In this document: piece after piece, positions 1 to 15,756 of the stretch
How the letters are laid out: each line of letters begins with the position of its first letter
Numbering within the stretch: position 1 is the first letter of the stretch
Virus record (IMG/VR): IMGVR_UViG_2778261543_000003
Location: 1-15,756 of that record
DNA: 15,756 nucleotides
Reading direction: 5' to 3' (one strand)
DNA from: a virus
Lineage: Duplodnaviria; Heunggongvirae; Uroviricota; Caudoviricetes
Position numbers and translations under genes: made by a program
Notes under the pieces: generated by a model
Told to the model about the DNA's origin: nothing
Seen by the model: the letters and a program-made list of their open reading frames with translations, nothing else
Database searches by the model: none

Positions 1-25
1 CACGTTGTTTTTTCGTCAGTGCCAT
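1..25 (-). CDS. 5' end of an ORF running off the window edge (ATG at 25-23)
   Basis: ATG preceded by AAAGGAGAG on the minus strand, overlapping the stop region of the 27-515 gene; only about 8 codons visible. Confidence 0.2.
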
Positions 26-26
26 T

Positions 27-515
27 TCACTCTCCTTTGATGCGAATGCCAGCGGCGCGGATTGCAGCGATGACTTCAGAAACTTTGTATGCCATTACCG
101 TTTGGTAATCATCGTGAAAATCTGTTCGATGAAGCATACTGCTACGTTCCGGGATCAGTATTTCCCGCGCTTCCAGTTCTGCAATGCGCTTCTCTGCGGC
201 TTCCAGCTCAACACGCAGCCTCCCAACCGTAAGCGCAATATCCTCGTTCTCCTGGTCGCGGGATTTGATGTATTGCTGGTTCCTTTCCCGTTCATCCAGT
301 AGTGCCAATGCAATCTTTGGATTAAAGGCAGCAATAAATTCAGCGTTGTTTTTCAGAACGTGTTGCGCAATGGCCTGACTACTTAGTCGGACCTCATAAC
401 CACGTGCGCCACGGTGTGGTTTATATGAGTCCCAGTCTCCCCACGTTGCTTTTTCTGCCGCCTCACGCAGTACCTGATAGTCAATCTTGCTCACTGGTTG
501 CCTCCTTTGCGCCAC
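27..515 (-). CDS. Phage protein with coiled-coil character, possibly Ead/Ea22-like
   Basis: 162-aa ORF in the Ea22-equivalent position distal to the recombination genes; heptad-like [16 protein letters not shown] segment. Family name is from memory only. Confidence 0.55.
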
Positions 516-658
516 ATCGCATTCAGATATTTGTTTTGATTCACTGACGGAAAAGAATTTCTCTTAAGCAATTCCTCTCTCGATGGCATTGGCTTTACGC
601 GTTGGCGAATAATCATTTCTGCCGGAAGAATGCTGGGATTGTATGCAAGTCCTCTCAT
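491..658 (-). CDS. Small hypothetical protein (55 aa, start MRGLAY)
   Basis: ATG at 658 lies 6 nt after GAGGAA; the upstream gene's TGA stop overlaps this RBS. The longer track ORF (to 811) overlaps the upstream gene and is less likely. Confidence 0.35.
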
Positions 659-668
659 GGTAAATTCC

Positions 669-965
669 TCAGTCATTACTGATAGCGCCATAGCGTGAGC
701 GGTAATTACGCAGGCGCGGGTCGATATATTCAGGGAAGTGGGTATATGTGGCTTTGCGGAATGGTCGGATTGATGTCTGGTAAATTCGATCGCGTTCTTC
801 TTTCTCTGCAAGCCATATGCAGTGGCGAAACTCCTTTTCCTCTTTCGTTTCCTGCGGTAGCGACATTATCCGGTCGTAGTTTTTCCTGAATTTATCCAGC
901 ACCTCCGATACGGAATTGCCGGAACAGCGGCGCGCGTCATCCGCACCATACAAAGGCGCTGGCAT
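669..965 (-). CDS. Hypothetical phage protein (98 aa)
   Basis: AGGAG 6 nt upstream of the ATG at 965; tightly packed between the exonuclease and downstream genes on the same strand. Confidence 0.6.
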
Positions 966-981
966 GTTTTTCTCCTGTTGA

Positions 982-1530
982 TTATTTAGCTAACTTTTTC
1001 CAGATCGCTGAAACGTATTTGGCTTGGTGGATGGCATCATCAAGCGCGTTGTGGCGAGTTCCTTTGAATGGCATATCTCGCTTAGGGTTGAATCCTATTA
1101 CCTTTCCAAGCTCGACGATTGTTCTTACGTCGCGGTCATTCCACCACTGCCATGGAACTGGCTGCCCTGTCAGCGAATAACTGTTTCGGAGAATAACGCA
1201 GTCAAATGATGCTCCATTCCCCCAAACCTGAACGAATTTGTGGTTAGCGTTCTTTATGATGAATTCAGATAACCATGAAAGAGCCGTTGAAAGCTCCTGA
1301 GTGTTGCTGGTTAGCGATTTTCTGGCTTCTTCACTCTGTTCCAGCCACCATAAAATCGTTGAAGCGTCAGGACGCGCTCGATATCGCATTGATGATTCAA
1401 GCGAGATATTTACCGAGAACTCTTCTCCTGTTTCTCCGGTATTCGGGTCAAAGAATACCGCCCCAATAGAAATAACTGGCGCGTATGGCCCGTTGCCCAT
1501 TGTTTCAAGGTCAACCATCAAGTGATTCAT
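982..1530 (-). CDS. DEDDh-type 3'-5' exonuclease (DnaQ-like fold)
   Basis: N-terminal MVDLETMG (Exo I D-x-E motif) and C-terminal HNALDDA (Exo III H-x4-D motif); sits directly downstream of SSB. Confidence 0.8.
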   Translation of the reverse strand: MNHLMVDLETMGNGPYAPVISIGAVFFDPNTGETGEEFSVNISLESSMRYRARPDASTILWWLEQSEEARKSLTSNTQELSTALSWLSEFIIKNANHKFVQVWGNGASFDCVILRNSYSLTGQPVPWQWWNDRDVRTIVELGKVIGFNPKRDMPFKGTRHNALDDAIHQAKYVSAIWKKLAK

Positions 1531-1538
1531 GTAAGTCC

Positions 1539-2054
1539 TTAAATTGCGTGAATAGCGTGACGAGGGAAGGGGAGAGTTACTGGTGCAAAGGGGATATCGT
1601 CGTCAAAATCCATAGGTGGTTCGCTGTGATTTCCCTGCTGCTGAGGTTGCTGTCTTTGTTGCTGACCATTATTTCGCTGAGGTGAAGACTGTTCATTGCC
1701 TCCTTGCTTGCCACCAAGCATTTGCATGGTTCCACCAACGCCCACGATGACTTCGGTAGTGAACCGATCCTGTCCGCTTTGATCCTGCCATTTTCTTGTC
1801 CGCAATTTGCCTTCAAGATAAACCTCAGAGCCTTTTCGCAGATATTCGCTGGCAATTTCTGCCAGTTTCCCGCTCATTACCACGCGGTGCCACTCCGTCT
1901 GCTCCTTTTGCTCTCCAGTTTTCTTATCACGCCATTGTTCTGACGTAGCAACGGTAAGGTTTGCAAATGCCGTTCCTGATGGTGAATATCTGATTTCTGG
2001 ATCATGCCCAAGGCGACCAATAATGATCACCTTATTTACGCCTCTGCTTGCCAT
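1539..2054 (-). CDS. ssb: Single-stranded DNA-binding protein with extended C-terminus
   Basis: OB-fold N-terminus closely resembling E. coli SSB ([33 protein letters not shown]), Gly/Gln-rich linker and acidic tip [11 protein letters not shown], followed by 15 extra residues ([15 protein letters not shown]). Confidence 0.9.
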
Positions 2055-2762
2055 TTATGCCGCCTGTTTTAGTTCGTTAACTCTGATGTTCATTACCTGA
2101 ACGCATTTAGCCTGCGCCTCCTCGTTGCCAGCCATTAATTGCCAGTCACGCTGATAACGCTCGATGAGTTTTTTCTTGTCAGTTTCTGTTGACGCATAAT
2201 CGCTGAAGTCTTTCAGGATTTGTTCGCAGTCAACCGATGGAGATTTCTGGTTGGTATTTTCTGGTGATGGTTTGTTATCTGATGCTGGGATTGCCCATCC
2301 CGGCAGCGATGGAGGGAGCCAGTAAAATCCTGTTCCATCCTTGAGTTTTGCCCTGTGCCATCCCTGCTTTTTATCGAGAGATGTTTGTGCGAAACCTTCC
2401 TCAAGGTTATACAGATACCGACCGATTCCCCATTGAACGGCAGCACGCTTCATTGCACCGGAACGACCACCTTTGACGGCTTCTACCTGCGTGTTTTCAG
2501 CAGCATCCCATTTGGTTACCCATTCGGAATCAATCTTGATTGATATGCCGCATTCAACTCCGCCGTTGTTGGGAATATCGCGGTATTCATTGCGCCATCC
2601 TGCTTTGCCGCAAACATCGTCCAGGCGTTTCATGATTGCCCGGTTCGTGGCATAAGCCAGCACCATAGCCCACACTTTGCCATCGCGTGTTTTACCGCTT
2701 TGCTGTATTCGCCATTCGATATCTTCAGGGCTGAATGGCTCATCGAATTTATTCAAATCCAT
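2055..2762 (-). CDS. Rad52-family single-strand annealing protein (Sak-like recombinase)
   Basis: Motif GGRSGAMKRAAVQWGIGRYLYNL resembles the conserved Rad52/Sak hairpin region; gene is adjacent to SSB and an exonuclease; stop TAA abuts the ssb ATG. Confidence 0.65.
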   Translation of the reverse strand: MDLNKFDEPFSPEDIEWRIQQSGKTRDGKVWAMVLAYATNRAIMKRLDDVCGKAGWRNEYRDIPNNGGVECGISIKIDSEWVTKWDAAENTQVEAVKGGRSGAMKRAAVQWGIGRYLYNLEEGFAQTSLDKKQGWHRAKLKDGTGFYWLPPSLPGWAIPASDNKPSPENTNQKSPSVDCEQILKDFSDYASTETDKKKLIERYQRDWQLMAGNEEAQAKCVQVMNIRVNELKQAA

Positions 2763-2770
2763 AATTCACC

Positions 2771-2941
2771 TCAGAATGGACACGGCCCAAGGAAATAACG
2801 CTGATTTAATACTTCGACTCGGGACAAATTAAGGCATACCCGCATTCCTTCGCGGTCGCCATTATGGCGATACCAGAGAGCTTTCTGCGTGTACATGCGT
2901 CTCTGTAACTTGCTCTCCTTCACTGTGGTTGCAAGTGACAT
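2771..2941 (-). CDS. Small hypothetical protein (56 aa, MSLATTVKESK...)
   Basis: Not in the ORF track (under 60 aa). AAGGAGATATTC-ATG RBS; its stop overlaps the RBS of the Rad52-like gene. Confidence 0.35.
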   Translation of the reverse strand: MSLATTVKESKLQRRMYTQKALWYRHNGDREGMRVCLNLSRVEVLNQRYFLGPCPF

Positions 2942-3020
2942 GAATATCTCCTTCGTTACCGATTAATTCTTTCATCTGACGAATGAATTCTTCGTCTGAC
3001 CAGTTATCTGTAAAACTCAT
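2862..3020 (-). CDS. Small hypothetical protein (52 aa, MSFTDNWSDEEFIRQMKELIGNEGD...)
   Basis: ATGA stop/start overlap with the upstream small ORF; overlaps the 2771-2941 ORF in another frame, so at most one of the two may be complete. Confidence 0.25.
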   Translation of the reverse strand: MSFTDNWSDEEFIRQMKELIGNEGDIHVTCNHSEGEQVTETHVHAESSLVSP

Positions 3021-3169
3021 TTCCTGCGATACCATGGAAGGTTGATAGCTGATTTCATCGCTTTATTTGCTTCAAGCCACATTTTTGAATCACCAATAAA
3101 TCTGGCTATTACTGCTTTGTTCTGTGCAGCACGAAGCATCTGGTGATTGATGGCTATTTCATTGCGCAT
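3017..3169 (-). CDS. Small hypothetical protein (50 aa, MRNEIAINHQMLRAAQNKAVIARFIGDSKMW...)
   Basis: GGAGG 6 nt upstream of the ATG at 3169; occupies the kil-equivalent position just upstream of the recombination genes (positional inference only). Confidence 0.4.
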   Translation of the reverse strand: MRNEIAINHQMLRAAQNKAVIARFIGDSKMWLEANKAMKSAINLPWYRRK

Positions 3170-3288
3170 AACGCCTCCAGTTGTTTCTTTGCTGCTCTGA
3201 TTAATTGTTTAACTCGGCGTGATAATTCAGATTCGTGCGGGTAGAAAGCGGACATGACGCCGCTACCCGCGAGCTGAAAGTGCATCAT
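3154..3288 (-). CDS. Small hypothetical protein (44 aa, MMHFQLAGSGVMSAFYPHESELSRR...)
   Basis: TAAGGAG 7 nt upstream of ATGATG at 3288; the track's longer form (start 3363) has no RBS and would abut the upstream stop. Confidence 0.45.
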   Translation of the reverse strand: MMHFQLAGSGVMSAFYPHESELSRRVKQLIRAAKKQLEALCAMK

Positions 3289-3363
3289 GGGTAACTCCTT
3301 ATATTTGATTGCATAACGAAAACGCCTCGAGTGAAGCGTTATTGGTATGCGGTAAAGCCGCAC

Positions 3364-3732
3364 TCAGGCGGCCTTGATCGTCATATCATCTGAATCAAAT
3401 ATTCCTGATGTATCGATATCGGTAATTTTTATTCCTTCACTACCATCCATTGGAGGCCATCCTTCCTGACCATTTCCATCATTCCAGTCGAACTCACACA
3501 CAACACCATATGCATTTAAGTCGCTTGAAATTGCTATAAGCAGAGCATGTTGCGCCAGCATGATTAATACAGCATTTAATACAGAGCCGTGTTTATTTAG
3601 TCGGTATTCAGAGTCTGACCAGAAATTATTAATCTGGTGAAGTTTTTCCTCTGTCATTACGTCATGGTCGATTTCAATTTCTATTGATGCTTTCCAGTCG
3701 TAATCAATGATGTATTTTTTGATGTTTGACAT
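3364..3732 (-). CDS. Strongly acidic hypothetical protein (122 aa)
   Basis: Clean ORF with GAGGAA upstream; by my count about 22 Asp/Glu against about 8 Lys/Arg; lies between the pL-proximal cassette and the recombination module. Confidence 0.7.
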   Translation of the reverse strand: MSNIKKYIIDYDWKASIEIEIDHDVMTEEKLHQINNFWSDSEYRLNKHGSVLNAVLIMLAQHALLIAISSDLNAYGVVCEFDWNDGNGQEGWPPMDGSEGIKITDIDTSGIFDSDDMTIKAA

Positions 3733-3750
3733 CTATTCATTTCCTCATAG

Positions 3751-3778
3751 ATAAAAAATCGCCCTCACATTGGAGGGC
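3751..3778 (-). terminator. Intrinsic terminator (minus strand) between the AT-rich cassette and the acidic-protein gene
   Basis: Plus-strand ataaaaaatc-GCCCTC-acattg-GAGGGC; on the minus strand a 6-bp GC stem followed by a run of 6 U. Confidence 0.6.
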
Positions 3779-3884
3779 AAAGAAGATTTCCAATAATCAG
3801 AACAAGTCGGCTCCTGTTTAGTTACGAGCGACATTGCTCCGTGTATTCACTCGTTGGAATGAATGCACAGTGCTTATTCGCAGT

Positions 3885-4211
3885 CTACATAATCATTCCG
3901 GTTATTATTACCATTTCAATATCACTATCTTTCATAATGATTGGAGTTGAGTTATCAACTTTACTTTTACTCCATTTTCCTGCATCAGTTTTTACCGCTC
4001 CACAATAAGAAAGCCAATCATTATCACAATGTTCTGGATCGCTGATTCTGACAAGAACACGTGATAGTGCTTTTTCGATACTTTCATCACAATTAGCATT
4101 TGTGTAATTGCCGTGAGACAATTTTAAATCGTTAACTTCATCTTCATTGGCATCAAAAATATAGATTTCAGTCGACTCTGGAACATTTTCATAAACCATT
4201 AAAACTTTCAT
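3885..4211 (-). CDS. Acidic hypothetical protein (108 aa, start MKVLMVYENVPE); second gene of AT-rich cassette
   Basis: Start chosen at the ATG at 4211 (GGGGTAAAA-ATG) because the track's longer start at 4331 overlaps the upstream gene; region is visibly AT-rich. Confidence 0.5.
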   Translation of the reverse strand: MKVLMVYENVPESTEIYIFDANEDEVNDLKLSHGNYTNANCDESIEKALSRVLVRISDPEHCDNDWLSYCGAVKTDAGKWSKSKVDNSTPIIMKDSDIEMVIITGMIM

Positions 4212-4257
4212 TTTTACCCCATATTGTTTATGCCAAAAATAAAGTCGGCCATGCGGC

Positions 4258-4728
4258 CTAGTAGAATACCCAATTTTCTGCTTCTTGGTTGTGTCCAAAG
4301 TTATATTCAATATCTGGTGTTGATGTATCAATATTCTTCATCCCATCAACAAGAGTTGATACAACAGCCAAATCTTGTTTGATTCTCATTAAATGGTATT
4401 TCTTCCGGCGCAATAAACTTTCAATGGCAAGTTTCTTCGTTGGGAATGCAAAAGATCTTTCTGCATTTTTTGCTACTTTCTTAATTGCATATCTATTTCT
4501 CCTTTGTTTCCATTCCTGTAACCACTGATTTGGTGCTGGTTTAAAACCAACAACCCAATGCGCAGGAACCAACCATGCATAATGCTCTGTCTGATGAAAA
4601 GCTATATATTGAAGTGCGAATATTTTTATCCCATCTTCTTCAACTGTCGCCTGGAATCTCCAGAAAACAGGCATTCCATCATGTTCAGTTTCTGATTCAG
4701 GAAAAGGTACGCTCCATGATTTTGTCAT
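4258..4728 (-). CDS. Hypothetical protein (156 aa) translationally coupled to N
   Basis: N stop TGA, then GGTGAGAT, then ATG at 4728; AT-rich relative to N; no family recognised. Confidence 0.7.
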   Translation of the reverse strand: MTKSWSVPFPESETEHDGMPVFWRFQATVEEDGIKIFALQYIAFHQTEHYAWLVPAHWVVGFKPAPNQWLQEWKQRRNRYAIKKVAKNAERSFAFPTKKLAIESLLRRKKYHLMRIKQDLAVVSTLVDGMKNIDTSTPDIEYNFGHNQEAENWVFY

Positions 4729-4736
4729 ATCTCACC

Positions 4737-5036
4737 TCAAATAAGTGGTTTGCTGCCTAATTTCATTTTCTGGCGACCAACACAAGTCACACCCATTTCA
4801 CTGCGTGGCTTGCGGTAGTAAATACGATTCTGTTTACTCTCGACTTCTTCTGCCTTCTTGCAGCGAAGGCTTCCGAGTGATGCTGCTTTGTCTGCTCTGA
4901 CGCAACCAGAGAGCTTTAGCGCATTTTTTCGCGCCAGTCGCTGCTCTTGCATTGCCTGTTCACGTTGAGCCTGTCTGCGTGCTCTGCGGCGATTTCTGGC
5001 GTTATCGTCAGCCAGATATGTAATGACTACTGTCAT
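4737..5036 (-). CDS. N: Antitermination protein N
   Basis: Arg-rich N-terminal motif (DDNARNRRRARRQAQREQ) and C-terminus YYRKPRSEMGVTCVGRQKMKLGSKPLI closely matching the lambda N C-terminus as I recall it; GGAGG 7 nt upstream of the ATG at 5036; nutL lies upstream. Confidence 0.75.
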   Translation of the reverse strand: MTVVITYLADDNARNRRRARRQAQREQAMQEQRLARKNALKLSGCVRADKAASLGSLRCKKAEEVESKQNRIYYRKPRSEMGVTCVGRQKMKLGSKPLI

Positions 5037-5076
5037 GTTGACCTCCGGGAAGGTACACATCCTTGTGTGTCGATGA

Positions 5077-5196
5077 TTATTTGTTTTTGCGTTCCCACAT
5101 CCAGTCATCTACTTCAGACCAGATAGTGAAACCGAAGCAGATGGCGAATGTGGTAACTAAACCACCGAGAATTGGGTTGGTCATGATGTCTAACAT
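5077..5196 (-). CDS. Small predicted membrane peptide (39 aa, MLDIMTNPILGGLVTTFAICFGFTIWSEVDDWMWERKNK) in the N leader
   Basis: Not in the ORF track. GAGGAA 6 nt upstream of ATG; one hydrophobic helix plus a charged Trp-rich tail; lies between the leader inverted repeat and N. Confidence 0.35.
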   Translation of the reverse strand: MLDIMTNPILGGLVTTFAICFGFTIWSEVDDWMWERKNK

Positions 5197-5367
5197 TTTC
5201 TGTTCCTCAGATGATTAGCTTTGGTGGTGTGGTAGGTGGGAGACCCATTTCGACCCGCTTCGTCCGACTTCAATTCGGCAATAGTCCCGCAGGCCTCGCC
5301 GCTTTACGTGCGACATATTCCCGTCCATGAACCCTTCACCACACCCCAAAGCCAACTACTCTTTGGT

Positions 5368-5408
5368 TCCCGCATTTCGGCGGGACAATCCCATCAATGT
5401 TAAAGAGC
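5368..5408 (-). promoter_or_regulatory. nutL (boxA GCTCTTTAA plus boxB hairpin)
   Basis: Minus-strand GGCTCTTTAACA ... TCCCGC-cgaaau-GCGGGA; the same arrangement occurs on the plus strand at 7082-7125; boxA matches the lambda CGCTCTTA consensus. Confidence 0.6.
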
Positions 5409-5454
5409 CTGCCAATCTGTTCCGTTTGGCTACCAGCGTCCTGCTGATGGCTTA

Positions 5455-5496
5455 AAGATAACTTAGGTTATAGGTGTGGTCAATAACCTAATTTAT
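5455..5496 (-). promoter_or_regulatory. pL promoter with operators OL1/OL2
   Basis: Minus-strand TTGACC (5483-5478), 17-nt spacer, TATCTT (5460-5455); operator ATAACTTAGGTTAT at 5458-5471 overlaps the -10 and ATAACCTAATTTAT at 5483-5496 overlaps the -35. Confidence 0.55.
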
Positions 5497-5660
5497 ATTT
5501 TGTGGTAAATAAGTTATAAGTGATGGATAACAAAGGTATTTTATTTTTGTAAATGTTGCTGATTGATTGGTGTTTGAGGGCTTGCGTGCGGGGTGAAGGT
5601 GTTACCTTTGGCTTGATGCTTGTCTATGATGATGATGGGTGATTGGGTGGTGAACGGCAG

Positions 5661-5695
5661 GAAAAGAAAACCCGGCGCTGAGGCCGGGTGTTTTT
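5661..5695 (-). terminator. Intrinsic terminator ending the cI operon (potentially bidirectional)
   Basis: CCCGGC-gctgag-GCCGGG stem-loop flanked by a T-run on the plus strand and an A-run (U-run on the minus strand); starts right after the stop of the 5694-5990 gene. Confidence 0.7.
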
Positions 5696-5990
5696 AGTCT
5701 TTTCTTTTGCTTAGCATTTCGTCGATTTCTAAGTCAATACGATATTGATCTATTGCTTTTCTCTCGTTTGGGGTTGGTATTTTATATTGTTCAATTAGAT
5801 CTGTTGTGTATTTTATTTCATCTAATGTGATTTTTATATCAGAGAGAATCTCTTTTATATCAATTAGATGCTCTTCTTCTTTTGCGCGATTAGAGCTATG
5901 TTCAATCATTTGAGATAGCTTTTTACTAATGCTTAGCAAAACAAAAAGAATGATGATCAAAACAACAACAAAAACTATCAGAAATTCCAT
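5694..5990 (-). CDS. AT-rich single-pass membrane protein with coiled-coil-like C-terminal region, cotranscribed with cI
   Basis: GGAGGGATA-ATG RBS 40 nt downstream of the cI stop; hydrophobic N-terminus EFLIVFVVVLIIILFVLLSI, then a charged, periodic Ile/Leu segment; followed by a terminator. Confidence 0.7.
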   Translation of the reverse strand: MEFLIVFVVVLIIILFVLLSISKKLSQMIEHSSNRAKEEEHLIDIKEILSDIKITLDEIKYTTDLIEQYKIPTPNERKAIDQYRIDLEIDEMLSKRKD

Positions 5991-6030
5991 TATCCCTCCG
6001 CACTTCCGTAAGTCTTCTTCTGATTATCGG

Positions 6031-6738
6031 TTACCAACTATGAGACGACCAGAATACTCTGCCAATAATCCTTACGGTTTCATGAAATTCATCTCTATCC
6101 ATTACTTCATCCGGGTACTCTTCGCGATTTATTGATCTGATTATCACCGATGTAGGGGTGGCGATTAATGTTTTTACTCGTAACAAATCAGACTGGCAAA
6201 TAGCGTAGGTTTTACCATCTCTGATTGTGGTATCTTGCGTGTTAACACCAACAACATCGCCATCGTGAAGCGTTGGTTCCATGCTTTGCCCTACAACCCT
6301 AACTAGCTTGGCTGATCTTTCAGATACTCCCATCTTTTTCAGATAGTGCTTTCTGAAAACCAAAGAGAACTCCGATGATTCCTCTAGCTCGCAGCTACCG
6401 CTTCCAGCTGAAAGCGAAACGTTAAGAAGAGGCAACGCAACAAACTCGTCATCGTTTCTTTTAATGTCTTCCCATACCACAGCTTTTAAAGATGACTCAC
6501 GGACATTGGATGGTTCTTCATGTGCACCATCCCTCATTTCACCAATACCAGAACTAAGCCATTCAGGGCGCACTTTTAAAGCATTGGCTAATTCAACCAT
6601 CTTGCGAGATCCGTTTGTTTTACCGGACGACATCTTCTGTATGGCTGGCTGAGATATTCCAACCATGTCAGCAAGCTGTGATTGTGATACCCCTGCCGAG
6701 CTCATGGCTGCATTTAGTCTTTCTGCGAATGTTTTCAT
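6031..6738 (-). CDS. cI: cI-type repressor (HTH plus S24 LexA-like peptidase domain)
   Basis: HTH SQSQLADMVGISQPAIQKM; S24 signature GQSMEPTLHDGDVVGV and a downstream Lys (LRVKTL). Start taken at MKTF (6738) because the longer track start at 6768 would overlap an operator. Confidence 0.85.
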   Translation of the reverse strand: MKTFAERLNAAMSSAGVSQSQLADMVGISQPAIQKMSSGKTNGSRKMVELANALKVRPEWLSSGIGEMRDGAHEEPSNVRESSLKAVVWEDIKRNDDEFVALPLLNVSLSAGSGSCELEESSEFSLVFRKHYLKKMGVSERSAKLVRVVGQSMEPTLHDGDVVGVNTQDTTIRDGKTYAICQSDLLRVKTLIATPTSVIIRSINREEYPDEVMDRDEFHETVRIIGRVFWSSHSW

Positions 6739-6750
6739 ACCCACAAATCT

Positions 6751-6816
6751 ATAACTACGGTTATCCAAAGTAAAATAACAAAGGTTATTGCTATTTTTTA
6801 TAACTTGAGTTATCTT
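6751..6816 (+). promoter_or_regulatory. OR operator triplet with pR (and divergent pRM) region
   Basis: ATAACTACGGTTAT (6751-6764), ATAACAAAGGTTAT (6775-6788) and ATAACTTGAGTTAT (6800-6813) at 24-25 bp spacing; candidate pR -35 TTGCTA (6788-6793) and -10 TATCTT (6811-6816). Confidence 0.6.
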
Positions 6817-6849
6817 TGGTTATAAGTAATGACCACAAGAGGTATGCTC

Positions 6850-7074
6850 ATGAATTTAGTAATTCAACGAGCCTTGAAAATTGTCGGTAGCCAAAAGCGC
6901 CTTGCCGACAAGTGTGGTGTAACGCAGCCAGCAGTACACAAATGGCTGAAAGGCGGGTTGGTCTCTCCAGAGAAAGTTACCGCCATCGTTAACGCCACTG
7001 GAGGGCAGATCAAGGCTTACGAAATTCGCCCCGATTTGCCACACCTGTTTCCAAAACCGAATCAGGCAGCATAA
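6850..7074 (+). CDS. cro: Cro-like HTH regulator (YdaS-like)
   Basis: First rightward gene after OR; AAGAGG 7 nt upstream of the ATG at 6850; HTH SQKRLADKCGVTQPAVHKWLK; C-terminal YEIRPDLPHLFP. Confidence 0.65.
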   Translation: MNLVIQRALKIVGSQKRLADKCGVTQPAVHKWLKGGLVSPEKVTAIVNATGGQIKAYEIRPDLPHLFPKPNQAA

Positions 7075-7081
7075 GTAACAC

Positions 7082-7125
7082 CGCTCTTTAACAGTCATGG
7101 TCCTCATTCCCGCCGAAATGCGGGA
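7082..7125 (+). promoter_or_regulatory. nutR (boxA CGCTCTTTA plus boxB hairpin)
   Basis: CGCTCTTTAACA then TTCCCGC-cgaaau-GCGGGAA between cro and cII; inverted counterpart of nutL. Confidence 0.6.
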
Positions 7126-7183
7126 ATGCAACGCGCATAAGTTGATGCGCATAACTTCTTATTAGTTAAGGAAATACTTACAT

Positions 7184-7462
7184 ATGCAACTTACAAGTAC
7201 TCGCAAGAAAGCGAATGCAATTACAAGCAACATCCTGAATCGAATTGCTGTACGTGGTCAGCGAAAGGTTGCCGACGCGTTAGGGATTAATGAATCGCAA
7301 ATTTCGCGATGGAAAGACAGCTTCATCCCAAAAATGGGAATGCTTCTGGCTGTTCTTGAATGGGGTGTTGAAGACGAGGAGTTGGCGGAACTGGCTAAGA
7401 AAGTAGCCAGAATGCTGACAAAAGAAAAAGCCCCGAAGAACGGCGAATTCTTCGAGGCCTGA
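7184..7462 (+). CDS. cII: Transcriptional activator cII
   Basis: Strong resemblance to lambda cII as I recall it (ILNRIA, SQISRWK, IPKMGMLLAVLEWGV). Confidence 0.85.
   Translation: MQLTSTRKKANAITSNILNRIAVRGQRKVADALGINESQISRWKDSFIPKMGMLLAVLEWGVEDEELAELAKKVARMLTKEKAPKNGEFFEA
7418..7454 (-). terminator. Minus-strand intrinsic terminator inside the cII 3' end (candidate OOP-like antisense RNA terminator)
   Basis: 7-bp stem CGAAGAA/TTCTTCG (7434-7440 with 7448-7454) followed on the minus strand by GGGCUUUUUCUUUU. Confidence 0.45.
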
Positions 7463-7496
7463 TGTAGAAAGACTGGATCAATCCACAGGAGTAATT

Positions 7497-7658
7497 ATGA
7501 CAAAACGTCGTAAGAAATACCAGGAAAAAGAAGAGATTCGACACCCTGATTCACCTGAGGGATTAGTGGTAGCCGCAGCAAATAACAGGGCGTTCGCAGA
7601 GCGCCTTGTTGGTGTTTACAGACTAGCCAAAGCAGGAGTGAAACATGGGCGTCGTTAA
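7497..7658 (+). CDS. Small basic hypothetical protein (53 aa, MTKRRKKYQEKEEIRHPDSPEG...)
   Basis: AGGAG 5 nt upstream of ATG; its 3' end overlaps the O start by 14 nt; not in the ORF track. Confidence 0.35.
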   Translation: MTKRRKKYQEKEEIRHPDSPEGLVVAAANNRAFAERLVGVYRLAKAGVKHGRR

Positions 7659-8466
7659 GTTAGCTGATTACAGGCCTCAACTGGAGGTCGTGGAGCATCG
7701 CGTGGCAGATACCGAAGATGGTTTCATGCGCGTTGCTAACGAGATTACCGACAGTCTGCTGATGGCTGATTTAACCGTCCGGCAGTTGAAGGTGATGCTC
7801 GCTATCATGCGCAAGACATACGGATTCAATAAGCCGATGGATCGACTCACAAACACGCAGATAGCAGCCATGACAGGTATTCATCACACTCATGTTTGCG
7901 CTGCCAAGCGCCAGCTTATTGAGCGTAAATTCCTCATTGCTGATGGCGTGAAAATCGGAGTGAACAAGGTGGTTTCTCAGTGGATTAGCCAGGACAGCTT
8001 AACATTAGCTAAAACAGCTAATAAAACATTAGCCAAGTCGGCTAATGGGTATAAGCCAAGTCAGCTAAACACAAAAGACAATATACAAAAGACAATAAAT
8101 ACAAATACCCCCTTACCCCCTAACGGGGGCGGCGATGGGCAGGTTAAACCTGAACGTCGCAAGGCAGAACGAATCGACTACGAATCCTTCCTGAACGCCT
8201 ACAACACCGAAGTCGGTGACAGACTTCCGCATGCTGTTGCGGTCAACGAGAAACGCAAACGCCGCCTGAAGAAAATCATCCCGCAACTGAAAACGCCAAA
8301 CGTGGACGGTTTCAGAGCGTATGTCAGGGCGTTTGTGCATCAGGCCAAGCCGTTTTACTTCGGAGACAACGACACGGGCTGGACGGCCGATTTTGATTAC
8401 CTGCTGAGGGAAGATTCGTTAACGGGAGTACGGGAAGGGAAGTTTGCAGACAGGGGGATTGCATGA
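7645..8466 (+). CDS. O: Replication initiation protein O
   Basis: N-terminal domain resembles lambda O ([28 protein letters not shown]); AGGAG RBS; iteron-like repeats inside the linker; ATGA overlap with the downstream helicase. Confidence 0.8.
7990..8105 (+). repeat. Candidate replication origin: iteron-like repeats plus AT-rich tract inside O
   Basis: AGCCAAGTCGGCTAA (8031-8045) and AGCCAAGTCAGCTAA (8054-8068), further AGCTAA motifs at about 10-bp phasing, then an A-rich tract with ACAAAAGACAATA repeated. Confidence 0.45.
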
Positions 8467-9839
8467 GACAGGATATCGAAGCGAGCGTTATCGGTGGCCT
8501 GCTGATTGGTGGATTAACACCAACCGCCAGCGACGTTCTGGCAACGCTGGAGCCGGAAGCGTTTTCAATTCCGCTCTACCGGAAAGCCTTCGAGGTTATC
8601 CGCAAGCAGGCGAGAAACAGAAACCTAATCGACGCGCTGATGGTTGCAGAGGCGTGCGGAGAGGAGCATTTCACGTCAATCCTGATGACCAGCAAGAACT
8701 GCCCGAGTGCCGCAAACCTGAAGGGATATGCTGGAATGGTCGCGGATAACTATCACCGCCGTCTGGTGCTGGAAATCATGGACGAAATGCGTGAACCAAT
8801 TCAGAGCGGAACCATCGACGCATCGAGTCAGGCGATGGACGAGCTGGTAAAGCGTCTTTCAGCCATCAGAAAGCCACGTGACGAGGTAAAACCTGTACGG
8901 TTAGGGGAAATCATCACCGACTACACTGACACGCTTGACAGGCGTCTGAGGAACGGAGAAGAGTCAGATACCCTGAAGACCGGAATCGAAGAACTTGACG
9001 CTATCACCGGAGGGATGAACGCTGAAGACCTGGTGATTATCGCCGCTCGTCCTGGTATGGGGAAAACCGAACTGGCGCTAAAGATTGCCGAAGGTGTTGC
9101 AAGCCGCGTTATTCCTGGTTCTGACGTCCGGCGCGGAGTATTGATTTTCTCGATGGAAATGAGCGCATTGCAGATTGCAGAGCGAAGCATTGCCAACGCC
9201 GGGAGGATGTCGGTTAGCGTACTGCGAAATCCTGCATCGATGGATGACGAGGGCTGGGCACGTGTTGCTAACGGCATGAGTCAGCTTGCAGATTTGGATG
9301 TATGGGTAGTCGATGCCTCGCGGTTATCGGTCGAAGAAATACGCTCAATCGCAGAACGGCACAAACAGGAAAATCCAAACCTGTCACTCATCATGGCGGA
9401 TTATCTTGGCCTGATTGAGAAGCCGAAAGCAGATCGCAACGACCTTGCAATTGCTCACATCTCCGGAAGCCTGAAGGCGATGGCGAAAGACCTGAAAACG
9501 CCTGTTATCTCCCTGAGTCAGCTTTCGCGCGATGTTGAGAAGCGACCAAACAAACGCCCGACAAACGCAGATTTGCGTGATTCAGGAAGCATTGAGCAGG
9601 ACGCAGACTCAATCATCATGCTCTATCGGGAAGCGGTATATGACGAGAACAGTAGCGCCGCGCCATTTGCTGAAATCATTGTGACAAAAAACCGTTTTGG
9701 CTCACTTGGTACGGTTTACCAGCGGTTCTGCAACGGACACTTTGTTGCATGTGACCAGGATGAAGCCAGACAGATTTGCACAGCATCAAATGCACCTGCT
9801 GCGCGTGGCAGACGATATGCACAAGGGGCTGACGTATGA
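8463..9839 (+). CDS. DnaB-family replicative DNA helicase
   Basis: DnaB-like N-terminal domain followed by a RecA-type ATPase core with Walker [10 protein letters not shown]; sits directly after O. Confidence 0.9.
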
Positions 9840-9916
9840 CCATCTACATCACTGAGCTGATAGCAGGCCTGCTGGTAATCGCAGGCCTTTTTATTTGGGG
9901 GAGAGGGAAGTCATGA
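9836..9916 (+). CDS. Micro-ORF for a 26-aa hydrophobic peptide ([26 protein letters not shown])
   Basis: ATGA overlaps at both ends (with the helicase stop and the next gene start); could equally be chance. Confidence 0.25.
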
Positions 9917-10095
9917 ATCTGGACGAGCAAGATGCACAAACTATTAGCTCATACATAAGGGCATCAAGACCAGATTACAAAGGTCCGGTATTCGTAGATT
10001 TATCTCGCCTTGAGGAGATTTACATGTGGGAAGCAAAGCTACGTACGCATCTTTTTATTCGTAAGATGACTAGCAACATTACAAAACCAATGTAA
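9913..10095 (+). CDS. Hypothetical protein (60 aa, start MNLDEQ)
   Basis: GGGGGAGAGGGAAG upstream of the internal ATG at 9913; nin-region position. Confidence 0.5.
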   Translation: MNLDEQDAQTISSYIRASRPDYKGPVFVDLSRLEEIYMWEAKLRTHLFIRKMTSNITKPM

Positions 10096-10109
10096 CTGGA
10101 GAGGTGAAT

Positions 10110-10325
10110 ATGAGCACACTCGCAGACCTTATTCATGCCGATATGGCGGAAGATGGAGCAAGGCGTAATAGGTACTGGAAATCATCAAGCCTTCCAGTTT
10201 GTGAAAGATTCAACCACAGGCCAAAACCAAAACGTAGCCGACGAGACAAAGTGTTGAAAAAACTCATGCAAATTAACATGGCTGGTTTTGTCAGATTCGT
10301 GAGTGAAACGACTAACGGGGATTGA
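10110..10325 (+). CDS. Hypothetical basic protein (71 aa)
   Basis: GGAGAGG RBS upstream; same-strand tight packing. Confidence 0.5.
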   Translation: MSTLADLIHADMAEDGARRNRYWKSSSLPVCERFNHRPKPKRSRRDKVLKKLMQINMAGFVRFVSETTNGD

Positions 10326-10326
10326 T

Positions 10327-10593
10327 ATGGACGAATCAAGAAAGCAGTTTGAAGAATGGTTTGAAAATTACACCGGATGTGATCCTAAAAATAAAATATA
10401 CGCCAATATGGTTGAGATGTATTGGCAAGCGTGGCAGGCATCGCGAGCAGCTATCGAGATTGAGTGTCCTGGAAAAAGAGAGCGTGAGGCATTTTCTACC
10501 GATTTCGAGGATGGGGTCACATTTGGTTATAACGACGCAATTAGTGAATGCGAAGGACGGATTCGCGCTGCTGGAGTCAAAGTGAAGGAGTGA
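10327..10593 (+). CDS. Hypothetical protein (88 aa, start MDESRKQFEEW)
   Basis: Start 1 nt after the previous stop; the alternative frame 10322-10585 looks less protein-like. Confidence 0.5.
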   Translation: MDESRKQFEEWFENYTGCDPKNKIYANMVEMYWQAWQASRAAIEIECPGKREREAFSTDFEDGVTFGYNDAISECEGRIRAAGVKVKE

Positions 10594-10595
10594 CG

Positions 10596-11006
10596 ATGAA
10601 GCAAACAATCTTCCTCCGAACTAAGCAACAACAGCAAGCCGCAATCAACGCCATCCTCGCAACACCACTCGATAAAGACAAGCCAGTCACCATCCGCATT
10701 ACTGACTACAAGCGCAACCTTGACCAGAACGCAAAATTTCACGCGATGGTCGCAGATATCGCTAGGCAAGTTCAGTGGCGCGATAAATGGTTAAAACCAG
10801 AACAATGGAAGGTTTTGTTGATCAGCGGTCATGCAGTGGCAACAAAGCAGGAAGCTGATGTTTTGCCCGGGCTTGAAGGCGAATACGTCAACATTCGCGA
10901 AAGCAGCGCGCAGATGAGTGTGAAGCGTATGGCAAGCCTGATTGAGTACACAACAGCCTGGGCTATTGGTCAGGGTGTCAGATTTACTGACAGGAGGTAT
11001 GAATGA
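10596..11006 (+). CDS. ninB: NinB-family recombination protein (Orf-like)
   Basis: AAGGAG RBS upstream of MKQTIF; pattern LDQN.K ... W..KW...E.WK resembles lambda NinB as recalled; followed by NinE/F/G. Confidence 0.75.
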
Positions 11007-11185
11007 GACGACAGCGACGAAGTTTCACCGACATAATCTGCGAAAACTGCAAATACCTTCCAACGAAACGCTCCAGAAATAAACCCAAGCCAATCCCAAA
11101 AGAATCTGACGTAAAAACCTTCAATTACACGGCTCACCTGTGGGATATCCGGTGGCTAAGACATCGTGCGAGGAAAACAAGGTGA
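11003..11185 (+). CDS. ninE: NinE
   Basis: 60-aa protein [23 protein letters not shown]... matching my recollection of lambda NinE; ATGA overlap with the ninB stop. Confidence 0.65.
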
Positions 11186-11352
11186 TTGACCAAAATCGAA
11201 GTTACGAACAAGAAAGTGTCGAGCGAGCTTTAACGTGCGCTAACTGCGGTCAGAAGCTGCATGTGCTGGAAGTTCACGTGTGTGAGCACTGCTGTGCAGA
11301 ATTGATGAGCGATCCGAATAGCTCAATGCACGAGGAAGAAGACGATGGCTAA
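11182..11352 (+). CDS. ninF: NinF (GTG start)
   Basis: [37 protein letters not shown] matches lambda NinF as recalled; GTGA overlap with the ninE stop. Confidence 0.6.
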
Positions 11353-11950
11353 ACCAGCTCGAAGGAAATGCAAAATATGCAAGGAATGGTTTCACCCGGC
11401 ATTCTCAAATCAGTGGTGGTGCTGCCCGGAACACGGAACTCAATTAGCACTCGAACGACGAAGCAAAGAACGCGAAAAAGCGGAAAAAGCAGCAGAGAAG
11501 AAACGACGACGAGAGGAGCAGAAACAGAAAGATAAACTGAAGATTCGAAAACTCGCCTTAAAGCCCCGCAGTTACTGGATTAAACAAGCCCAACAAGCCG
11601 TAAACGCCTTCATCAGAGAAAGAGACCGCGACTTACCATGTATCTCGTGCGGAACGCTCACGTCTGCTCAGTGGGATGCCGGACATTACCGGACAACTGC
11701 TGCGGCACCTCAACTCCGGTTTGATGAGCGCAATATTCACAAGCAATGCGTGGTATGCAACCAGTACAAAAGCGGAAACCTCGTTCCGTATCGTGTCGAA
11801 CTGATTAATCGCATCGGGCAGGAAGCAGTAGAGGAAATCGAATCAAACCATAGCCGCCATCGCTGGACTGTCGAAGAGTGCAAGGCGATCAAGGCAGAGT
11901 ACCAACAGAAACTCAAAGACCTGCGAAACAGCAGAAGTGAGGCCGCATGA
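11345..11950 (+). CDS. ninG: NinG (Rap) recombination protein
   Basis: Near-identity over long stretches to lambda NinG as recalled ([43 protein letters not shown]). Confidence 0.8.
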
Positions 11951-11997
11951 CGTTCTCAGTAAAAACCATTCCAGATCACAAGGGAGAAGCCGCATGA
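11947..11997 (+). pseudogene. ninH: ninH remnant (16 codons, [16 protein letters not shown]) bridging ninG and Q
   Basis: First 10 residues match the lambda NinH start as recalled, then the frame ends after 6 more codons; ATGA overlaps with both ninG and Q. Confidence 0.4.
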
Positions 11998-12512
11998 GCA
12001 TAAGAGAACTAAACCTCACCAAAGAACAGCATGAGTGGCTGAATGGCTGGCTTGAACTGTGGGGCGCATGGGTTTATTCAGGTCGTCTGGAAAAGCGCAT
12101 GAGCAGCGTAATAGCGAAGTTCATGGAGAGCGTAGAGCCGGGAAGAGTTATGACAAGGCCAATGTGCAATGATGATGATGGAATGTTGATTTCTCAGGTC
12201 GTCGATTCCGTCATGTGCATTGACAAGAAAGCCTTTGGCATCCTCCTCAGCTACTACGCTCATGGTTCATCTAAGCGAGCAATTGCATCCTACTATCACG
12301 CGACTGCAAAGCCACGCAAGATGTGTGGACGTGGTGGCGAGGGATGGAGAAAACCTTCACTGGCAACCTGTAGAAACGAAATTGACGACATCCTGAAAGC
12401 GTCGTTATTTGTTTTGTACCAGCCAATGCAAAATGCTTTCAAAATGCGCAAACGTGTTGAGAAAGTTAAGCATGTTGCTGTTAAAAGCCTTGACATGCAA
12501 TTATCCATTTAG
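11994..12512 (+). CDS. Q: Late-gene antiterminator Q-like protein (non-lambda Q type)
   Basis: Occupies the Q position immediately after the nin genes and before the pR'-like promoter, tRNAs and lysis genes; contains Cys/His-rich segments; family assignment from memory only. Confidence 0.6.
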   Translation: MSIRELNLTKEQHEWLNGWLELWGAWVYSGRLEKRMSSVIAKFMESVEPGRVMTRPMCNDDDGMLISQVVDSVMCIDKKAFGILLSYYAHGSSKRAIASYYHATAKPRKMCGRGGEGWRKPSLATCRNEIDDILKASLFVLYQPMQNAFKMRKRVEKVKHVAVKSLDMQLSI

Positions 12513-12519
12513 CCATAAT
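12490..12519 (+). promoter_or_regulatory. Candidate late promoter pR' (overlapping the Q 3' end)
   Basis: Perfect -35 TTGACA (12490-12495), 18-nt spacer, -10 CATAAT (12514-12519). Confidence 0.45.
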
Positions 12520-12533
12520 TAGAAGGTAAGCTG

Positions 12534-12571
12534 CCGTTAGTGACTCTTAAGTTGCAACGGTGGCTTTTTTT
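12534..12571 (+). terminator. Possible tR'-like terminator (non-canonical)
   Basis: CCGTT ... AACGG stem with a large 17-nt loop followed by a run of 7 T; structure is weak. Confidence 0.3.
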
Positions 12572-12575
12572 ATTT

Positions 12576-12650
12576 GGGTCAGTCGTATAAAGGTCATTAC
12601 GGAAGGCTGTTAACCTTCTTATCGTGGTTCGAGTCAACGCTGTCCCGCCA
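12576..12650 (+). tRNA. tRNA-Asn-like (anticodon GUU), possibly degenerate
   Basis: Cloverleaf foldable by hand: anticodon arm GAAGG-CTGTTAA-CCTTC, T-loop TTCGAGT, 3' CCA; but one acceptor mismatch, one T-stem mismatch and an odd D-arm. Confidence 0.4.
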
Positions 12651-12655
12651 AATAT

Positions 12656-12731
12656 GCTGGTTTAGCTCCAATGGTAGAGCAGTCGCCTTGTAAGCGAATG
12701 GGTAGCGGTTCAAGTCCGTTAACCAGCACCA
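12656..12731 (+). tRNA. tRNA-Thr (anticodon UGU)
   Basis: 76 nt; perfect 7-bp acceptor stem GCTGGTT/AACCAGC, D-stem GCTC/GAGC with GG in loop, anticodon loop CTTGTAA, T-loop TTCAAGT, 3' ACCA. Confidence 0.75.
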
Positions 12732-12974
12732 TAACTGAGCCGTAGCCACTGGCTATCCTGAATTCATCAGTGATAGTTATGCTGCGGCCTTCTGCACATG
12801 ACCTTCGTGAAAGCGGGTGGCAAGAGGCTGCGCTAACAACCTCCTGCCGTTTTGCCCGTGCATATCGGTCACGAACAAATCTGATTACTAAACACAGTAT
12901 CCTGGATTTGTTCTATCAGTAATCGACTTTATTCCTAACTAAATAGAGCAAATCCCCTTATTTGGGGGTAAGAC

Positions 12975-13298
12975 ATGAAGATGCCAGAAAAACATGACCT
13001 GTTAGCCGCCATTCTCGCGGCAAAGGAACAAGGCATCGGGGCAATCCTTGCGTTTGCAATGGCGTACCTTCGCGGCAGATATAATGGCGGTGCGTTTACA
13101 AAAACAGTAATCGACGCAACGATGTGCGCCATTATCGCCTGGTTCATTCGTGACCTTCTCGACTTCGCCGGACTAAGTAGCAATCTCGCTTATATAACGA
13201 GCGTGTTCATCGGCTACATCGGTACTGACTCGATTGGTTCGCTTATCAAACGCTTCGCTGCTAAAAAAGCCGGAGTAGAAGATGGTGGAAATCAATAA
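12975..13298 (+). CDS. S: Holin (lambda S type, dual-start MKM)
   Basis: Essentially the lambda S sequence as recalled ([39 protein letters not shown]...). Confidence 0.9.
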
Positions 13299-13758
13299 TC
13301 AACGTAAGGCGTTCCTCGATATGCTGGCGTGGTCAGAGGGAACTGATAACGGACGACAGAAAACCAGAAATCATGGTTATGACGTCATTGTTGGCGGAGA
13401 GCTATTCACTGATTACTCCGATCACCCTCGCAAACTTGTCACGCTAAACCCCAAACTCAAATCAACAGCCGCCGGACGTTACCAGCTTCTTTCCCGTTGG
13501 TGGGATGCCTATCGTAAGCAGCTTGGCCTGAAAGATTTCTCTCCGAAAAGCCAGGACGCTGTGGCATTGCAGCAGATTAAAGAGCGTGGTGCTTTACCGA
13601 TGATTGATCGCGGTGATATCCGTCAGGCAATCGACCGCTGCAGCAATATCTGGGCTTCACTGCCGGGTGCTGGTTATGGCCAGTTCGAGCATAAGGCTGA
13701 CAGCCTGATTGCAAAATTCAAAGAGGCTGGCGGAGCGGTCAGAGAGATTGAGGTATGA
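13282..13758 (+). CDS. R: Endolysin (lambda R-type lytic transglycosylase)
   Basis: Matches lambda R as recalled ([39 protein letters not shown]). Confidence 0.9.
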
Positions 13759-14222
13759 GCAGAGTAACCGCGATTATCTCCGCTCTGGTTATCTGCATCA
13801 TCGTCTGTCTGTCATGGGCTGTTAATCATTACCGTGATAACGCCATCGCCTACAAAGAGCAGCGCGATAACAAAGCCAGTGAACTGGAGAAGGCGAACGC
13901 GATCATTACTGACATGCATCAGCGTCAGCGTGATGTTGCTGCGCTCGATGCTAAATACACGAAGGAGTTAGCTGATGCGAAAGCTGAAAATGATGCTCTT
14001 CGGCGCAAGCTTGATAATGGTGGCAGGGTGCTCGTCAAAGGAAAATGCCCTGTGCCATCCTCAGCCGAAGCCTCCAGCGCCTCCGGCATGGGCAATGATG
14101 CCACCGTCGAACTCTCTCCAGTTGCTGGACGAAACGTTCTCGGTATCCGGGGCGGAATTATCCGCGACCAAACAGCACTGAGAACGCTTCAGGGATACAT
14201 AAGGACGCAATGCCTTCGATGA
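13755..14222 (+). CDS. Rz: Rz (inner-membrane spanin)
   Basis: N-terminal half matches lambda Rz as recalled ([31 protein letters not shown]...); C-terminal half diverges. Confidence 0.85.
13975..14181 (+). CDS. Rz1: Rz1 (outer-membrane lipoprotein spanin) embedded in Rz in the +1 frame
   Basis: Signal peptide ending in a lipobox-like VAGCSS followed by a Pro-rich segment ([11 protein letters not shown]), as in lambda Rz1. Confidence 0.7.
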
Positions 14223-14362
14223 TAGCGATAATTTTACTCATCATCCTTCACATCTGGCTCTGTAGACAGGGTGGTGATCACTTCTGGAGTGAATCCAGAT
14301 TAAACATCTCATTGCTGATGCTTGATATTGAGCATCTGGCGCGCGGTAAGGGGCTGCGTTGA
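14210..14362 (+). CDS. Small hydrophobic ORF (50 aa, [22 protein letters not shown]...) overlapping the Rz stop
   Basis: AAGGA 5 nt upstream of ATG; hydrophobic N-terminus; not in the ORF track. Confidence 0.3.
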
Positions 14363-14396
14363 GATAAGAGCCAGTCATCACAAACACCAGGATTTA

Positions 14397-14420
14397 GCCT
14401 CGCATTTGCGGGGCTTTTTT
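14397..14420 (+). terminator. Intrinsic terminator downstream of the lysis cassette
   Basis: GCCTCGC-attt-GCGGGGC stem (with one G-U pair) followed by TTTTTT. Confidence 0.6.
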
Positions 14421-14568
14421 ACATCTGCAGTAAACCGCGCATCGCAGCGCGTAACAATCCCGAGTCTTTCAGAAAGCTGAGCCTGAGAACTGCCGTATAT
14501 GGTGGCGACCATCTCGGGGACGGCTTTTCTGTGCGAACAGGCTCATCTTTCTAAAAGGTAAAGACGCA

Positions 14569-15111
14569 ATGAACTACCCAACCGTTGTTAACGATATAGA
14601 TTTCAGAGACCTAATTTTTGTAGCAAACAACGATCCGGTTACAGATTCTTTTATGGTGGCAAAAGCATTTGGAAAGCTGCCGAAGAACGTAGTTCGCGAC
14701 ATTGAGCGAACCATAGAAGCTTGCCCTCCTGAGTTTGATACAAAGCTCAACTTTGAGCTTTGCTATAAAAACAATGAGTTACAGAATGGTAAGCCGCAAA
14801 AATTCTACCGTCTCCGCAAGGATGGGTTGATGCTTTTGGTTATGTCCTACACCAAAAAAGAAGCAATGCGTATCAAAATTGCTTACATCAACGCATTTAA
14901 CTGGATGTACGCCATGCTTCAGGTTGGTCATCGTCAATTTGAAGAAGAGAGAAATGCCGTAATGCTGGAGTACATGAAAGAGAAGGATGTTGCCAGCATG
15001 TCAGGTCGCCTGCTAAATCGCTGGGGCAAAATTAAGAAGCCACAGTTGCTGGCTAGAATTGAACGCCTTGAACAGCACGGGCAAACCGTAATCCCCGGAC
15101 TCATCAATTAA
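14569..15111 (+). CDS. Rha-family phage regulatory protein
   Basis: N-terminal pattern V..FGK...NV.RDIE ... NFE ... Y.L.KDG.MLLVM..T...A...K.AYINAFN typical of the Rha domain as I recall it. Confidence 0.65.
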   Translation: MNYPTVVNDIDFRDLIFVANNDPVTDSFMVAKAFGKLPKNVVRDIERTIEACPPEFDTKLNFELCYKNNELQNGKPQKFYRLRKDGLMLLVMSYTKKEAMRIKIAYINAFNWMYAMLQVGHRQFEEERNAVMLEYMKEKDVASMSGRLLNRWGKIKKPQLLARIERLEQHGQTVIPGLIN

Positions 15112-15330
15112 CGGCAGTACCGCGAAACAACCCAAGCCAGTAAGTGGGGAAATAACACTGGCAGCCACTGAAAGATGAACCTCCAGCCTTATGGCAAAAA
15201 AGATTCTTTGTGGTGGCGGACTGATGGAAAGACATCGGATAGAATAAAACAGTGGCTAGGGTAGCTCCCGAAAAGCGGAATCGTCACCGCCAGCCACTGA
15301 ATCTATGACGAACAACTAGACGAGGTTGAT

Positions 15331-15573
15331 ATGAGTGAAATTGATAAAATAATAAATGGTACATGTAACTTTCAATCAATGCCGCCAGGTAGTTATGTAA
15401 AACAATGTAGTGAAATAGTTAATGGTCAGCTTGTAATGTCAAATGCAGGACGTGGAGTTTCTACGGATGAAAAAAAATCAATAAATGAAGCCCTATTAAG
15501 CATCAATGTTTTTGACTTGTTTCGCCCATCTTGGGTTATTTTGCAAAATAGTAGTCAATTCCCACATTATTGA
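15331..15573 (+). CDS. AT-rich hypothetical protein (80 aa)
   Basis: GAGG 6 nt upstream of ATG; markedly AT-rich by eye; no family recognised. Confidence 0.45.
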   Translation: MSEIDKIINGTCNFQSMPPGSYVKQCSEIVNGQLVMSNAGRGVSTDEKKSINEALLSINVFDLFRPSWVILQNSSQFPHY

Positions 15574-15756
15574 TAAATTAATTAATAAATTGGTCGCTAA
15601 GTCGGCCTTTTTTATTGCCATCACAAAAGCCATTCCTTACTGAGTGGCTTTGATAATGGCTTATACCCTACACGGGATAACTTAACTGATATCCCTTTTA
15701 AGGAAGGTGCGAATAAGCAGGTCATTTCTTCCCAAGCTGACTCGCTGATTAAAATT

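Follow-up and report, generated by a model that had tools for sequence, protein, structure and literature searches.

An ES18/epsilon34-type phage recombination module with an optional DEDDh exonuclease gene

Recombineering is built on phage annealing systems, of which, to our knowledge, every characterised one depends on 5'-3' resection, carried out either by a nuclease of its own or by redirected RecBCD. The locus analysed here raises the question of whether a nuclease of 3'-5' type could take part in such a system. In the window (the whole stretch of 15,756 nucleotides, positions 1 to 15,756 of the IMG/VR record IMGVR_UViG_2778261543_000003), the genes for a Rad52/Sak-like annealase and an SSB are followed by a gene for a predicted DEDDh exonuclease, a set that a first-pass annotation had taken to imply a mechanistically different recombination pathway. 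Participation of a 3'-5' DEDDh nuclease, if true, would alter the textbook scheme, and annealase, SSB, and nuclease together might then make up a portable kit for use in bacteria in which lambda Red does not work.

Table 1. Coordinates of the module genes, their subregions, and the neighbouring small ORFs in the window
Feature	Position	Strand	Length	Remarks
Annealase gene	2762..2055	(-)	235 aa	
Annealase N-terminal core	2295..2762	(-)	codons 1-156	Sak/Rad52-type single-strand annealing domain (predicted)
Annealase C-terminal domain	2055..2294	(-)	codons 157-235 + stop	P22 Erf-type tail
ssb	2054..1539	(-)	171 aa	phage, E. coli-like OB-fold protein
SSB extension	1542..1586	(-)	15 codons	behind the acidic tip DFDDDIPF (1587..1610), which is normally terminal
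DEDDh exonuclease gene	1530..982	(-)	182 aa	
abc2	965..669	(-)		fourth module gene, same strand
Small ORF	2862..3035	(-)	57 aa	kil/annealase interval, overlaps next ORF; phrog_2123, 141.6 bits
Small ORF	2771..2941	(-)	56 aa	immediately 5' of annealase; phrog_1723, 122.5 bits; HK97 gp42/Sf6 gp29 family

The three open reading frames of that annotation are confirmed on the minus strand, and so is the tight coupling that it had described (Table 1). The annealase TAA (2057..2055) immediately adjoins the ssb ATG (2054..2052), 8 bases (GGACTTAC) lie between the ssb stop codon and the exonuclease ATG, and 16 bases separate the exonuclease gene from abc2, the module spacers being therefore 0, 8, and 16 bases with every gene on a single strand. 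A consensus scan for promoters and terminators inside the module that would uncouple the genes gives a count not above that of shuffled sequence. Judging from this arrangement, the module genes form a single predicted transcription unit, with kil, cIII, a cI-type repressor gene, cro, and cII nearby. No Chi site is found in the window, though only 0.38 would be expected.

The annealase matches the Pfam profile PF04098 (Rad52_Rad22) with 89.2 bits (cut-off 20.3) over residues 4-136, and its core is 59% identical over 155 aa (E 1e-66) to Sak (ORF252) of Lactococcus phage ul36; because of this score and this identity, the family of the protein is taken as settled. Sak itself was reportedly characterised biochemically by Ploquin et al. 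in 2008. The likeness to P22 Erf is limited to residues 157-235 of the annealase, where 63% identity over 79 aa is observed with Erf residues 134-205, and the Pfam search gives no match of the annealase to PF04404 (ERF), an ERF-type N-terminal core being absent. By these comparisons, the annealase is a chimera of a Sak core and a P22 Erf C-terminal domain, and the PHROG and GenBank label 'Erf-like' mirrors the common tail only. The Erf-type tail is retained in Sak-type proteins of Pectobacterium and Erf-type proteins of Pantoea, and it is presumed to be a partner-binding domain by analogy with the C-terminal domain of Red-beta (PMC6393309). The single-sequence AlphaFold model of the annealase (pLDDT 44) is unusable for its fold, the sequence comparison with solved structures returns spurious WW-domain matches only, and NCBIfam holds no model matching either the annealase or the exonuclease.

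The SSB is recognised by PF00436 (130 bits) and TIGR00621 (183 bits) in profile searches, and it matches solved SSB structures with an E-value of 4.5e-66. The acidic tip (DDDIPF) is present, but not at the very C-terminus, where its free carboxylate would serve the binding of partners, 15 residues lying beyond it. In HK620, the SSB boosts annealing via its last six residues (PMC5928155); an SSB with a buried acidic tip may not function like this protein or like E. coli SSB. The 15-residue tail is also found in mEp235, in HK75, and in more than 55 IMG/VR loci, and it is missing from the exonuclease-adjoining SSBs of other genera. An origin of the tail as the scar of a deleted HNH gene was considered and is probably not correct, because HNH homologues are found elsewhere without the tail, which therefore belongs to the ssb locus.

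For the third protein, the Pfam search identifies PF16473 (Rv2179c-like) with 245.9 bits, and profile searches, with scores far above chance, thus uphold the Rad52/Sak-like, SSB, and DnaQ-like family calls first made for the three products. Across 33 homologues (56-87% identity), the DEDDh residues D7, E9, D110, H160, and D165 do not vary. The AlphaFold model (pLDDT 93.2) predicts a DnaQ-like fold, whose best match in the PDB is T4 DexA (8KEN, TM 0.80), followed by RNase T, Cap18, REXO2, and RNase AS; DexA is also detected by sequence (8KEL/8KEN, E 9e-14). A 3'-5' polarity is predicted from the family only, and so is the nature of the substrate (DNA or RNA, single- or double-stranded). The fold and the DEDDh catalytic residues are common to T4 DexA, of 25-31% identity, which differs in having extra loops and in being a lytic-phage protein. 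They are also common to EcD ('HREX') of E. coli, whose sequence was recovered from IMG/VR via its cloning primer (189 aa, MIDTET start, A78). An identification of the exonuclease with this published defence nuclease was rejected, since the two are 37-39% identical and the genomic context is another one, EcD sitting in a P2-like prophage whereas the window exonuclease sits in a Rec module.

Such a gene set has already been described. Zheng, Casjens, Davidson, Amundsen, and Smith (Genome Res 2025) report DnaQ-like 3'-5' nucleases in lambdoid Rec modules, with epsilon34 named (PMC12315714), and their 'ES18 type' consists of an anti-RecBCD protein, an SSB, a nuclease, and an annealing protein, the nuclease of epsilon34 being DnaQ-like. 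The window module fits this ES18/epsilon34 functional type in gene order, in context, and in its near-identity to mEp235 and epsilon34; the four functions, their order, and the operon position are shared, and nothing material differs. DNA identity is 86% to epsilon34 genes 36-35-34-33, 91% to mEp235, and 98% to CurroJimenez_Bas106. The gene combination is known from GenBank/RefSeq entries (mEp235, epsilon34, and E. coli prophages) as well as from PMC12315714, the window containing one more copy of a well-known module in a variant already documented. The shuffling of partner domains and the SSB tail lie outside the analysis of that paper.

Other systems share part of this organisation. In P22, the order arf-erf-abc1-abc2 comes after kil as the window module does, Abc2 is 91% identical, and Erf has the tail described above; however, the P22 core is ERF (PF04404) whereas that of the window is of Sak/Rad52 type (PF04098), abc1 is replaced in the window by ssb and the exonuclease gene, and arf by two unrelated small ORFs. 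Lambda Red (exo-bet-gam) is similar in its PL-operon location, its Rad52-superfamily annealing protein, and its RecBCD-acting protein, but it has a 5'-3' exonuclease of its own and a Gam that blocks RecBCD, whereas in the window Abc2 would redirect RecBCD, an SSB is added, and the predicted 3'-5' DEDDh nuclease is optional. The hkaM-sak4-ssb-abc2 genes of HK620 (Hutinet et al. 2018, PMC5928155) show the same order of annealing protein, SSB, and Abc2; in this case, the annealase is RecA-like, the SSB is non-homologous to that of the window, in which the tip is non-terminal, and there is no exonuclease. Lactococcus phage ul36, besides its Sak, also has ssb (ORF141) immediately after it, but differs in the C-terminal region, in having neither exonuclease nor Abc2, and in its Gram-positive host.

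The fourth gene is informative regarding the origin of single strands. Abc2 is identified by PF11043 (202.1 bits) and phrog_656 in profile searches, and is 90.8% identical to P22 Abc2; the role described for it is the conversion of RecBCD to a 5'-3' exonuclease by which ends are readied for recombination (PMC5928155; PMC12315714). Its presence in the module would therefore provide a source of 3' tails without the DEDDh enzyme. Neither the module nor the stretch of the PL operon visible in the window contains a 5'-3' exonuclease gene (lambda Exo or RecE); the operon runs on past the left end of the window.

The exonuclease gene, for its part, behaves as a clean cassette. Comparison with HK75 shows it bounded by the ssb stop codon on one side and by the ribosome-binding site of abc2 on the other, the junction being TAA followed by TCAGGAGAAAAACATG in HK75 and TAA, GGACTTAC, the exonuclease gene, TAA, and TCAACAGGAGAAAAACATG in the window. 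The full 2-kb stretch is present in 140 E. coli genomes, compared with 392 that have the annealase gene (about 36%), and in phage records the exonuclease (at least 80% identity) occurs in 13 against 92 for the annealase (14%). Near-identical modules without the gene are those of HK75, ECP1, and Sf6, and ES18-like modules likewise do without it. The exonuclease is an optional part of the module; the mechanistically different pathway proposed in the first-pass annotation is not supported, since Abc2 adjoins the exonuclease and the HK75, ECP1, and Sf6 modules work in its absence.

Presence or absence as a cassette would also agree with the gene being cargo at a permissive boundary, unrelated to recombination and serving either 'HREX' defence against, or exclusion of, phages with modified DNA or a DexA-like scavenging of nucleotides. 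An HNH homing-endonuclease gene is found at this same boundary, and more distant homologues of the exonuclease (61-63%) adjoin xis/int, away from any annealase. Moreover, 5hmC DNA is degraded by EcD, a homologue of DexA from E. coli, and plasmid-borne expression of EcD confers protection from T4 (PMC12153337). However, the modest identity to EcD and the location of the latter in a P2-like prophage early region, instead of a Rec module, weaken the parallel, and DexA D169, proposed as the 5hmC reader (PMC12153337), falls on G146/F147 in the pairwise alignment, with no acidic counterpart. Also, PADLOC yields weak generic DEDDh matches only, the placement after ssb is kept at identities as low as 66% and with different annealase families, and the scan gives no separate exonuclease promoter above chance level. 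With this result, and with PL repressed in the lysogen, a prophage-encoded defence role would be unlikely, and we regard the cargo explanation as a whole as unlikely.

The surroundings of the gene are well conserved among its relatives. All 80 close relatives kept from IMG/VR fit the order annealase-SSB-(HNH)-exonuclease-Abc2, which is complete in 72 of the 80, the incomplete ones ending at contig ends, and Abc2 comes after the exonuclease in every locus with enough flank. Homologues of 66-81% identity are located directly after ssb in Rad52/Sak-, Erf-, and Sak4-based modules. Annealase, SSB, and exonuclease are a real and recurrent unit; in this respect the three-gene module initially described holds, although its fourth gene, abc2, had been missed. 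The recurrence after ssb in Sak, Erf, and Sak4 modules makes a recombination-linked role in 3'-end processing plausible. Exonuclease-bearing modules of Pantoea, Pectobacterium, Photorhabdus, and Providencia have neither Abc2 nor a 5'-3' nuclease, and their source of single strands would be left unexplained by Abc2-dependent resection.

A stronger claim would be that the DEDDh enzyme is itself the resection nuclease, with reversed polarity: it would chew the 3' strands, the SSB-coated 5' tails would be annealed by the Sak-type protein, and the recessed 3' ends would be extended afterwards, as in chew-back cloning. In vivo cloning in E. coli needs a 3'-5' exonuclease (ExoIII). Such a polarity is favoured by the annealase-SSB-exonuclease order, kept across Rad52-type, Erf, and Sak4 annealases while the SSB type also varies, by the diverged modules just mentioned, and by an 823-aa lambdoid-prophage protein with the same DEDDh domain exactly where RecE has its 5'-3' nuclease domain. 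Nonetheless, Abc2 is present in the window, about two thirds of the near-identical modules lack the exonuclease, viable phages such as Sf6 and HK75 included, and the characterised relatives act preferentially on single-stranded DNA, duplex being a poorer substrate for DexA and, when unmodified, not attacked by EcD at 25 degrees C (PMC12153337); resection of reversed polarity seems quite improbable here. A slim chance is also given to the exonuclease being a dedicated end-processing nuclease in an SSB-linked, RecBCD-independent annealing pathway of Sak-, Erf-, and Sak4-based modules, be it through reversed-polarity resection (5' tails) or through obligatory 3'-end trimming. If true, phage recombination nucleases would then fall into three classes, of which lambda Exo/RecE and hijacked RecBCD are the other two.

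The interpretation that we favour, and consider probable, is that the window contains the PL-operon Rec module of a lambda/P22-like E. coli prophage, in which resection depends on Abc2 and the exonuclease is accessory. A pathway of P22 type is proposed because of the Erf-type C-terminal domain and the P22-like gene order. All module genes would be co-transcribed early upon infection or induction; host RecBCD bound by Abc2 would then unwind the ends, strip the 5' strand, and ignore Chi, leaving 3' single strands that the phage SSB would cover. The annealase would pair complementary strands through its ring-forming core of Sak/Rad52 fold, with the Erf-type tail presumably docking a partner, and annealing would circularise the terminally redundant genome and feed recombination-dependent replication. 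The DexA-like exonuclease would be a dispensable accessory and not the resection nuclease.

By analogy with T4 DexA, the most likely job of this accessory enzyme would be to trim 3' single-stranded ends or flaps on SSB-coated DNA. Against this, circularising a terminally redundant genome by annealing requires no removal of 3' flaps. As precedents, T4 intron homing, in which double-strand breaks are repaired, involves DexA (PMC2988022), and RNase T is reported to trim DNA 3' ends in repair (PMC3942315). Also against such a role, exonucleases that digest single strands 3'-5' tend to reduce recombination, since they destroy the 3' tails (PMC12315714). The puzzle is then that many Rec modules retain, directly after ssb, a nuclease of a type whose normal effect is the loss of recombinogenic 3' tails.

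Finally, two small ORFs lie between kil and the annealase gene (Table 1). The 57-aa ORF occupies the place of arf in P22, and P22-type arf substitutes for it in 5 IMG/VR loci. It was considered as a homologue of P22 Arf; the similarity is confined to 17 residues around an SDEEFI stretch (47% over 17 aa, E 0.006 pairwise), and the ORF would be a putative positional analogue only. The 56-aa ORF is annotated as "hypothetical protein" in mEp235 and Sf6, and it is found in most related loci.

The window covers the early genes of an E. coli prophage of the lambda/P22 kind. Its plus strand carries cro, cII, replication O, a DnaB-type helicase, ninB, ninG, Q and the lysis genes; its minus strand encodes a cI-type repressor and has the PL operon, with cIII and kil among its genes. 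The three ORFs reported by the first-pass annotation as an annealase, an SSB and a DEDDh 3'-5' exonuclease are present on the minus strand at the coordinates that it gave, and the annealase stop codon TAA directly abuts the ssb ATG, as it had stated. Its family calls also hold in profile searches, which match the annealase to PF04098 (Rad52_Rad22, 89 bits against a cut-off of 20), the SSB to PF00436 (130 bits) and the exonuclease to PF16473 (Rv2179c-like, 246 bits, the RNase_T match being weak). A fourth gene of the module, abc2, was overlooked. The gap between ssb and the exonuclease gene is 8 bases, and that between the exonuclease gene and abc2, on the same strand, is 16 bases. Upstream of the annealase gene, two small ORFs sit where P22 has arf, their similarity to Arf spanning just 17 residues; they share 80 bases (2862..2941, minus strand), read in different frames, belong to separate PHROG families and are each annotated in mEp235 and Sf6.

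Features of the window discussed in the text
Feature	Position	Strand	Description
Annealase	2762..2055	minus	235 aa, in PL operon
SSB	2054..1539	minus	171 aa, in PL operon
Exonuclease	1530..982	minus	182 aa, in PL operon
Abc2	965..669	minus	PF11043, 202 bits; 90.8% identity to P22 Abc2
Small ORF	2862..3035	minus	phrog_2123
Small ORF	2771..2941	minus	phrog_1723
ninB	10548..11006	plus	family of lambda Orf
ninG	11345..11950	plus	family of lambda Rap
Low-GC ORF	3885..4331		no family match
Low-GC ORF	4258..4728		no family match
Low-GC ORF	5694..5990		no family match

As a description, this gene combination is already known, since the same four genes are annotated with the same functions in GenBank/RefSeq (mEp235, mEpX2, epsilon34, g341c and many E. 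coli prophages), and an analysis of 325 lambdoid phages (Zheng, Casjens, Davidson, Amundsen and Smith, Genome Res 2025, PMC12315714) includes among its Rec-module types one with an anti-RecBCD protein, an SSB, a nuclease and an annealing protein (25 phages), naming the epsilon34 DnaQ gene a very likely legitimate module member. The novelty claimed earlier is thus not borne out, and the remaining interest, low to moderate, rests on the role of the predicted exonuclease in the module.

The solved structure of T4 DexA (8KEL/8KEN) is reached from the exonuclease by sequence (E 9e-14), and a structure model built on 33 homologues (pLDDT 93) has DexA as its best structural match (TM 0.80), followed by RNase T, Cap18, REXO2 and RNase AS. 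Residues D7, E9, D110, H160 and D165 are invariant among the 33 homologues and correspond to the active-site residues of DexA and the epsilon subunit given in PMC12153337.

Sequence comparison shows the exonuclease gene to be an optional cassette. After ssb, HK75 reads TAA / TCAGGAGAAAAACATG(abc2), and the window reads TAA / GGACTTAC-ATG..exo..TAA / TCAACAGGAGAAAAACATG(abc2). Annealase, ssb and abc2 near-identical to those of the window are found without the exonuclease gene in Sf6, IME10, ECP1, HK75 and N7, an HNH gene taking its place in Sf6. In a set of 5,426 complete E. coli genomes, the annealase gene occurs in 392, the exonuclease gene in 152 and the whole 2-kb stretch in 140 (about 36% of the 392); in the phage collection, the annealase is found in 92 records and the exonuclease in 13 (about 14%), both counted at a protein identity of 80% or more. 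Because the recombination system of Sf6 and HK75 works without this gene, the system cannot depend on it.

According to PMC5928155, Abc2 hijacks RecBCD, converting it into a 5'-3' exonuclease that readies ends for recombination; Abc2 binds RecC and blocks the Chi response (PMC12315714). Abc2 thus provides the module with a source of 3' single strands, and no reversed polarity has to be assumed. With this source present and the exonuclease optional, the mechanistically different pathway proposed by the first-pass annotation is an overdrawn inference. Both points also count against resection of reversed polarity by the exonuclease, as does the preference of its characterised relatives for single strands, making this reading very unlikely. 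Of three readings, the most likely is that the exonuclease would have an accessory role, trimming 3' ends within a P22-type annealing pathway driven by Abc2 and RecBCD. DexA contributes to double-strand-break repair in T4 intron homing (PMC2988022), and RNase T is described as trimming DNA 3' ends during repair (PMC3942315).

The remaining reading, in which the exonuclease is cargo without a recombination role, is unlikely, given that a consensus scan found no exonuclease promoter beyond chance level, that the PL operon would be silent in lysogens and that EcD, the E. coli homologue published as an anti-T4 defence exonuclease, is a different protein. Located by its cloning primer in the compared locus L122 (5679..6269, minus strand), and also in L104, L109, L119, L120 and L125, EcD lies in the early region of a P2-like prophage with the order Cox-like (a weak, sub-threshold match), DUF4761, DUF4754, EcD, ParE-like gene and Dam, a prophage origin that goes unmentioned in the EcD paper (PMC12153337). 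From this context and an identity of 37-39%, EcD was rejected as the identity of the exonuclease.

The position of the exonuclease gene is not random. The closest relatives retained from IMG/VR number 80 (88-100% identity); 72 of them show the order annealase-SSB-(HNH)-exo-Abc2 and the other 8 a truncated subset of it. More telling are diverged homologues, placed directly after ssb in modules with differing upstream annealases, these being ERF in Pantoea/Mixta (81% identity to the window exonuclease) and in a metagenomic contig (P0027, 70%), Rad52_Rad22 in Pectobacterium (74%), and Sak4-like in Photorhabdus (68%) and Providencia (66%). The SSB of the Sak4-based modules is of the non-homologous phrog_743 type, and no Abc2 follows the exonuclease in any of these modules. 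Homologues at 61-63% identity adjoin xis/int, with no annealase nearby. The same surroundings are seen for the gene of an 823-aa 'exodeoxyribonuclease VIII' of lambdoid prophages (mEp460_ev081, 1578..4049), whose residues 262-625 align with 278-591 of Rac RecE, very tightly over the zinc-ribbon stretch, and are followed by a DexA-like DEDDh domain (residues 642-813). The 5'-3' nuclease domain of RecE presumably starts just past residue 591, which would put the DEDDh domain in the matching place. The placement of the close relatives and of the diverged homologues after ssb, together with this RecE-like protein, keeps a recombination-linked role alive.

The annealase is a chimera of a Sak-type core and a P22 Erf-type C-terminal end. 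Residues 6-159 share 59% identity with Sak (ORF252) of Lactococcus phage ul36, a query protein in a study of Rad52-like phage recombinases (PMC2896510), and in ul36, as in the window, the ssb gene comes next. Residues 157-235 share 63% identity with the C-terminal end of P22 Erf, and a profile search gave no ERF-core match to the annealase, a composition that explains the database label 'Erf-like'. The C-terminal domain of Red-beta is described as binding lambda Exo and SSB (PMC6393309), and we infer that the annealase tail may be a partner-docking domain.

The acidic tip of the SSB, DFDDDIPF, is not terminal, with 15 residues beyond it; tip and tail together span 1542..1610 (minus strand). 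This tail is kept in mEp235, HK75 and more than 55 IMG/VR loci; exonuclease-adjacent SSBs of Pectobacterium, Pantoea and others end in ...DIPF without it. The partners of E. coli SSB require its terminal Phe to be free, so with its tip buried the window SSB may be unable to engage the host SSB interactome. An HNH gene has been inserted right behind the ...DIPF codon of ssb in Sf6 (3080..3559) and in 15 of the 80 loci from IMG/VR, its ORF running into the tail that otherwise ends the SSB. Alignments with HNH homologues elsewhere end at about residue 140 of 159, so the tail is part of the ssb locus. The HNH gene appears to be a free-standing homing endonuclease that, by inserting here, leaves the SSB with a canonical free tip.

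The PR operon holds two more recombination genes, ninB and ninG, so the recombination equipment of the phage extends beyond the PL module. Two stretches of the window (3500..4700 and 5500..6000) have a GC of 0.36-0.40, against about 0.48 elsewhere, and the ORFs in them, located between N and cIII and beside the repressor, were probably acquired as accessory genes. Finally, two assemblies bearing the label 'E. coli DH5alpha' (4.83 Mb; NZ_CP026085.1 and NZ_CM135829.1) carry the prophage module at 98.9% identity, and so does E. coli W; the module would not be expected in a K-12 derivative, and the two assemblies may be mislabelled.

What the first reader, a model, noticed from the sequence alone, without database searches (positions are those of the whole stretch)
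1539..1604. SSB whose canonical C-terminal tip DDDIPF is internal, followed by a 15-residue extension
The ORF reads ...[26 protein letters not shown]-stop. In E. coli-type SSBs the protein ends exactly at ...DDDIPF, and the free C-terminal Phe is essential for docking partner proteins. Here the codon after Phe is GCA, not a stop, so the interaction tip is buried unless processed. This could retarget the SSB, prevent it titrating host partners, or be a recent stop-codon loss.
Basis: partly seen in the sequence, partly recalled or inferred. Interest (0 to 1): 0.55.

Follow-up and report, generated by a model that had tools for sequence, protein, structure and literature searches.

The report
Capped SSB tail on mobile elements
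This prophage's single-stranded-DNA-binding protein carries a conserved 15-residue cap after the normally terminal partner-docking motif; the cap is shared by many phage and plasmid SSBs, seems undescribed, and is added, removed or moved by homing endonuclease genes.

Summary
On the minus strand (1539..2054) a 171-aa SSB reads ...[26 protein letters not shown]-stop.

It is not a sequencing error or a recent stop-codon loss. The same uninterrupted junction is in 317 of 5426 complete E. coli genomes. 116 of the 120 closest protein clusters carry the extension.

The extension is as conserved as the DNA-binding OB domain and far more than the linker. Its pN/pS is about 0.2.

Related tails (DDIPF-AP[IV][GT]L[PQM][YF]...) sit on unrelated SSB bodies in lambdoid, T1-like, rV5-like, phapecoctavirus-like and Vibrio phages, and on IncN conjugative plasmids. 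Pseudomonas elements use a different tail class.

Three families of free-standing endonuclease genes insert at the Phe codon. In Sf6 the insertion frees the tip and puts the tail on the nuclease. In rV5-like phages the tail arrives together with the nuclease.

Most likely the tail is a disordered cap plus second docking peptide. It removes the free Phe carboxylate that host partners need and so changes which partners bind. That mechanism is inferred, not shown.

I found no description of it in the searchable literature.

The parts
1539..2054 (-). ssb ORF, 171 aa including the extension; stop codon TAA at 1539-1541
   Evidence: Pfam PF00436 E=3.7e-38; RefSeq annotates the identical ORF as ssb WP_000168258.1
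1740..2039 (-). OB-fold DNA-binding/tetramerisation domain (residues 6-105)
   Evidence: Pfam SSB match to residues 6-105; mean pairwise identity 0.87 over residues 1-112 among 115 relatives
1620..1718 (-). Gln/Gly/Pro-rich disordered linker (residues 113-145)
   Evidence: sequence; least conserved region, pairwise identity 0.53; pLDDT below 50
1587..1619 (-). canonical SSB-Ct tip [11 protein letters not shown] (residues 146-156), here internal
   Evidence: identical to the E. coli SSB tip found in PDB chains; pairwise identity 0.95; pN/pS 0.07
1542..1586 (-). 15-residue cap [15 protein letters not shown] (residues 157-171), a class-1 mobile-element SSB tail
   Evidence: pairwise identity 0.85; pN/pS 0.23; 7 synonymous and 0 non-synonymous differences in L104
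1585..1599 (-). empty homing-endonuclease insertion site: the segment replaced by a 462-nt cassette (recoded tip end, stop codon and Sf6-type endonuclease gene) in Bas106 and Sf6-like phages
2055..2762 (-). upstream Rad52/Rad22-family single-strand annealing protein, contiguous and in frame with ssb
982..1530 (-). downstream 3'-5' exonuclease (Rv2179c-like); its ATG lies 8 nt after the ssb stop codon

Best explanation
Shown: the 15 residues after DDDIPF are a translated, selected, portable C-terminal module. It is one member of a family of capped SSB tails, DDIPF-AP[IV][GT]L[PQM][YF][PG][RK]...hydrophobic end. The family is carried by SSBs of mobile elements: lambdoid and P22-like prophages, T1-like phages, rV5-like and phapecoctavirus-like virulent phages, Vibrio phages and IncN conjugative plasmids.

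Weakly supported: the whole tail is disordered, so it would act as a short linear motif. This rests on one low-confidence monomer model.

Inferred mechanism: the tip Phe is no longer terminal, so it lacks the free alpha-carboxylate that host SSB partners clamp with a basic residue. The element's SSB can then coat its own ssDNA without serving as the normal landing pad for host enzymes such as ExoI and RecO. The cap, possibly together with the still-conserved tip, would offer a second interface specific to the host taxon.

Shown separately: the tip-coding DNA is a homing and recombination hot spot. Free-standing endonuclease genes of three families insert exactly at the Phe codon. This un-caps the SSB in Sf6 and ES18. 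It caps the SSB in rV5-like DrSchubert as compared with RudolfGeigy. The same events would explain how the tail moves between unrelated SSB bodies.

My confidence by step:
- conserved functional peptide: about 0.9
- homing hot spot: about 0.8
- blocks canonical docking: about 0.55
- provides a new specific partner interface: about 0.35

The overall figure of 0.5 is for the whole statement, mechanism included.
For: Conservation:
- 116 of the 120 closest 90%-identity clusters carry [AS]P[VIL][TS]LPFPRH[ATV][IVM][HY][AV][ILV].
- The extension is as conserved as the OB fold (0.85 against 0.87) and far more than the linker (0.53).
- pN/pS is 0.23. Against the window there are 76 synonymous and 40 non-synonymous differences over 12 synonymous and 33 non-synonymous sites.
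- The identical peptide is encoded by 7 DNA variants.

Portability:
- SSB bodies 26-28% identical to the window's, or not homologous at all, carry tails 47-93% identical.
- Examples: Mt1B1_P17, ACG-M12, DrSchubert, PVP-SE1, JohannJBalmer, V039C and the IncN plasmid pTR4.

Breadth:
- At least 201 phage records and 102 plasmid records, 68 of them conjugative.
- 78 of 120 matches in an unbiased viral scan continue with AP after FDDDIPF.

Host tracking:
- The named-species genome hits with AP[LM]H.L.G[AV]-type tails are all Pseudomonas. Those with class-1 tails are nearly all Enterobacterales or close gammaproteobacterial relatives.
- No single neighbouring gene family accompanies the tail.
- Class-1 tails occur next to three unrelated annealing-protein families.

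Need for a free terminus.

Disorder: pLDDT of about 30 across linker, tip and extension.

Homing endonucleases.
Against: - No experiment shows that a short cap blocks partner binding. The published test used a whole GFP.
- The tip stays strongly conserved although capped (pN/pS 0.07). That is unexpected if it were permanently disabled, and it fits processing or a bipartite motif equally well.
- Near-isogenic phages exist with and without the cap (Sf6 and ES18 against the window). The cap is therefore dispensable for viability.
- No partner was identified.
- The AlphaFold model was poor overall (mean pLDDT 51) and monomer-only, so 'disordered' is only weakly supported.
- The host-taxon correlation could simply reflect shared ancestry of elements confined to one host group.
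Confidence: 0.5

Rival explanations
1. Degron or pro-peptide. The hydrophobic-ended tail is recognised by a host protease. Either the cap is removed to expose a working tip at the right time, or the element's SSB is kept short-lived.
For: The tip remains as conserved as in free-tip SSBs, which is expected if it becomes terminal after processing. Tails of all classes end in hydrophobic residues, and [AS]-P directly after Phe is the dominant continuation. The ending ...RHAIHAI loosely resembles the MuA-type ClpX C-terminal signal ...RRKKAI; this comparison is from memory and was not tested. Proteases are encoded nearby in two elements: an SprT-like metalloprotease next to pTR4 ssb and a Clp-fold serine protease in an identical prophage.
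Against: The best-conserved positions are the first ten residues, P158, L161, F163, R165 and H166, and not the last three, which vary most. A C-terminal degron would normally be most constrained at its end. No protease co-occurs consistently. No cleavage site is known for F|AP.
Confidence: 0.2
2. Selfish by-product. The extension is read-through into, or a remnant of, a homing-endonuclease cassette. It hitch-hikes by co-conversion, is tolerated, and has no function for the SSB.
For: In rV5-like phages the extension arrives with the nuclease gene, inserted right after the Phe codon of a canonical-tip gene. The PHROG profile for that SSB family ends at the tip Phe. In Sf6 the tail's 14 residues end the nuclease ORF. 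phiKp_30 shows a decaying nuclease at the site. The 45-nt tail is 100% identical among several E. coli and Salmonella phages whose flanks differ.
Against: Most class-1 loci have no nuclease nearby. The tail shows long-term purifying selection in the SSB reading frame with near-saturated synonymous change. It is as conserved as the OB fold. The nuclease families lack the tail: homologs align only to about residues 134-143. A neutral scar would accumulate stop codons and frameshifts.
Confidence: 0.1
3. The constraint acts on DNA or RNA and not on the peptide. Candidates are a nuclease recognition site, a recombination 'boundary sequence', a translational-coupling spacer for the downstream gene, or an RNA element.
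For: There is a sharp mosaic boundary at the Phe codon. The ssb stop codon lies 8-13 nt before the next gene's ATG in many loci. The Sf6 record annotates 'boundary sequences' elsewhere in that genome.
Against: Third-codon positions vary freely while the amino acids are kept. There is no Rfam hit and no unusual RNA stability, with z = 0.31. The downstream genes differ: exonuclease, abc2, Dam methylase, a terminator, or a convergent protease gene.
Confidence: 0.04
4. A recent loss of the stop codon, or a sequencing or assembly error, in this one genome.
For: None beyond the fact that 15 open codons are not unlikely by chance.
Against: Identical sequence in many independent complete genomes and phage isolates, and all the conservation data.
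Confidence: 0.01

Closest known systems
E. coli SSB C-terminal tip (SSB-Ct, ...[15 protein letters not shown]), the hub for ExoI, RecO, RecQ, PriA, chi, DnaG and others
   Same: The 11-residue tip is identical. The architecture is the same: OB domain, disordered linker, acidic-hydrophobic tip.
   Different: Here the tip is internal and followed by a conserved 15-residue cap. Partners studied so far anchor the terminal carboxylate, and a C-terminal GFP fusion abolishes ExoI binding.
Phage HK620 SSB with Sak4 (PMC5928155)
   Same: A lambdoid-phage SSB in a recombination module whose C-terminal residues mediate functional coupling to the annealing protein.
   Different: HK620 SSB ends in a free tip-like NDYPPF with no cap. 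The class-1 cap occurs next to Rad52-like, Erf-like and Sak4-like annealases alike.
Bas52_0087, the SSB-like trigger of the DRT10 defence system (bioRxiv 10.64898/2026.04.29.721553)
   Same: A phage SSB-like protein whose FDDDIPF motif is proposed to interface with host ExoI/SbcB. It is an ortholog of the rV5-type proteins studied here.
   Different: Bas52_0087 ends at ...FDDDIPF-stop. Its near-isogenic relative DrSchubert bas50_0088 ends at ...[21 protein letters not shown]. Its relative PVP-SE1 gp39 is capped too. The preprint passages I read do not discuss capped variants.
Free-standing homing endonuclease genes of phages, such as T4 mobE and the seg genes, and nuclease genes at boundaries of genetic exchange (PMC2790892, PMC10448857)
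   Same: There is a presence/absence polymorphism at one precise site between near-identical genomes. The target is recoded next to the insert and the flanks are co-converted.
   Different: The insertion sits at the last sense codon of ssb and changes the protein's C-terminus. The nuclease ORF borrows the displaced SSB codons as its own C-terminus in Sf6. It starts inside the cap codons in DrSchubert.
Conjugative-plasmid leading-region SSBs, for example F-plasmid SSB
   Same: An SSB encoded by a mobile element and expressed on entry. The IncN plasmid pTR4 SSB lies beside antirestriction genes.
   Different: From memory, F-type SSB ends in a free ...DDIPF. The IncN SSB is capped...[21 protein letters not shown].

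Membership tests
Bacterial-type homotetrameric SSB (PF00436 with an SSB-Ct tail) | N-terminal OB-fold SSB domain | tested here: met
   Pfam PF00436 E=3.7e-38, residues 6-105; phrog_44 E=3e-69
Bacterial-type homotetrameric SSB (PF00436 with an SSB-Ct tail) | Low-complexity disordered linker between the OB domain and the tip | tested here: met
   Gln/Gly/Pro-rich residues 113-145; low conservation; pLDDT below 50
Bacterial-type homotetrameric SSB (PF00436 with an SSB-Ct tail) | Acidic-hydrophobic tip motif D-D-D-I-P-F | tested here: met
   [11 protein letters not shown] at residues 146-156; matches E. coli SSB chains
Bacterial-type homotetrameric SSB (PF00436 with an SSB-Ct tail) | The tip Phe is the last residue, with a free alpha-carboxylate for partner docking | tested here: not met
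   15 sense codons follow the Phe codon; the same holds in 116 of the 120 closest clusters
Class-1 capped SSB tail of mobile elements (defined in this work) | DDIPF followed by [AS]P-hydrophobic-[GT]-L-x-[YF]-[PG]-basic, 14-16 residues in all, with a hydrophobic last residue | tested here: met
   [15 protein letters not shown] fits; relatives listed
Class-1 capped SSB tail of mobile elements (defined in this work) | Purifying selection on the peptide, independent of the SSB body type | tested here: met
   pN/pS 0.23; tails 87-93% identical on bodies 26-28% identical
Homing-endonuclease target site (nuclease-free allele) | Nuclease gene present or absent at one precise position between otherwise near-identical genomes | tested here: met
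   Window against Bas106 and Sf6; DrSchubert against RudolfGeigy; ES18 and sal5 homology ends at the last base of the Phe codon
Homing-endonuclease target site (nuclease-free allele) | Sequence changes or a co-conversion tract next to the insert in the nuclease-containing allele | tested here: met
   5 mismatches in the last ~33 nt upstream plus 15 replaced bases, against 0 in 188 nt downstream
Homing-endonuclease target site (nuclease-free allele) | The nuclease cleaves the empty site and mobilises its gene into it | not testable with these tools
   Needs in vitro cleavage or a co-infection cross
Beta-clamp-binding motif (QL[SD]LF / QLxLxL) | Conserved Gln at position 1 followed by the hydrophobic pattern | tested here: not met
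   By inspection: P-V-T-L-P-F and P-I-G-L-Q-Y have no Gln at position 1, and Pseudomonas class-2 tails (APLHHLAGA) do not fit at all. The consensus is from memory.
ClpX C-terminal recognition signal, MuA type (...RRKKAI) | Basic residues followed by a small-hydrophobic C-terminal dipeptide, and ClpXP-dependent turnover | tested here: inconclusive
   ...RHAIHAI resembles it loosely, but the last five positions are the most variable in the family. Turnover cannot be tested here.

The most novel reading that the evidence does not exclude
Mobile genetic elements of Enterobacterales, Vibrio and Pseudomonas carry a previously unrecognised, host-taxon-specific cap on the universal SSB-Ct hub motif. 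The cap turns the element's SSB into a stealth or hijacking SSB. It coats incoming or recombining ssDNA, denies host nucleases, RecFOR loading and guard-type defence sensors their landing pad, and recruits one particular host factor instead. Homing endonucleases at the Phe codon act as natural switches that cap, un-cap and spread the module.
Probability: 0.3. Interest if true: 0.8.

Novelty: new variant of a known kind. Interest (0 to 1): 0.66.

Why it matters
The SSB C-terminal tip is one of the best-studied protein-interaction hubs in bacteria, and the textbook rule is that it must be at the very C-terminus.

A large, conserved family of phage and plasmid SSBs breaks that rule in a stereotyped way. 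That implies an unstudied layer of control over who may dock on ssDNA during infection, recombination and conjugation.

It bears on several active topics:
- recombineering portability, where annealing proteins read the SSB tail
- defence systems triggered by phage SSBs or by perturbing ExoI, such as DRT10
- SOS suppression during plasmid entry

Nature also supplies ready-made isogenic pairs: DrSchubert against RudolfGeigy, and HK75 or mEp235 against Sf6 and ES18. These make the question directly testable.

The nuclease genes that borrow or donate SSB codons are a neat case of selfish elements rewiring a host protein's terminus.

Tried and rejected
- **AlphaFold2 of the SSB with a 20-sequence alignment.** The model was poor (mean pLDDT 51) and the tail scored about 30. 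There is no evidence of docking in cis, and nothing more can be said from it.
- **Clustering of neighbouring genes around 73 class-1 and 41 class-2 loci.** No family accompanies the tail universally, so no candidate element-encoded partner emerged.
- **Exhaustive representative-protein search with the last 31 residues.** It returned only 11 short fragments, which was uninformative.
- **Literature.** The string DIPFAP appears in no searchable paper, and no description of capped tips was found.
- **Solved structures.** Only free-tip SSB chains and engineered tip fusions appear.
- **RNA explanations.** Rfam and RNA folding gave nothing at the site.
- **Programmed frameshifting at CCC TTT G.** Considered and rejected by inspection: the heptamer does not fit X XXY YYZ in the zero frame, and the alternative frames give nothing conserved.
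- **Extension as out-of-frame shadow of the nuclease N-terminus, as in DrSchubert.** Rejected, because third-position variation follows the SSB frame and most loci lack a nuclease.
- **Per-phage DRT10 sensitivity of capped against uncapped BASEL phages.** Looked for in the preprint, but the data are not in the text.

Full report
**Observation**

The window's minus strand carries an ORF at 1539..2054 of 171 codons with an ATG start. It is an SSB: Pfam PF00436 matches residues 6-105 with E = 3.7e-38. The protein ends ...[30 protein letters not shown].

The gene lies in a lambdoid prophage early-left operon. It sits between a Rad52/Rad22-family annealing protein (2055..2762) and a 3'-5' exonuclease (982..1530). 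An identical prophage region in E. coli BUCT2930 is annotated by RefSeq with the full 171-aa ssb.

**Not an error or a recent accident**

- The 801-nt region is 100% identical in several complete E. coli genomes and is present in 417 of 5426.
- A 102-nt probe across the tip/extension junction is uninterrupted in 317 genomes.
- In a search of 5.8 billion proteins, 116 of the 120 closest 90%-identity clusters carry a 15-residue extension. These come from Escherichia, Klebsiella, Citrobacter, Salmonella and Enterobacter. Substitutions are only conservative: [AS]P[VIL][TS]LPFPRH[ATV][IVM][HY][AV][ILV].

Conservation across 115 of those representatives:

| Region | Mean pairwise identity |
|---|---|
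| Tip | 0.95 |
| OB domain | 0.87 |
| Extension | 0.85 |
| Linker | 0.53 |

At the DNA level the identical peptide is encoded by seven different sequences. One of them, L104, has 7 synonymous and 0 non-synonymous differences from the window. Within the LPFPRH subfamily, pN/pS is 0.23 for the extension and 0.07 for the tip. So the constraint acts on the translated peptide. There is no Rfam family and no unusual RNA structure at the site.

**A portable module on unrelated SSBs**

About half of the tails are class 1: AP[IV][GT]L[PQM][YF][PGK]..., 14-15 residues with a hydrophobic end. About a third are a 9-residue class 2, AP[LHM]H[HY]L[AN]G[AVGST]. The rest are shorter classes.

An unbiased scan looked for FDDDIPF followed by any codon not starting with T. 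AP was the continuation in 78 of 120 viral matches. It was also the continuation in most SSB-sized hits in species-representative genomes.

Class-1 tails sit on many kinds of SSB:
- E. coli-type SSBs from 26% to 99% identical to the window's
- T1-like ACG-M12 SSB
- two-OB SSB-like proteins of phapecoctaviruses, Justusliebigvirus, PVP-SE1 and rV5-like phages
- Vibrio phage SSBs
- an SSB next to a Sak4-like ATPase

At least 201 sequenced phages carry the module. So do 102 plasmids, 68 of them predicted conjugative. One is the IncN plasmid pTR4, whose leading-region SSB ends ...[21 protein letters not shown].

Tail class tracks host taxon. Among named-species genomes, class 2 is found in Pseudomonas. 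Class 1 is found mostly in Enterobacterales, and also in Vibrio phages. Tail class does not track SSB body type or the neighbouring annealing-protein family, and no neighbouring gene family is universal.

**The homing-endonuclease connection**

In Sf6, IME10, Bas106 and relatives the SSB ends canonically (...NFDDSDIPF-TAG). The next gene is Sf6 gene 26, an endonuclease of phrog_2340 related to the intron-encoded I-KsaII. It ends ...[18 protein letters not shown]. Those 14 residues, and their 42 nt plus the stop codon, are exactly the window's extension. The Sf6 GenBank note already records the 14-residue identity to an "E. coli SSB".

Nuclease homologs elsewhere align only to about residues 134-143. 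The tail therefore belongs to ssb, and the nuclease gene inserted between tip and cap.

Against Bas106, the cassette of 462 nt replaces window 1585-1599. Five mismatches fall in the last ~33 nt upstream and none in the 188 nt downstream. That is the signature of a recoded target and a co-conversion tract.

Other cases at the same site:
- ES18 and 146851_sal5 have ...NFDDEIPF-stop followed by an unrelated HNH_3 nuclease. Their homology to the window ends at the last base of the Phe codon.
- phiKp_30 shows a decayed nuclease at the site.
- Metagenomic loci show both nuclease types directly after DDIPF-APxxx-stop.

In rV5-like phages the polarity is reversed. RudolfGeigy (Bas52) ends at ...FDDDIPF-TAA followed by a terminator. 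The near-isogenic DrSchubert has a cassette inserted right after the Phe codon. That cassette holds the cap codons (APVGLQYGKSRIHAL) plus an endo-VII-like nuclease whose start lies inside the cap codons. It is flanked by a CTTT microrepeat.

Capped SSBs without any nuclease nearby are nevertheless the majority: the window, HK75, mEp235, epsilon34, PVP-SE1, JohannJBalmer and pTR4.

My reading is that the highly conserved tip-coding DNA is both a nuclease target and the only stretch of homology between unrelated ssb genes. Homing and recombination there would cap, un-cap and shuttle the tail.

In complete E. coli genomes, 317 carry the uninterrupted capped junction and 98-99 carry the Sf6-type nuclease.

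**How it most likely works**

Established knowledge: SSB partners bind the last residues of the tip and clamp the terminal carboxylate. [quoted passage not shown] SSB with GFP appended to its C-terminus fails to bind ExoI and cannot replace wild-type SSB.

Inference: a capped tip cannot dock in the canonical way. The element's SSB would then cover ssDNA without acting as the normal host hub. The conserved cap, perhaps read together with the tip, would supply a second, host-specific interface.

The tail is predicted to be disordered, from a poor model. That fits a short linear motif.

Two facts limit confidence. First, the tip remains under strong selection although capped, which fits a bipartite motif or proteolytic unmasking equally well. 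Second, capped and uncapped near-isogenic phages coexist, so the cap is not essential.

The rivals are listed with their tests: degron or pro-peptide, selfish by-product, DNA/RNA-level constraint, and error.

**Comparison with what is known, and novelty**

The protein is a bacterial-type SSB in every respect except the defining terminal position of the tip. I found no paper containing the motif and no solved structure with it.

The closest literature is work on HK620 SSB and Sak4 and the 2026 DRT10 preprint on Bas52_0087. The passages I read from that preprint do not mention capped orthologs.

I class this as a new variant of a known kind: real, widespread, stereotyped and apparently overlooked. 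Its mechanism is still to be shown.

Noticed in passing
window 12576-12650 and 12656-12731 (+): Two phage-borne tRNA genes, tRNA-Asn(GTT) and tRNA-Thr(TGT), lie in the late-regulatory region of the prophage.
   Followed up: partly
window 15249-15311 (+): Rfam match to the int-alpA sRNA family: 42 bits against a gathering score of 35.8.
   Followed up: no
E. coli genomes, hits H246-H250: The Sf6-type endonuclease gene is present in 98-99 complete E. coli genomes. It has no annotated feature under the match in the top RefSeq records, so PGAP seems to miss it.
   Followed up: no
NZ_CP026085.1 (assembly labelled E. coli DH5alpha) and E. coli W, hits H58-H60 and H241-H244: Common laboratory strains carry a prophage ssb with this capped tail, 100% identical over the 102-nt junction probe. 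I did not determine which prophage it is.
   Followed up: no
L306 (IncN plasmid pTR4) 2568-3353; L305 (E. coli BUCT2930 prophage) 9545-10549: Proteases are encoded near capped ssb genes in two different elements. One is an SprT-family metalloprotease convergent with pTR4 ssb. The other is an SDH-family Clp-fold serine protease next to the prophage repressor. This may be coincidence, but it is relevant to the processing hypothesis.
   Followed up: no
L013 (Vibrio phage D460) 572-1626: The SSB ends ...PSDFDDDRS-stop, a truncated tip, and is followed by an Sf6-type endonuclease. This looks like a nuclease insertion that destroyed the tip.
   Followed up: no
P0122 (120 aa): A protein with a non-SSB N-terminal part is fused to ...[36 protein letters not shown]. 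It is probably a deletion fusion that kept the tip plus cap.
   Followed up: no
L299 (DrSchubert) 1844-2467 and L001 (Sf6) 2130-2609: The two nucleases belong to different PHROG families (phrog_1035 endo VII-like and phrog_2340). They share an N-terminal Zn-ribbon segment, which may be the module that targets the ssb 3' end.
   Followed up: partly
window 1539-2762 (-): The Rad52-like gene and ssb are exactly contiguous and in the same frame: the stop at 2055-2057 is followed directly by the ssb ATG at 2054. The ssb stop lies 8 nt before the exonuclease ATG. This suggests tight translational coupling along the recombination module.
   Followed up: no

What the first reader, a model, noticed from the sequence alone, without database searches (positions are those of the whole stretch)
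2771..3288. Cluster of four overlapping small ORFs (44-56 aa) upstream of the recombination genes, including a kil-position candidate
Four short ORFs with good RBSs (TAAGGAG, GGAGG, AAGGAGA) and stop/start overlaps fill the 500 bp between the acidic protein and the annealase; none is in the 60-aa ORF track. In lambda this interval encodes small host-targeting proteins (Kil, cIII). The 3017-3169 ORF is the best-supported candidate host-interference peptide. Two of the ORFs (2771-2941 and 2862-3020) overlap by about 80 nt in different frames, so at least one may be spurious.
Basis: partly seen in the sequence, partly recalled or inferred. Interest (0 to 1): 0.35.

Follow-up and report, generated by a model that had tools for sequence, protein, structure and literature searches.

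The report
Known cIII, kil and two small ORFs
The four small overlapping genes are real but already catalogued: two are the well-known lambdoid-phage peptides CIII (blocks the FtsH protease) and Kil (blocks cell division), and the other two are conserved small phage proteins of unknown function that sit just upstream of the recombination gene.

Summary
On the minus strand, 3288..2771 carries four translationally linked small ORFs between a lambda Ea10 homologue and a Rad52-type annealase.

- **3288..3154** is HK022-class cIII (Pfam PF08134, 104.7 bits). Its DNA is identical to HK97 cIII.
- **3169..3017** is a lambda-family Kil (PF06301, 72.6 bits).
- **3020..2862 (ORF-A)** corresponds to Sf6 gene 30 and the front of HK97 gp42.1. 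**2941..2771 (ORF-B)** corresponds to Sf6 gene 29 and HK97 gp42. Both are catalogued hypothetical proteins (phrog_2123 and phrog_1723).

Neither overlapping ORF looks spurious.

- ORF-B is under purifying selection along its whole length (pN/pS 0.12-0.25).
- ORF-B folds as a confident helical hairpin (pLDDT 92.6).
- In 103 of 104 related loci an annealase gene of the Rad52, Erf or AAA_24/Sak4-like type follows ORF-B directly, or after an inserted HNH gene. The remaining locus had too little flank to tell.
- Only the first 26 codons of ORF-A are selected (0.34). Its tail inside ORF-B is not selected, and it stays open by chance.

The ORF-A and ORF-B functions are unknown. A P22 Arf-like accessory recombination role is a weak lead only. 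Verdict: already known, low interest.

The parts
3154..3288 (-). cIII, HK022 class, 44 aa (MMHFQLAGSG...CAMK). Inhibitor of the FtsH protease that protects CII.
   Evidence: Pfam PF08134 cIII, 104.7 bits against a cutoff of 25. phrog_550. DNA identical to HK97 cIII across the ORF. RefSeq names the same 135-nt ORF 'protease FtsH-inhibitory lysogeny factor CIII'. The HK022/HK97/H-19B CIII class is described in PMC1838920.
3017..3169 (-). kil, 50 aa. Lambda-family host cell-division (FtsZ) inhibitor peptide.
   Evidence: Pfam PF06301 Lambda_Kil, 72.6 bits against a cutoff of 27.6. phrog_2055, E 1.2e-35. 57% identity to lambda Kil over 30 aa. Only synonymous differences from HK97 kil. RefSeq calls it 'host cell division inhibitory peptide Kil'.
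2862..3020 (-). ORF-A, 52 aa, acidic. Equivalent to Sf6 gene 30, the HK022 p38-like protein and the front part of HK97 gp42.1. Its conserved N-terminal 26 aa (MSFTDNWSDEEFIRQMKELIGNEGDI) are followed by an unselected tail read through the start of ORF-B.
   Evidence: phrog_2123, E 9e-42. In the 75 nt unique to ORF-A, pN/pS is 0.34 in its own frame against 2.8 and 1.75 in the other two frames. The N-terminus is conserved in Enterobacter, Pseudocitrobacter and Shimwellia loci, and the start codon always overlaps the upstream stop. For the tail, pN/pS is 2.24, and 79% of synonymous recodings of ORF-B leave this frame open equally far.
2771..2941 (-). ORF-B, 56 aa, basic helical hairpin (MSLATTVKESKLQRR...LNQRYFLGPCPF). 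Equivalent to Sf6 gene 29 and HK97 gp42. Always the gene immediately upstream of the annealase.
   Evidence: phrog_1723, E 9e-36. pN/pS is 0.25 in the overlap part and 0.12 in the unique part, in its own frame. Homologues down to 41-48% identity keep S10, A21, R25, L37, E43, F50, P55 and F56. AlphaFold2 pLDDT 92.6, helices 7-27 and 30-51. Downstream gene tally over 104 loci.
3321..3340 (-). Terminator-like hairpin between ea10 and cIII (AACGCTTCACTCGAGGCGTT followed by TTCGTT).
   Evidence: Consensus scan. HK97 annotates a 'putative terminator' at the homologous position. Function not tested.
3364..3732 (-).
   Evidence: 99% identical (121/122) to lambda Ea10. PF10800, E 3.9e-47.
2055..2762 (-). 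Downstream flank: Rad52/Rad22-type single-strand annealing protein, 235 aa.
   Evidence: PF04098, E 3.3e-25. phrog_1097. Followed by SSB, an exonuclease and Abc2.

Best explanation
This is the cIII-kil segment of the leftward early (pL, N-antiterminated) operon of an HK97/HK022/Sf6-like lambdoid prophage, followed by two further small conserved genes that lead into the recombination module. All four are read on the minus strand as one tightly coupled translational unit.

cIII (3288..3154) is the HK022-class peptide. It competitively inhibits the host FtsH protease and so stabilises CII, which is encoded at 7184..7462, favouring lysogeny.

Kil (3169..3017) is a lambda-family peptide that blocks FtsZ-ring assembly and causes filamentation after induction.

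ORF-A (3020..2862) starts on the kil stop codon (ATGA). It encodes a conserved acidic 26-residue N-terminal peptide. Translation then simply runs on, out of frame, through the ribosome-binding site and first 26 codons of ORF-B until the first stop.

ORF-B (2941..2771) has its own strong ribosome-binding site and encodes a basic two-helix hairpin with an invariant C-terminal YFLGxxPF motif. It ends 8 nt before the annealase gene.

Shown here: the identities of cIII and Kil by family membership; that ORF-A (N-terminal part) and ORF-B evolve as coding sequence; and the gene order. Inferred from the literature on lambda and HK022 homologues: the biochemical activities of CIII and Kil. Inferred from position only: that ORF-B, and perhaps ORF-A, are dispensable accessory factors of the phage recombination module, in the manner of P22 Arf and Abc1. 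I put that last step at about 0.3.
For: - Pfam hits above the gathering score for cIII and Kil, and PHROG hits for all four ORFs.
- Identical or synonymous-only DNA relative to the HK97 cIII and kil genes.
- Matching annotations in HK97, RefSeq E. coli and mEpX2.
- The lambda operon has the same order, ea10-cIII-kil-recombination genes, with a cIII/kil overlap.
- N, cI, cro and cII are present in the window.
- Frame-specific pN/pS: ORF-A N-terminal part 0.34; ORF-B 0.25 and 0.12.
- ORF-A N-terminus conserved, with its start overlapping three different upstream genes.
- ORF-B homologues down to 41% identity and a confident hairpin model.
- Gene downstream of ORF-B in 104 loci: Rad52-type 47, HK97-type Erf 43, other Erf 3, AAA_24/Sak4-like 8, HNH then Erf 2, one with too little flank.
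- ORF-B stays next to the annealase even when other genes separate it from kil.
- ORF-A shares the SDEEFI motif and the kil-to-annealase position with P22 Arf. One nr cluster of ORF-A is named 'accessory recombination function protein'.
Against: - No experiment or expression data were available for this locus.
- ORF-A does not hit Pfam Phage_Arf. The profile-profile match to Arf covers only 18 columns at 15.9% probability.
- ORF-B has no informative structural neighbour in PDB or BFVD.
- ORF-B's adjacency to annealases could simply reflect the conserved gene order of lambdoid early-left operons.
- The pN/pS values are sums over non-independent pairs, dominated by close relatives and affected by mosaicism.
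- Window cIII has no BLASTP similarity to lambda CIII, so its activity rests on the HK022-class literature.
Confidence: 0.85

Rival explanations
1. Only one of the two overlapping ORFs is a gene. ORF-A (2862..3020) is a spurious open frame created by ORF-B's sequence and the space after kil.
For: - ORF-A's 26-codon tail has pN/pS 2.24 in its own frame, the same as that phase gives in the ORF-B-only region (2.08).
- 79% of synonymous recodings of ORF-B keep that frame open as far.
- Many ORF-B loci have no ORF-A at all, and some carry early stops in that frame.
- ORF-A has no Pfam family.
Against: - The 75 nt unique to ORF-A show pN/pS 0.34 in frame A against 2.8 and 1.75 in the other frames.
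- MS[FI][TA]D[NT]W[ST][DE][DE].F[IV]R.M..LI is conserved at the protein level, with synonymous DNA changes, in Enterobacter phage, Pseudocitrobacter and a KilR-context locus.
- In those loci its ATG or GTG overlaps the stop of three unrelated upstream genes.
- The same N-terminus is reused with a different tail in Kapi1-type phages.
- In-frame 21-nt duplications are tolerated.
Confidence: 0.12
2. ORF-A and ORF-B are really one gene, as HK97 gp42.1 is annotated (83 aa). The split would come from a frameshift error or mutation in this window, or the two would be joined by programmed +1 frameshifting.
For: - The HK97 record has two extra bases that fuse the frames.
- Several 81-82 aa fused proteins exist in public assemblies.
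Against: - 45 of 50 unique ORF-A-containing sequences have the same split, 52-aa arrangement.
- The fused proteins are singletons or tiny clusters with junctions at seven different places, as expected of independent indels or read errors. The separate 56-aa ORF-B clusters have up to 201 members.
- ORF-B keeps its own AAGGAGA-ATG and exists without ORF-A in many loci.
- The ORF-B N-terminal residues that a fusion would replace are conserved.
- I made no dedicated search for a slippery site, so none has been identified.
Confidence: 0.03
3. ORF-A and/or ORF-B are host-takeover or anti-defence peptides, like their neighbours Kil and CIII. They would have nothing to do with recombination, and their position next to the annealase would be only conserved operon order.
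For: - They lie in the part of the pL operon that in lambda holds small host-directed proteins.
- ORF-B works next to at least three unrelated annealase folds, which argues against a specific protein partner.
- No recombination-related fold or domain was found.
Against: - ORF-B stays glued to the annealase start (spacer 1-13 nt) while its upstream neighbours vary: lambda-type Kil, KilR, the P22_Y8K6 family, and a 41-aa ORF with a DUF3268 hit.
- The P22 gene in the same slot, arf, is a genetically defined recombination accessory.
- None of this is decisive.
Confidence: 0.3

Closest known systems
Bacteriophage lambda Kil (47 aa; Pfam PF06301), identical in protein to HK97 gp43 Kil
   Same: Family HMM match well above threshold. 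57% identity over the 30-residue core. Same place in the pL operon, with its start overlapping the 3' end of cIII. No amino-acid difference from HK97 Kil.
   Different: 50 aa rather than 47 aa, with divergent ends. In lambda it is followed by gam, here by ORF-A. Activity on FtsZ/ZipA is inferred from lambda work (cited in PMC9836094), not tested for this variant.
HK022-class CIII (HK022, HK97, H-19B; Pfam PF08134)
   Same: DNA identical to HK97 cIII. The class was described as a second group of CIII FtsH inhibitors by Kobiler et al. 2007, PMC1838920. A CII gene is present in the window.
   Different: Not detectably similar to lambda CIII by BLASTP. It belongs to a different Pfam family from Lambda_CIII PF02061. 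44 aa against 54 aa.
HK97 gp42.1/gp42, Sf6 gene 30/gene 29, mEpX2_036/035 (phrog_2123 and phrog_1723)
   Same: Direct orthologues of ORF-A and ORF-B with the same overlap architecture. Sf6 proteins are 100% identical.
   Different: The HK97 record has two extra bases that fuse the frames. All are annotated only as hypothetical. The PHROG label 'recombinase' has no visible experimental basis.
P22 Arf (accessory recombination function, 47 aa; Pfam PF17585, phrog_2445)
   Same: Same slot between kil and the annealase gene, with its start overlapping kil. Small and acidic. Shares the SDEEFI motif with ORF-A. The Kapi1-type ORF-A relative touches phrog_2445 at E 0.062.
   Different: ORF-A does not match the Arf HMM. 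hhalign gives 15.9% probability over 18 columns. Arf's conserved C-terminal half is absent. The partner here is a Rad52-type annealase, not Erf, and P22 has no ORF-B equivalent.

Membership tests
Lambda_Kil (PF06301) | Sequence match to the family model above the curated cutoff | tested here: met
   72.6 bits against 27.6, E 1.7e-20, covering profile positions 1-31 of 31. 57% identity to lambda Kil.
Lambda_Kil (PF06301) | Location in the N-dependent early-left operon, directly after and overlapping cIII, upstream of the recombination genes | tested here: met
   Gene order N ... ea10-cIII-kil ... annealase in the window, the same as in lambda.
Lambda_Kil (PF06301) | Blocks FtsZ-ring assembly and causes filamentation when expressed | not testable with these tools
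   Needs expression in E. coli. Known for lambda Kil only (Haeusser et al. 2014, cited in PMC9836094).
cIII protein family, HK022 class (PF08134) | Sequence match to the family model above the curated cutoff | tested here: met
   104.7 bits against 25, E 2e-30, covering profile positions 1-37 of 37. DNA identical to HK97 cIII.
cIII protein family, HK022 class (PF08134) | Partner CII activator encoded by the same phage | tested here: met
   Window 7184..7462(+) matches phrog_191, a CII-like activator, at E 2e-37.
cIII protein family, HK022 class (PF08134) | Inhibits FtsH and stabilises CII | not testable with these tools
   Biochemistry is known for lambda CIII. The HK022 class is described in PMC1838920.
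Phage_Arf (PF17585), considered for ORF-A | Sequence match to the family model | tested here: not met
   No hit even at E <= 10, although P22 Arf scores 121 bits. hhalign of the ORF-A alignment against the Arf alignment gives 15.9% probability over 18 columns.
Phage_Arf (PF17585), considered for ORF-A | Small gene between kil and the annealase gene | tested here: met
   P22 has kil-arf-erf with overlapping ends. The window has kil-ORF-A-ORF-B-annealase.
Phage_Arf (PF17585), considered for ORF-A | Stimulates Erf-dependent recombination | not testable with these tools
   This is a genetic assay (Poteete et al. 1991, cited in PMC12315714).
phrog_2123 (ORF-A) and phrog_1723 (ORF-B) | Full-length match to the PHROG profile | tested here: met
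   E 9.2e-42 over profile positions 1-52 of 52, and E 9.4e-36 over positions 3-58 of 58.

The most novel reading that the evidence does not exclude
ORF-B, possibly together with the acidic ORF-A peptide, would be a previously unrecognised generic accessory factor of lambdoid recombination modules. It would be a 56-residue basic helical hairpin that acts on something common to Rad52-, Erf- and Sak4-type annealases, such as host SSB, DNA ends or RecBCD/RecA. That would explain why it is kept immediately upstream of the annealase gene whatever the annealase family. ORF-A would be a divergent relative of P22 Arf.
Probability: 0.2. Interest if true: 0.45.

Novelty: already known. Interest (0 to 1): 0.15.

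Why it matters
For genome annotation it matters little. cIII and kil are textbook lambdoid genes, and the two extra ORFs are catalogued hypotheticals.

There are two modest points of value.
- Annotation pipelines handle this locus inconsistently. RefSeq often calls cIII 'hypothetical' and, at least in the one RefSeq locus inspected in detail, annotates ORF-A while leaving out the better-supported ORF-B. One GenBank record labels ORF-B 'cIII'. PHROGs label both ORF-A and ORF-B 'recombinase'.
- ORF-B is a tiny, well-folded, Enterobacterales-phage-restricted protein that always abuts the annealase gene. The 2025 survey of lambdoid recombination modules, in the parts I read, does not mention it. 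It is a cheap candidate to test for an effect on recombineering efficiency.

Tried and rejected
- **Structural neighbours of ORF-B.** Foldseek against PDB and BFVD gave nothing better than E 0.4, only generic helical hairpins. No functional inference is possible.
- **ORF-A as a P22 Arf family member.** There was no Pfam Arf hit, and hhalign gave 15.9% probability. I kept this only as a resemblance.
- **Modelling a natural ORF-A/ORF-B fusion (P0001).** The aim was to see whether the ORF-A helix packs on the ORF-B hairpin. The ORF-A part came out at pLDDT 59-69, and no contact information was available, so the result is inconclusive.
- **Selection for an open ORF-A tail.** Rejected: 79% of synonymous recodings of ORF-B leave it open.
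- **Single fused gene or programmed frameshift.** Rejected on the population of sequences. I did not scan for slippery sites.
- **Deeper homologues of ORF-B.** An exhaustive phmmer search of 1.8 billion representatives found only 16 proteins at E <= 0.001. A few of these are unrelated long proteins with low-complexity partial matches.
- **Rfam.** No RNA family lies in the interval.
- **NCBIfam.** No model matches any of the four ORFs.
- **Literature.** Searches for HK97 gp42 found nothing relevant.

Full report
**What is in the sequence**

The finding lies on the minus strand. Reading 3288 down to 2771 gives four short ORFs:
- 3288..3154, 44 aa, MMHFQLAGSG...
- 3169..3017, 50 aa, MRNEIAINHQ...
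- 3020..2862, 52 aa, MSFTDNWSDEEF... I call this ORF-A. It would be 57 aa if started at ATG 3035.
- 2941..2771, 56 aa, MSLATTVKES...YFLGPCPF. I call this ORF-B.

The junctions are a 16-nt cIII/kil overlap, an ATGA stop/start, and an 80-nt overlap with ORF-B in the +1 frame. An 8-nt spacer then separates ORF-B from the next gene.

One detail is inaccurate. The first ORF does appear in the 60-aa list, as a 69-aa GTG-started form at 3154..3363.

**Flanks and context**

- The 'acidic protein' upstream (3732..3364) is 121/122 identical to lambda Ea10.
- The gene downstream (2762..2055) is a Rad52/Rad22-type annealase. It is followed by SSB, an exonuclease and Abc2.
- N, cI, cro and cII lie further right.
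[quoted passage not shown] It has the same order as lambda: ea10, cIII, kil, recombination genes.

**Identity of the first two ORFs**

- 3288..3154 matches Pfam PF08134 (cIII family) at 104.7 bits against a cutoff of 25.
- 3169..3017 matches PF06301 (Lambda_Kil) at 72.6 bits against a cutoff of 27.6.
- Across cIII the DNA is identical to HK97. Across kil it differs only by synonymous changes.
- HK97, mEpX2 and RefSeq E. coli genomes annotate the same ORFs as CIII and Kil.
- The region recurs in 335 phage records and in 2098 of 5426 complete E. coli genomes.
- Kil is 57% identical to lambda Kil over 30 residues.
- This cIII is not BLASTP-similar to lambda CIII. It belongs to the separate HK022/HK97/H-19B class described by Kobiler et al. 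2007, PMC1838920.

**The two overlapping ORFs**

ORF-A is phrog_2123 and ORF-B is phrog_1723. They correspond to Sf6 genes 30 and 29, to mEpX2_036 and mEpX2_035, and to the HK97 gp42.1/gp42 region.

*The HK97 fusion.* HK97 is annotated with a single fused 83-aa gp42.1 because its record has two extra bases. A handful of 81-82 aa fused proteins also exist in public assemblies. Their junctions fall at seven different positions, and they are singletons or tiny clusters. The separate 56-aa form has clusters of up to 201 members. In addition, 45 of 50 unique ORF-A-bearing sequences have the same 52-aa split arrangement. I read the fusions as independent indels or read errors, not as the normal state.

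*Frame-specific selection.* I extracted the 250-nt segment (79 nt unique to ORF-A plus the 171-nt ORF-B) from 102 related loci, giving 68 unique sequences. I then summed Nei-Gojobori synonymous and non-synonymous differences in each frame.

| Region | Frame | pN/pS |
|---|---|---|
| ORF-A-only, 75 nt | A | 0.34 |
| ORF-A-only, 75 nt | other two | 2.8 and 1.75 |
| Overlap | B | 0.25 |
| Overlap | A | 2.24 |
| ORF-B-only | B | 0.12 |
| ORF-B-only | A phase (no ORF-A here) | 2.08 |

ORF-B is therefore coding throughout. The first 26 codons of ORF-A are coding. ORF-A's tail is not selected as protein.

A recoding test agrees. 79% of synonymous recodings of ORF-B leave the A frame open at least as far, so the open tail needs no explanation.

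These are pairwise sums over related, mosaic sequences. They show direction, not calibrated rates.

*Comparative anatomy of ORF-A.* Its N-terminus follows the pattern MS[FI][TA]D[NT]W[ST][DE][DE].F[IV]R.M..LI.
- It is conserved, with synonymous DNA changes, in an Enterobacter phage, a Pseudocitrobacter genome and a metagenomic locus.
- There it follows a lambda-type Kil, a cIII-like gene and a KilR-type gene respectively.
- In each case its ATG or GTG overlaps the upstream stop.
- The same 16-21 residues occur after kil in Kapi1, HK140 and SEN22-type phages, with a different acidic tail.

*Comparative anatomy of ORF-B.*
- Homologues exist down to 41-48% identity (Erwinia phage Eho59, metagenomic proteins). 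S10, A21, R25, L37, E43, F50, P55 and F56 are invariant.
- The family is small. An exhaustive search of 1.8 billion representatives found only 16 proteins at E <= 0.001. Only 69 of 50,697 phage records have it.
- AlphaFold2 gives a confident two-helix hairpin: pLDDT 92.6, helices 7-27 and 30-51.
- Foldseek finds no informative neighbour in PDB or BFVD.

**Position of ORF-B relative to annealases**

I tallied the gene that starts 1-13 nt after ORF-B in 104 loci:

| Downstream gene | Loci |
|---|---|
| Rad52-type annealase | 47 |
| HK97-type Erf | 43 |
| A second Erf type | 3 |
| AAA_24 (Sak4-like) ATPase | 8 |
| HNH endonuclease followed by Erf | 2 |
| Too little flank to tell | 1 |

The upstream neighbour varies: ORF-A after lambda-type Kil, KilR, a P22_Y8K6-family protein, a 278-aa protein, and a 41-aa ORF with a DUF3268 hit.

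ORF-B thus stays attached to the annealase side of a very active mosaic junction. That fits an accessory role in the recombination module. It could equally be conserved operon order, or simply the leader that supplies the annealase ribosome-binding site (TGAGGTGA).

P22 carries arf in the equivalent slot. Arf is a genetically defined but mechanistically unknown recombination accessory.
- Arf shares SDEEFI, acidity and the kil overlap with ORF-A.
- One nr cluster of ORF-A is even named 'accessory recombination function protein'.
- However, ORF-A does not hit the Pfam Arf model, and the profile-profile probability is only 15.9% over 18 columns.

I keep this as a resemblance, not membership.

From the sequences, ORF-A is strongly acidic (11 D/E against 2 K/R) and ORF-B is basic (10 K/R against 4 D/E). 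Modelling a natural fusion did not show a confident interaction.

**Verdict**

However, the locus is already known: cIII and kil by name, the other two as catalogued hypothetical proteins. Neither overlapping ORF appears spurious, although only the N-terminal half of ORF-A behaves as coding sequence.

The functions of ORF-A and ORF-B remain unknown. My best guess is that they are dispensable accessory factors of the recombination module (about 0.3). The main alternative is that they are further host-directed peptides (about 0.3).

Interest is low.

Noticed in passing
L001 (HK97, AF069529.1) 1502-1753, aligned to window 2771-3020: The HK97 GenBank/RefSeq sequence has two extra bases (CATGTCACACGCGAG against CATGTACACGCAG). 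These fuse ORF-A and ORF-B into the annotated gp42.1 and remove the N-terminal 20 residues of ORF-B. This is either an old sequencing error or a natural knock-out in the laboratory phage.
   Followed up: partly
window 2771-3288; L002 (NZ_AP045814.1); KY979108.1 (phage ECP1); L005 (Erwinia phage Eho59): Annotation of this locus is inconsistent. Many RefSeq E. coli genomes list one 'hypothetical protein' where cIII should be. PHROGs call both phrog_1723 and phrog_2123 'recombinase' with no evident basis.
   Followed up: partly
proteins P0036 and P0054 (ORF-A homologues; window equivalent about 2970-2990): Some Salmonella and E. coli copies of ORF-A carry in-frame tandem duplications of a 21-nt unit, giving EFIRQMK repeated two or three times.
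   Followed up: no
window 3300-3364: There is a mosaic junction here. ea10 to the right is 99% identical in protein to lambda Ea10, whereas cIII to the left is of the HK022 class with no BLASTP similarity to lambda CIII. A terminator-like hairpin (3340..3321, minus strand) sits in the junction, where HK97 annotates a putative terminator.
   Followed up: partly
L006 (phage Kapi1) 1501-1608; proteins P0078-P0109: A very common 35-aa ORF (one cluster is seen on at least 1000 contigs) has the first 16-21 residues of ORF-A followed by a different acidic tail (…NQHKEQEKDDDSDSE). It precedes a 103-aa gene and a RecT annealase. A recombination junction therefore lies inside ORF-A.
   Followed up: partly
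L104 and L105, 2679-3149: An HNH endonuclease gene (PF13392) is inserted exactly between ORF-B and an Erf gene in two loci. It looks like a homing-endonuclease insertion at the module boundary.
   Followed up: no
window 12576-12647 and 12656-12728 (+); 15249-15311 (+): Rfam finds two tRNA genes, and a match to the int-alpA sRNA family (42 bits against a gathering score of 35.8), in the late-region side of the window.
   Followed up: no
L090 (JAFADF010000066.1): A 3.9-kb contig binned as 'MAG: Actinomycetes bacterium' carries ORF-B and the Rad52-type annealase at 100% protein identity to the E. coli prophage. This is almost certainly a mis-binned or contaminant enterobacterial phage contig.
   Followed up: no

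Follow-up and report, generated by a model that had tools for sequence, protein, structure and literature searches.

A small acidic protein of a mosaic lambdoid phage corresponds to lambda Ea10 (DUF2528), an early protein that accompanies Gam and Abc2 rather than replacing them

Bacteriophage lambda carries the early gene ea10 in its leftward operon, whose map order is N, (sieB), orf28/ral, ea10, cIII, kil, gam, bet and exo. Its product, Ea10, is abundant early in infection and was formerly mistaken for Kil (PMC3961180). A genome-wide CRISPRi map scored the gene as non-essential and entered it as "DUF2528 family protein" (PMC10695390), and it routinely accepts insertions and deletions (PMC2327257, PMC3961180). 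In the two-hybrid study of lambda, supplementary table S4 places Ea10 outside the network and the main text counts one interaction (PMC3224144). Recently, an Hfq-bound sRNA, LPR1, was described between ral and ea10 in lambda in a 2024 preprint that calls the role of ea10 "not fully understood" (bioRxiv 10.1101/2024.10.31.621285). The literature search retrieved no function assigned to ea10 and hardly any mention of DUF2528. Citations of a cell-cycle block attributed to Sergueev et al. reportedly come for the most part from work on the exo-xis region, and no link between the block and ea10 was found. RefSeq and NCBI now name the protein 'DUF2528 family protein' or 'hypothetical protein', and in the literature searched no biochemical support was found for the "ssb" label that it inherited.

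Ea10 shares with the DNA-mimic inhibitors (lambda Gam, T7 Ocr, ArdA, Ugi) the condition of a small and strongly acidic early phage protein that is dispensable in laboratory hosts. Of these, lambda Gam, a helical dimer, occupies the RecBCD channel as a mimic of DNA. A sequence-only reading of the DNA analyzed here, a stretch of 15,756 nucleotides from a tailed-phage record (IMGVR_UViG_2778261543_000003; hereafter the window), proposed that an acidic protein encoded at 3364-3732 could be an inhibitor of this kind, analogous but unrelated to Gam and located where lambda encodes Gam and P22 encodes Abc. The window belongs to a mosaic lambdoid phage with ea10 in its leftward (pL) operon, and the features of this region are as follows.

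4737-5108, leftward pL operon: N-like antiterminator
4258-4728, leftward pL operon: ORF of PHROG 1636
about 3885-4211, minus strand: ORF of PHROG 4658 in the lambda ral slot (108 aa, pI 4.42, net charge -10, no Pfam match)
3312-3873, no strand assigned: lambda-matching block (98% identity), a 562-bp mosaic cassette with the LPR1/tL2a region, ea10 and the downstream hairpin
3753-3780, minus strand: intrinsic terminator just 5' of ea10, with stem 3780-3759 and T-run 3758-3753 (terminator scan)
3742-3746, minus strand: Shine-Dalgarno-like GAGGA, 9 nt 5' of the ea10 ATG (read from the sequence)
3364-3732, minus strand: ea10 coding sequence, 122 codons from ATG to TGA, DUF2528
3321-3340, minus strand: terminator-like hairpin between the ea10 stop and cIII, within the lambda-identical block (terminator scan)
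3154-3363, leftward pL operon: cIII (Pfam cIII, E = 5.4e-30)
3017-3169, leftward pL operon: kil (profile E = 1.7e-20)
2771-3035, minus strand: two small overlapping ORFs in the kil-annealase interval, the lambda gam slot
2055-2762, leftward pL operon: Rad52-like annealase
1539-2054, minus strand: SSB (TIGR00621, E = 3.8e-54)
982-1530, leftward pL operon: Rv2179c-like 3'-5' exonuclease
669-965, minus strand: full-length P22 Abc2 anti-RecBCD protein (PF11043, E = 1.2e-60), directly 3' of the 3'-5' exonuclease

Read in the sense of transcription, the order is N, two ORFs, tL2a, ea10, hairpin, cIII, kil, two small ORFs, annealase, SSB, exonuclease and Abc2. The gene thus occupies the slot of ea10 in lambda, between the N-proximal accessory genes and cIII-kil and behind tL2a. 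The place of Gam, between kil and the annealase, lies two genes further downstream, so the position assigned to the gene in the sequence-only reading was mistaken. Lambda and the window agree in the length of Ea10, in its pL location upstream of cIII/kil, in the terminator/LPR1 region upstream and in the hairpin downstream. They differ at both ends of this arrangement, since lambda has ral and sieB where the window has unknown ORFs, and gam-bet-exo where the window has a Rad52/SSB/exonuclease/Abc2 module of the HK97/Sf6 type.

Several other features of the window were recorded. The two ORFs at 2771-3035, one encoding an acidic protein of 57 aa (pI 4.36, PHROG 2123) and the other a basic protein of 56 aa (pI 10.0, PHROG 1723), are homologous to HK97 gp42 and gp42.1 and also to Sf6 genes; the basis of the label 'recombinase' that they carry in PHROGs is not evident. 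The SSB extends about 15 residues beyond the canonical DFDDDIPF tip, which is consequently not C-terminal, unlike that of E. coli SSB. Two ORFs downstream of Abc2, at 27-515 and 491-811 (both on the minus strand), encode a protein similar to Ead/Ea22 (PF13935, E = 2.1e-30) and a member of DUF2737. In the slot of lambda rexAB, flanked by the cI-like repressor (6031-6768) and the pL/N region, the minus strand encodes at 5694-5990 a protein of 98 aa with a hydrophobic N-terminal segment and only weak profile matches, which may be a candidate lysogenic-conversion or exclusion gene. On the plus strand, tRNA-Asn(GTT) (12576-12650) and tRNA-Thr(TGT) (12656-12731) are arranged in tandem, and the Rfam int-alpA sRNA family matches 15249-15311 with 42 bits.

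The identity of the gene is almost beyond doubt on sequence grounds, as it corresponds to the lambda early gene ea10 (alternative names 'ssb' and lambdap45), a member of DUF2528. Its product matches PF10800 (DUF2528) along the whole 104-position profile (159.5 bits, with the cutoff at 22; E = 3.9e-47) and PHROG 646 over positions 1-122 of 122 (E = 3e-70). At the nucleotide level the window gene is 98.9% identical to lambda J02459 33536-33904, annotated as "ea10 (ssb;122)", and 99.2% identical to its counterpart in phage 434; a megablast search of GenBank phages returned 202 records matching it, every one at 95% identity or more. The protein shares 121 of its 122 residues with lambda Ea10, the sole difference being a conservative one at position 102 (K in the window, R in lambda), where the family consensus is K, as in the window. 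The Pfam, PHROG and profile-search matches show that the ORF is a genuine gene and not a chance reading frame. Among 5,426 complete E. coli genomes, 1,479 (27%) carry ea10 at 95% identity or more, with a maximum of four copies per genome. The gene was therefore already known and nothing is new about the gene itself: it was already part of the lambda sequence of 1982, is present in about one quarter of complete E. coli genomes and is an ordinary find. The homology detected is to a family, Ea10/DUF2528, that is itself uncharacterized, and not to a characterized family of non-inhibitors, the outcome that had been named as contradicting the proposal of an inhibitor.

A blastn comparison of the window with lambda 30536-36904 returned the block 3312-3873 as the sole lambda DNA match around ea10. 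Judging from the terminator scan, the 98% identity to lambda and the description of LPR1 (bioRxiv 10.1101/2024.10.31.621285), the terminator at 3753-3780 is the counterpart of lambda tL2a, where the sRNA LPR1 has its 3' end, and the hairpin at 3321-3340 is what we take to be lambda tL2b. The tL2a/LPR1 region (3753-3873, minus strand) is kept at 98% identity although ral is missing, ea10 and this RNA element moving jointly as one mosaic block, and no Rfam family matches 3753-3873. Because the gene lies behind an intrinsic terminator, transcription of ea10 should need antitermination by N. The GAGGA upstream of the start codon is consistent with the abundance reported for Ea10 (PMC3961180).

The composition ascribed to the protein in the sequence-only reading was exact on recount: among its 122 residues there are 22 acidic (14 Asp and 8 Glu) and 8 basic ones (7 Lys and 1 Arg), and acidic clusters such as DIDTSGIFDSDD are present. 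The calculation of pI and charge that had been suggested as a check gave a pI of 4.28 and a net charge of -14.1 at pH 7 for a product of 13.75 kDa, that is, the small size and low pI that the DNA-mimic class requires. Per residue, Ea10 is by far the most acidic of the 11 window proteins checked. In lambda Ea10 the charge is split into -10 for the core (residues 1-104) and -4 for the tail, and since the core alone reaches -10 the acidity is more than a property of the tail. Acidity alone is nevertheless not distinctive for Ea10, as two further small ORFs of its operon are likewise acidic.

The possibility that Ea10 is a DNA mimic similar to Gam or Abc, which blocks RecBCD or restriction nucleases and fulfills the role of Gam in a phage that lacks it, was examined in this context and seems very unlikely. 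In its favor, the protein is small and acidic, with about -0.12 charges per residue, a value within the general range of small DNA mimics; it is encoded by an early, non-essential gene in an accessory region; and lambda gam is absent from the window, the best tblastn match of lambda Gam having E = 0.88 and lying elsewhere than in ea10. The same search, together with the Gam profile (PF06064), which gave nothing against Ea10 at E <= 1, bore out the earlier statement that the protein has no similarity to Gam. PF11043 (Anti-RecBCD_p2, P22 Abc2) did not match Ea10 either, and Abc2 is a separate ORF of the window that, in view of its sequence and of an arrangement like that of P22, is the RecBCD modulator proper of this phage; its presence at full length argues against Ea10 in the same role. 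In addition, lambda gam mutants show RecBCD-sensitive phenotypes even though ea10 is present.

The neighborhood of ea10 in other phages bears on the same question. A sample of 80 IMG/VR loci with essentially the same ea10 was inspected, of which 62 were informative, that is, had at least 2 kb of sequence downstream. In 50 of these, ea10 is followed by gam and bet, in 5 by a Rad52-type module and in 7 by neither. Among the 80 loci, 15 synonymous codon changes were counted against 1 non-synonymous change, in a sample biased by the choice of loci by protein identity. In Mu-like prophages, the genes for distant homologs of Ea10 precede Mu Gam by two or three genes. The co-occurrence with gam in lambda and in most of the informative loci, and the proximity of Mu Gam, indicate that Ea10 is a companion of end-protection proteins and does not substitute for them: both Gam and Abc2 are found together with it. 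A role as an anti-restriction gene of plasmid leading regions was also considered and rejected, since the 19 plasmid hits were lambda-length "plasmids" or misassigned chromosomal or prophage records. Genuine plasmids are without ea10, including the leading regions of conjugative plasmids, where anti-restriction mimics are common, which further weakens the case for a mimic of the Gam type.

A profile search over 1.8 billion representative proteins, grouped in clusters at 50% identity, detected 589 clusters of the Ea10 family at E <= 1e-3 and 237 at E <= 1e-10. The median net charge of 204 full-length members is -13 and their median pI 4.4, with a pI below 5 in 97.5% of them; such values indicate that strong acidity is a family trait and not the product of chance. 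The same acidity was observed in the 120 more distant representatives, and the charge persists to identities as low as about 30%. Conservation is highest at G100, G97, E90, G91, F37, D22, D96, F81, R44, L56, Y7, S98, N35, W92, P93 and W38, and the conserved motifs are E-I-D-H (20-23) and E-G-W-P-x-M-D-G-S-x-G-I-K-I (90-103). The long helix varies in its C-terminal half. Conservation is concentrated in particular polar and glycine residues of loops and does not follow a diffuse pattern of charge, and the near-invariant residues span phages of Gamma- and Betaproteobacteria. In this respect Ea10 differs from the DNA-mimic inhibitors, which present an array of charges, whereas its conservation is centered on one loop motif.

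The distribution of DUF2528 across hosts and phages is far wider than the Pfam description implies and reaches beyond the temperate phages of enterobacteria. Apart from lambdoid pL operons, members occur in Mu-like early regions of Salmonella, Serratia, Oceanobacter, Burkholderia and Stenotrophomonas, where in prophages the gene lies between MuB and Gam/GemA/Mor, with RdgC and an HU-like protein also nearby, and one member was found in a P4-like element that also encodes a Toprim primase and an integrase. Homologs were also observed in a 104-kb phage contig (L090/L091, 5001-5375), beside a CCA-adding enzyme and RlaP (tRNA repair), and in jumbo-phage contigs of 369-373 kb (L093/L094, 5001-5345), near PolB and, in the 369-kb contig, also a 5'-3' exonuclease. 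No informative domain fusions were detected, the longer family members carrying only unannotated N-terminal extensions. Two apparent fusions were discarded as natural proteins, as both resemble deletion derivatives, engineering chimeras or remnants of recombineering constructs: one (P0026) joins residues 1-87 of Ea10 to the C-terminus of lambda Gam, and the other (P0116) is a Ral-Ea10-Kil mosaic annotated in Parabacteroides.

An alignment of 65 full-length homologs was used to obtain an AlphaFold2 model of Ea10, with a mean pLDDT of 95.7 and a pTM of 0.87. The model contains strands at 4-11, 15-22 and 101-107, four helices (28-37, 41-48, 51-70 and 74-79), a long, ordered loop spanning 80-100 and a short acidic C-terminal segment (pLDDT 87-91). 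The predicted fold is a compact acidic alpha/beta structure, a beta2-alpha4-beta sandwich, and not an OB fold. This model, though confident, appears to be without a close structural relative: Foldseek gave no match in the PDB at E <= 0.001, and in BFVD one viral protein of 121 aa with 23% identity that is apparently a family member. PDB sequence searches with the single sequence and with the profile found no relative of Ea10 (the best hit, DotZ, had E = 0.75, which is noise), and the PADLOC and NCBIfam profile libraries did not match it. No OB fold, Gam, Ocr, ArdA or other solved DNA mimic was present among the results of the structure searches, and the helical dimer characteristic of Gam is not seen in the model. 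The predicted fold speaks against a DNA mimic, as the inhibitors of this class share neither sequence nor fold with Ea10.

The model is also relevant to the inherited annotation, according to which Ea10 would be an ssDNA-binding protein that aids recombination or replication. The label stands on the original lambda record and on many derived records, and recombination genes nearby, the abundance of Ea10 and its conserved aromatic residues are in line with it; even so, this role is improbable. No SSB/OB-fold profile (PF00436 / TIGR00621) matches the protein, a bona fide SSB is already encoded in the window, and the folded core has a net charge of -10, with just 8 basic residues in the protein. 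In classical SSBs, the charge is concentrated in a disordered tail. Apart from an acidic stretch at the C-terminus, Ea10 has nothing but the inherited annotation in common with the E. coli SSB family, and the E. coli SSB tail ends in D-D-D-I-P-F, which that of Ea10 does not. The motif IFDSDDM led us to consider Ea10 as a mimic of the SSB C-terminal tail, a candidate that was rejected because its tail does not have the hydrophobic C-terminal residue of the SSB tip and is predicted to be ordered. The name "single-stranded DNA-binding protein" is thus supported neither by the sequence nor by the predicted structure and is unfit for inference.

Among the nearest folds listed for the model were the EF-Ts dimerization domain and SPFH, with a weak match to HflC (SPFH / Band 7). 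This match suggests that Ea10, resembling the SPFH domain of HflC/HflK, could act as a modulator of the lysis-lysogeny decision on the FtsH/HflKC axis together with its neighbor cIII, which is the least probable of the functions considered here.

A different role, as a small-ligand binder or small enzyme, is the main rival to the binding of a host factor that we favor below. According to it, the target of Ea10 would be a nucleotide-like molecule, for instance an immune signaling nucleotide, sequestered or modified in a pocket formed by the conserved loop and the aromatic residues, possibly at an oligomer interface. The pattern of conservation fits such a pocket, and the conserved E, D, H, N, R and S residues, the glycine-rich loops and the aromatics agree equally well with a ligand pocket or active site as with a docking surface. 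On the other hand, no known sponge or enzyme structure or profile gave a significant match, the conserved negative charge is left unexplained and would be unfavorable for anionic nucleotides, and no signaling or defense context was seen alongside ea10, so that we regard this role as rather unlikely, albeit less so than ssDNA binding.

With low-to-moderate confidence, our overall best guess is that Ea10 works by binding a conserved ligand or host factor stoichiometrically. In its more specific form, which is put forward tentatively, Ea10 would bind and inhibit a conserved host factor, probably a protein that handles nucleic acids or participates in defense. It would act stoichiometrically, as an accessory protein that is made early and in abundance and is non-essential. 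The invariant loop E90-G-W-P-x-M-D96-G-S98-x-G100 and the nearby E20-I-D22-H23 may dock onto a highly conserved host partner, to which the negative surface of Ea10 would give electrostatic complementarity, and the protein may operate as an acidic decoy or inhibitor within the host-takeover set formed by Ral, Gam, Kil and CIII. A conserved partner is pointed to by the near-invariance of polar and glycine residues across the phages of both proteobacterial classes, and a target in the host fits with the fact that no lambda-lambda two-hybrid partner is recorded for Ea10 in table S4 (PMC3224144). The occurrence of the family in mobile elements unrelated to one another, within their early or accessory regions, supports the binding of a host factor, and the lack of likeness between the model and any solved DNA mimic or inhibitor argues against it. 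We also infer that Ea10 neither binds DNA nor replaces Gam. Of the initial proposal, what remains viable is the general notion of a small acidic inhibitor of a host factor, as the acidity is family-wide, the gene is early and non-essential and its neighbors in several phage types serve host takeover; what is not borne out is the analog of Gam or Abc located in the place of Gam, given that the gene is lambda ea10, that it coexists with gam and that the window has Abc2.

The idea of a Gam analog can be dropped, and the corresponding experiments saved. More speculatively, Ea10/DUF2528 may found a widespread and structurally unclassified family of acidic early phage proteins that neutralize a conserved host protein of nucleic-acid handling or defense, or soak up a conserved ligand, through the invariant EGWPxMDGSxG loop, and that could have been missed for 50 years as laboratory K-12 strains would be without the target or the phenotype. 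Ea10 is among the few abundant early proteins of lambda without an assigned function, and its conserved motif, its acidity and the spread of the family to Mu-like, jumbo and P4-like elements make it tractable for pull-down experiments or screens of defense libraries.

Follow-up and report, generated by a model that had tools for sequence, protein, structure and literature searches.

Our bioinformatics analyses suggest that the two open reading frames downstream of N in the 15,756-nucleotide stretch of phage DNA analyzed here (the window), ORF A and ORF B, are two independent immediate-early accessory genes occupying a known hypervariable hotspot. We give this reading, in which their products would probably be inhibitors of host factors or of defense systems, a probability of roughly one half. 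As to their organization, comparison with other phages and prophages indicates that they are very probably two unrelated single-gene accessory modules lying side by side, each independently mobile, and not a cassette. N, ORF A, ORF B, and ea10, together with the promoter, nut site, junction, hairpin, terminator, and leader described with them, all lie on the minus strand.

The interval from N to the terminator that holds both genes is, by alignment, exactly the ral/sieB slot of phage lambda, where the preliminary description had placed it. Positions 3312-3873 of the window are 98% identical to lambda 33483-34045, a segment comprising ea10 and the terminator between ea10 and ral, so that ORF A and ORF B stand in for lambda sieB-orf28-ral, and sibling prophages carry Ral in the same interval. 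The conserved downstream flank of the slot is the ea10/DUF2528 gene (3364-3732; 122 aa; PF10800, E=3.9e-47), 98% identical to lambda ea10, and the flank made of terminator and ea10 is conserved in 2239 genomes. By homology, the terminator at 3751-3780 is the counterpart of the one between ral and ea10 in lambda (approximately 33930-33951); it forms a recombination joint of the mosaic, and the corresponding element is annotated as "terminator" in HK620. Next to it lies a conserved structured non-coding leader or 3'UTR (3781-3884) common to lambda, 933W, HK022, and HK620; this non-coding stretch is found in 327 phage records and is 98% identical to lambda. The 139-nt segment 3748-3886, terminator included, folds with a z-score of -4.0 (none of 200 shuffles folded as well), and an Rfam search returned no known RNA family inside the two-gene region. 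The flanks of the slot, namely the 3' end of N with its Shine-Dalgarno sequence on one side and the terminator with ea10 on the other, are homologous across the range from lambda to the Stx phages, with 96-99% identity, and at least eight unrelated cargo families alternate there (ORF A, Ral, Nmad5, phrog_1372, phrog_16670, phrog_3054, phrog_27543, and a 67-aa orphan). Homologous flanks enclosing unrelated alternative genes characterize a phage accessory region, and the N-to-terminator interval is one on this comparison. Ral-containing accessory regions have been described as hotspots of counter-defense-associated genes (Silas et al., bioRxiv 10.1101/2023.04.06.535777), and the slot described here resembles them in its conserved flanks and in alternating cargo that includes Ral. 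Neither ORF A nor ORF B is represented, as peptide or DNA string, in the accessible part of the supplementary sequences of Silas et al. (the bioRxiv version and Nat Commun 2025, PMC12373910), and orf184 from a ral-containing accessory region of that work was rejected as a counterpart, its deposited model starting MEALVVERSEDGYWT, which is neither ORF A nor ORF B.

The upstream flank is formed by the N antiterminator gene (4737-5036), which encodes 99 aa starting from MTVVITY, with an arginine-rich motif NARNRRRARRQAQ, a strong match to phrog_271 (E=2.6e-35), and a weak one to Pfam N_peptide (E=0.003). N ends in TGA, and its last 17 codons correspond to non-coding sequence in 933W. At the junction with ORF A (TGAGGTGAGAT; 4729-4739), the N stop at 4737 is overlapped by a strong Shine-Dalgarno sequence, GAGGTGA, and the ATG of ORF A follows at 4728 after a spacer of 8 nt (GGTGAGAT), which bears out the earlier account of a stop, 8 nt containing GGTGA, and a start codon. 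An identical stop-plus-Shine-Dalgarno joint stands ahead of a different cargo gene in L016. In 933W, on the other hand, the matching Shine-Dalgarno sequence and ORF lie 58 nt beyond the N stop, indicating that ORF A is not dependent on coupling; the gap of 8 nt found here, as against 58 nt, reflects the fusion of a different N allele to the module. Upstream of N, a consensus scan and the position relative to cI (6031-6768) and N point to a candidate pL promoter (TTGACC, 17 nt, TATCTT; 5455-5483) situated inside operator-like inverted repeats. A candidate nutL (5369-5409), read from the sequence by analogy with lambdoid nut sites, would consist of a boxA-like element, GCTCTTTAA (5400-5408), and a boxB-like hairpin, CCCGC-CGAAAT-GCGGG (5369-5384). 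The early-left operon of the window also carries Kil, cIII, and the anti-RecBCD gene Abc2 (669-965), the last of which is a further association with counter-defense.

The only strong terminator that a consensus scan detects from pL to ea10 is the first leftward intrinsic one, an 8-pair stem (TTGCCCTCCAATGTGAGGGCGA) followed by TTTTTT (3759-3780, with the T-run extending to approximately 3751). It begins 104 nt beyond the ORF B stop, in accord with the distance of about 100 nt given previously. Because both genes lie upstream of this terminator, they should be among the first pL products, and both proteins would appear together with N during the initial minutes after induction or infection, largely without N antitermination. 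The same type of scan found no sigma-70-like promoter ahead of either ORF, although a weak or non-canonical promoter could escape it. The two ORFs had been placed directly downstream of N, which is the case for ORF A, abutting N, but not for ORF B, which starts 46 nt beyond the end of ORF A with a separate ribosome-binding site. The 46-nt spacer contains a decayed terminator-like hairpin with a T-tract (GGCC-GCAT-GGCC..TTTATTTTT; 4233-4258), which alignment A5 places at the 5' boundary of the module containing ORF B. The sibling phages have this hairpin intact, with seven pairs (GAGGCCGCATAGTCGGCCTT TATTTTT; at 3500-3519 in the scan of L009), whereas the terminator scan of the window did not report the copy at 4233-4258, whose fold is weak. 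This weak hairpin could lower the N-independent expression of ORF B.

ORF A (4258-4728; 156 aa, pI 9.07) encodes a basic protein with a net charge of +3 and seven tryptophans. By sequence it is a member of phrog_1636 (E=1.2e-110 over residues 1-156 of 156), the family of L0079/ST933Wp19 (NP_049479) of phage 933W, to which it shows 98% DNA identity and 98.1% amino acid identity (97-98% across L0079 and its orthologues). Such orthologues are carried by Stx1/Stx2-converting phages, H-19B, BP-4795, and phage 86. The block of homology to 933W spans 4258-4790 of the window. L0079 has the length of ORF A and likewise stands between N, which it directly follows, and the terminator with ea10, but 933W differs from the window in its N allele and in having no ORF B before the terminator. 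Of 5426 complete E. coli genomes, 598 (11%) have ORF A, as do 88 phage records. An exhaustive HMMER search gave 40 relatives, including three long repetitive matches (P0087, P0089, and P0090) that are spurious, being low-complexity or repeat proteins; full length and basic charge are kept in the family down to 25% identity. The genomic context of distant relatives, taken from tblastn against phages, places them within arrays of small early genes, one beside a DNA cytosine methyltransferase, and an operon of a Salmonella siphovirus opens with such a relative. A Pfam scan of all 28 ORF A family members gave scattered single matches only. Two candidate relationships were rejected. The match of a deeper profile (A6) to PNRC2 in PDB (E=0.004) involves a lysine-rich patch and was judged spurious, and a GIY-YIG nuclease assignment from a 1zg2 profile match (E=0.12) needs a 6-residue gap, with the column of the would-be catalytic Glu unconserved in A6. 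The AF2 model of ORF A, built from a 24-sequence alignment, shows a beta-hairpin followed by long helices, a fold description made unreliable by its poor pLDDT of 55.6. The most likely role of ORF A would be to bind, at an early lytic stage, either a host protein or nucleic acid.

ORF B (3885-4211, ATG at 4211) encodes 108 aa with a pI of 4.42 and a net charge of -10, in agreement with what was originally proposed for the pair, a product of 156 aa and an acidic one of approximately 108 aa. It belongs to phrog_4658 (E=3.6e-38 over residues 1-108), and alignments A2 and A3 show the conserved motifs MKvLiIxExIPExT, HGxYvN, GKW, and vDxVvxTGF. There are no DNA-level matches to ORF B in the phage collection (50,697 records). 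Protein homologues with 30-35% identity are found in 121 phage records, and the acidity of the family is conserved at only 20-35% identity. The family is restricted to phages and also occurs in virulent T4-like, Jedunavirus, and phi92-like phages, including virulent phages of Klebsiella, Enterobacter, and Cronobacter, and extends to Aeromonas and Burkholderia elements. In T4-like phages, where Margaery gp276 is one example, the relatives lie in the rIIA-ndd-...-holin early accessory region, beside Ndd-like nucleoid-disruption genes. Two apparent members of the ORF B 90% cluster, of 210 aa and 163 aa, are not fusions but an unrelated Cys-rich slot protein. For ORF B, AF2 predicts with confidence (pLDDT 94.8) a compact alpha/beta structure, which has no fold match in PDB. 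That neither protein could be recognized is upheld by our searches, in which ORF A and ORF B had no match in Pfam (none at E<=1), NCBIfam, PADLOC, or PDB sequences. On the most likely reading, ORF B would inhibit a host protein that stands in the way of lytic growth, be it a DNA-binding protein or a defense component.

Both products would be small proteins that bind host components stoichiometrically. A counter-defense or exclusion role is suggested by position and expression logic only. We put the chance that one or both genes encode a counter-defense factor at a little short of even. Inference from position is weak. The slot also carries exclusion (sieB) and uncharacterized genes, and early accessory genes often target the physiology of the host and not its defenses. 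The closest precedent in the slot is lambda Ral (PF11058), which like ORF A and ORF B lies between N and the terminator/ea10 flank and is a small early pL product, but which has 66 aa and no sequence similarity to either; ORF A and ORF B profiles also had no match to the Ral ORFs of L008, L013, L019, and L023. Ral shares the slot with ORF B, as its adjacent gene, in sibling prophages and adjoins ORF A in phage phi296. ORF A is thus found together with Ral and not in its stead, which makes it no simple counterpart of Ral. Like the DNA-mimic anti-restriction proteins Ocr, ArdA, and Arn, ORF B is a small, early, strongly acidic protein, but its model resembles no fold in PDB, and for a DNA mimic, -10 is a modest net charge. 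A specific binding site, and not a charge array, is what its conserved motifs H33-G-x-Y-x-N38 and P11-E12 suggest. Neither protein had a profile or fold match to a characterized defense or anti-defense protein (the fold search was run on the ORF B model), neither family was found in the anti-defense (leading) regions of conjugative plasmids or on mobilizable plasmids, and no mention of L0079, NP_049479, WP_001554880, phrog_1636, or phrog_4658 was found in the literature. Nmad5, a frequent neighbor of ORF B, was considered as an anti-Tmn lead and discarded; a missense mutation in it gives escape from Tmn, so it is not the inhibitor, and the true anti-Tmn protein is confined to Dhillonvirus. A more ambitious proposal, which we regard as doubtful, is that ORF B founds a structurally novel counter-defense family spread across temperate lambdoid and virulent phages, with ORF A as a second, unrelated inhibitor of host defense.

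Alternatively, the two genes might serve host takeover or regulation, acting on host transcription, replication, nucleoid, division, or the lysis-lysogeny decision in the manner of Kil, cIII, Ndd, and AsiA and giving a better lytic yield without a defense target. This is a possible explanation, if not a likely one. It draws on the operon shared with Kil and cIII, on the Ndd-like genes adjoining the T4-like relatives of ORF B, on the basic charge kept throughout the ORF A family, which suits a nucleic-acid binder, and on the lack of similarity to known anti-defense proteins. However, fast turnover of the cargo and patchy distribution of the genes (ORF A in 11% of the complete E. coli genomes and ORF B in 0.3%) fit an arms race better than they fit housekeeping takeover functions, and Ral is a direct neighbor.

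It is improbable that the genes act in superinfection exclusion or as a prophage-encoded defense, expressed from the prophage to abort or block other phages in the manner of sieB. The occupation of the slot by sieB in lambda and P22 is in line with such a function, as are the AT-rich, moron-like character of the genes, the terminator-like hairpins flanking ORF B, and the annotation of neighboring genes in sibling prophages as superinfection-exclusion (gp17-like) proteins. SieB is a membrane protein made in the lysogen from its own promoter. Although they share its genomic interval in lambda, ORF A and ORF B have, on the consensus scan, no promoter-like site upstream, and they have no family match to SieB and no TM-like segment, their maximum Kyte-Doolittle 19-residue means being 0.56 and 1.10, respectively, compared with 3.69 and 1.74 for TM controls in the window. 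Moreover, members of the ORF B family are frequent among obligately virulent phages, for which exclusion of the prophage type is irrelevant, and neither gene had a PADLOC match. The moron idea for lambdoid phages reportedly goes back to Juhala and Hendrix. ORF B is moron-like as an extra gene of deviant GC (0.327 against 0.462 for the whole window) between neighbors that are adjacent in 933W, bracketed in siblings by terminator-like hairpins, but unlike an autonomous moron it has no detected promoter of its own and appears to ride the pL transcript.

The inference that ORF A and ORF B are two independent accessory genes relies on their distribution and on the joints between them. In the preliminary description they formed a two-gene cassette, a view that synteny across prophages overturned. 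The two genes occur together in none of the 5426 complete E. coli genomes and in none of the 50,697 phage records. More than 300 phage records and 933W have ORF A or the flank without ORF B, and none covers 80% or more of a query spanning both genes. ORF B itself is present in 16 of the 5426 genomes (0.3%), never with ORF A; the genes found ahead of it include Ral (L008), Nmad5 (L009 and L013), and proteins of 104, 107, 140, and 210 aa, the last Cys-rich, none of these alternatives being related to ORF A or ORF B. In the alignment with 933W, ORF B is a clean insertion of approximately 375 bp whose joint falls exactly at the ORF A stop codon. The ORF B module common to other prophages extends over approximately 3751-4259, and the insertion joints lie at the terminator and at the stop codon of ORF A. 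It is therefore very unlikely that the genes form one co-functional module, be it a complex or a toxin-antitoxin-like basic/acidic pair, acquired in a single insertion, and an obligate functional pairing is similarly improbable. The genes are, it is true, adjacent, on the same strand, AT-rich, and of opposite net charge (+3 and -10), and they reappear together in at least two draft genomes, L011 and L018, the only assemblies in which both were found. Against this stand the occurrence of ORF A alone in 598 genomes and of ORF B with other partners, the discrete insertion relative to 933W, the spacer with its terminator remnant, and the wholly different taxonomic ranges of the two families.

Base composition had been taken as the sign of a distinct insertion, and here the low GC content stands but the single insertion does not. 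ORF A (GC 0.372, GC3 0.287) and ORF B (GC 0.327, GC3 0.239) are indeed more AT-rich than N (0.490) and the Rad52-like recombinase gene (0.482). A windowed computation agrees: at 0.357, the 844-bp block lies approximately 3.4 sd under the mean of the non-overlapping windows of that size (mean 0.473, sd 0.034) and below even the lowest of them (0.372). However, the AT-richness runs on beyond the terminator into the ea10/DUF2528 gene (0.382), and the slot is AT-rich in lambda as well (ral 0.41, sieB region 0.40, and ea10 0.39, with N at 0.50), so that low GC is a property of the slot and no mark of one insertion event.

The notion that one or both are chance ORFs in AT-rich DNA, prompted by annotation as "hypothetical protein" only and by the few truncated or frameshifted ORF B alleles (P0002-P0005), has a negligible probability given the strong PHROG matches of both, their full-length homologues in distant phages (to 20-30% identity, with motifs and charge conserved), and, for ORF B, a dN/dS of 0.07 relative to an 81%-identical allele, the confident AF2 model, and an identical protein on 286 contigs. 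By these measures, both are real protein-coding genes.

Together, these data show the N-to-terminator interval to be an accessory hotspot with clear limits, in which at least eight unrelated genes alternate and Ral alone has a known job. If neither gene has a counter-defense role, the outcome is a clean annotation of two orphan early genes. ORF B, which is present in virulent phages of the therapeutic type, offers a cheap and well-defined candidate for anti-defense screens and structure determination. ORF A, which occurs in 11% of the complete genomes of E. coli and in the classic Stx phages, is probably made simultaneously with N. If ORF A overcomes host immunity, this would have a bearing on the host range of toxin-converting phages, and a role as an inhibitor of defense would help explain the spread of Stx phages across E. 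coli lineages.

ORF A (4258-4728, minus strand), the gene directly after N, and ORF B (3885-4211, minus strand), which follows it, are orphan genes carried as cargo in the N-ral accessory hotspot of lambdoid phages. The preliminary description placed them in the ral/sieB slot and read them as a single two-gene cassette; the slot assignment is right and the cassette reading is wrong. Window 3312-3873 matches lambda 33483-34045 at 98% identity, which in the lambda record comprises ea10 and, between it and ral, a non-coding region with the terminator; therefore, A and B stand in for the lambda sieB-orf28-ral segment, bounded by N on one side and on the other by a flank whose conservation extends from lambda to the Stx phages. 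Queried as 137 nt (3748-3884), this flank has matches in 327 phage records, lambda, HK022, and HK620 (annotated there as a terminator) among them, and copies of the non-coding stretch 3748-3886 are 95-99% conserved and far more widely spread than ORF A or ORF B. The 139 nt of 3748-3886 (minus strand, terminator included) fold with a minimum free energy of -44.6 kcal/mol (z=-4.0, 0/200 shuffles as good) and may represent either an sRNA derived from a 3'UTR or nothing more than the hotspot's recombination joint; their copies are too alike to reveal covariation.

The window covers the early region of a lambdoid prophage, a mosaic of the P22/933W type, with a leftward early transcript that spans both ORFs. 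On the minus strand, a pL-like promoter (about 5455-5483) and nutL-like boxA/boxB (about 5369-5409) precede a 39-aa ORF with a TM-like segment (5077-5196; phrog_7482, E=8e-25), which lies between nutL and N and would be translated first from the pL transcript; N (4737-5036), ORF A, ORF B, and an intrinsic terminator (3759-3780) follow, and beyond these lie ea10/DUF2528, cIII, and Kil, then a Rad52-like annealase, SSB, and an Rv2179c-like exonuclease, and then Abc2 anti-RecBCD, DUF2737, and Ead/Ea22. The recombination module (669-2762, minus strand), comprising the annealase, SSB, the 3'-5' exonuclease, and Abc2, differs from the exo-bet-gam of lambda, which shows the left arm to be a P22/other-lambdoid mosaic with a lambda-type ea10-cIII-kil segment attached. 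Scanning the window revealed no strong terminator between pL and 3759-3780 and no promoter-like site ahead of ORF A or ORF B. Both would be immediate-early products alongside N; they would probably depend little on N antitermination and stay silent in the lysogen.

The local reading of the sequence held up: an 8-nt spacer, GGTGAGAT, separates the N stop from the ORF A ATG, the products are 156 and 108 aa long, the latter acidic (pI 4.42), the ORF B stop is followed 104 nt later by the terminator, and both ORFs (GC 0.372 for ORF A, 0.327 for ORF B) are more AT-rich than N (0.490; window overall 0.462). The claimed compositional break is real in that the 844-bp block falls below every non-overlapping window of the same size, ~3.4 sd under the mean, but it does not mark one insertion. 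The lambda slot is AT-rich too (ral 0.41, sieB region 0.40, and ea10 0.39 vs 0.50 for N), so low GC is a trait of the accessory region and no evidence for a single recent insertion.

Comparison across related prophages likewise resolved two separate genes with differing partners rather than a shared unit. ORF A is gene L0079 of phage 933W (98% identity) and is present in 88 phage records and 598/5426 complete E. coli genomes, none of which carries ORF B; no place in the phage or complete E. coli collections covers at least 80% of the A+B query, and the joint arrangement was seen only in two draft assemblies (loci L011 and L018). Aligned with 933W, ORF B is a clean ~375 bp insertion running from right after the ORF A stop to just past its own. 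Its DNA has no match in the phage collection and occurs at ~97% identity in 16 complete E. coli genomes, and 286 E. coli and Salmonella contigs encode the exact protein. In every case ORF B is the final gene ahead of the conserved terminator and its upstream partner varies: Ral, Nmad5, Ral plus Nmad5, proteins of 104, 107, 140, or 210 aa from four more PHROG families, or a 67-aa orphan, with no kinship found between these alternative partners and A or B. The 210-aa cargo (L016/L017 3323-3955; P0127, P0135; phrog_27543) is Cys-rich, with several CxxC pairs resembling zinc ribbons and no Pfam match; its placement in the 90% cluster of ORF B, to which its sequence is unrelated, looks like a clustering artefact. 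In phage phi296, the order N-x-x-Ral-ORF A-Kil sets ORF A beside Ral, so ORF A is a neighbour of Ral and not its positional replacement.

Homology breaks at 3751-3753, in the terminator, and at 4244-4260, in a hairpin just upstream of ORF B. This hairpin (4233-4258) has decayed to four pairs in the window and is an intact terminator-like structure in sibling phages (3500-3519 in the Nmad5-carrying locus L009; Nmad5- and Ral-containing prophages); ORF B may require N in those phages and do without it here. A mosaic joint also lies between N and ORF A: its stop-plus-SD sequence, TGAGGTGA, recurs in a phage whose first cargo gene is another one. The N allele of 933W differs and terminates sooner, in another frame, which leaves the 58 nt ahead of ORF A non-coding there. 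The final 17 codons of the window N (4737-4790) are nearly identical to 933W (L001) 2971-3032, which is non-coding, so the flanking sequence of the downstream module supplies the N C terminus.

ORF A is a member of a catalogued but uncharacterised Stx-phage gene family (phrog_1636). Full-length relatives (55-72% identity) occur in Pectobacterium, Brenneria, Cronobacter, and Rosenbergiella prophages, and exhaustive HMMER searches added ~25 remote representatives (20-30% identity); copies lie within small early gene arrays in Vibrio, Klebsiella, and Pantoea phages, and a relative opens an operon in a Salmonella siphovirus. The family is basic throughout (median pI 9.0) and shares a Y-R-Y...G-v...ET...W/F beta-hairpin region followed by K-x-V-x-K...R-x-FAyPtK-x-x-A-x-x-S-l-x-x-RK; the AF2 model is poor (pLDDT 55.6). 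ORF B is a member of the uncharacterised family phrog_4658, behaving like a promoter-less moron in a known kind of accessory region. Homologues 30-35% identical occur in 121 phage records, including T4-like Straboviridae of Klebsiella, Enterobacter, Cronobacter, Citrobacter, Yersinia, and Morganella, Klebsiella Jedunavirus, Aeromonas Bielevirus, a phi92-like phage (among Ter genes), and one Burkholderia phage-plasmid-like replicon; in 3/3 T4-like genomes inspected, the relative lies in the early rIIA-ndd-...-holin accessory region. Conserved motifs (MKvLiIxExIPExT, HGxYvN, GKW, vDxVvxTGF) and acidity (median net -11) persist despite low identity, and dN/dS is 0.07 against an 81%-identical allele. 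The AF2 model is compact, alpha/beta, and very confident (pLDDT 94.8, pTM 0.86), with no matching PDB fold. A few ORF B alleles (P0002-P0005, from E. coli and Logan assemblies) are frameshifted after ~residue 50 or have a truncated or replaced N terminus; these could reflect genuine pseudogenes or misread A/T runs.

Every database name for either protein is "hypothetical protein", and searches of Pfam, NCBIfam, PADLOC, and PDB sequences returned no match. Tests for membership of the Ral, SieB, DNA-mimic, toxin-antitoxin, and GIY-YIG groups placed neither protein in any of them. The ORF B family occurs in obligately virulent phages, slot cargo turns over rapidly, Ral adjoins each of the two genes, and Ral-containing accessory regions have been described as rich in counter-defence-associated genes (bioRxiv 10.1101/2023.04.06.535777). 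Together, these points suggest that the product of each gene, independently of the other, is a small soluble protein binding a host component important in the first minutes of lytic growth. That at least one of them targets a defence component is the leading candidate (probability about 0.45). The main rival, a non-immune takeover or regulatory role, is a tentative second choice; the Ral neighbourhood speaks for defence. SieB-like exclusion would suit the slot, and is doubtful for two proteins with no TM-like segment. An obligate A-B pair, adjacent as the two genes are here, is very improbable given their separate distributions.

A better candidate than either for a lysogen-expressed exclusion or moron gene is a 98-aa ORF between cI and pL (5694-5990, minus strand; GC 0.29; phrog_18389), which occupies the position of lambda rexAB, encodes a single transmembrane helix at the N terminus and a charged, coiled-coil-like tail, and is followed by a bidirectional terminator (5670-5689). 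Elsewhere, the Q antiterminator (11937-12512) and the holin (12975-13298) flank two tRNA genes (12576-12728, plus strand), at the position where Stx phages carry tRNAs and then toxin genes; with no room for stx, this phage is a toxin-less relative whose locus retains its tRNA part. Past the gene for a Rha-family regulator, an int-alpA sRNA motif (15249-15311, plus strand; Rfam, 42 bits, above gathering) is followed by an AT-rich 80-aa ORF with no Pfam match (15331-15573, plus strand).

From a biological point of view, ORF A is found in 11% of complete E. coli genomes, classic Stx phages included, and this breadth, together with the confident ORF B model, which has no PDB fold match, makes both proteins cheap and well-defined targets for an anti-defence screen.

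Follow-up and report, generated by a model that had tools for sequence, protein, structure and literature searches.

A conserved small gene for a predicted membrane microprotein in the N leader of some lambdoid phages

Some lambdoid phages have a 39-codon open reading frame (ORF) in their N leader that is very probably a real gene for a membrane peptide; in all lineages found, purifying selection acts on its amino-acid sequence. We present here an analysis of this small ORF in a 15,756-nucleotide stretch of virus DNA (IMG/VR record IMGVR_UViG_2778261543_000003, positions 1 to 15,756), referred to below as the window. The encoded peptide belongs to PHROG 7482, a family that already exists in PHROGs as uncharacterised. 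What is new is that the lambdoid copies are genuine selected genes missed by RefSeq annotation and that they occupy an N-leader position that is untranslated in lambda. As an overall picture, we think it fairly probable that the product is an early single-pass inner-membrane microprotein that entered some lambdoid N leaders as a cassette and acts in trans. A literature search found no paper on the peptide motifs, on PHROG 7482, or on any ORF or tRNA-like RNA lying within the N leader.

The features of the region are listed in Table 1. The initial annotation had reported a 39-codon ORF with a GAGGAA motif at 6-nt spacing, and its coordinates and quoted peptide were reproduced exactly. On the minus strand the ATG of the ORF lies at 5196..5194 and its TAA at 5079..5077, and the ATG of N follows 40 nt past the stop codon. 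By alignment with lambda, the pL transcript starts near 5448 (ATCAGCAGG), and the small ORF is its first cistron. A consensus scan of 4700..5800, in which weak promoters could be missed, returned pL alone for the minus strand and nothing promoter-like for the plus strand; no minus-strand terminator was found between pL and N. Both the earlier placement of the ORF between nutL and N and its description as the first product of the pL transcript are thus correct. Nor is the ORF arranged as a moron, since the stretch from pL to the ORF lacks a promoter and no coding-strand terminator comes after the ORF. On the plus strand, a hairpin resembling a terminator (5052..5071, with a T-rich tail) was examined and rejected; it corresponds to Lys/Asn codons of the ORF tail and is unconserved in relatives.

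Table 1. Coordinates of the early leader and neighboring features in the window
Feature	Coordinates	Strand	Details
LexA/CI-type repressor	6768..6031	minus	Peptidase_S24 + HTH
pL promoter, TTGACC-17-TATCTT	5483..5455	minus	promoter scan and alignment with lambda pL
nutL	5408..5369	minus	sequence; aligns with lambda nutL
boxA, GCTCTTTAAC	5408..5399	minus	
boxB hairpin, CCCGC-CGAAAT-GCGGG	5384..5369	minus	
N-leader stem-loop	5356..5214	minus	homologous to the lambda structured N leader
Small-ORF Shine-Dalgarno, GAGGAA	5208..5203	minus	6 nt between motif and ATG
Small ORF	5196..5077	minus	39 codons + stop; peptide MLDIMTNPILGGLVTTFAICFGFTIWSEVDDWMWERKNK; PHROG 7482 member
Short hairpin, ACACA-AGGA-UGUGU core	5071..5052	minus	between small ORF and N; part of inserted cassette
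Antiterminator gene N, 99 aa, ATG 5036	5046..4737 (including Shine-Dalgarno)	minus	phrog_271 "anti-termination protein N-like", E = 2.6e-35

The N gene has its own Shine-Dalgarno, GGAGG, at 5046..5042. Its product is a weak match to Pfam N_peptide, and an identical 99-aa product is annotated by RefSeq in locus L001. On the other side of pL, a 98-aa ORF with an N-terminal hydrophobic segment (5990..5694, minus) lies between the repressor gene and the promoter, at the position of rexAB in lambda, with a terminator downstream of it at 5689..5670. This ORF matches phrog_18389 (unknown function; E = 1e-61), and its only PADLOC match is a weak ZorB/MotB-like one (E = 0.017). Elsewhere in the window, tandem tRNA genes for Asn-GTT and Thr-TGT are found in the late region (12576..12731, plus), and 15249..15311 (plus) matches the Rfam int-alpA sRNA family with 42 bits, relative to a gathering score of 35.8.

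The small ORF directly follows a leader stem-loop of the lambda type. In the window this element has a 19-bp basal stem with one bulged A, topped by a lineage-specific apical domain, and folds at -61.5 kcal/mol (z = -3.5; 0 of 200 shuffles were as good). In an alignment with lambda, its ends correspond to GGCTTTGGGGTGTG...CACACCACCAAAGCTAA, which are the opposite strands of the lambda basal stem, and compensatory variants of the stem are seen in relatives. The element therefore combines the position, the homology on both strands, and the stable long stem of a lambda-type N leader. A tRNA-like or RNase P acceptor-end reading of the conserved "...CACACCACCA" was dropped as a general explanation because the lambda alignment shows that those bases are the 3′ strand of the N-leader basal stem.

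The apex of the N-leader stem is hypervariable among otherwise near-identical lambdoid prophages. At least 10 unrelated apical versions, from ~30 to 215 nt long, were found on the same basal stem in a comparison of the window (5214..5356, minus) with loci L002 (2194..2274), L003, L005, L013, L015, and L035 to L042. Compensatory pairs in the upper stem include GGUGUGGU/ACCACACC, GAUUUGAU/AUCAAAUC, GGAGUGGU/ACCACUCC, and GGUGACG/CGUCACC, and Rfam gave no family for the apical versions tested (window, L003, and L005). One version is tRNA-shaped, with D and T arms and an acceptor-like stem and with the anticodon loop replaced by an extended stem. It is present in L002 (2194..2274; a prophage of E. 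coli AR_0058), L024, L027, L028, and Salmonella phage P6 (L042, 701..806). In L002, it matches the Rfam tRNA family with 38 bits and is called "tRNA-OTHER" by PGAP and "tRNA-Pro" by ARAGORN. Located between nutL and N, this version is rare, being present in 2 of 5426 E. coli genomes; some of the loci that have it contain the small ORF and others do not. It may represent another route of leader processing, through an RNase P-type site.

The surrounding 4 kb is overlapped by 36 ORFs of at least 30 aa, so the size of the small ORF alone is not significant; it is its conservation that marks it as more than a chance frame. Alleles were collected with a search pattern back-translated from the tail WMWERKNK, by which relatives with a different tail are under-sampled, and more divergent members were added through protein searches, after which their DNA was retrieved. 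Complete 39-codon homologues in the same context are carried by 23 of the 23 IMG/VR contigs that match the tail pattern. Among five metagenome matches to the pattern, four are complete ORFs in the same context and the fifth is a chance match. In total, 15 distinct DNA alleles were obtained, their sources being E. coli prophages, viral contigs, and metagenomes. Each contains the ATG, 39 codons, and the stop and keeps a Shine-Dalgarno, with GGAG or GAGG ahead of the ATG in all lineages examined. Variable sites in these alleles are distributed 14/9/29 over the three codon positions, a third-position excess. The median pairwise pN/pS in the ORF frame is 0.31, calculated over codons 2-31 with the eight tail codons left out, as these are fixed by the search pattern. 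Shifting the sense frame raises this value to 1.15 or 1.89, and antisense frames give 0.52-1.23. Between the window and the divergent lambdoid locus L013, there are 11 synonymous and 5 non-synonymous differences. Conservation in related prophages was among the checks that the initial annotation had proposed for this ORF, with loss or disruption in close relatives as one outcome that would count against it; the frame proved intact throughout the allele set and selected at the protein level. Two database proteins, P0006 and P0007, have only the first 22-24 residues in common with the peptide. They represent a low-coverage contig and a deletion prophage that is also without N, and for this reason they are not counted as specific inactivations of the small ORF.

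The same data bear on whether the ORF is translated at all. It lies within an RNA leader known as highly structured, and a hairpin is predicted inside the ORF of the window allele, so its sequence might be kept as leader RNA, untranslated and with an incidental frame. We consider this extremely improbable. The internal hairpin is lost in other alleles and its fold is marginal (z = -2.1), whereas the Shine-Dalgarno, ATG, and stop are kept in all of them. The third-position excess and a pN/pS that is low in frame and above 1 in the other sense frames are likewise those of a coding sequence, and homologues at the protein level are found in unrelated genomic contexts.

The gene is rare. Among 5426 complete E. 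coli genomes, 31 have an exact or near-exact copy, in no case annotated, and an over-extended 61-aa version is deposited at NCBI as an Escherichia albertii "hypothetical protein." The lysogen E. coli SCU-308 (NZ_CP053281) has a locus identical to that of the window. The leader region itself is matched in ~1275 E. coli genomes, only 31 of which have the small ORF. Two scans of 185,579 species-representative genomes (one per bacterial species) with tail patterns gave no match. Being rare and absent from most relatives, the small ORF is clearly dispensable.

The small ORF and the short hairpin behind it are an optional cassette, because relatives with the same N and without the ORF have the N Shine-Dalgarno right after the leader stem. 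In lambda and in the same-N relatives vB_EcoP-611R6 and Stx1a_10051, this Shine-Dalgarno lies within about a dozen bases of the stem, which agrees with the earlier remark that lambda has no gene there. In the window, the Shine-Dalgarno of the small ORF takes that spot, and N is displaced ~160 nt downstream, behind the ORF and the hairpin. A 7-nt repeat, AATCATC, is found at both edges of the small ORF (5216..5210 and 5078..5072). The short hairpin is thermodynamically weak in the window (z = 0.07) and reaches z = -2.2 in relatives; its position is conserved, with the variants GCACA/UGUGC, GACACACA/UGUGUGUC, and UGCGCC/GGCGCA, and it is absent from relatives without the small ORF.

Relatives have other boxB types, matched to other N proteins, and the small ORF is found with at least four N/boxB specificities: the type of the window (boxB CCCGC-CGAAAT-GCGGG), the P22 type (GCGCUGACAAAGCGC with the arginine-rich motif GNAKTRRHERRRK), and two further types. 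It is also accompanied by many different apical leader domains. Phage CUS-3 (L036), with the same N, has a different insertion of ~200 nt at the place of the small ORF in the window; because of this other insertion, the junction between the leader stem and the N Shine-Dalgarno looks like a recurrent insertion point. In L013 (~3560..3720), a divergent lambdoid contig from IMG/VR, the leader stem and the small ORF are separated by an additional short ORF (MKIDKEKFQDAKEVAKQAV...), which gives this leader two small cistrons before N.

The peptide is predicted to be a one-helix membrane microprotein with a 19-residue hydrophobic core. Hydropathy is highest in residues 9-27 (Kyte-Doolittle peak of 1.74 for the best 19-residue window), and AlphaFold2, supplied with a small family alignment, models a short N-terminal turn followed by a continuous helix over residues 8-38 with a mean pLDDT of 85. 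The single hydrophobic helix and charged Trp-rich tail described in the initial annotation are therefore recovered, the tail being acidic, aromatic, and basic. Substitutions within the helix replace one hydrophobic residue with another. Near-invariant positions form an N-terminal T-N-P-I-L-G-G and a tail W-S-x-V/I-x-D-W-M-W-E/D-R-K-N-K, and Cys20, the sole Cys, is replaced by Gly in many alleles. Basic residues are confined to the extreme C-terminus (RKNK). By the positive-inside rule only, the N-terminus would probably face outward and the C-terminus inward. Scans of the peptide against Pfam, NCBIfam, and PADLOC gave nothing meaningful (the sole Pfam match was TrbC, E = 0.064), and a profile search against solved structures gave only an incidental match to a transmembrane segment.

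The initial annotation had likened this architecture to the small membrane toxins Ldr and Hok. Read as family membership, the comparison fails. Neither the peptide nor its variants matched Pfam Ldr_toxin (PF13940) at E values up to 10, in a search in which the LdrD control scored 86 bits (E = 1.7e-24); the peptide likewise had no match to Pfam Hok (PF01848), a family marked by conserved Cys residues and a periplasmic tail. BLASTP against LdrD aligned only 12 residues around PIL-G, with 17 bits. The layout of an Ldr or Hok locus, with its own promoter and an overlapping antisense RNA gene, was not seen in the consensus scan of 4700..5800. The peptide might still act as a membrane-damaging toxin like Ldr, Hok, or TisB, depolarising or permeabilising the inner membrane early in infection, and its size, single hydrophobic helix, aromatic belt, basic C-terminus, and short PIL-G-hydrophobic match to LdrD would fit. 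We nevertheless judge this quite unlikely: no other toxin model and no PADLOC entry was matched, neither an own promoter nor an antisense promoter-like site was detected, and the conserved acidic patch S-E-V-D-D beside the helix is not an Ldr or Hok feature. Moreover, in three phage groups the peptide would be the first product of an early promoter, and a collapse of the membrane potential so early would harm the replication of the phage itself.

The reading as an early membrane microprotein of a phage-borne family draws on the profile comparisons. The peptide of the window matches phrog_7482 with 87.5 bits (E = 8.1e-25), its residues 1-39 covering profile positions 1-39 of 46, and a divergent lambdoid allele scores 68 bits. 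The same profile is matched by two proteins of lytic phages, namely gp86 of Shigella phage Sf18 (annotated as "putative membrane protein"; Mooglevirus, Ounavirinae) with 102.5 bits and gp34 of Escherichia phage Av-05 (Avunavirus, Vequintavirinae) with 85.3 bits. Alignment of the lambdoid and lytic subfamilies with hhalign gave a probability of 97.3% (E = 2.2e-11 over 37 columns). The lytic homologues were also found by tblastn at 32-35% identity, which alone reached only E = 0.02. A profile search against 1.84 billion representative proteins gave only four clusters at E < 1e-10, which makes this a very narrow family.

In both Sf18 (L031, 1440..1700) and Av-05 (L033, 1430..1680), the homologue is the first ORF directly after a near-consensus promoter, TTGCAA-17-TATAGT. 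Sf18, Av-05, and the window have no gene neighbours in common, and no conserved partner gene was found in the lytic and lambdoid contexts; as neighbours are not shared, this is a stand-alone gene. A hairpin follows the lytic homologues, mirroring the ORF-plus-hairpin arrangement of the lambdoid loci. The Sf18 hairpin is GGGGAGG-GAGA-CCUCCCC (z = -3.1).

The proposed course of events begins with entry of the ORF and its downstream hairpin into the N leader of some lambdoid phages, between the leader stem-loop and the ribosome-binding site of N. Synthesis of the peptide would take place in the first minutes that follow infection or induction, and the ORF would be silent in the lysogen because pL is repressed. 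Once made, the peptide would probably insert in the inner membrane with its short N-terminus outside and its RKNK C-terminus in the cytoplasm. There it may act in trans on an enterobacterial inner-membrane component, in host take-over, exclusion, or counter-defence. In lambda, the N/Nus complex at nutL represses N translation across the structured, RNase III-sensitive leader, an effect that RNase III modulates (PMC5725501). The small ORF is the likeliest recipient of this nutL/RNase III control because its ribosome-binding site sits where that of lambda N does, and its translation is probably subject to N/Nus-nutL repression and RNase III relief, as for lambda N.

The position of the ORF also suggests a role in cis, and the initial annotation had raised a regulatory leader peptide for N. 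On this account, translation of the ORF would mainly set the amount of N, with the peptide secondary; it may open the intercistronic hairpin, deliver ribosomes to the N Shine-Dalgarno, or relay nutL/N/RNase III control. The geometry would allow some effect on N in cis, as the ORF ends 37-52 nt before the N ATG in every lambdoid locus with a small hairpin between, its Shine-Dalgarno has the stem-adjacent position of that of lambda N, and N autoregulation is expected to reach the small ORF first (PMC5725501). In addition, one low-energy fold of the window pairs CCUUC with the GGAGG of N. As the main role, however, this is improbable in our assessment. Homologues exist in lytic phages with unrelated downstream genes and without N, and selection acts on the amino-acid sequence from one end of the peptide to the other, a constraint not required of an ORF that serves only as a spacer. 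The N gene has an identical strong Shine-Dalgarno of its own, which lies outside the short hairpin and is not consistently sequestered, since the anti-Shine-Dalgarno pairing is unconserved among lineages. The gap of 40 nt is also too long for classical termination-reinitiation coupling.

Taken on sequence grounds, the comparison argues for a trans-acting early membrane microprotein over a leader peptide for N, because the homologues are the first early ORFs in the lytic Mooglevirus and Avunavirus. We would extend this more tentatively, and as a rather unlikely proposal in its full form, to an immediate-early take-over or counter-defence microprotein common to lambdoid and lytic (FelixO1-like and rV5-like) enterobacterial phages that hits a specific inner-membrane host component. 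In the lambdoid phages it would have been inserted right where N/Nus-nutL repression of translation and its RNase III relief operate, and the antitermination complex itself would control how much of it is made and, indirectly, how much N.

These results add a real and consistently unannotated gene to the best-studied regulatory region of the lambdoid phages. They indicate that the "untranslated" N leader can carry a cistron exactly where the translation of lambda N is controlled. That three unrelated groups of enterobacterial phages would make the same tiny protein first points to a function in the first minutes of infection, and the small ORF offers a cheap, well-defined target for small-protein genetics.

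One of the closest known systems is the lambda N leader itself. The pL start, boxA, and both strands of the basal stem align with lambda, and the window shares the long stem (z = -3.5). The window differs in having the small ORF where the Shine-Dalgarno and ATG of lambda N directly follow the stem, and the apical domain of its stem is unrelated to that of lambda. Lambda CIII and Kil, two small proteins of the early phage program, target host proteases or division, and CIII is an amphipathic cytoplasmic peptide. Like these and like small single-pass membrane-protein regulators, the product of the small ORF is a short peptide, and the likeness extends to the pL operon, the probable early expression, and the proposed action on host components; there is no sequence relationship between them and the small peptide. 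Ldr (PF13940) and Hok/Gef proteins resemble it in length (35-50 aa), in the one transmembrane helix, and in the aromatic and basic C-terminal end, but the small ORF has no profile match to them or detected promoter of its own and is part of a phage early operon. The homologous relatives are the lytic members of PHROG 7482, which share the N-terminal M-x-(D/E)-(I/V)-x-x-N-P-I-L-x-G, one hydrophobic helix, the acidic patch (S/G)-E-(V/I)-(D/S)-D, aromatic/hydrophobic positions, and a basic C-terminus. The lytic proteins are longer (45-46 aa) and have a longer basic tail; at the Trp positions of the lambdoid peptides they carry F, K, or L, and the two versions are only 34-38% identical. Lambdoid and lytic members are all the first ORF after an early promoter, the lytic version following a promoter of its own and the lambdoid version being embedded in the nutL-N leader.

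What the first reader, a model, noticed from the sequence alone, without database searches (positions are those of the whole stretch)
5219..5350. Long imperfect inverted repeat in the N leader: candidate RNase III site or structured regulatory RNA
CTTTGGTGGTGTGGTAGGTGGGAGA (about 5219-5245) and its near reverse complement TTCACCACACCCCAAAGCC (about 5327-5345) flank roughly 80 nt of GC-rich sequence with no convincing ORF. On the pL transcript this predicts a long irregular duplex immediately downstream of nutL. Lambda has an RNase III-processed hairpin in the same relative position that controls N translation. This element is larger and may be an independent structured RNA.
Basis: partly seen in the sequence, partly recalled or inferred. 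Interest (0 to 1): 0.45.

Follow-up and report, generated by a model that had tools for sequence, protein, structure and literature searches.

The report
Lambda-type RNase III hairpin, N leader
The inverted repeat is this prophage's version of the well-known phage lambda leader hairpin that the host enzyme RNase III cuts to control the early regulator N, so it is real and functional-looking but an ordinary member of a known kind.

Summary
The inverted repeat is real. On the minus-strand (pL) transcript it forms a 20-bp stem with one bulged A (5356-5337 pairing with 5234-5214), closing a 102-nt branched interior. It folds better than shuffles (z -3.56) and better than the opposite strand.

It lies just 3' of nutL, whose boxB is identical to the nutR boxB. 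The stem is sequence-homologous to the phage lambda N-leader hairpin, the classical RNase III site, and its 5' arm is the nutL "boxC".

Across 201 lambdoid leaders the stem is nearly universal and covaries strongly: 91.8% of cells paired against 32-44% in slid controls, and 13 of 20 pairs change on both sides. The interior is an exchangeable cassette with at least 34 types. The window's type also occurs in 933W, HK97 and phi80.

I found no coding signal, no Rfam family and no tRNA call for this copy.

- The element is only 14 nt longer than lambda's.
- The first gene after it is a 39-aa membrane-peptide gene (phrog_7482); N follows that.

Verdict: a new member of a known kind; RNase III cleavage is inferred, not shown.

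Side observations: a competing local hairpin, tRNA-like cassette variants, and a P22 sRNA from the same site.

The parts
5455..5483 (-). pL promoter (TTGACC, 17-nt spacer, TATCTT). The transcript start is inferred at about 5448 from alignment with lambda's ATCAGCAGGACGC.
   Evidence: Consensus scan. The pL transcript start sequence is conserved in lambda, 933W, CL707 and HK620. CL707 and HK620 annotate pL and OL at the equivalent place.
5399..5408 (-). nutL boxA (GCUCUUUAAC).
   Evidence: Read from the sequence. HK620, mEpX2 and HK140 records annotate nutL or boxA on the homologous 85%-identical stretch.
5368..5385 (-). nutL boxB hairpin (UCCCGC CGAAAU GCGGGA).
   Evidence: The 16-nt core occurs exactly twice in the window: here and downstream of cro at 7109-7124 (+), which is nutR. 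Chance expectation is 0.1.
5346..5366 (-). Local hairpin 'hp1' (CCAAAG, 9-nt loop, CUUUGG). Its 3' half is also the bottom of the long stem's 5' arm, so the two structures are mutually exclusive.
   Evidence: Across leaders the upstream strand follows the 5' strand: CCAAAC/GUUUGG in 27 leaders, and CCGAAG or CCGAGG with CUUCGG and CCAGAG or CCGGAG with CUCUGG in single leaders. The distal 3' strand does not compensate. hp1 forms in the fold of the predicted 5' cleavage product.
5337..5356 (-). 5' arm of the long stem: flank GUUGG 5356-5352, lower CUUUGG 5351-5346, upper GGUGUGGUG 5345-5337. The run GGGGUGUGGUG (5347-5337) corresponds to the nutL boxC of lambda.
   Evidence: Alignment with lambda, folds, covariation. 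boxC as part of nut sites: PMC2724277.
5235..5336 (-). Interior 'type A' cassette, a branched structure of about 5 short helices. The helix 5295-5289 with 5258-5252 (GGCCUGC/GCGGGUC) is supported by compensatory changes.
   Evidence: MFE fold. In alignment A3, 3 of the 7 pairs of that helix change on both sides. Three other helices are invariant and one is weak. The same cassette is 90-100% identical in 98 phage records and in 498 of 5,426 E. coli genomes.
5214..5234 (-). 3' arm of the long stem: upper UACCACACC 5234-5226, bulged A 5225, lower CCAAAG 5224-5219, flank CUAAU 5218-5214.
   Evidence: Folds and covariation. The bulged purine followed by CC is nearly invariant across 55 distinct stems.
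5077..5208 (-). Shine-Dalgarno GAGGA (5208-5204) and a 39-aa ORF (ATG 5196, stop 5079-5077) encoding a small membrane peptide, MLDIMTNPILGG...WMWERKNK. This is the first cistron after the hairpin.
   Evidence: phrog_7482, E = 8e-25. Six peptide variants, always 39 aa, follow five different cassette types in 9 of 201 leaders. The gene is absent from the phage records searched and is not annotated by PGAP.
4737..5036 (-). N antiterminator gene (99 aa, HK620 type, own SD GGAGG).
   Evidence: phrog_271 'anti-termination protein N-like', E = 2.6e-35. Weak Pfam N_peptide hit. The start context is identical to HK620 N.
5670..5689 (-). tIMM-like terminator ending the cI-side transcript, upstream of pL (context only).
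   Evidence: Terminator scan. Equivalent features are annotated in CL707 and HK620.

Best explanation
The element is the RNase III processing hairpin of the early-left (pL) leader of a lambdoid E. coli prophage. It is homologous to the one in the phage lambda N leader.

Shown here:
- pL fires at about 5448 and transcribes nutL boxA and boxB.
- The GU-rich boxC segment that follows (5356-5337) pairs with a 'trailer' about 100 nt downstream (5234-5214). This gives a 20-bp helix with one bulged A that closes a branched interior.

Inferred from lambda:
- Host RNase III cuts both strands of this helix, at the lambda-equivalent positions between 5346 and 5345 and between 5223 and 5222.
- The cut separates the N/Nus-bound nutL RNA from the downstream message.
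- It leaves a nearly unstructured 5' end about 14 nt before the Shine-Dalgarno sequence.
- Translation of the first cistron is thereby freed from leader structure and from N-mediated repression, and early gene expression becomes coupled to cellular RNase III level.

In this prophage the first cistron is a 39-aa peptide gene, followed by N.

Also inferred:
- The released 5' fragment would refold into a 3'-terminal hairpin (hp1).
- The arrangement copies the rrn leader-trailer helix, in which boxC is held by the antitermination complex and 'delivered' to its complement.
For: Position: the element lies between nutL and the first RBS on the pL transcript.

Homology: the stem is sequence-homologous to lambda's N-leader stem, and the pL start, nut region and RBS spacing are shared.

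Stability: a 20-bp duplex at -32.6 kcal/mol; z -3.56, and 12 kcal/mol more stable on the transcribed strand.

Family-level covariation (55 distinct stems): 91.8% paired against 32-44% slid; 13 of 20 pairs and 178 cells change on both sides; score 0.505 against 0.05-0.13.

Type A covariation: 8 pairs with double changes.

Minimal members of 41 nt keep only the stem, so the stem is the conserved functional core.

Folds of the predicted products: the 5' product ends in boxB plus hp1, and the 3' product is nearly unstructured at -4.4 kcal/mol.

Literature:
- RNase III targets the lambda N leader (Steege 1987, cited in PMC5371410).
- N and Nus factors bound at nutL repress N translation across a highly structured leader, modulated by RNase III (Wilson 1997 and 2002, cited in PMC5725501; PMC8708148).
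- rrn boxC sits in the RNase III leader-trailer helix, with a delivery model (PMC10250234, PMC8632103).
Against: - No cleavage data exist for this element or for its 933W, HK97 or phi80 copies.
- The lambda cleavage positions (+88/+197) are from my memory of Steege 1987 and Wilson 2002. Neither paper could be opened.
- The leaders in alignment A2 were selected by requiring at least 5+5 in-register pairs. This inflates the percentage paired, though not the double changes.
- The lower six pairs are conserved in sequence rather than covarying. Where the 5' strand changes, hp1 compensates and the distal strand does not.
- N is not the adjacent cistron here and has its own strong SD, so lambda's N autoregulation logic may not transfer unchanged.
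- The strongly conserved interior sequence is not explained by a purely stem-based role.
Confidence: 0.78

Rival explanations
1. The hairpin is mainly a container. RNase III (or other nucleases) excises the interior cassette as a discrete stable RNA of about 123 nt with its own trans-acting role, such as a decoy, a tRNA mimic or an sRNA. The conserved stem is only its processing signal. This is not exclusive of the best explanation.
For: - The interior is an exchangeable module: at least 34 unrelated types sit in one conserved stem.
- Type A is 90-100% identical across phages whose nutL, N and immunity differ, including loops and invariant helices.
- In 4 of 171 leaders the hairpin is called a tRNA by ARAGORN, and one of these passes Rfam's tRNA threshold.
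- The stem reads like an acceptor stem followed by A and CC(A).
- A 96-nt sRNA, P22B, comprising the interior plus the 3' arm of P22's gene-24 leader hairpin, accumulates in infected cells (PMC13397905).
Against: - The window's cassette has no tRNA or Rfam match.
- It has no promoter or terminator of its own.
- Some family members have almost no interior, 14 nt beyond the stem.
- High identity between copies may reflect recent mosaic exchange rather than selection.
- P22B's ends do not match RNase III geometry, and no target is known.
Confidence: 0.15
2. The element is a DNA-level feature: a miniature inverted-repeat mobile element, or conserved 'linker' sequences that serve only as recombination joints between mosaic modules.
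For: - Homology blocks end in the arms. The 933W/CL707-type block covers window 5212-5353, and the HK620-type nutL block starts at 5334.
- The element has terminal inverted repeats with a variable interior.
Against: - It is always at one position and in one orientation relative to nutL and the first RBS.
- The median is one copy per E. coli genome that has any.
- Pairing uses G-U and is 12 kcal/mol better on the transcribed strand.
- Compensatory changes maintain pairing with many different sequences, which DNA-level roles do not require.

A recombination-joint role may coexist as a by-product.
Confidence: 0.04
3. The region encodes a small protein: either the 46-aa TTG ORF on the minus strand (5215-5355) or the 55-aa GTG ORF on the plus strand (5236-5403). 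Some phage records annotate a hypothetical protein here.
For: Both ORFs exist. 'Hypothetical protein' and 'proline-rich cell wall protein' annotations lie under the match in a few phage records.
Against: - Stop codons interrupt each frame in close variants: L094 and L081 on the minus strand, L013 and L054 on the plus strand.
- Variable sites show no third-position bias (15/9/16 by codon position), and there is no RBS.
- Relatives replace the interior with unrelated sequences of 41-229 nt.
Confidence: 0.02

Closest known systems
Phage lambda N-leader RNase III site (the hairpin between nutL and the N RBS; Steege et al. 1987; Wilson et al. 1997, 2002)
   Same: - Same place on the pL transcript.
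- The stem sequence is the same apart from the outer flank pairs and the innermost upper pairs: CUUUGGGGUGUG...CACACCACCAAAG with a bulged A.
- Similar distance from the stem to the SD and AUG.
- The pL start and nut layout are shared.
   Different: - The interior is unrelated and 14 nt longer (133 against 119 nt).
- nutL boxB is of another specificity type (HK620-like).
- The cistron directly downstream is a 39-aa peptide gene, not N.
- Cleavage and regulation are untested here.
rrn operon leader-trailer helix containing boxC (the RNase III site that releases pre-16S rRNA)
   Same: - The order is boxA, then a GU-rich boxC forming the 5' strand of a long helix with a distal complement.
- The helix is an RNase III substrate.
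- The antitermination complex can hold boxC for 'delivery' to its complement (PMC10250234, PMC8632103).
   Different: - The rrn helix encloses 1.5 kb of 16S rRNA; this one encloses about 100 nt.
- boxB and boxA are in the opposite order in rrn.
- N protein is involved here.
- The sequences are only loosely similar: UCUGUGUGGG in rrn against GGGGUGUGGUG here.
P22B small RNA of Salmonella phage P22 (PMC13397905)
   Same: It derives from the equivalent hairpin in the gene-24 (N homologue) leader: the interior plus the 3' arm.
   Different: The cassette sequence is different. Its biogenesis and function are uncharacterised, and its ends are not those expected from RNase III.
HK022 put RNA (a cis-acting antiterminator RNA downstream of pL)
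   Same: A structured RNA in the early-left leader of a lambdoid phage.
   Different: put acts directly on RNA polymerase and replaces N and nut. This prophage has N, nutL and nutR, and its stem is homologous to lambda's RNase III site. No put homology was looked for beyond the negative Rfam scan.

Membership tests
Lambda-type N-leader RNase III hairpin | Located on the pL transcript between nutL boxB and the first ribosome-binding site | tested here: met
   pL at 5483-5455, boxA 5408-5399, boxB 5385-5368, stem 5356-5214, SD 5208-5204.
Lambda-type N-leader RNase III hairpin | Sequence homology of the stem arms to the lambda site | tested here: met
   MAFFT alignment with lambda 35360-35582: the lower stem, the bulged A and the first 6 upper pairs are identical.
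Lambda-type N-leader RNase III hairpin | Duplex of about two helical turns (about 20 bp), as RNase III substrates need (established knowledge) | tested here: met
   20 bp plus one bulged A, -32.6 kcal/mol.
Lambda-type N-leader RNase III hairpin | Pairing maintained by compensatory change in relatives | tested here: met
   13 of 20 pairs change on both sides; 91.8% paired against 32-44% in slid controls. Within type A, 8 pairs change on both sides. Caveat: the leaders were pre-selected for at least 5+5 in-register pairs.
Lambda-type N-leader RNase III hairpin | RNase III-dependent cleavage in vivo or in vitro | not testable with these tools
   Needs rnc+ versus rnc- end mapping or cleavage with the purified enzyme.
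Lambda-type N-leader RNase III hairpin | Modulates N translation and N autorepression through nutL | not testable with these tools
   A 39-aa cistron lies between the hairpin and N, so the transfer of lambda's logic is uncertain.
nut-site boxC | GU-rich GGUGUGUG-like motif a short distance 3' of boxB | tested here: met
   GGGGUGUGGUG at 5347-5337, 21 nt after boxB, aligns with lambda nutL GGGGUGUGUG. boxC is described as part of nut sites in PMC2724277.
tRNA or tRNA-like RNA | Cloverleaf with D and T arms recognised by ARAGORN or the Rfam tRNA model | tested here: not met
   No call on the window's leader. Four related leaders with other cassettes are called tRNA.
Any curated Rfam family | Covariance-model match | tested here: not met
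   Nothing at gathering threshold, and nothing in 5205-5365 even at E <= 10.
Miniature inverted-repeat element (MITE, ERIC-like) | Many dispersed copies at unrelated sites | tested here: not met
   Median of 1 copy per positive E. coli genome, maximum 4. Every inspected copy lies between nutL and N.

The most novel reading that the evidence does not exclude
The conserved stem of lambdoid N leaders (boxC arm, acceptor-like GGUGUGG/CCACACC, bulged A, CCA) may be a universal processing 'socket'. It would be evolutionarily or functionally related to a tRNA precursor and to the rrn leader-trailer helix.

Phages would swap dozens of unrelated structured RNA cassettes into this socket. RNase III would excise these as stable RNAs with their own functions. 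Some are tRNA mimics that would end in ...ACC, one A short of a CCA end.

A competing local hairpin (hp1) would cap the released nutL RNA.

The window's type A cassette would then be one uncharacterised member of a large, undescribed class of phage leader-embedded RNAs.
Probability: 0.2. Interest if true: 0.7.

Novelty: new member of a known kind. Interest (0 to 1): 0.35.

Why it matters
For this window, the finding shows that the unannotated 230 nt between pL and the first early-left gene is regulatory RNA: nutL plus an RNase III-type processing stem. It is not a gene, although some phage records annotate hypothetical proteins here.

More broadly, the survey shows three things.
- The lambda N-leader stem is conserved across P22-, 21-, HK620-, 933W- and phi80-type phages, while its interior is freely exchanged.
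- Its two arms are mosaic recombination joints.
- A local hairpin competes for its 5' strand.

These points make the decades-old questions of what boxC does in nut sites, and why the N leader is so structured, testable by comparative mutagenesis. The type A copy sits in Shiga-toxin phages such as 933W, where N level gates toxin-phage induction.

Tried and rejected
- Rfam at gathering threshold and at E <= 10 found nothing on the element.
- A scan for the compensatory variant CTTAGGGG, to match the CCUAAG 3' arms, found none. Those leaders therefore carry a U-U mismatch.
- The single genome-contig scan for type A returned only 3 loci, giving little extra divergence.
- The primary papers and reviews on the lambda site could not be opened: Wilson 1997 and 2002, Court 2013, Bubunenko 2013. 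Two full-text searches for 'N leader' found nothing.
- I followed and dropped the lead that the element might be a known EHEC prophage sRNA. AgvB and AsxR lie at the pR' moron site, and the Pas sRNAs are elsewhere.
- Coding potential was rejected.
- MITE status was rejected.
- A roughly 290-nt insertion seen in L196 and L152 has no Rfam match.

Full report
**Context.** The window is part of a lambdoid E. coli prophage whose early-left operon runs on the minus strand. An almost identical arrangement is in E. coli strain 2313 (98.9% identity over 970 nt). From right to left the region holds:
- a cI-like repressor gene (6031-6768);
- a 98-aa moron (5694-5990, phrog_18389);
- a tIMM-like terminator (5689-5670);
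- a sigma-70 promoter, TTGACC-17-TATCTT, at 5483-5455;
- the pL transcript start sequence CATCAGCAGGACGC, shared with lambda, 933W, CL707 and HK620;
- boxA, GCUCUUUAAC (5408-5399);
- a boxB hairpin (5385-5368).

The 16-nt boxB core recurs exactly once more, downstream of cro at 7109-7124 on the plus strand, preceded by a second boxA. These are therefore nutL and nutR. N (4737-5036) matches phrog_271, 'anti-termination protein N-like', at E = 2.6e-35.

**Observation.** On the pL RNA the pairing is:
- flank GUUGG 5356-5352 with CUAAU 5218-5214;
- lower CUUUGG 5351-5346 with CCAAAG 5224-5219;
- a bulged A at 5225;
- upper GGUGUGGUG 5345-5337 with UACCACACC 5234-5226.

This gives 20 bp at -32.6 kcal/mol. 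The 161-nt region folds at -61.5 kcal/mol on the transcribed strand (z -3.56, 0 of 200 shuffles as stable), against -49.5 kcal/mol on the other strand. The difference comes from G-U pairs that exist only in the pL RNA.

**Identity.** Aligned with lambda 35360-35582, the stem is plainly homologous. Lambda reads GGCUUUGGGGUGUGUG...CACACACCACCAAAGCUAACUGACAGGAGAAUCCAGAUG. The window reads GGCUUUGGGGUGUGGUG...ACCACACCACCAAAGCUAAUCAUCUGAGGAACAGAAAAUG.

This lambda structure is the classical RNase III site of the N leader:
- Steege et al. 1987, cited in PMC5371410;
- Wilson et al. 1997 and 2002, cited in PMC5725501, which summarises that N and Nus factors bound at nutL repress N translation across a 'highly structured' 200-nt leader;
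- PMC8708148.

The GU-rich 5' arm is what the nut literature calls boxC (PMC2724277). No Rfam family covers the element.

**Mosaic structure.** In phage records, the 933W/CL707/HK106/Stx-phage homology block covers window 5212-5353 at 95-97% identity. The HK620/mEpX2/HK140 nutL-pL block covers 5334-5548 at about 85%. The joints therefore fall in the two conserved arms. In 933W and CL707 the block lies between the annotated nutL and the N start codon. The interior alone (5235-5336) is found in 98 phage records, including 933W, HK97, HK106, mEp234 and phi80, and in 498 of 5,426 complete E. coli genomes, with a median of one copy.

**Family survey.** Two pattern scans of IMG/VR anchored on the pL start, together with the phage, E. 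coli and genome-contig loci fetched in other calls, gave 201 leaders.
- In 166 of them the same stem is found in strict register: 6 lower pairs, one bulged purine, and at least 5 upper pairs.
- Most of the other 35 have the stem with a 1x1 internal loop or a shifted register.
- The interiors fall into at least 34 clusters at 70% identity. They range from 14 to 202 nt beyond the first seven upper pairs, for total hairpins of 41-229 nt.

On a gapless alignment of 55 distinct stems:
- 91.8% of cells pair, against 32-44% when partners are slid by 1-3 columns;
- 13 of 20 pairs and 178 cells change on both sides;
- the covariation score is 0.505, against 0.05-0.13 slid and 0.156 shuffled.

The upper stem takes at least 15 different sequences, among them GGUGACG/CGUCACC, GAUUGGAUG/CAUCCAAUC, ACUGGCG/CGCCAGU in P22 and GUUGCAGGUAG/CUAUCUGCAAC. 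The outer flank also covaries. Caveat: selecting leaders by in-register pairing inflates the percentage paired, but it does not create double changes.

The lower six pairs and the bulged A followed by CC are conserved in sequence.

**Within type A.** I aligned nine type A copies from the window, 933W, CL707, phi80, VT2phi272, E. coli CM93, an Enterobacteriaceae isolate and two IMG/VR variants (eight are distinct). Of the 51 MFE pairs, 94.6% hold, and 8 pairs change on both sides against 2-3 in slid controls.
- The interior helix 5295-5289 with 5258-5252 has 3 of its 7 pairs compensated (C-G to U-A, C-G to A-U).
- Three small helices are invariant.
- One helix is poorly supported.

**Not coding.** Each overlapping ORF is broken by a stop codon in close variants. 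Variable sites are spread 15/9/16 over codon positions. Relatives carry unrelated interiors of any length.

**A competing hairpin.** Just 3' of boxB, CCAAAG (5366-5361) can pair with the same CUUUGG (5351-5346) that forms the bottom of the long stem. Across leaders this local hairpin (hp1) follows the 5' strand perfectly:
- CCAAAC with GUUUGG in 27 leaders;
- CCGAAG or CCGAGG with CUUCGG;
- CCAGAG or CCGGAG with CUCUGG.

The distal 3' strand stays CCAAAG or CCCAAG and takes a mismatch. Yet the outer flank of the long stem, which uses hp1's loop, covaries too. Both structures therefore appear to be selected.

My inference depends on the lambda cut sites, which I recall from memory as +88/+197. 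Those positions fall exactly at the boundary between the lower and upper stem, with the expected 2-nt stagger. If that is right, the 5' product ends precisely at the 3' end of hp1. In silico this product folds into boxB plus a terminal hp1, while the 3' product is almost unstructured at -4.4 kcal/mol. hp1 would then cap the released nutL RNA.

**Mechanism.** Shown here: position, homology, stability and covariation. Inferred:
- RNase III cleaves the helix.
- Cleavage uncouples the N/Nus-nutL complex from the downstream message and removes the structure ahead of the SD.
- This sets the translation rate of the first cistron as a function of RNase III level, as in lambda.

The layout (boxA, then boxC forming the 5' strand of a long helix with a distal trailer) parallels the rrn leader-trailer helix. 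There boxC sits in the RNase III stem and is thought to be held by the antitermination complex for delivery to its complement (PMC10250234, PMC8632103).

**A difference from lambda.** Here the stem is followed by SD GAGGA and a 39-aa ORF (5196-5077, phrog_7482, E = 8e-25). The peptide is conserved in six variants, always 39 aa. It follows five different cassette types in 9 of 201 leaders. N follows with its own GGAGG.

**Independent-RNA reading.** This remains open but secondary. In its favour:
- The cassettes are modular.
- Type A is highly conserved, including its loops.
- ARAGORN calls the hairpin a tRNA in 4 of 171 unique leaders, and one of these passes Rfam's tRNA threshold at 34.8 bits.
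- In L026 the conserved stem is the 7-bp acceptor stem GGUGUGG/CCACACC, followed by the bulged A and CC.
- A 2026 study lists a 96-nt sRNA, P22B, that is the interior plus 3' arm of P22's gene-24 leader hairpin (PMC13397905; P22 sequence).

Against it:
- The window's cassette is not tRNA-like.
- It has no transcription signals of its own.
- Some family members have almost no interior.

**Verdict.** This is a genuine, covariation-supported structured RNA. It is best explained as the homologue of lambda's N-leader RNase III site, with a different (933W/HK97/phi80-type) interior. It is a new member of a known kind. The family-wide patterns are the more interesting by-product.

Noticed in passing
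window 5077-5196 (-): An unannotated 39-aa membrane-peptide gene (phrog_7482, function unknown) sits between the leader hairpin and N. The same 39-aa gene follows five different hairpin cassettes in other prophages. It is absent from the 50,697 phage records searched at the DNA level.
   Followed up: partly
L007-L209 (IMG/VR lambdoid leaders), e.g. L134, L030, L012: The interior of the conserved N-leader stem is hypervariable. There are at least 34 unrelated cassette types, 14-202 nt beyond the first seven upper-stem pairs (whole hairpins 41-229 nt). Both arms act as mosaic joints.
   Followed up: partly
L026 691-760, L095 369-450, L178, L182: In four leaders the hairpin is called a tRNA (Leu-UAG or Pro-like). 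The conserved stem serves as the acceptor stem, and the bulged A plus CC serve as discriminator plus CC. L095 passes Rfam's tRNA threshold. T-stem changes between L095 and L178 are compensatory.
   Followed up: partly
window 5346-5366 (-) and the equivalent position in 201 leaders: The local hairpin hp1 competes with the bottom of the long stem and covaries better than the long-range pairing does. It may be a post-cleavage 3' cap for the nutL RNA.
   Followed up: partly
L196 about 7200-7500; L152; also L167, L183, L197: A roughly 290-nt insertion lies between boxB and hp1. It begins with an SD plus a start-stop or 3-codon mini-ORF, followed by GC-rich structured sequence. It has no Rfam match.
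   Followed up: partly
HK620-type and related cassettes (L003, L093, L131, L132, L144, L154, L206): The 3'-proximal hairpin of many short cassettes carries a conserved loop motif, AGAU(A/C)AGCA, on covarying stems. The motif occurs in 8 of 89 unique interiors. Many cassettes begin with UGAAK directly after the stem.
   Followed up: no
window 12576-12647 and 12656-12728 (+); 15249-15311 (+): Two tRNA genes lie in tandem in the late region. There is also an Rfam int-alpA RNA match (42 bits against a gathering score of 35.8).
   Followed up: no
window 5694-5990 (-): A 98-aa predicted membrane protein (phrog_18389, unknown function) occupies the rex position between cI and the tIMM terminator.
   Followed up: no
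L212 (Xanthomonas pisi DSM 18956 contig, 251 bp): A 251-bp contig in a Xanthomonas assembly carries a nutL and N-leader segment whose type A hairpin is identical to that of 933W. It is probably contamination of that assembly.
   Followed up: no

Follow-up and report, generated by a model that had tools for sequence, protein, structure and literature searches.

The N antitermination systems of lambdoid phages differ in the host factors that they need, H-19B being a reported case in which N and boxB depend less on boxA and NusB. In lambda, the boxB hairpin ends in a pentaloop (GAAAA or GAAGA) that is closed by a U-A pair and has one base extruded; Trp18 of N stacks on this loop, and the extruded base contributes to the formation of the NusA-dependent complex. 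The boxB-N pairs of lambda and P22 were reportedly described by Legault et al. in 1998 and by Cai et al. in 1998 (PDB 1A4T), and the structure of the phi21 boxB with its N peptide is said to come from Cilley and Williamson in 2003 (PDB 1NYB). The genome of HK620 was reportedly published by Clark et al. in 2001 (J Mol Biol 311:657); its nut feature is labelled "putative" in AF335538. As described in PMC12550061, the loop of P22 is GACAA, a pentaloop from which the C is extruded, and the boxB of phage 21 (phi21), CUAACC, is a known hexaloop in which a C·C pair flanks a GNRA-like four-base turn (PDB 1NYB). According to a review (PMC8632103), the segment of lambda N spanning residues 74-110 enters RNA polymerase.

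Here we compare with these systems two sites found in the window (the whole stretch of DNA analysed, 15,756 nt). The two are very probably the leftward and rightward N-utilisation sites, nutL and nutR, of an HK620-type lambdoid phage or prophage, served by the N/boxB mechanism that we propose below.

Two nut Sites in a Canonical Early Region

The features of the early region are listed in the order in which they lie in the window.

4737..5036, minus strand: gene of the N antiterminator, 99 aa (phrog_271 match, start support)
5409-5367, minus strand: nutL, GGCTCTTTAACA TTGATGGGATTG TCCCGCCGAAATGCGGGAA
5408-5398, minus strand: boxA of nutL, GCUCUUUAACA
5397-5386, minus strand: spacer of nutL, UUGAUGGGAUUG
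5385-5380, minus strand: 5' stem of nutL boxB, UCCCGC
5379-5374, minus strand: loop of nutL boxB, CGAAAU
5373-5368, minus strand: 3' stem of nutL boxB, GCGGGA
5455..5483, minus strand: pL-like promoter, TTGACC, 17 nt, TATCTT (consensus scan; overlaps operator-like repeats)
6788..6816, plus strand: putative pR, TTGCTA, 17 nt, TATCTT (read from the sequence)
6850..7074, plus strand: cro (open reading frame; Pfam P22_Cro, YdaS and HTH_3 matches; start 6850 after AAGAGG)
7082-7126, plus strand: nutR, CGCTCTTTAACA GTCATGGTCCTCAT TCCCGCCGAAATGCGGGAA
7082..7128, plus strand: nutR with the full stem (sequence, pattern search, fold, HK620 match)
7083-7093, plus strand: boxA of nutR, GCUCUUUAACA
7094-7104, plus strand: spacer of nutR before the 9-bp stem
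7105-7113, plus strand: 5' stem of nutR boxB, CAUUCCCGC
7114-7119, plus strand: loop of nutR boxB, CGAAAU
7120-7128, plus strand: 3' stem of nutR boxB, GCGGGAAUG
7184..7462, plus strand: cII (Pfam Phage_CII, E 1.8e-42; first gene 3' of nutR)

Each site has, in its transcribed strand, a boxA element (consensus CGCUCUU(U)A) 5' of boxB, with a short spacer between the two. When the two were aligned, boxA (GCTCTTTAACA) was identical at 11/11 positions and the boxB block TCCCGCCGAAATGCGGGAA at 19/19, its repeat arms being 100% complementary; as RNA, the boxB block reads UCCCGC-CGAAAU-GCGGGAA at both sites. The spacer between boxA and the 19-nt block is 14 nt in nutR and 12 nt in nutL, with 6 matches in 14 columns, and because it diverges between the two identical blocks the overall identity is only 80% (36/45). 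The window contains exactly two copies of the composite pattern of boxA, spacer and boxB, far more than chance would give, since 200 shuffles yielded none. The boxB block alone, with up to 3 mismatches allowed, was likewise found twice, against 0.01 expected. When the entire window was searched against Rfam at a permissive E-value, only two tRNAs and an int-alpA-like RNA matched; Rfam is without a nut-site family, so that this result speaks neither for nor against the sites.

The gene order is canonical: N, nutL, pL, cI, pR, cro, nutR, cII, O, P. The leftward site follows the pL-like promoter and precedes N (5036-4737, minus strand), and the position of that promoter at 5483-5455 therefore puts the boxA of nutL about 40 nt into the transcript. 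The operator-like inverted repeats at the pL-like promoter recur on the pR side, where the putative pR matches 8 of 12 consensus positions, which is under the scan threshold, and was not called by the consensus scan. As the inverted repeat 5454-5472/6799-6817 is 89% complementary, the -10 element of pR and its operator block may be an inverted copy of the pL block. On the rightward side, nutR sits between cro and cII: the stop codon of cro is at 7072-7074, and the boxA of nutR begins 9 nt later.

The sequence-only reading had placed a nutL and a nutR at these positions, and both were found there to within one base. Its claims that they share boxA and an identical boxB hairpin, and that they lie downstream of pL and pR, agree with the pairwise alignment, in which the similarity extends beyond boxA into boxB, and with the gene map, the pL-like promoter and the stop codon of cro. 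It had also called the sites 44-nt near-identical copies, and this holds for the boxA and boxB blocks but not for the spacer (6/14) or for the sites as a whole (80%). The names nutL and nutR were borne out by the features of AF335538 as well as by the canonical gene order.

Identity with the Sites of HK620

The nutL of the window is identical to the annotated nutL of HK620 (AF335538) over the 62 nt compared. Its nutR is identical to that of HK620 from boxA through boxB, and one base differs just 3' of boxB: with the G at 7128 the stem reaches 9 bp here, as against 8 bp in HK620. The two phages have boxA, boxB and spacer in common, as well as the positions of the sites relative to pL, N, cro and cII, and the arginine-rich motif of N matches too. 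Judged by their sequence, the sites are essentially the HK620 nut sites, already known and annotated since 2001. The same nutR was found in 399 of 5,426 complete E. coli genomes (about 7%), in prophages. HK620 differs from the window in its cI/cro immunity region, and a 39-aa open reading frame in the N leader is found here but not there. We considered whether the locus is the relic of a decayed prophage and rejected this, since N, its ribosome-binding site and the two nut sites are intact and hundreds of genomes conserve the arrangement.

The N Protein and Its Pairing with boxB

The longest open reading frame would give an N of 123 aa. We corrected the start to 5036 (99 aa), which is supported by a GGAGG 6 nt upstream and by the N-terminus MTVVITY, conserved in relatives; the same MTV(V)ITY leader peptide opens the N of P22. 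The protein matches phrog_271, "anti-termination protein N-like" (E 2.6e-35), and contains the motif DNARNRRRARRQAQREQ, while its match to Pfam N_peptide is weak (18.2 bits, under the cut-off of 27.9). The arginine-rich motif occupies residues 9-27 (ADDNARNRRRARRQAQREQ), which probably bind boxB. By tblastn, residues 1-64, with the whole motif, are about 97% identical to the N of HK620, and residues 37-99, corresponding to the C-terminal two-thirds, are about 94% identical to that of phage 21. The C-terminus of the HK620 protein is of the HK620/P22 type, whereas the one found here is of the phage-21 type. N thus reads as a mosaic of an HK620-type arginine-rich motif, DNARNRRRARRQAQREQ, and a phage-21/lambda-like C-terminus. 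Residues 62-99 align to residues 74-110 of the lambda N chain 6GOV_N and would correspond to the tail that binds RNA polymerase. The first half of the lambda motif shows the same A-x-x-RRR-x-RR pattern, but Trp18 of lambda N aligns with an Ala here, and the motifs of phi21 (GTAKSRYKARRAELIAERR) and P22 (GNAKTRRHERRRKLAIER) are different from DNARNRRRARRQAQREQ.

Relatives were collected by scanning contigs and viral sequences. The contig scan with N gave 7 loci, which served as controls of the lambda, P22 and phi21 types. The first alignment-seeded viral scan returned mostly the same close relatives; diversity was obtained when a divergent N was placed first in the alignment. Wherever the motif family [D/S]D[N/T]A[R/K]NRRRx[R/K]R was seen in the relatives compared, this boxB class came with it, irrespective of the C-terminus of N, and the HK620-type motif was found joined to at least 4 different C-terminal types. 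We counted 192 N genes of the family for which 450 nt or more was available upstream, and in 180 of them a boxA followed by an [A/C]GNRAU hairpin was present within 520 nt upstream. The remaining 12 were read by eye and comprise 8 longer leaders, 1 point variant of boxA with the same boxB, and 3 cases of unrelated upstream DNA. The loop follows the motif also where the C-terminus is of the phage-21 type: with a lambda-type motif it is GAAGA (L011), with a P22-type motif GACAA (L001) and with a phi21-type motif CUAACC (L004). Most loci are very close relatives, so that these counts represent few independent evolutionary events.

By comparison, this co-occurrence across mosaic N proteins supports a putative distinct specificity pair of motif and boxB, as the sequence-only reading had supposed. 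Motif and boxB seem to act together as one self-contained unit of specificity that is exchanged between N proteins whose C-termini differ. Our search of the literature, including a full-text search for the boxB sequence, returned no binding or antitermination experiment on this class and no text quoting the boxB.

The boxB Loop

The isolated nutR hairpin folds at -14.3 kcal/mol (z -4.1) with a 9-bp stem (7105-7113 with 7120-7128), and that of nutL at -10.5 kcal/mol (z -3.4) with a 6-bp stem (5385-5380 with 5373-5368). Both minimum free energy folds leave the six bases CGAAAU unpaired. The sequence-only reading had proposed a loop of 6 nt and not 5, and for canonical pairing this holds; it needs refining, given that a hexaloop is no new architecture (phage 21 has one). 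The lambda loop is likewise purine-rich and of the GNRA type, with G first and A last, but here four GNRA bases stand between an unpaired C and U, and as C and U do not form a standard pair the site does not fall with the pentaloops of lambda and P22. A pyrimidine·pyrimidine flank (C·C) is also seen in P22-type nutR, ACCGC-C GACAA C-GCGGU.

The closest likeness is to phi21, whose loop also has six bases, with outer pyrimidines flanking a four-base turn (C-UAAC-C, as compared with C-GAAA-U here), and whose boxA is the same rrn-type GCUCUUUAACA. The inner loop of phi21 is a UMAC-type mimic, while GAAA is a true GNRA sequence. The boxB of the window appears to work like the phi21-type hexaloops, with the same length and pyrimidine flanks, without being a member of that family by sequence, since its inner bases are GAAA and not UAAC and the motif of N differs.

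Among 35 distinct hairpins of relatives we found CGAAAU 24 times, CGCAAU 6 times, AGAGAU 3 times, and AGAAAU and CGAGAU once each. Three positions (G2, A5, U6) never vary, while position 3 holds either A or C and position 4 either A or G; the invariance at G2, R4 and A5 was partly imposed because the filter by which the hairpins were selected demanded these bases. With the same filter, the inner loops were only GAAA, GCAA and GAGA. A survey that took the best hairpin without any loop filter brought up no other loop type in loci of the motif family; its automatic picks were wrong at several sites (including L270, L246, L229, L271, L257 and the nutR of L248), which were resolved by reading them by eye. 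All loop variants seen in relatives fit [C/A]-GNRA-U, so that a GNRA tetraloop with a C·U mismatch as its closing pair may describe the loop better. It would then be a true GNRA tetraloop, which in some relatives closes on a Watson-Crick A-U pair.

We tentatively propose, as somewhat short of an even chance, that this widespread N/boxB class carries a four-base GNRA tetraloop on a conserved C·U (sometimes A-U) pair and lacks the extruded base of lambda and P22. It is rather unlikely, though a serious competitor, that the loop is an open hexaloop, which is the sequence-only reading taken literally: the sites would still be nut sites, but N would read all six bases individually, C1 and U6 included, and a GNRA turn seated on C·U would be absent. 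Thermodynamic folding gives the same picture for both geometries, and the six bases left unpaired suit an open loop; C1 (31 of 35 distinct hairpins) and the invariant U6 could equally reflect base-specific contacts. What speaks against six bases being read separately is that positions 2-5 vary only within the GNRA rules and that position 1 changes only to A (4 of the 35), the sole base that pairs with U6, by a Watson-Crick pair. Moreover, one phage (L242) has A-GAGA-U at nutL and C-GCAA-U at nutR, and both must be served by a single N, which therefore accepts differences at 3 of 6 loop positions if the GNRA pattern is kept. In the phi21 hexaloop, as given in PMC12550061, the outer pyrimidines are paired around a GNRA-like turn of the four inner bases.

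Proposed Mechanism

In the mechanism that we favour, the transcripts from pL and pR would each carry boxA, spacer and boxB. BoxA would presumably bring in the NusB-NusE(S10) heterodimer of the host, and the arginine-rich helix DNARNRRRARRQAQREQ near the N-terminus of the phage's own N would bind the boxB hairpin, while the lambda/phage-21-like C-terminal part of N would engage NusA and RNA polymerase. The elongation complex would then turn resistant to terminators, downstream of N leftward and downstream of cro rightward. Of the six unpaired loop bases, GAAA would most likely fold as a GNRA tetraloop, with C and U as a non-canonical closing pair beneath it, and N would read the GNRA fold as lambda N does, minus the fifth base that is extruded from the pentaloops of lambda and P22. 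The data show the sequence and anatomy of the sites, their identity with those annotated in HK620, the covariation of the stem and the joint inheritance of motif and boxB; from there we infer N binding, Nus-factor dependence, antitermination activity and the tetraloop-plus-C·U geometry.

The division of labour between boxA and boxB might be different. Antitermination could run mainly through an rrn-type boxA and Nus factors, with boxB and N in a minor or dispensable role, or the need for boxA and NusB could be reduced as in H-19B; we consider either improbable. The varying host-factor needs of lambdoid N systems would accommodate the H-19B-like form. For a boxA-driven mechanism one may cite the boxA GCUCUUUAACA itself, which matches the rrn-type sequence at 11/11 positions; the lambda boxA (in the lambda-type locus L011) is CGCUCUUA and not the rrn-type sequence. 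NusB is bound far more tightly by rrn boxA (130 nM) than by the lambda nut boxA (2200 nM; PMC2800207). However, boxB and its matching motif are conserved together, strictly so, across mosaic boundaries, an argument for selection on the contact between N and boxB, and N is intact behind a strong ribosome-binding site.

The hairpin is supported by covariation in the stem of boxB. In the 35 distinct boxB sequences of relatives, 87.9% of the cells are paired, compared with 37-59% when the register is slid, and in 5 of 8 stem pairs both partners have changed, as with a G-C beside the closing pair that became A-U and a U-A of the outer stem that became C-G. The observed covariation score was reached by none of 500 shuffles. 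Pairing is conserved while the sequence varies, and it is better on the sense strand (246/280 cells) than on the antisense strand (234/280).

That the 19-bp palindromes would act as protein-binding sites in DNA or as intrinsic terminators, and not as RNA hairpins bound by N, is scarcely credible: as DNA they do form perfect inverted repeats, and HK620 has an annotated tR1 immediately after nutR, but each follows a boxA, along the transcribed direction, at a short and fixed spacing, neither hairpin is followed by a T-run or called by the terminator scan, changes in the stem keep RNA pairing through G·U wobbles (18 cells on the sense strand vs 6 on the antisense, where such a change leaves an A·C mismatch), and the hairpin type goes with the arginine-rich motif of N, following neither the type of repressor or Cro nor that of the immunity region. 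We therefore rejected the intrinsic terminator on the missing T-run and the scan, and the DNA-level operator on the strand-specific wobble pairs and because the hairpin is linked with the motif of N, not with the type of immunity.

Implications

The early regulatory map of the window is fixed by these results: pL, nutL, N, cI, pR, cro, nutR, cII. Their wider importance is small, N/nut antitermination being textbook biology. A mildly useful by-product is the swapped motif-boxB module with a loop obeying [C/A]-GNRA-U. If the tetraloop closed by C·U is real, and if the extruded base does have that role in lambda, the bulge of the pentaloop would not be a general requirement of N antitermination. 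The class would then be a natural fourth motif-RNA pair, orthogonal to those of lambda, P22 and phi21, and should binding be confirmed, it may provide a further orthogonal peptide-RNA tether beside these three as an RNA-tethering tool.

Early-Control Region and nut Sites

The window contains an early-control region of the lambdoid kind, with the following features.

5036-4737, minus strand: N, antiterminator gene
5409-5367, minus strand: nutL, G-GCTCTTTAACA-TTGATGGGATTG-TCCCGCCGAAATGCGGGAA
5483-5455, minus strand: sigma-70-like promoter from the promoter scan (TTGACC, 17 nt, TATCTT)
5990-5694, minus strand: 98-aa gene of unknown function
6738-6031, minus strand: repressor, LexA/CI-type
6788-6816, plus strand: likely pR (TTGCTA, 17 nt, TATCTT), inferred, under the scan threshold
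6850-7074, plus strand: cro
7082-7126, plus strand: nutR, C-GCTCTTTAACA-GTCATGGTCCTCAT-TCCCGCCGAAATGCGGGAA
7184-7462, plus strand: cII
7645-8466, plus strand: initiator, O-type
8463-9839, plus strand: helicase, DnaB-type

The sequence-only reading had placed two nut sites downstream of pL and pR, and both are present there. In the leftward transcript from the promoter at 5483-5455, nutL is reached after about 40 nt, and a repeat search found an inverted copy of this promoter's -10 and operator block at 6799-6817, overlapping the likely pR. nutR starts 9 nt past the cro stop, ahead of cII, as in lambda. No T-run was found 3' of either boxB hairpin, and the terminator scan called neither. Elsewhere, on the minus strand within the cII 3' end (7460-7428), there is a strong hairpin that resembles a terminator and has a T-run; lambda has its oop antisense RNA terminator at this position. 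Two tRNA genes (12576-12647 and 12656-12728, plus strand) lie upstream of the lysis genes, and the Rfam int-alpA RNA family matches at 15249-15311 (plus strand; 42 bits against a gathering score of 35.8).

On pairwise comparison, nutL and nutR agree completely in boxA (11 nt) and in the boxB block (19 nt), as had been claimed. The description of the sites as near-identical over 44 nt did not hold: overall identity is 80%, because the spacers match in only 6 of 14 columns and differ in length by 2 nt. The nut sites are thus two conserved modules flanking a variable spacer. Over 15.7 kb there are exactly two matches to the composite nut pattern, against none in 200 shuffles; for boxB at up to 3 mismatches, 0.01 occurrences are expected by chance. 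At both sites boxB forms a stem rich in G+C, topped by a loop of six unpaired bases, CGAAAU (nutR: 9-bp stem, -14.3 kcal/mol, z -4.1; nutL: 6-bp stem, -10.5 kcal/mol, z -3.4). At nutL only, boxA GCUCUUU (5408-5402, minus strand) can pair in the MFE fold with AAAGAGU (5363-5357) just 3' of boxB; such pairing could enclose boxB in a larger hairpin and compete with NusB/NusE binding.

The boxA of both sites is GCUCUUUAACA, the rrn-type sequence. It is unlike the lambda-type boxA CGCUCUUA seen in the related locus L011, while the phi21-type sites (L004) have an identical boxA 11-mer and the P22-type nutL sites (L001, L012) an rrn-like variant, GCUCUUUAAC(U). Since the affinity of NusB is much higher for rrn boxA than for the lambda nut boxA (130 nM versus 2200 nM; PMC2800207), it is plausible that the boxA of the window recruits NusB and NusE strongly.

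Relation to HK620 and Distribution

The coliphage HK620 record (AF335538) carries features "nutL; putative N-utilization leftward" and "nutR; putative N-utilization rightward" that cover the same sequences. HK620 nutL is identical to that of the window over the 62 nt compared. The two nutR sites agree at every position from boxA to the end of boxB, and a single-base difference immediately 3' of the hairpin gives the window stem one more base pair. boxA is also annotated in HK630, mEpX2, and HK140. The nutR of the window was found in 399 of 5,426 complete E. coli genomes, chromosomal every time, and in many IMG/VR contigs. On these matches, the sites are HK620-type nutL and nutR, already annotated publicly and common in E. 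coli prophages. The window itself is a typical mosaic, and no phage record covering more than 50% of it was found. Two occurrences look like assembly or binning contamination: a 98.4% copy of the E. coli-type nutR in the 254-kb record of Aeromonas phage AP1 (MT713136.1, 253465-253525), some 1 kb short of its end, and HK620-like N/nut contigs binned in a Segatella copri MAG (L007, L013).

N Protein and Its Leader

The longest N ORF encodes 123 aa (5108-4737, minus strand). The true start is probably 5036, giving a protein of 99 aa rather than the 123-aa product, since GGAGG lies 6 nt ahead of this ATG and the N-terminus MTVVITY is common to relatives. Longer versions of N are annotated in some records, such as 113 aa in phage SH2026Stx1. 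N matches phrog_271, "anti-termination protein N-like" (E 2.6e-35), and Pfam N_peptide only below threshold. The protein is a mosaic: its residues 1-64 share about 97% identity with HK620 N, and its residues 37-99 about 94% with phage 21 N.

The arginine-rich motif (ARM) of N is DNARNRRRARRQAQREQ. The lambda-type N of L011 (DSQARRRERRAAKQAQW) has the first half in common with it, in the pattern A-x-x-RRR-x-RR, but differs in the second, which in lambda N carries Lys14, Gln15, and the loop-stacking Trp18; the Trp18 position is Ala in the window. The last 38 residues align with lambda N residues 74-110 (cryo-EM complex 6GOV), a segment that enters RNA polymerase according to a review (PMC8632103).

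A hydrophobic 39-aa ORF, MLDIMTNPILGGLVTTFAICFGFTIWSEVDDWMWERKNK, with the ribosome-binding site GAGGAACAGAAAATG (5196-5077, minus strand), matches phrog_7482 of unknown function (E 8e-25); because it sits in the leader, nutL is about 330 nt from the start of N. The 418-nt leader is more stably folded than its shuffles (z -3.2), and a long-range helix between UUGGCUUUGGGGUGUGGUG (5352-5334, minus strand) and CCACACCACCAAAGCUAA (about 5235-5215, minus strand) may, by analogy, be the counterpart of the RNase III hairpin in the lambda N leader. A boxC-like block, GGUGUGGUG, lies 3' of nutL, and the same block follows the lambda-type nutL in L011; a mosaic joint therefore falls right at the nut site. 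Some relatives (L005 at about 1290-900, minus strand; L022, L026, L028, L248, L259, L282, L303) have a conserved, structured-looking insert of about 300 nt, reading ...GGAGGTGCCGAAATGGTGCACTAACGCGGTTAGACCGCAGCCGAAAGGCAATGCAGC..., between nutL boxB and the CAAAGAGTAGTTGGCTTTGGGG leader block. It is absent from the window and gave no Rfam family at gathering score in L005, L259, or L303.

boxB as an RNA Element

boxA-linked hairpins were taken from loci encoding the window-type ARM family by N-seeded scans and one DNA-pattern scan. The 33 distinct boxB sequences and two related CGCAAU-loop hairpins (Hafnia phage yong1, L156) gave a set of 35. Standard pairs fill 87.9% of the cells of the eight-pair stem; sliding the 3' strand by 1-3 columns lowers this to 37-59%. 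In five of the eight pairs both partners have changed, for example from G-C to A-U in the pair second from the loop, or, farther out, from U-A to C-G and from G-C to A-U or U-A, and the observed covariation score was reached by 0 of 500 column shuffles. The transcribed strand pairs better than its complement (246/280 versus 234/280 cells) because 18 cells are G·U wobbles; the boxB structure is therefore under selection as RNA and in the transcribed orientation.

Among the relatives of Erwinia phage 49 (L006, L147, L242, L168, L252), pair three of the nutR boxB stem, counted from the loop, is always a mismatch, be it C·C, C·A, or C·U (for example GCUCCCAC-CGAAAU-GUCGGAGC), and nutL boxB is fully paired in these phages, a conserved difference between the two sites.

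Counted by canonical pairs, the loop is six bases long, as the sequence-only reading had it. A loop of this size is no novelty in itself, as in the phi21 boxB loop CUAACC a C·C pair is described as enclosing a GNRA-like UMAC turn (PDB 1NYB; PMC12550061); the P22 boxB pentaloop has an extruded base (PMC12550061). Among the 35 hairpins, which represent a small number of independent lineages, the loops are CGAAAU (24), CGCAAU (6), AGAGAU (3), AGAAAU (1), and CGAGAU (1). Positions 2-5 are G-N-R-A throughout, with G2, R4, and A5 demanded by the collection filter; a hairpin picker run without the loop filter, some of its picks corrected by hand, found no other loop type in ARM-family loci. U6 is invariant and position 1 is C or A, the latter able to form a Watson-Crick pair with U6. 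Since both A-GAGA-U (nutL) and C-GCAA-U (nutR) occur within single genomes such as L242, one N would seem to tolerate differences at three of the six loop positions if GNRA is kept. The loop variants all fit [C/A]-GNRA-U. Read most simply, and with a modest preference on our part, boxB carries a true GNRA tetraloop closed by a C·U pair, which is replaced by A-U in some relatives. On this reading N would recognise a GNRA fold, as is reported for lambda N (Legault et al. 1998), but the base extruded from the lambda and P22 pentaloops would be missing.

Four-base GNRA loops seem to occur with other N classes too: L013 (2777-2830, plus strand) combines the ARM TAASRRRARRANLQ with boxB UGGCU-GAAA-AGCCA, and yong1 (L005, nutL on the minus strand), with the ARM NAKQRCKLRRLERR, has GUAUGCC-GAGA-GGUGUAC at nutL and C-GCAA-U at nutR.

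Co-occurrence of ARM and boxB

The set examined comprised 192 N genes whose ARM belongs to the family [D/S]D[N/T]A[R/K]NRRRx[R/K]R and that have 450 nt or more of sequence upstream. In 180 of them, boxA and an [A/C]GNRAU hairpin lie within 520 nt upstream. The other 12, read by eye, comprise eight with a longer leader (boxB visible at the edge of the upstream stretch in two), one with a boxA point change and the same boxB, and three with unrelated upstream DNA. The window-type ARM occurs with C-termini of at least four kinds (...GRQKMKLGSKPLI, ...YAAGYRKSKQLTAR, ...HIIK, and ...RGKSIPLI), and the phage-21-type C-terminus of the window occurs with three other ARM types.

Boxes B found with the phage-21-type C-terminus and other ARM types
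Lambda-type ARM (L011): GCCCU-GAAGA-AGGGC
P22-type ARM (L001, phage SH2026Stx1): GCGCU-GACAA-AGCGC (nutL), ACCGC-CGACAAC-GCGGU (nutR)
phi21-type ARM (L004, L009, L010): CUAACC hexaloops

Because ARM and boxB switch together while the C-terminus stays constant, the comparison supports, as a correlation only, a self-contained specificity module made of the two. The distinct ARM-boxB specificity proposed earlier gains comparative support from this joint switching and from the co-occurrence in 180 of 192 genes, both being correlations; a binding or reporter experiment on this ARM-boxB class was not found in the literature searched. The original observation is confirmed, and its interpretation is supported with the refinement of the loop. 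What this analysis adds to the existing annotation is solely the comparative case for a boxB with a putative C·U-closed GNRA tetraloop, apparently co-inherited with its own ARM.

Follow-up and report, generated by a model that had tools for sequence, protein, structure and literature searches.

ATAAC-N4-GTTAT dyads as probable cI operators of a lambda-style switch in an Escherichia coli lambdoid prophage

The dyad ATAAC-N4-GTTAT, repeated on both sides of the repressor gene of an Escherichia coli lambdoid prophage, very likely constitutes the operators of a lysis/lysogeny switch built like that of lambda, and, as judged from the sequence, the palindromes are very probably the cI binding sites that keep the prophage silent. 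The window, i.e. the whole 15,756-base stretch of DNA analysed here, contains a canonical lambdoid immunity region in the order N-like gene, pL/OL, cargo ORF with a terminator, cI, OR, cro, cII, O and DnaB-like helicase. It has a divergent HTH+S24 repressor/cro pair around three dyads, and a second operator cluster with a degenerate third site at the leftward promoter upstream of the N-like ORF. This is an ordinary lambdoid OL/OR system, a variant of the textbook switch that leaves the established picture of lambdoid regulation unaltered. The features of the region are as follows.

4737-5108: N-like ORF, weak match to Pfam N_peptide (E 0.0036)
5455-5483, minus strand: candidate pL, −35 TTGACC (5483-5478), 17 bp, −10 TATCTT (5460-5455)
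5458-5471: OL1, ATAACTTAGGTTAT, exact dyad, overlaps the pL −10, exact in all listed relatives
5483-5496: OL2, ATAACCTAATTTAT, one mismatch (G10 to T), abuts the pL −35
5504-5517: candidate OL3, GGTAAATAAGTTAT, 21 bp from OL2, GTTAT half only (5513-5517)
5527-5540: alternative or extra weak OL site, ATAACAAAGGTATT, two mismatches, ATAAC half kept in most relatives
5670-5689: bidirectional intrinsic terminator, ends the cI-orf98 transcription unit
5694-5990, minus strand: orf98, small ORF with a hydrophobic N-terminus, downstream of cI
6031-6738, minus strand: cI repressor, 235 aa, Pfam Peptidase_S24 (1.4e-17) and HTH_3 (7.8e-07)
6746-6774, minus strand: candidate pRM, −35 TTTACT (6774-6769), 17 bp, −10 TAGATT (6751-6746)
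6751-6764: OR3, ATAACTACGGTTAT, exact dyad, overlaps the pRM −10
6775-6788: OR2, ATAACAAAGGTTAT, exact dyad, bordered on opposite sides by the −35 elements of pRM and pR
6788-6816, plus strand: candidate pR, −35 TTGCTA (6788-6793), 17 bp, −10 TATCTT (6811-6816)
6800-6813: OR1, ATAACTTGAGTTAT, exact dyad, overlaps the pR −10
6851-7074, plus strand: cro, 74 aa, Pfam YdaS_toxin (1.1e-17) and P22_Cro (1.1e-05)

By searching the window for the exact dyad ATAACNNNNGTTAT, four copies were found (5458-5471, 6751-6764, 6775-6788 and 6800-6813), while dinucleotide-preserving shuffles gave a mean of 0.01 and reached four or more in 0 of 200 trials. Allowing up to one mismatch raised the count to 6, against 0.41 expected, the additional matches being 5483-5496 and 9495; the latter lies within the DnaB-like gene. 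All the sites share a 5-N4-5 geometry, 14 bp in which the outer bases are conserved and the centre varies, and they form two clusters, OR in the cI-cro interval and OL upstream of the N-like gene, with centre-to-centre spacings of 24 and 25 bp at OR and 25 bp between OL1 and OL2. The exact sites are confined to OL and OR, the motif does not occur at similar density throughout the window, and the intergenic regions of the window contain no further repeated dyad. For comparison, about 7 sites per 5 Mb would be expected by chance. Since these intergenic regions are A+T-rich, palindromes arising there by chance and without any operator role had to be considered; this reading is effectively refuted by the shuffles, by a count over 478 kb of DNA from related prophages, where 244 of 245 exact sites fall in OR or OL clusters (described below), and by retention of the sites across genera while the spacers drift.

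The first-pass annotation had listed three palindromes at OR (6751, 6775 and 6800), all of which are exact matches, and at least two at OL (5458 and 5483), of which the first is exact and the second carries one mismatch. OL2 looks like a conserved weaker site because in relatives, too, OL2 repeatedly has a right half that departs from the consensus, mostly TTTAT. The degenerate third OL site that it also mentioned is real, but its position is ambiguous between two stretches: 5504-5517, which retains a GTTAT half and is the positional homologue of a one-mismatch OL3 (ATCACATAAGTTAT) in HK639-type relatives, and 5527-5540, which has two mismatches and corresponds in alignment to OL3 of mEpX2, a heteroimmune phage. 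The interval from OL to the terminator (5541-5695) gave 0 Rfam matches and 0 promoter-scan calls. As for orf98, no Pfam family scored above its cut-off; the ORF occupies the position of the rex genes of lambda and is variable cargo, and the OL-OR distance among relatives ranges from 887 to 3126 bp.

Regarding the promoters, the hexamers TATCTT, TTGCTA and TTGACC stand where they had been reported, 17 bp apart within each pair, and the described overlaps hold at both pR and pL: the promoter-proximal operators OR1 and OL1 overlap a −10 by 3 bp each, and the next operators, OR2 and OL2, overlap a −35 by 1 bp each. pL matched the sigma-70 consensus at 9 of 12 positions and was listed by the promoter scan, whereas pR was absent from the list because it scored 8 of 12, just under the threshold; pRM was likewise unlisted because it scored only 8 of 12. 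The pRM −10 lies 7 nt from the cI ATG, so that the predicted transcript from pRM would have little or no leader, and the AGTAAA block (plus strand) that forms the pRM −35 ranks with the most strongly conserved columns outside the operators in relatives. At the pR −35 position the relatives have TGGACA, TTGCTC or TAGACT, followed by 17 bp and then by TATCTT, TATTTT, TATCCT or TATGAT, in which the form TATnnT is always kept; TATnnT follows both OR1 and OL1 family-wide.

An alternative, which we consider unlikely, is that the dyads are operators but the true pR lies further downstream with its −35 in OR1, so that OR1 would block the −35 instead of the −10, with OR2 outside the promoter on its upstream side. 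In GenBank, the putative pR of HK639 is annotated in this way (TTGGGT-17-AGTAAT, −35 inside OR1 and −10 downstream of it), the window also has TTGAGT (6805-6810), AGTAAT (6825-6830) and TATAAG (6821-6826), and the pR of the first-pass annotation, as noted, is an 8-of-12 match. However, this placement fails in the window because TTGAGT and AGTAAT are separated by 14 bp, too close for sigma-70. In addition, the TATnnT after OR1 and the −35-like hexamer at the OR2 edge keep a fixed 17-bp spacing family-wide and mirror pL, and the HK639 annotators placed their putative pL, the equivalent TTGCCA-17-TATCTT, exactly as the first-pass annotation did. pR at 6788-6816 is thus our preferred assignment.

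In order to relate the dyads to the repressor, a set of loci was retrieved by means of the repressor C-terminal domain alone, blind to operators. All 73 loci with the recognition helix xSQPAIQKM had three sites upstream of cI, and none of the 12 loci with other helices had any (73/73 and 0/12, respectively); the 478 kb of prophage DNA mentioned above was likewise retrieved blind to the operators. Among the loci that share the C-domain, those with cI SQAAIQKI and Cro TQQAVYKW carried the dyad ACAAC/GTTGT, those with cI AQSSVNKL and Cro (A/S)QSTICDW carried ATCGC/GCGAT, and those with cI QPSVWKL and Cro KQPSVWAW carried ATAGC/GCTAT. These dyads occur at the same three OR positions in classes B and D and as two exact sites 25-27 bp apart in class C, and all the other-helix classes have a second dyad cluster beyond cI. 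In the reverse direction, a search from the motif returned three-site contigs flanked by a cI helix (S/T)QPA(I/V)QK and a Cro helix (S/T)QPAVHKW, along with distant pairs, e.g. cI SQPAYQAL/Cro KQPAVSGW; these loci were chosen for two exact sites, so that only the third site and the OL sites count as independent evidence. Repressors from Kluyvera and Enterobacter, which are 47% and 41% identical overall and have the same N-domain, are likewise preceded by the three sites, located at −74, −49 and −25 relative to the cI start. Operator class thus follows the cI N-domain at constant C-domain and persists when the C-domain is replaced.

This two-way covariation of repressor helix with half-site supports the earlier claim that the palindromes are the repressor recognition sequence. 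A reading in which the dyads are bound by Cro alone or by another factor, cI recognizing different sequences, can be framed since both proteins are encoded beside the sites, but it is very improbable: the operator class tracks the cI N-domain whether the C-domain is constant or replaced, the cI and Cro helices have the same first residues within every class, and the window offers no other repeated intergenic dyad for cI to bind. We also weighed a recognized unit that is longer than, or out of register with, the 14-bp core, such as a 16-18-bp site with T/A flanks or half-sites paired across neighbouring dyads. T often precedes ATAAC, GTTAT is often followed by A or C, and lone conserved half-sites occur at 5513-5517, 5527-5531 and 6819-6823. 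On the other hand, the flanking positions are asymmetric and unconserved between OR1, OR2 and OR3, information content falls sharply beyond the 5-bp half-sites, the 5-N4-5 geometry is common to all four classes, and the homologous 434 repressor is established to act on 14-bp sites; such a longer or shifted unit is therefore improbable, though less so than Cro alone.

The rule linking helix to operator is imperfect because a Trabulsiella locus (L007) with the helix VSQAAIQKL, where ACAAC sites were expected, had none; its Cro helix is VTQGAVWKW, and this locus may represent another specificity.

When unique OR sequences were aligned, half-site columns reached 1.93-1.96 bits, compared with 1.2-1.3 for the central four bases and 1.05-1.35 for the spacers. 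Sites were kept in Stx1a_10051, SH2026Stx1 and PA28 while the intervening DNA diverged, PA28 DNA being only 78.6% identical. This cI family was found in 163 of 5,426 complete E. coli genomes (approximately 113 of the window type and 50 of the PA28 type), and also in Stx1-converting phages of O157:H7 and other STEC. On the other hand, HK639-type immunity gave 1 partial match among the same 5,426 genomes; its home is mainly in Enterobacterales other than E. coli, and many Enterobacterales prophages with differing cI C-domains have the same half-sites and spacing. The first-pass annotation had taken the dyads to define the immunity group of this prophage. A specificity class is indeed supported, and its traits are all present here (cI xSQPAIQKM, Cro xQPAVHKW and three sites roughly at −74, −49 and −25 relative to the cI start), but the motif marks this class and not one prophage because it is common to HK639, PA28, SH2026Stx1 and the Enterobacterales prophages.

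We then compared the system with known ones. In the PDB, cI is matched best by the N-domain of the 434 repressor (1per/2or1, E 2.9e-07, residues 6-67, phmmer), and 434 is a more informative comparison than lambda because of its 14-bp operators and because it is the nearest solved homologue. The operators of phage 434 are 14-bp sites of the form ACAA-N6-TTGT, and its repressor helix is TQQSIEQL. The recognition helix here is S29-Q-P-A-I-Q-K-M36, in which Gln30 and Pro31 align with 434 Gln28 and Gln29, respectively, the first helix Gln being conserved. The two systems resemble each other in having 14-bp dyads with contacted outer 4-5 bp and an uncontacted centre, three OR sites, and cI and Cro on the same sites (a prediction in the present case), and the half-site of the sister class SQAAIQKI/TQQAVYKW, ACAAC/GTTGT, is almost that of 434. 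They differ in that the half-site here is ATAAC and not ACAA, position 2 being T in place of C and position 5 an invariant C, and in that Cro belongs to the YdaS/P22_Cro family (helix T-Q-P-A-V-H-K-W; best PDB match Xfaso 1 Cro, 3bd1) and is not an orthologue of 434 Cro. Dyad geometry and N-domain homology both agree with the 434-type operator/repressor class; membership of imm434 is ruled out by the half-site ATAAC and the helix SQPAIQKM. The cro gene has a Shine-Dalgarno AAGAGG at 6838-6843 and a start codon kept in relatives.

With lambda the prophage shares divergent cI/cro, a tripartite OR (24 and 25 bp), an OL mirrored at pL upstream of N, an OR2 that abuts the pRM −35, a pRM −10 (TAGATT) near the cI ATG that implies a leaderless mRNA, and the self-cleavage motifs Ala-Gly, Ser and Lys, identified by sequence as Ala111-Gly112, Ser152 (in GQSMEP) and Lys189. 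It differs in its 434-like cI N-domain without the lambda-type N-terminal arm, in its vestigial OL3, and in its operators, which, as had been proposed, are unlike the 17-bp ones of lambda: they measure 14 bp and their half-sites are unrelated to the TATCACCGC type. Lambda immunity is ruled out on these grounds.

Among the closest known systems are also HK639 and the Stx1 phages PA28 and SH2026Stx1, and the specificity is neither that of lambda, 434 nor 933W. The cI N-domain of HK639 is 85.5% identical with an identical helix ISQPAIQKM, and HK639 has the same three OR sites and spacing, OL sites, and the annotated putative pL architecture. The difference lies in the C-terminal domain (a near-identical HK639-type cI, L009, is only 41% identical overall to the window cI), in put-RNA antitermination instead of N, and in a good one-mismatch OL3 where that of the window is degenerate. 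The cI of PA28 is 84.8% and that of SH2026Stx1 95-99% identical, both with the same sites; operators are unannotated in the records of HK639, PA28 and SH2026Stx1. The cro of PA28 is annotated as 'Cro of BP-933W'.

933W is likewise a lambdoid Stx phage, and its two OL sites recall the degenerate OL3 here; its operators, however, are 15 bp long with a central base pair (PMC3317979), as opposed to 14 bp with N4, and its cI is absent from the close matches, which rules out 933W immunity. HK620/mEpX2-type operators, AATAC-N5-GTATT, likewise span 15 bp around a central base pair, and their half-sites are different; the mEpX2 OL scaffold is approximately 85% identical to window 5334-5548, whereas its cI and Cro are lambda-like. 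Since their 15-bp sites have other half-sites, phages of the 933W and HK620/mEpX2 types are expected to be heteroimmune with the prophage. Identity with the O104:H4 phage BAA2326 was excluded, its footprinted sites being weakly symmetric and unrelated. Assignment of the high-GC motif-bearing contigs to Pseudomonas phage D3 was dropped, as tblastn with their repressor gave no close phage record (best match 49% identical, a Burkholderia phage).

A full-text search for six exact site strings returned only an unrelated primer. Openly searchable literature on 933W/operator, HK639 and Stx1/operator sites did not describe these operators, a survey of Stx-phage CI clades gives no operator definitions, and no binding, footprinting or transcription-start study of this repressor/operator type was found in the searchable literature.

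We infer binding, affinity order, cooperativity, pRM activation, transcription starts and SOS induction, and propose the following mechanism. cI dimers would place one 434-like helix-turn-helix (SQPAIQKM) on each ATAAC half-site. At OR1 and OR2, cI would cover the pR −10 and the edge of the −35, turning off cro, cII, O and P. At OR2 it would sit directly against the −35 of the weak, leaderless-type pRM, which is where the repressors of lambda and 434 stand when they stimulate their own production. OR3, lying over the pRM −10, would stop cI production once repressor is abundant, whereas OL1 and OL2 would cover pL as a mirror image to turn off N, the third OL site being vestigial. Cro (TQPAVHKW) would read the same half-sites, and RecA-stimulated self-cleavage at Ala111-Gly112 by a Ser152/Lys189 dyad would release repression.

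On one repressor scaffold at least four operator specificities appear, pairing QPA with ATAAC, QAA (cI)/QQA (Cro) with ACAAC, QSS (cI)/QST (Cro) with ATCGC, and QPSVW with ATAGC, always as 5-N4-5 and in three of the four classes at the same three OR positions. That they reflect a true recognition code in the first residues of the cI/Cro helix is possible, and we put it forward tentatively. If so, a single cI Pro31 to Ala substitution would move the preference at operator position 2 from T to C, and prophages with the same helix but unrelated C-domains (HK639-type and window type) would be cross-immune across genera. For 434-type DNA recognition, these natural helix/operator swaps form a compact series of test cases.

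Knowing the operator sequence makes homoimmune prophages predictable and allows reporter fusions and footprinting probes to be designed. The vestigial OL3 provides a means to ask whether switch stability changes, an effect of the type proposed for 933W (PMC3317979, PMC5977221). Toxin release by the Stx1 phages depends on prophage induction, which is governed by the repressor and its operators.

Positions 5300–7000 were read directly and the whole window was searched for ATAACNNNNGTTAT, with shuffled sequences as control. The exact motif occurred at 5458, 6751, 6775 and 6800, i.e. four times in the whole window (shuffle mean, 0.01), and four exact matches were obtained in none of 200 shuffles. 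Up to one mismatch gave six matches against 0.41 expected, the additions being 5483 (ATAACCTAATTTAT) and an isolated coding-region site at 9495; two mismatches further added 5527 (ATAACAAAGGTATT) and 6810 (TTATCTTTGGTTAT). The search and shuffles confirmed the ATAAC-N4-GTTAT dyads described in the first-pass annotation at OL (OL1 and OL2, 5458 and 5483) and OR (OR3, OR2 and OR1, 6751, 6775 and 6800), every site coordinate being right. The site at 9495–9508 (AAAACGCCTGTTAT) lies within the DnaB-like helicase gene and is probably due to chance or coding conservation; the annotated helicase gene of SH2026Stx1 has a comparable one-mismatch site, AAAACACCGGTTAT (L001 5980). An additional GTTAT half-site was observed at 6819–6823, directly past the pR −10, where the cro transcript is predicted to begin, forming with the preceding bases the two-mismatch pseudo-site at 6810–6823, offset by 10 bp from OR1. 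This GTTAT is kept in window-type and PA28-type phages and missing in HK639-type phages.

ORFs and Pfam matches gave a canonical lambdoid early region, in the order N-like ORF, OL dyads, cargo ORF, cI, OR dyads, cro, cII, O and helicase.

Genes and terminator of the early region
4737–5108, minus strand, N-like ORF (weak N_peptide match)
5670–5689, bidirectional terminator preceding the 98-aa ORF
5694–5990, minus strand, 98-aa cargo ORF with hydrophobic N-terminus
6031–6738, minus strand, cI (Peptidase_S24, 1.4e-17; HTH_3, 7.8e-07)
6851–7074, cro (YdaS_toxin and P22_Cro families)
7184–7462, cII (Phage_CII, 1.8e-42)
7645–8466, O
8463–9839, DnaB-like helicase

The cI protein has Ala111-Gly112, Ser152 and Lys189, which, judged by sequence, would constitute the self-cleavage apparatus of LexA and lambda cI. 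The 98-aa ORF, which matched no Pfam family above its cut-off, lies between cI and the bidirectional terminator, the place held by the rex genes in lambda; the cargo here varies widely among relatives, with OL-OR distances of 887 to 3126 bp. On the minus strand, a nutL-like element (~5366–5409) carries the boxA-like GCTCTTTAAC, aligning with the annotated boxA of mEpX2, and then a short GC stem-loop (CCCGC...GCGGG), a possible boxB. Two tRNA genes (12576–12647 and 12656–12728) are located 3' of the Q-like region and 5' of the lysis genes, as in the Stx phage layout, and no stx genes were present in the tRNA/lysis interval of the window. Near the window end, 15249–15311 gave an Rfam match to int-alpA sRNA.

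Three candidate promoters were read around the dyads.

Candidate promoters
5483–5478 (TTGACC), 17 bp, 5460–5455 (TATCTT), minus strand, pL (promoter scan, 9/12)
6788–6793 (TTGCTA), 17 bp, 6811–6816 (TATCTT), plus strand, pR (8/12)
6774–6769 (TTTACT), 17 bp, 6751–6746 (TAGATT), minus strand, pRM, 7 nt from the cI ATG (6738)

Since its score falls under the scan threshold, the pR candidate was not called by the scan. The overlap of promoters and operators that had been proposed was borne out: the overlap with the −10 is 3 bp for both OR1 and OL1, as TAT of GTTAT is the first half of the hexamer, and that with the −35 is 1 bp for both OR2 and OL2. The pL and pR candidates are true mirror images. 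In the whole family OR1 is followed by TATnnT (TATCTT, TATTTT, TATCCT or TATGAT), with a −35-like hexamer at the OR2 edge (TTGCTA, TGGACA, TTGCTC or TAGACT) and a constant 17-bp spacing; the AGTAAA block, the pRM −35 on the opposite strand, is strongly conserved too. OR3 overlaps the candidate pRM −10, and OR2 abuts its −35, placing the OR2 centre ~42–43 bp upstream of the predicted pRM start, a geometry matching that from which the lambda and 434 repressors activate pRM. This promoter would give a leaderless or nearly leaderless cI mRNA, as lambda pRM does.

At OL, OL1 is exact in the whole family and the right half of OL2 is mostly off-consensus (usually TTTAT, sometimes ATTAT or CTTAT), so OL2 looks like a deliberately weaker site. 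The family's third OL site lies 21 bp beyond OL2; it is the one-mismatch site ATCACATAAGTTAT in HK639-type phages, and its window homologue, 5504–5517, retains GTTAT alone. An isolated ATAAC at 5527–5531 is conserved in most relatives, followed in the window by GTATT to give the two-mismatch site, and aligns with OL3 of heteroimmune mEpX2, whose OL scaffold is ~85% identical to that of the window but whose operators are AATAC-N5-GTATT. The window OL may be functionally bipartite; a bipartite OL was reported for 933W (PMC3317979). The ~85% identity covers nutL-pL-OL (window 5334–5548; mEpX2, L209 2501–2715) and extends to the heteroimmune HK620-type phages mEpX2, HK140 and HF4s, whose operators are AATAC-N5-GTATT and whose cI and Cro are lambda-like; operators were apparently exchanged or mutated inside a common scaffold. 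The GTATT on the right side of 5527–5540 resembles the HK620-type half-site.

Conservation was concentrated in the half-sites, whose columns carried 1.93 bits (17 operator-blind) or 1.96 bits (49 in total) over unique OR sequences, compared to 1.2–1.3 bits for the central four bases and 1.05–1.35 bits for the spacers. Across 478 kb of related prophage DNA, 244 of 245 exact sites were in clusters. From base composition, a 5 Mb genome is expected to contain ~7 sites by chance, so the signal is clustering, not presence alone.

The relation of repressor to operator was evaluated in loci retrieved, with operators ignored, by cI protein alone (genome collection) or C-terminal domain alone (viral contigs), and then scored for their N-terminal helix and a 130-bp stretch upstream of cI. 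Three sites (≤1 mismatch) were found in 73/73 operator-blind loci with helix (I/L/V)SQPAIQKM, and ATAAC-N4-GTTAT sites in 0/12 with other helices. Kluyvera (L008) and Enterobacter (L009) repressors, with 47% and 41% overall identity, share the N-domain but differ in C-domains, and both had the window's arrangement of three exact sites (−74, −49 and −25 relative to the cI ATG). Where the same C-domain came with another helix, other 14-bp dyads lay upstream: classes B and D had them at the three window positions, class C had two exact sites 25–27 bp apart, and all three classes had a second dyad cluster beyond cI.

Helix and operator classes
Class A (window): cI SQPAIQKM; Cro (S/T)QPAVHKW; ATAAC-N4-GTTAT
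Class B: cI SQAAIQKI; Cro (T/S)QQAVYKW; ACAAC-N4-GTTGT
Class C: cI AQSS(V/I)N(K/R)L; Cro (A/S)QSTICDW; ATCGC-N4-GCGAT
Class D: cI (A/S)QPSVWKL; Cro KQPSVWAW; ATAGC-N4-GCTAT

The first helix residues are common to cI and Cro in each class. One contig of the same C-domain family, from Trabulsiella guamensis (L007; cI VSQAAIQKL, Cro VTQGAVWKW), had no ACAAC, ATAAC or other class dyads upstream and breaks the pairing of helix with operator.

In the reverse direction, viral contigs were scanned for pairs of adjacent exact sites, yielding 119 loci in which, owing to this selection, only the third OR site and the OL sites are independent evidence. Loci with three tandem sites were flanked by QPA-helix cI and QPAVHKW Cro (the cro partner being uncalled in a few), including distant pairs of cI SQPAYQAL with Cro KQPAVSGW (L107, L127). 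Some two-site loci adjoined other XRE/S24 repressors with SQP or SQV helices in high-GC or low-GC phages. In high-GC (0.59–0.66) phage contigs (L027, L036, L057, L060, L080, L110, L111, L116 and others), ATAAC-N4-GTTAT dyads, which often read ATAACC-NN-GGTTAT, were grouped in twos and threes beside S24 repressors whose helices include ISQVSIAKI and VSQPAIKKI, showing that the half-site is reused well outside Enterobacterales. By a tblastn search with their repressor, these contigs correspond neither to phage D3 nor to another closely related phage on record.

Among proteins of solved structure, the best homologue for the cI N-domain was 434 repressor (E 2.9e-07), and the alignment GISQPAIQKM/GTTQQSIEQL places Gln30 with 434 Gln28 and Pro31 with 434 Gln29. 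Operators of 434 are 14 bp, ACAA-N6-TTGT, and thus have the geometry of the window dyads; the half-sites differ at position 2, and the cI residue homologous to the 434 reader of that position is changed in the window. In class B, with Ala or Gln at that residue, the half-site is back to ACAAC. The stated difference from lambda held, with 17-bp sites there against 14 bp here, and the operators of 933W (15 bp) and the BAA2326 sites are also unlike those of the window. The HK639 and window cI N-domains share 85.5% identity, and their helices and sites are identical; the HK639 GenBank record annotates cI, cro and a putative pL of matching architecture, places the putative pR differently and leaves operators unannotated. 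Neither a paper describing ATAAC-N4-GTTAT operators nor a biochemical characterisation of this half-site was found in the searchable literature, which covers few subscription-journal papers. The sequence comparisons support standard lambdoid OL/OR operators of the 434 geometric type; repressor binding, affinity order, cooperativity, transcription starts and SOS induction are inferred.

The region was 99.3% identical to that of the Stx1a-converting phage Stx1a_10051, and its cI-OR-cro part shared 94.5% identity with SH2026Stx1, and 78.6% with PA28 as well as with a group of O157 Stx1a phages; in all of these the dyads were kept and the DNA between them altered (PA28: OR3 ATAACCACGGTTAT, OR2 ACAACAATTGTTAT, OR1 ATAACTCATGTTAT, OL1 ATAACCTAAGTTAT, OL2 ATAACTATATTTAT). 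Among 5,426 complete E. coli genomes, 98 had the full region and 163 the wider cI family (50 PA28-type and ~113 window-type). Two copies were present in 3 of the 163 carriers, where the repressors of the co-resident prophages are predicted to read the same operators, making cross-repression possible. That the operators set repressor recognition is supported by helix-operator covariation, and they may mark an immunity group; the specificity is common to many prophages across Enterobacterales, Stx1 phages among them, and hence not unique to this prophage. The most useful by-product is the series of natural variants in which helix and operator covary.

Follow-up and report, generated by a model that had tools for sequence, protein, structure and literature searches.

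The window analysed here, that is, the whole stretch of 15,756 nt, contains a LexA-like cI repressor gene on the minus strand (6031-6768), a cro-like gene (6829-7074) and, on the plus strand, a cII gene equivalent to P22 c1 (7184..7462; Pfam Phage_CII PF05269, E = 1.8e-42), the antisense target considered below. The CII protein of the window shares 86% identity with P22 C1 and 53% with lambda CII. Downstream of cII lie a plus-strand ORF of 53 aa of the HK97 gp53 type (7497..7658), an O-like initiator gene (7645-8466; PF04492) and a DnaB-like helicase gene (8463-9839). In Sf6, ES18 and mEpX2 the annotation of the 53-aa ORF is that of an HK97 gp53 homologue, and a Pfam search gave no hit for it. 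A CII-binding repeat TTGC-N6-TTGC (TTGCTTGTAATTGC) is found on the minus strand at 7217-7230, in the 5' part of cII, which is the pRE position in P22, Sf6 and mEpX2; the presence of this pRE-type repeat indicates that the CII circuit on which OOP would act is intact. The closest overall matches of the window are Stx1a phage 10051, HZ41, CUS-3 and HK446 (~97% identity over 40-50% of the window).

Several other features were recorded along the window. A perfect two-way terminator-like hairpin at 5670-5689 (7 bp, 6 G-C, with T runs on both strands) adjoins a 98-aa minus-strand ORF with a hydrophobic N-terminus (5694-5990), located downstream of cI, that may be an accessory (moron-like) gene. Two adjacent tRNA genes, tRNA-Asn(GTT) and tRNA-Thr(TGT), occupy 12576-12731, flanked by an ORF at 11937-12512 upstream and by ORFs at 12975-14222 downstream; by position, the flanking ORFs may be the late activator and lysis genes. 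An int-alpA RNA (Rfam RF02996) was detected at 15249-15311 on the plus strand, with 42.0 bits against a gathering score of 35.8.

On the minus strand between cII and the replication genes, an extended -10 element (TGTCATAAT, 7494..7502) consists of CATAAT at 7499..7494 preceded by TG and is identical to the lambda pO -10 region. It shares bases with the ATG (7497-7499) that starts the next plus-strand ORF, and a -35-like hexamer TGGTAT (7517..7522, minus strand), which matches TTGACA at 2/6 positions, lies 17 bp upstream of it; the start codon and codons 2 and 8-9 of the gp53-type ORF thereby carry the -10, the TG and the -35 of pO. The -10 sits 34 nt upstream of the hairpin described below and 67-79 nt upstream of its U tract. 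A generic sigma-70 scan did not call pO, since just two of the six -35 positions match. The pattern TGNYATAAT occurs once in the window against 1.25 occurrences expected by chance, and the significance of the pO -10 derives from its position and conservation, not from the motif alone. The -35 is TGGTCA in P22 and BTP1 and TTGAGT in lambda, each matching at 4/6 positions, and the window hexamer is the weaker one. With its own TGGTAT hexamer the window pO is presumably active; the P22 and BTP1 transcripts are driven by TGGTCA, so the published detections do not cover the TGGTAT variant.

The promoter was compared across loci after the sequences upstream of the -10 had been grouped into 27 clusters, whose encoded N-termini clearly differ (lambda O type, gp53 type, orf48 type and at least seven others). 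Of the 27 clusters, 26 have T at position 1 of the -35 hexamer, 22 have G at position 3 and about 20 keep the TG of the extended -10; the window TGGTAT fits the family pattern T[TG]G[TA]A[AT]. These conserved bases fall in codon 2 (TG) and codons 8-9 (-35) of unrelated downstream proteins. A constraint at the DNA level is the simplest explanation for bases kept within codons of unrelated proteins, and that constraint would be the promoter. The -35 region is CCTGGTA in several ORF families and there includes a Dcm site (CCWGG).

A LexA-box-like palindrome (CTGGATCAATCCACAG, 7473..7488 on the plus strand; CTGT-N8-CCAG on the minus strand) spans the transcription start, with one mismatch to CTGT-N8-ACAG. 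Five LexA-like near-matches were found in the window, and 4.96 were expected. For lambda, a site within oop-pO at which LexA may bind has been cited (PMC5869508), and it is this homology with lambda from which the palindrome at 7473-7488 takes its standing as a putative LexA box.

The pO -10 and the 5' end of oop are contained in a 33-bp block (ACTGGATCAATCCACAGGAGTAATTATGACAAA, 7472..7504 on the plus strand) that exactly matches the oop consensus of Hayes et al. (2012; PMC3349717), who used a 33-bp consensus to locate the oop loci of lambda, 434, 21, P22, ES18, HK620, Sf6 and HK97. The block marks a mosaic joint where the immunity module meets the replication module. In viral contigs the cII-oop segment adjoins at least three downstream genes (gp53 type, orf48 type and lambda O type), and the overlapping stretch of Sf6 is annotated as "bsq5 boundary sequence". 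Because the block also contains the Shine-Dalgarno sequence (AGGAG) and start codon of the next gene and serves as a recombination boundary, its conservation is due partly to other causes.

Downstream of pO on the minus strand, both a consensus scan and folding identified a terminator hairpin, tO, at 7428..7460, with a 14-bp stem (6 G-C pairs) and a 5-nt loop. Terminator scan and sequence place a U-rich tail (UUUCUUUUGU, 7418..7427) after the stem-closing CUU, with the U tract at 7427..7420; the tail that follows the 7460..7428 hairpin as given by the consensus scan is TTTCTTTTGT. The tO stem is the longest among the 7 terminator-like sites in 5500-9500, where 3.9 are expected by chance. Since the cII stop codon is at 7460-7462, the hairpin begins in the stop codon, and hairpin and U tract together fill the last 43 nt of cII. 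The original prediction had placed a minus-strand terminator with a 7-bp stem inside the last 45 nt of cII. Its location was right and the terminator is real, but the stem has 14 bp, of which the 7 bp are merely the G+C-rich base. The weak CATAAT promoter proposed upstream in that prediction is likewise present as a motif, but it lies outside the 7418-7485 interval assigned to the RNA and, as part of an extended -10 identical to that of lambda pO, it is not a mere look-alike.

The predicted OOP-like RNA (7420..7486, minus strand) is ~63-67 nt long with a two-stem-loop fold, and the covariance model R1 scores 94.6 bits at 7415-7486. Its 5' end at 7486 was set by homology with the lambda +1 G, whereas P22 small-RNA reads correspond to 7483; the predicted 3' end falls within the U tract, at ~7420-7424. 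The 67-nt RNA from 7486 to 7420 folds at -27.2 kcal/mol (z = -4.9 to -5.4; 0/200 shuffles as good), and the plus strand of the same stretch at -17.9 kcal/mol (z = -3.4). The lambda and P22 oop RNAs are predicted to fold likewise into two stem-loops. In the window the 5' stem-loop (GUGGA..GAU...GUC..UCUAC, RNAalifold consensus) occupies the spacer between cII and the next ORF (7464..7486, minus strand); pairing reaches 95% of its cells, and two-sided changes occur at 2 pairs, carried by just ~two haplotypes. The tO hairpin itself folds at -19.5 kcal/mol as minus-strand RNA against -12.6 kcal/mol as plus-strand RNA, and it is followed by a T tract on the minus strand and by none on the plus strand. 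A plus-strand or two-way terminator at this position was rejected because the plus strand lacks a T tract after the hairpin.

The terminator was then compared among related loci. A first search of viral contigs for relatives of cII gave 80 loci at 98-100% identity, which were unfit for covariation, and it was replaced by a DNA-pattern scan anchored at pO (pO -10 plus 5' block). The scan returned 120 loci which, with the earlier loci, made up 86 distinct downstream sequences, the hairpin region itself occurring in 36 distinct forms. A canonical hairpin with T tract was present 55-78 nt from +1 (median 64) in 69/86 distinct sequences, with a median dG of -18.6; among random 95-nt segments of the same loci, 16% passed the terminator test at dG <= -8 and 1.9% at dG <= -15. 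The remaining 17/86 share one common hairpin type, GAAAGCCG...CGGCUUUC, with an interrupted tail: in this group (L090, L103, L119, L131 and 13 other distinct sequences) GCCUUUCUG or GCCUUUUU replaces the clean U tract. Loop-proximal compensatory changes (GUUAGUG/CACUGC vs GUUGGUG/CACCGC) suggest that the GAAAGCCG-type hairpin is a real but atypical terminator. In one record, that of Klebsiella phage RCIP0098 (187-472), cII is annotated as a truncated product of 66 aa and the C-terminal part, including the oop terminator region, is in another frame (299-472), which suggests a frameshift or a sequencing error in the record.

All P22-c1-type variants (21/21) fold into a terminator hairpin, at -14.9 to -23.5 kcal/mol, and in these variants, where the stop-codon anchor fixes the 5' arm by frame, several kinds of Watson-Crick pair occur at 8 or more of the 14 stem positions. 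In a plain MAFFT alignment the inner helix was out of register, with 40% of cells paired, and RNAalifold missed the terminator on it; the register problem was solved by per-sequence folds anchored at the stop codon and by alignment of 36 hits to a covariance model built in this analysis, in which five loop-proximal pairs are still poorly aligned. In the latter alignment 13/14 terminator pairs change on both sides. Over both stem-loops such changes affect 15/22 pairs, compared with 10.7 +/- 1.5 in shuffles that ignore kinship (0/500 reach the observed value); as the alignment is model-fitted and the sequences are related, these covariation figures are supportive and are not probabilities. When the 3' partner was slid by 1-3 columns, pairing fell from 79% to 31-52%. 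Through G-U pairs the hairpin is stabler on the minus strand in 10/15 variants (means -18.1 vs -14.8 kcal/mol). The differences between the window CII and P22 C1 are concentrated in the hairpin (KAPKNGEFFEA vs KPQDCGNSFEA); the peptide changes and the structure stays.

These elements coincide with the known layout of an oop locus. The minus strand across the locus reads 5'-TTTTGTCATAATTACTCCTGTGGATTGATCCAGTCTTTCTACATCAGGCCTCGAAGAATTCGCCGTTCTTCGGGGCTTTTTCTTTTGT, and each sequence-level feature by which an oop locus is recognised is found in it. The element is encoded on the strand that opposes the pR operon, has a CII-family gene on one side and the replication module on the other, and ends (3') within the cII coding region; pO is contained in the conserved 33-bp block ACTGGATCaATCcACAGGAGTaATTATGaCAAA with CATAAT as its -10; a Rho-independent terminator tO follows within the ~55-80 nt past the start that are typical of oop; and the predicted RNA, within the usual ~60-80 nt, has one stem-loop at its 5' end and another that forms the terminator. 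Judged by sequence, the match to lambda and P22 oop is one of homology, beyond resemblance, and the comparison supports the view that the locus is a positional and sequence homologue of lambda oop. We concluded that the locus is very probably a lambdoid oop gene of the P22 form, in a mosaic lambdoid P22-like E. coli phage or prophage. The original prediction that an antisense RNA resembling lambda OOP covers the 3' end of cII is thus borne out by the homology with lambda and P22, by the annotation of P22 and by the transcripts of P22 and BTP1.

The oop element of the window is an already-described element and not a new one. A 161-bp query was matched in 304 phage records, and the central 4 kb of the window in 1339/5426 complete E. 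coli genomes; hundreds of lambdoid and P22-like phages and E. coli prophages carry the element, which most records do not annotate. An Rfam search of the window for OOP, at gathering and at permissive thresholds, gave no relevant hit; ctRNA_p42d and sX13 matched weakly, by their terminator shape, at E = 0.1-0.2. Nor did Rfam give a hit in the oop regions of lambda and P22, so Rfam 15 apparently has no OOP model and the miss in the window is uninformative on membership. The value of the assignment lies in annotation, as oop is common yet rarely annotated and Rfam is without a model, and no new question is opened. Recognising oop does imply that the phage carries the full cII / pRE / OOP lysis-lysogeny circuit.

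In the mechanism that these features suggest, RNA polymerase would start at pO (7502..7494, minus strand), with transcription beginning near 7486, and would run leftward against the pR operon to end at tO. The modelled transcript, ~63-67 nt long, would form two stem-loops. It is complementary to the last 43 nt of cII (7420-7462) and to the 24-nt spacer, a stretch that stops shortly before the AGGAG belonging to the next ORF, and could pair fully with the pR transcript over this stretch; OOP and the mRNA could by construction form a perfect 67-bp duplex. If lambda is a guide, RNase III would cut the duplex, and the cleavage would lower CII synthesis and bias the phage to lytic growth. Convergent transcription from pO may also damp pR read-through into the replication genes. 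In the passages of later papers that cite the original work (Krinke and Wulff, 1987, 1990; cited in PMC5869508, PMC2327240 and PMC12197685), RNase III cleavage of the OOP:cII mRNA duplex, with a lower CII level and a preference for lysis, is established in lambda only. The role of lambda OOP is modest, in that pO and oop mutants failed to restore CII activity after SOS induction (PMC2327240), and lambda pO activity modulates pR read-through and replication (PMC3985674).

The last observation bears on a different weighting of the locus, in which pO matters chiefly as a promoter: convergent transcription would collide with or modulate pR and tune replication initiation, and the RNA would be largely a by-product. 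Such a reading is compatible with the oop identity and differs just on which output matters; we consider it rather unlikely. A lambda pO -10 mutation lowered plasmid copy number and raised pR read-through, and copy number was unchanged when lambda oop RNA was raised via a pcnB mutation (PMC3985674). The window pO is exactly at the immunity/replication junction (gp53-like ORF, O-like gene, helicase), and its -10, TG and -35-like bases are kept across many unrelated replication modules. The compensatory changes in both stem-loops and the minus-strand-specific G-U pairs, however, imply selection on a defined terminated RNA and not on initiation alone, and in lambda the antisense and inhibition phenotypes needed the intact oop sequence, beyond initiation at pO (PMC3349717). 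A P22-type OOP could act beyond cII, either as a module-independent brake on pR entry into the replication module or as a trans regulator via its 5' stem-loop. This extension is suggested by the T[TG]G and TG imposed on the codons of unrelated genes and by the compensatory change in the 5' stem-loop, and we regard it as highly improbable; if true, it would explain the 33-bp block as a preferred immunity/replication recombination joint.

A further explanation dispenses with a functional antisense RNA altogether. The hairpin would be a plus-strand feature, either a stabiliser of the cII mRNA 3' end or a side effect of how the CII tail is encoded, and the CATAAT block would be the ribosome-binding site and start of the next gene together with a recombination linker. 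The block does hold AGGAG and the ATG of the next ORF, Sf6 labels a module boundary there, and the -10 motif by itself is no commoner than chance predicts; a ribosome-binding site or a linker cannot, however, explain the -35-like T[TG]G kept 17 bp upstream in unrelated coding sequences. As for the hairpin, the plus strand also beats its shuffles (-17.9 kcal/mol, z = -3.4) and is at least as stable in 4/15 variants, but the minus strand is the stabler in 10/15, and the T run after the hairpin is on the minus strand only, in 69/86 variants. Minus-strand RNAs with such ends have moreover been sequenced in P22 (PMC13397905) and seen in BTP1 (PMC7067206). We hold the reading without an antisense RNA to be extremely improbable, and retain the identification of the locus as oop of the P22 form.

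Among known systems, lambda OOP (pO-oop-tO, 77 nt) has the same position as the window element, on the minus strand between cII and the replication genes and ending inside the cII 3' end. Its -10 with TG (TTTGTCATAAT) is identical to that of the window, and the first ~20 transcribed bases are nearly the same (TTTGTCATAATtACTCCTGTgGATtGATCCAGT in the window vs TTTGTCATAATgACTCCTGTtGATaGATCCAGT in lambda); the lambda minus-strand sequence that spans pO and the 5' end of OOP is TTTGTCATAATGACTCCTGTTGATAGATCCAGT, from which the window differs at three bases. Both have two predicted stem-loops ending in an intrinsic terminator, the same type of LexA-box-like palindrome across +1, and a CII-family target (53% identical). 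The sequence of the window terminator hairpin, in contrast, is unrelated to that of lambda, a consequence of the different cII allele. In the window 43 nt of the RNA overlap cII, against 55 nt in lambda (PMC3349717), and the window RNA is ~10 nt shorter. The first stem-loop pairs the spacer with cII-coding bases in lambda (AUCCAG/CUGGAU), whereas in the window it is wholly in the spacer, and the -35 is TGGTAT within the gp53-like ORF of the window vs TTGAGT within gene O of lambda. P22 sar and lambda aQ are also short antisense RNAs that tune lysis-lysogeny regulators; they belong to other loci, targets (ant and Q) and sequences, are without homology to the window element and are relevant as a class alone.

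The oop of P22, which is antisense to c1, is closer, with the same architecture and U tail (UUUUCUUUU) as the window and a C1 protein that is 86% identical. The assignment of oop in P22 dates to Backhaus and Petri (1984), and the P22 record NC_002371 annotates a "terminator: oop; similar to phage lambda", corresponding to window 7425-7467, and a "promoter: oop; similar to phage lambda", corresponding to 7494-7522. Small-RNA sequencing of P22-infected Salmonella detected a 63-nt minus-strand "P22C-oop" (GAUUGAUCCAGUCUUUCUACAUCAGGCCUCAAAACUGUUCCCGCAGUCUUGAGGCUUUUCUUU), of which the first 30 nt equal window 7483..7454 and are followed by a different but equivalent hairpin (PMC13397905). The upper terminator stem is GAAGAAU/GUUCUUC in the window vs AAAACUG/CAGUCUU in P22, with the pairing register shifted by one. 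The downstream ORF is of the HK97 gp53 type in the window vs orf48 in P22, hence the different -35. Sf6 and mEpX2 (near-identical stretch) and ES18 (more divergent) have oop unannotated.

For the Salmonella prophage BTP1, RNA-seq led Owen et al. (2020) to annotate OOP(BTP1) at the position of lambda OOP (PMC7067206); OOP coordinates were not found in the supplements of that paper. From +1 through the terminator, BTP1 and the window are one base apart (GUUGAUUG vs GUGGAUUG). BTP1 differs in its P22-type -35 (TGGTCA), in a diverged cII body upstream of the terminator and in its Salmonella host. A terminator sequence unlike that of lambda, a 5' stem-loop in the spacer and a 43-nt overlap with cII are common to the window, P22 and BTP1, whereas the -35 is not. 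The P22 and BTP1 transcripts thus mean that an RNA near-identical to that of the window has already been seen, driven there by TGGTCA.

Follow-up and report, generated by a model that had tools for sequence, protein, structure and literature searches.

Gene order between ninG and the late promoter

The window, by which we mean the whole stretch of 15,756 nt that was analysed, carries ninG, a very short open reading frame and a late antiterminator gene Q, followed by the late promoter. The features of this interval are as follows.

11345..11950, plus strand: ninG (rap-type junction endonuclease), 201 aa; Pfam NinG, E=6e-90
11947..11997, plus strand: ninH-ninI remnant, consisting of NinH residues 1-10, two junction codons and NinI C-terminal residues in frame; whole sequence ATGACGTTCTCAGTAAAAACCATTCCAGATCACAAGGGAGAAGCCGCATGA
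11947..11975, plus strand: ninH-derived part of the remnant, 29 nt that agree without mismatch with the start of ninH in lambda, Sf6 and Bas106; left breakpoint after 11975
11976..11980, plus strand: filler TCACA, five bases assignable to neither ninH nor ninI; TAACA in a second lineage
11981..11997, plus strand: part derived from the ninI 3' end, AGGGAGAAGCCGCATGA, with the NinI-frame codons G-E-A-A-stop; holds the Shine-Dalgarno sequence of Q
11994..12512, plus strand: Q late antiterminator, phage 21 family, Sf6/phage L subtype, 172 aa; Pfam Phage_antitermQ, E=1e-25
12490..12519, plus strand: late promoter pR', TTGACA-18-CATAAT, with AATTATCC/ATTTAGCC in the spacer

The remnant frame runs from ATG to TGA and comprises 16 codons in the translation of the window, in agreement with the location, frame and ATGA overlap into a Q-like gene given in a preliminary description of this DNA. 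Its start codon overlaps the stop codon of ninG (TGA, 11948-11950) as ATGA, and it has a Shine-Dalgarno sequence of its own, GTGAGG. The TGA at its end overlaps the ATG of Q, again as ATGA, with an overlap of 4 nt. Further upstream, ninB and ninE (ATGA), ninE and ninF (GTGA) and ninF and ninG (8 nt) overlap as well, and overlapping cistrons are thereby continuous from ninB into Q, with the remnant included. This overlapping-cistron layout was reportedly described for the lambda ninR region by Kroger and Hobom in Gene in 1982.

The Q protein of the window shares 98% identity with Sf6 gp59 and 85% with the Q protein of phage 21 (162 aa). Only three residues differ from Sf6 gp59, among them Cys75 (12216-12218; VMCIDKK), which is Tyr in phage 21, in Sf6 and in one IMG/VR contig, L038 (VMYIDKK). 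The promoter pR' overlaps the stop codon of Q (12510-12512). Its spacer holds the phage L-type pair AATTATCC/ATTTAGCC, a putative Q-binding element proposed for phage L (PMC8022706), in place of the ATTGAGCA/AATGAGCA of phage 21.

Breakpoints of the ninH-ninI deletion

Breakpoints were mapped against Sf6 and Bas106, which carry the full order ninG-ninH-ninI-Q21, and against lambda. The likeness of the frame's start to lambda NinH, pointed out in the preliminary description, is borne out by the ninH 5' end of all three phages, to which the first 29 nt are identical (29/29). A 59-nt block comprising the end of ninG and the start of ninH matches hundreds of phage records at 98-100% (E about 1e-21), and the likeness is therefore not a chance one. 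The long match to Stx1a_10051, in which ninH is intact, stops at window position 11972 and provides an independent mark of the left breakpoint. On the other side, the last 17 nt of the remnant equal the ninI 3' end of lambda at 16 of 17 positions (lambda CAGGGAGAAGGCGCATGA, window AAGGGAGAAGCCGCATGA; AGGGAGAAGsCGCATGA), as the suggested resemblance of the junction upstream of Q to the lambda ninI/Q junction implied. The intact ninI ends in CAGGGAGAAGGCGCATGG/A, followed by Q, and the window reads AGGGAGAAGCCGCATGA from 11981 onward. NinI terminates in IQVQGEGA* in lambda and in QVQGEGAWA* in Sf6 and Bas106; alignment of these C-termini with the remnant tail, GEAA*, places the tail in the NinI frame.

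Alignment to the lambda nin region and its relatives, the check that had been proposed, thus positions the breakpoints after 11975 and before 11981. The sequence across the junction reads ...CCAGATCACAAGGGAGAAG.... Missing between the breakpoints are 804 nt, the same number in the coordinates of lambda, Sf6 and Bas106, which correspond to NinH residues 11-68 and to NinI except for its last few residues; a loss of ninH and ninI sequence had been correctly anticipated. As five filler bases were added, the net loss is 799 nt, which results in a +1 shift and leads the NinH frame into that of NinI. The remnant reads as an in-frame NinH'-'NinI fusion, a point absent from the preliminary description. 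Both outer boundaries are those of the intact ninH-ninI module (orf221 phosphatase) of lambda, Sf6, Bas106 and HF4s: the ATGA boundary of ninG and ninH with the first 10 NinH codons on the left, and on the right the ninI 3' end with the Shine-Dalgarno sequence of Q and a stop codon overlapping the Q start (ATGA in lambda).

The origin of the filler was sought in two IMG/VR pattern scans, one with the filler plus the right flank and one with the left flank plus the filler, which returned junction-bearing contigs and a single unrelated chance match (L051). A search for a donor inside the deleted ninH-ninI segment yielded chance 7-mers only in the range of 7-9-mers. A parental ninI or another gene ending in ...GATCACAAGGGAGAAG might conceivably have supplied the five bases; the IMG/VR scans found none. 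A microhomology-mediated deletion was rejected as a simple explanation: the ninH sequence ...ATTCCAGA resembles ...ATTCAGGTA of ninI, but a crossover between the two predicts CCAGGTACAGGGAG, which differs from the observed junction. The boundary motif GCCGCATGA shows no enrichment across the window when one mismatch is allowed (5 found, 4.8 expected); it occurs exactly twice, once at either end of the remnant. Matches to a terminator-like consensus inside ninI are weak, lie on the plus strand and are no more numerous than in shuffled sequences.

Earlier annotation and distribution of the scar

The scar is already known from GenBank annotations of phage 21, a fact that the preliminary description overlooked, and is an ordinary one, common to many relatives. 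The record of the phage 21 early region (AJ237660) annotates a 57-nt "ninH" CDS at 4079-4135 and places a misc_feature, "border lambda homology", at nt 29/30, the same base as the left breakpoint. In the complete phage 21 genome (OL657228), the corresponding CPT_21_62 is listed as a pseudogene, "lambda NinH fragment", in which 10 N-terminal ninH codons precede 7 others. SfI carries a 57-nt "NinH protein" for which phage 21 is cited. We found no paper discussing the phage 21 remnant in the open-access literature, and prior knowledge consists of these annotations. Phage 21 and the window have in common the left breakpoint, the filler TCACA, the ninI-derived 3' end and the place between ninG and a Q21-family gene, and 109 of 111 nt across the junction are identical.

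The junction occurs in nine phage records, among them phage 21, SfI and PhiR12 phages, and in 43 IMG/VR contigs and one metagenome contig. Of 5426 complete E. coli genomes, 54 carry it, and the PGAP annotation of RefSeq genomes is without a gene at this place. The GTDB species representatives (one genome per species) gave no match to the junction pattern. A ninG-remnant-Q junction of the phage 21 type is present in the laboratory strain E. coli Origami2-DE3 (NZ_CP084529.1, 4561480-4561590). All copies have the same breakpoints, and the filler is the same but for one variable base (TCACA or TAACA). The flanks vary: upstream lie either ninG alleles 91-98% identical to that of the window or a rusA-like gene, and downstream lies one of two subtypes of Q, that of phage 21 with 162 aa and about 86% nt identity or that of Sf6/L with 172 aa and 98-99%. 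Identical breakpoints and filler between varying flanks indicate one old event that was spread by recombination in the flanking sequences.

The gene that replaces ninG before the remnant in three IMG/VR contigs (L038, 3030-3425; L042; L052) encodes a protein of 131 aa, by its sequence a putative RusA-like Holliday-junction resolvase. It ends in ...LLEAA* with GGAGGCCGCATGA, nearly the same boundary as that of ninG (...SEAA*, GTGAGGCCGCATGA) and of ninY/ninH in ST160. A short boundary common to non-homologous genes would fit the old 'linker' idea of module exchange in the nin region.

The allele carried by the window

The window shows the elements of a phage 21-type scar, namely a left breakpoint after ninH nt 29, a filler T(C/A)ACA, the ninI 3' end AGGGAGAAGNCGCATG and a Q21-family gene. 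It departs from the type at the end of the frame. The 47 other copies compared end in GCA TGG GCA TAA, which yields 18 codons, a TAA 10 nt inside Q and a Q protein starting MGIREL; in phage 21 this end reads GGC GCA TGG GCA TAA. The window instead ends in GCC GCA TGA, with the stop codon two codons earlier, 16 codons, a 4-nt overlap and a Q start of MSIREL. A single G-to-A change (ATGG to ATGA) accounts for both Gly2Ser in Q and the conversion of Trp to a stop codon in the remnant. The ATGA allele was otherwise found only in a metagenome contig (OLQN01008237.1), there combined with Q of the phage 21 type, and since it has been seen twice, the variant is real. ATGA also stands at the same boundary in lambda (ninI/Q) and in P22-like phages (ninZ/23). 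The difference between 16 and 18 codons is allelic and concerns the same scar, and this point-mutation allele, with a remnant two codons shorter, is the sole local peculiarity of the window.

Arrangements of the ninG-Q interval and exchange of Q

At least four arrangements exist between ninG and Q21-type genes: ninH-ninI, ninI alone, ninY-ninH-ninZ, and the remnant. The first is that of Sf6 and Bas106. The second, ninG-ninI-Q, is represented by JLK-2012, phi458 and related Stx phages (L053, 903-1574; L054, 951-1622), in which ninI follows ninG directly. Their ninI has an alternative N-terminus (MNIYE... rather than MRYYE...), and ninH is cleanly absent at an ATGA boundary, another route to its loss, with the break between genes. 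The third, ninG-ninY-ninH-ninZ-23, is found in P22-like ST160; like ninG-ninI-Q, it occupies the same variable slot as the remnant of the window, with overlapping boundaries of the ...GC(C/T)GCATGA type. These three arrangements differ from one another by whole genes at gene boundaries and only the remnant breaks inside genes, which marks it as the product of an illegitimate deletion.

The preliminary description had taken the locus for a recombination scar at which a non-lambda Q allele was joined in the same event that removed ninH and ninI. The scar and the non-lambda allele, of phage 21/Sf6 type, stand; the joint event is not supported, as the intact phages Sf6 and Bas106 already possess a Q21-type Q. 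In both, with ninH and ninI complete, this gene lies behind the same ninI 3' end, AGGGAGAAGGCGCATGG. The lambda record carries a misc_recomb feature at the ninI/Q boundary, and the boundary at the Q ATG belongs to the intact arrangement. Because intact ninH-ninI phages carry a Q21-type Q and because of this misc_recomb feature, we infer that the exchange of Q would have preceded the internal ninH-ninI deletion as an event of its own.

Coding capacity of the remnant and rival explanations

NinH is a Fis-like helix-turn-helix dimer, in which the DNA-binding mutants and the recognition helix map to about residues 18-35 and residues 45 and 55, in the C-terminal beta region, have been implicated in the dimer interface (PMC7166090). 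Intact NinH matches Pfam PF06322 over residues 1-60. The remnant retains residues 1-10 only, and thus neither the domain of about 60 residues with its helix-turn-helix nor the C-terminal dimerisation region, and no NinH function remains in it. Its descent from ninH is evident from the 29 identical nucleotides and from the ATGA overlap with ninG, which is that of intact phages. Nine alleles of the remnant differ by seven nonsynonymous codon variants (F>L, T>N, T>I, H>N, G>V, G>A and G>I) and by no synonymous one, while the flanking ninG and Q genes show 83 synonymous and 70 nonsynonymous variants. Judged by these codon variants, the peptide is unconstrained, and it is probably without function itself.

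That the ninH likeness is fortuitous and the frame an intergenic spacer of the Q21 module has nothing in its favour except the shortness of the match, and we give this reading practically no credence. Absence of similarity to ninH is ruled out by the 29/29-nt identity, directly after ninG as in intact phages, and by the alignments of the 59-nt block. On the right side, P22-like phages have a different sequence, the ninZ end, before the same type of Q, which assigns the bases 5' of Q in the remnant to the ninI module. Hardly more credible is a conserved gene in its own right that encodes a functional small protein. Such a gene would account for the start codon, the Shine-Dalgarno sequence GTGAGG and the stop codon, as well as for the 'NinH protein' and ninH CDS annotated in SfI and AJ237660; yet the exclusively nonsynonymous variation (7 of 7), the difference in length (16 and 18 codons), the derivation of both halves from larger genes and the pseudogene flag in the curated phage 21 record all disfavour it, and we regard it as very improbable.

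Translational coupling of the remnant to Q, put forward in the preliminary description as perhaps its only present role, is plausible from the arrangement of the frames. It is a further step to suppose that the remnant is under selection as a mini-cistron which couples Q to the translation of ninG, with ribosomes that terminate at ATGA, or 10 nt into Q, and then re-initiate setting the amount or timing of Q. Such selection would agree with the ATGA overlaps at both ends of the remnant in the window, with an in-frame deletion that puts the stop codon at the Q start, with the continuous series of overlapping cistrons from ninB to Q, and with a frame that is open in 49 of 49 copies examined. The last of these observations has, however, a simpler account. 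By an estimate from the codons, 8 of the 153 possible single-base changes in the remnant create a stop codon, so that about 0.4 would be expected and one, that of the window, was observed; with so few substitutions, an open frame of 16-18 codons is expected under neutrality among close relatives. Moreover, Q has a strong Shine-Dalgarno sequence of its own, AAGGGAG (GGGAG at 11982-11986), 7 nt 5' of the ATG, and RNA structure that might mask this site did not exceed chance (z=0.22; an equally good fold is reached by 107 of 200 shuffled sequences). The position of the stop codon relative to the Q ATG also varies by allele, between overlaps of 4 and 10 nt, with no sign of a cost. Selection for coupling therefore seems unlikely to us. 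Slightly more doubtful still is the specific version in which the remnant was selected as a very short relay cistron that would hand ribosomes from ninG (or rusA) onto the Q start, its stop-position alleles tuning Q dosage and lysis timing. Passive retention of the frame is the most likely account.

Proposed history of the deletion

We conclude that the remnant is very probably a neutral scar left by a deletion, and that it belongs to a known type, the phage 21-type ninH'-'ninI remnant. The ancestor would have had the order ninG-ninH-ninI-Q21 still seen in Sf6, Bas106 and HF4s. A single illegitimate recombination would then have taken out 804 nt, between ninH nt 30 and a point 23 nt before the ninI stop codon, and left five filler bases. 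The NinH frame would since have entered that of NinI, beginning at the ninH ATG and ending at the ninI stop codon, at or just inside the start of Q. The deletion appears to have halted just 5' of the Q ribosome-binding site; longer deletions would not be expected to survive, as late gene expression requires Q. The scar may then have entered many backgrounds through homologous recombination in the ninG/rusA and Q genes at its flanks. Ribosomes that have finished ninG probably go on to translate the remnant and stop at the start codon of Q, whereby the chain of nin cistrons would be passively kept into Q, and Q probably also initiates from its own Shine-Dalgarno sequence.

Lambdoid phages can do without the nin genes in the laboratory; these genes vary widely from phage to phage, their make-up is attributed to illegitimate recombination, and deletions of the nin region appear quickly in evolving Sf6 populations (PMC5630979). 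The classical nin5 deletion removed lambda 40,503-43,307 (PMC3349717). These laboratory deletions resemble the scar in that dispensable DNA between the replication genes and Q is lost; such deletions form with ease, and the phage tolerates or even benefits from them. In contrast to nin5, which removes the tR2 terminator and confers N-independence, the scar of the window is smaller and natural and removes only ninH and ninI. It would represent a textbook-like single illegitimate deletion in the dispensable nin region that was fixed and subsequently moved among lambdoid phages by way of its flanks. For annotation, we propose the label phage 21-type ninH'-'ninI pseudogene remnant, which denotes neither a NinH protein nor a new small gene. 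The scar can be used as a lineage marker of the module. Coupling, if real, would contribute a minor point to the understanding of how the dosage of Q is controlled.

Mosaicism of the window and sequences downstream of pR'

Mosaicism is pronounced over the whole window (1-15756): although the matching pieces are 95-98% identical, coverage in one place does not exceed 50% for any phage record, and it stays within 62% for every complete E. coli genome. Downstream of pR', a hairpin with a T-run at about 12530-12570 resembles tR'. Directly 3' of the late leader, the genes for tRNA-Asn(GTT) and tRNA-Thr(TGT) lie at 12576-12731, as they likewise do in phage 21, Sf6 and SfI, and a lambda-S-like holin gene starts at 12975.
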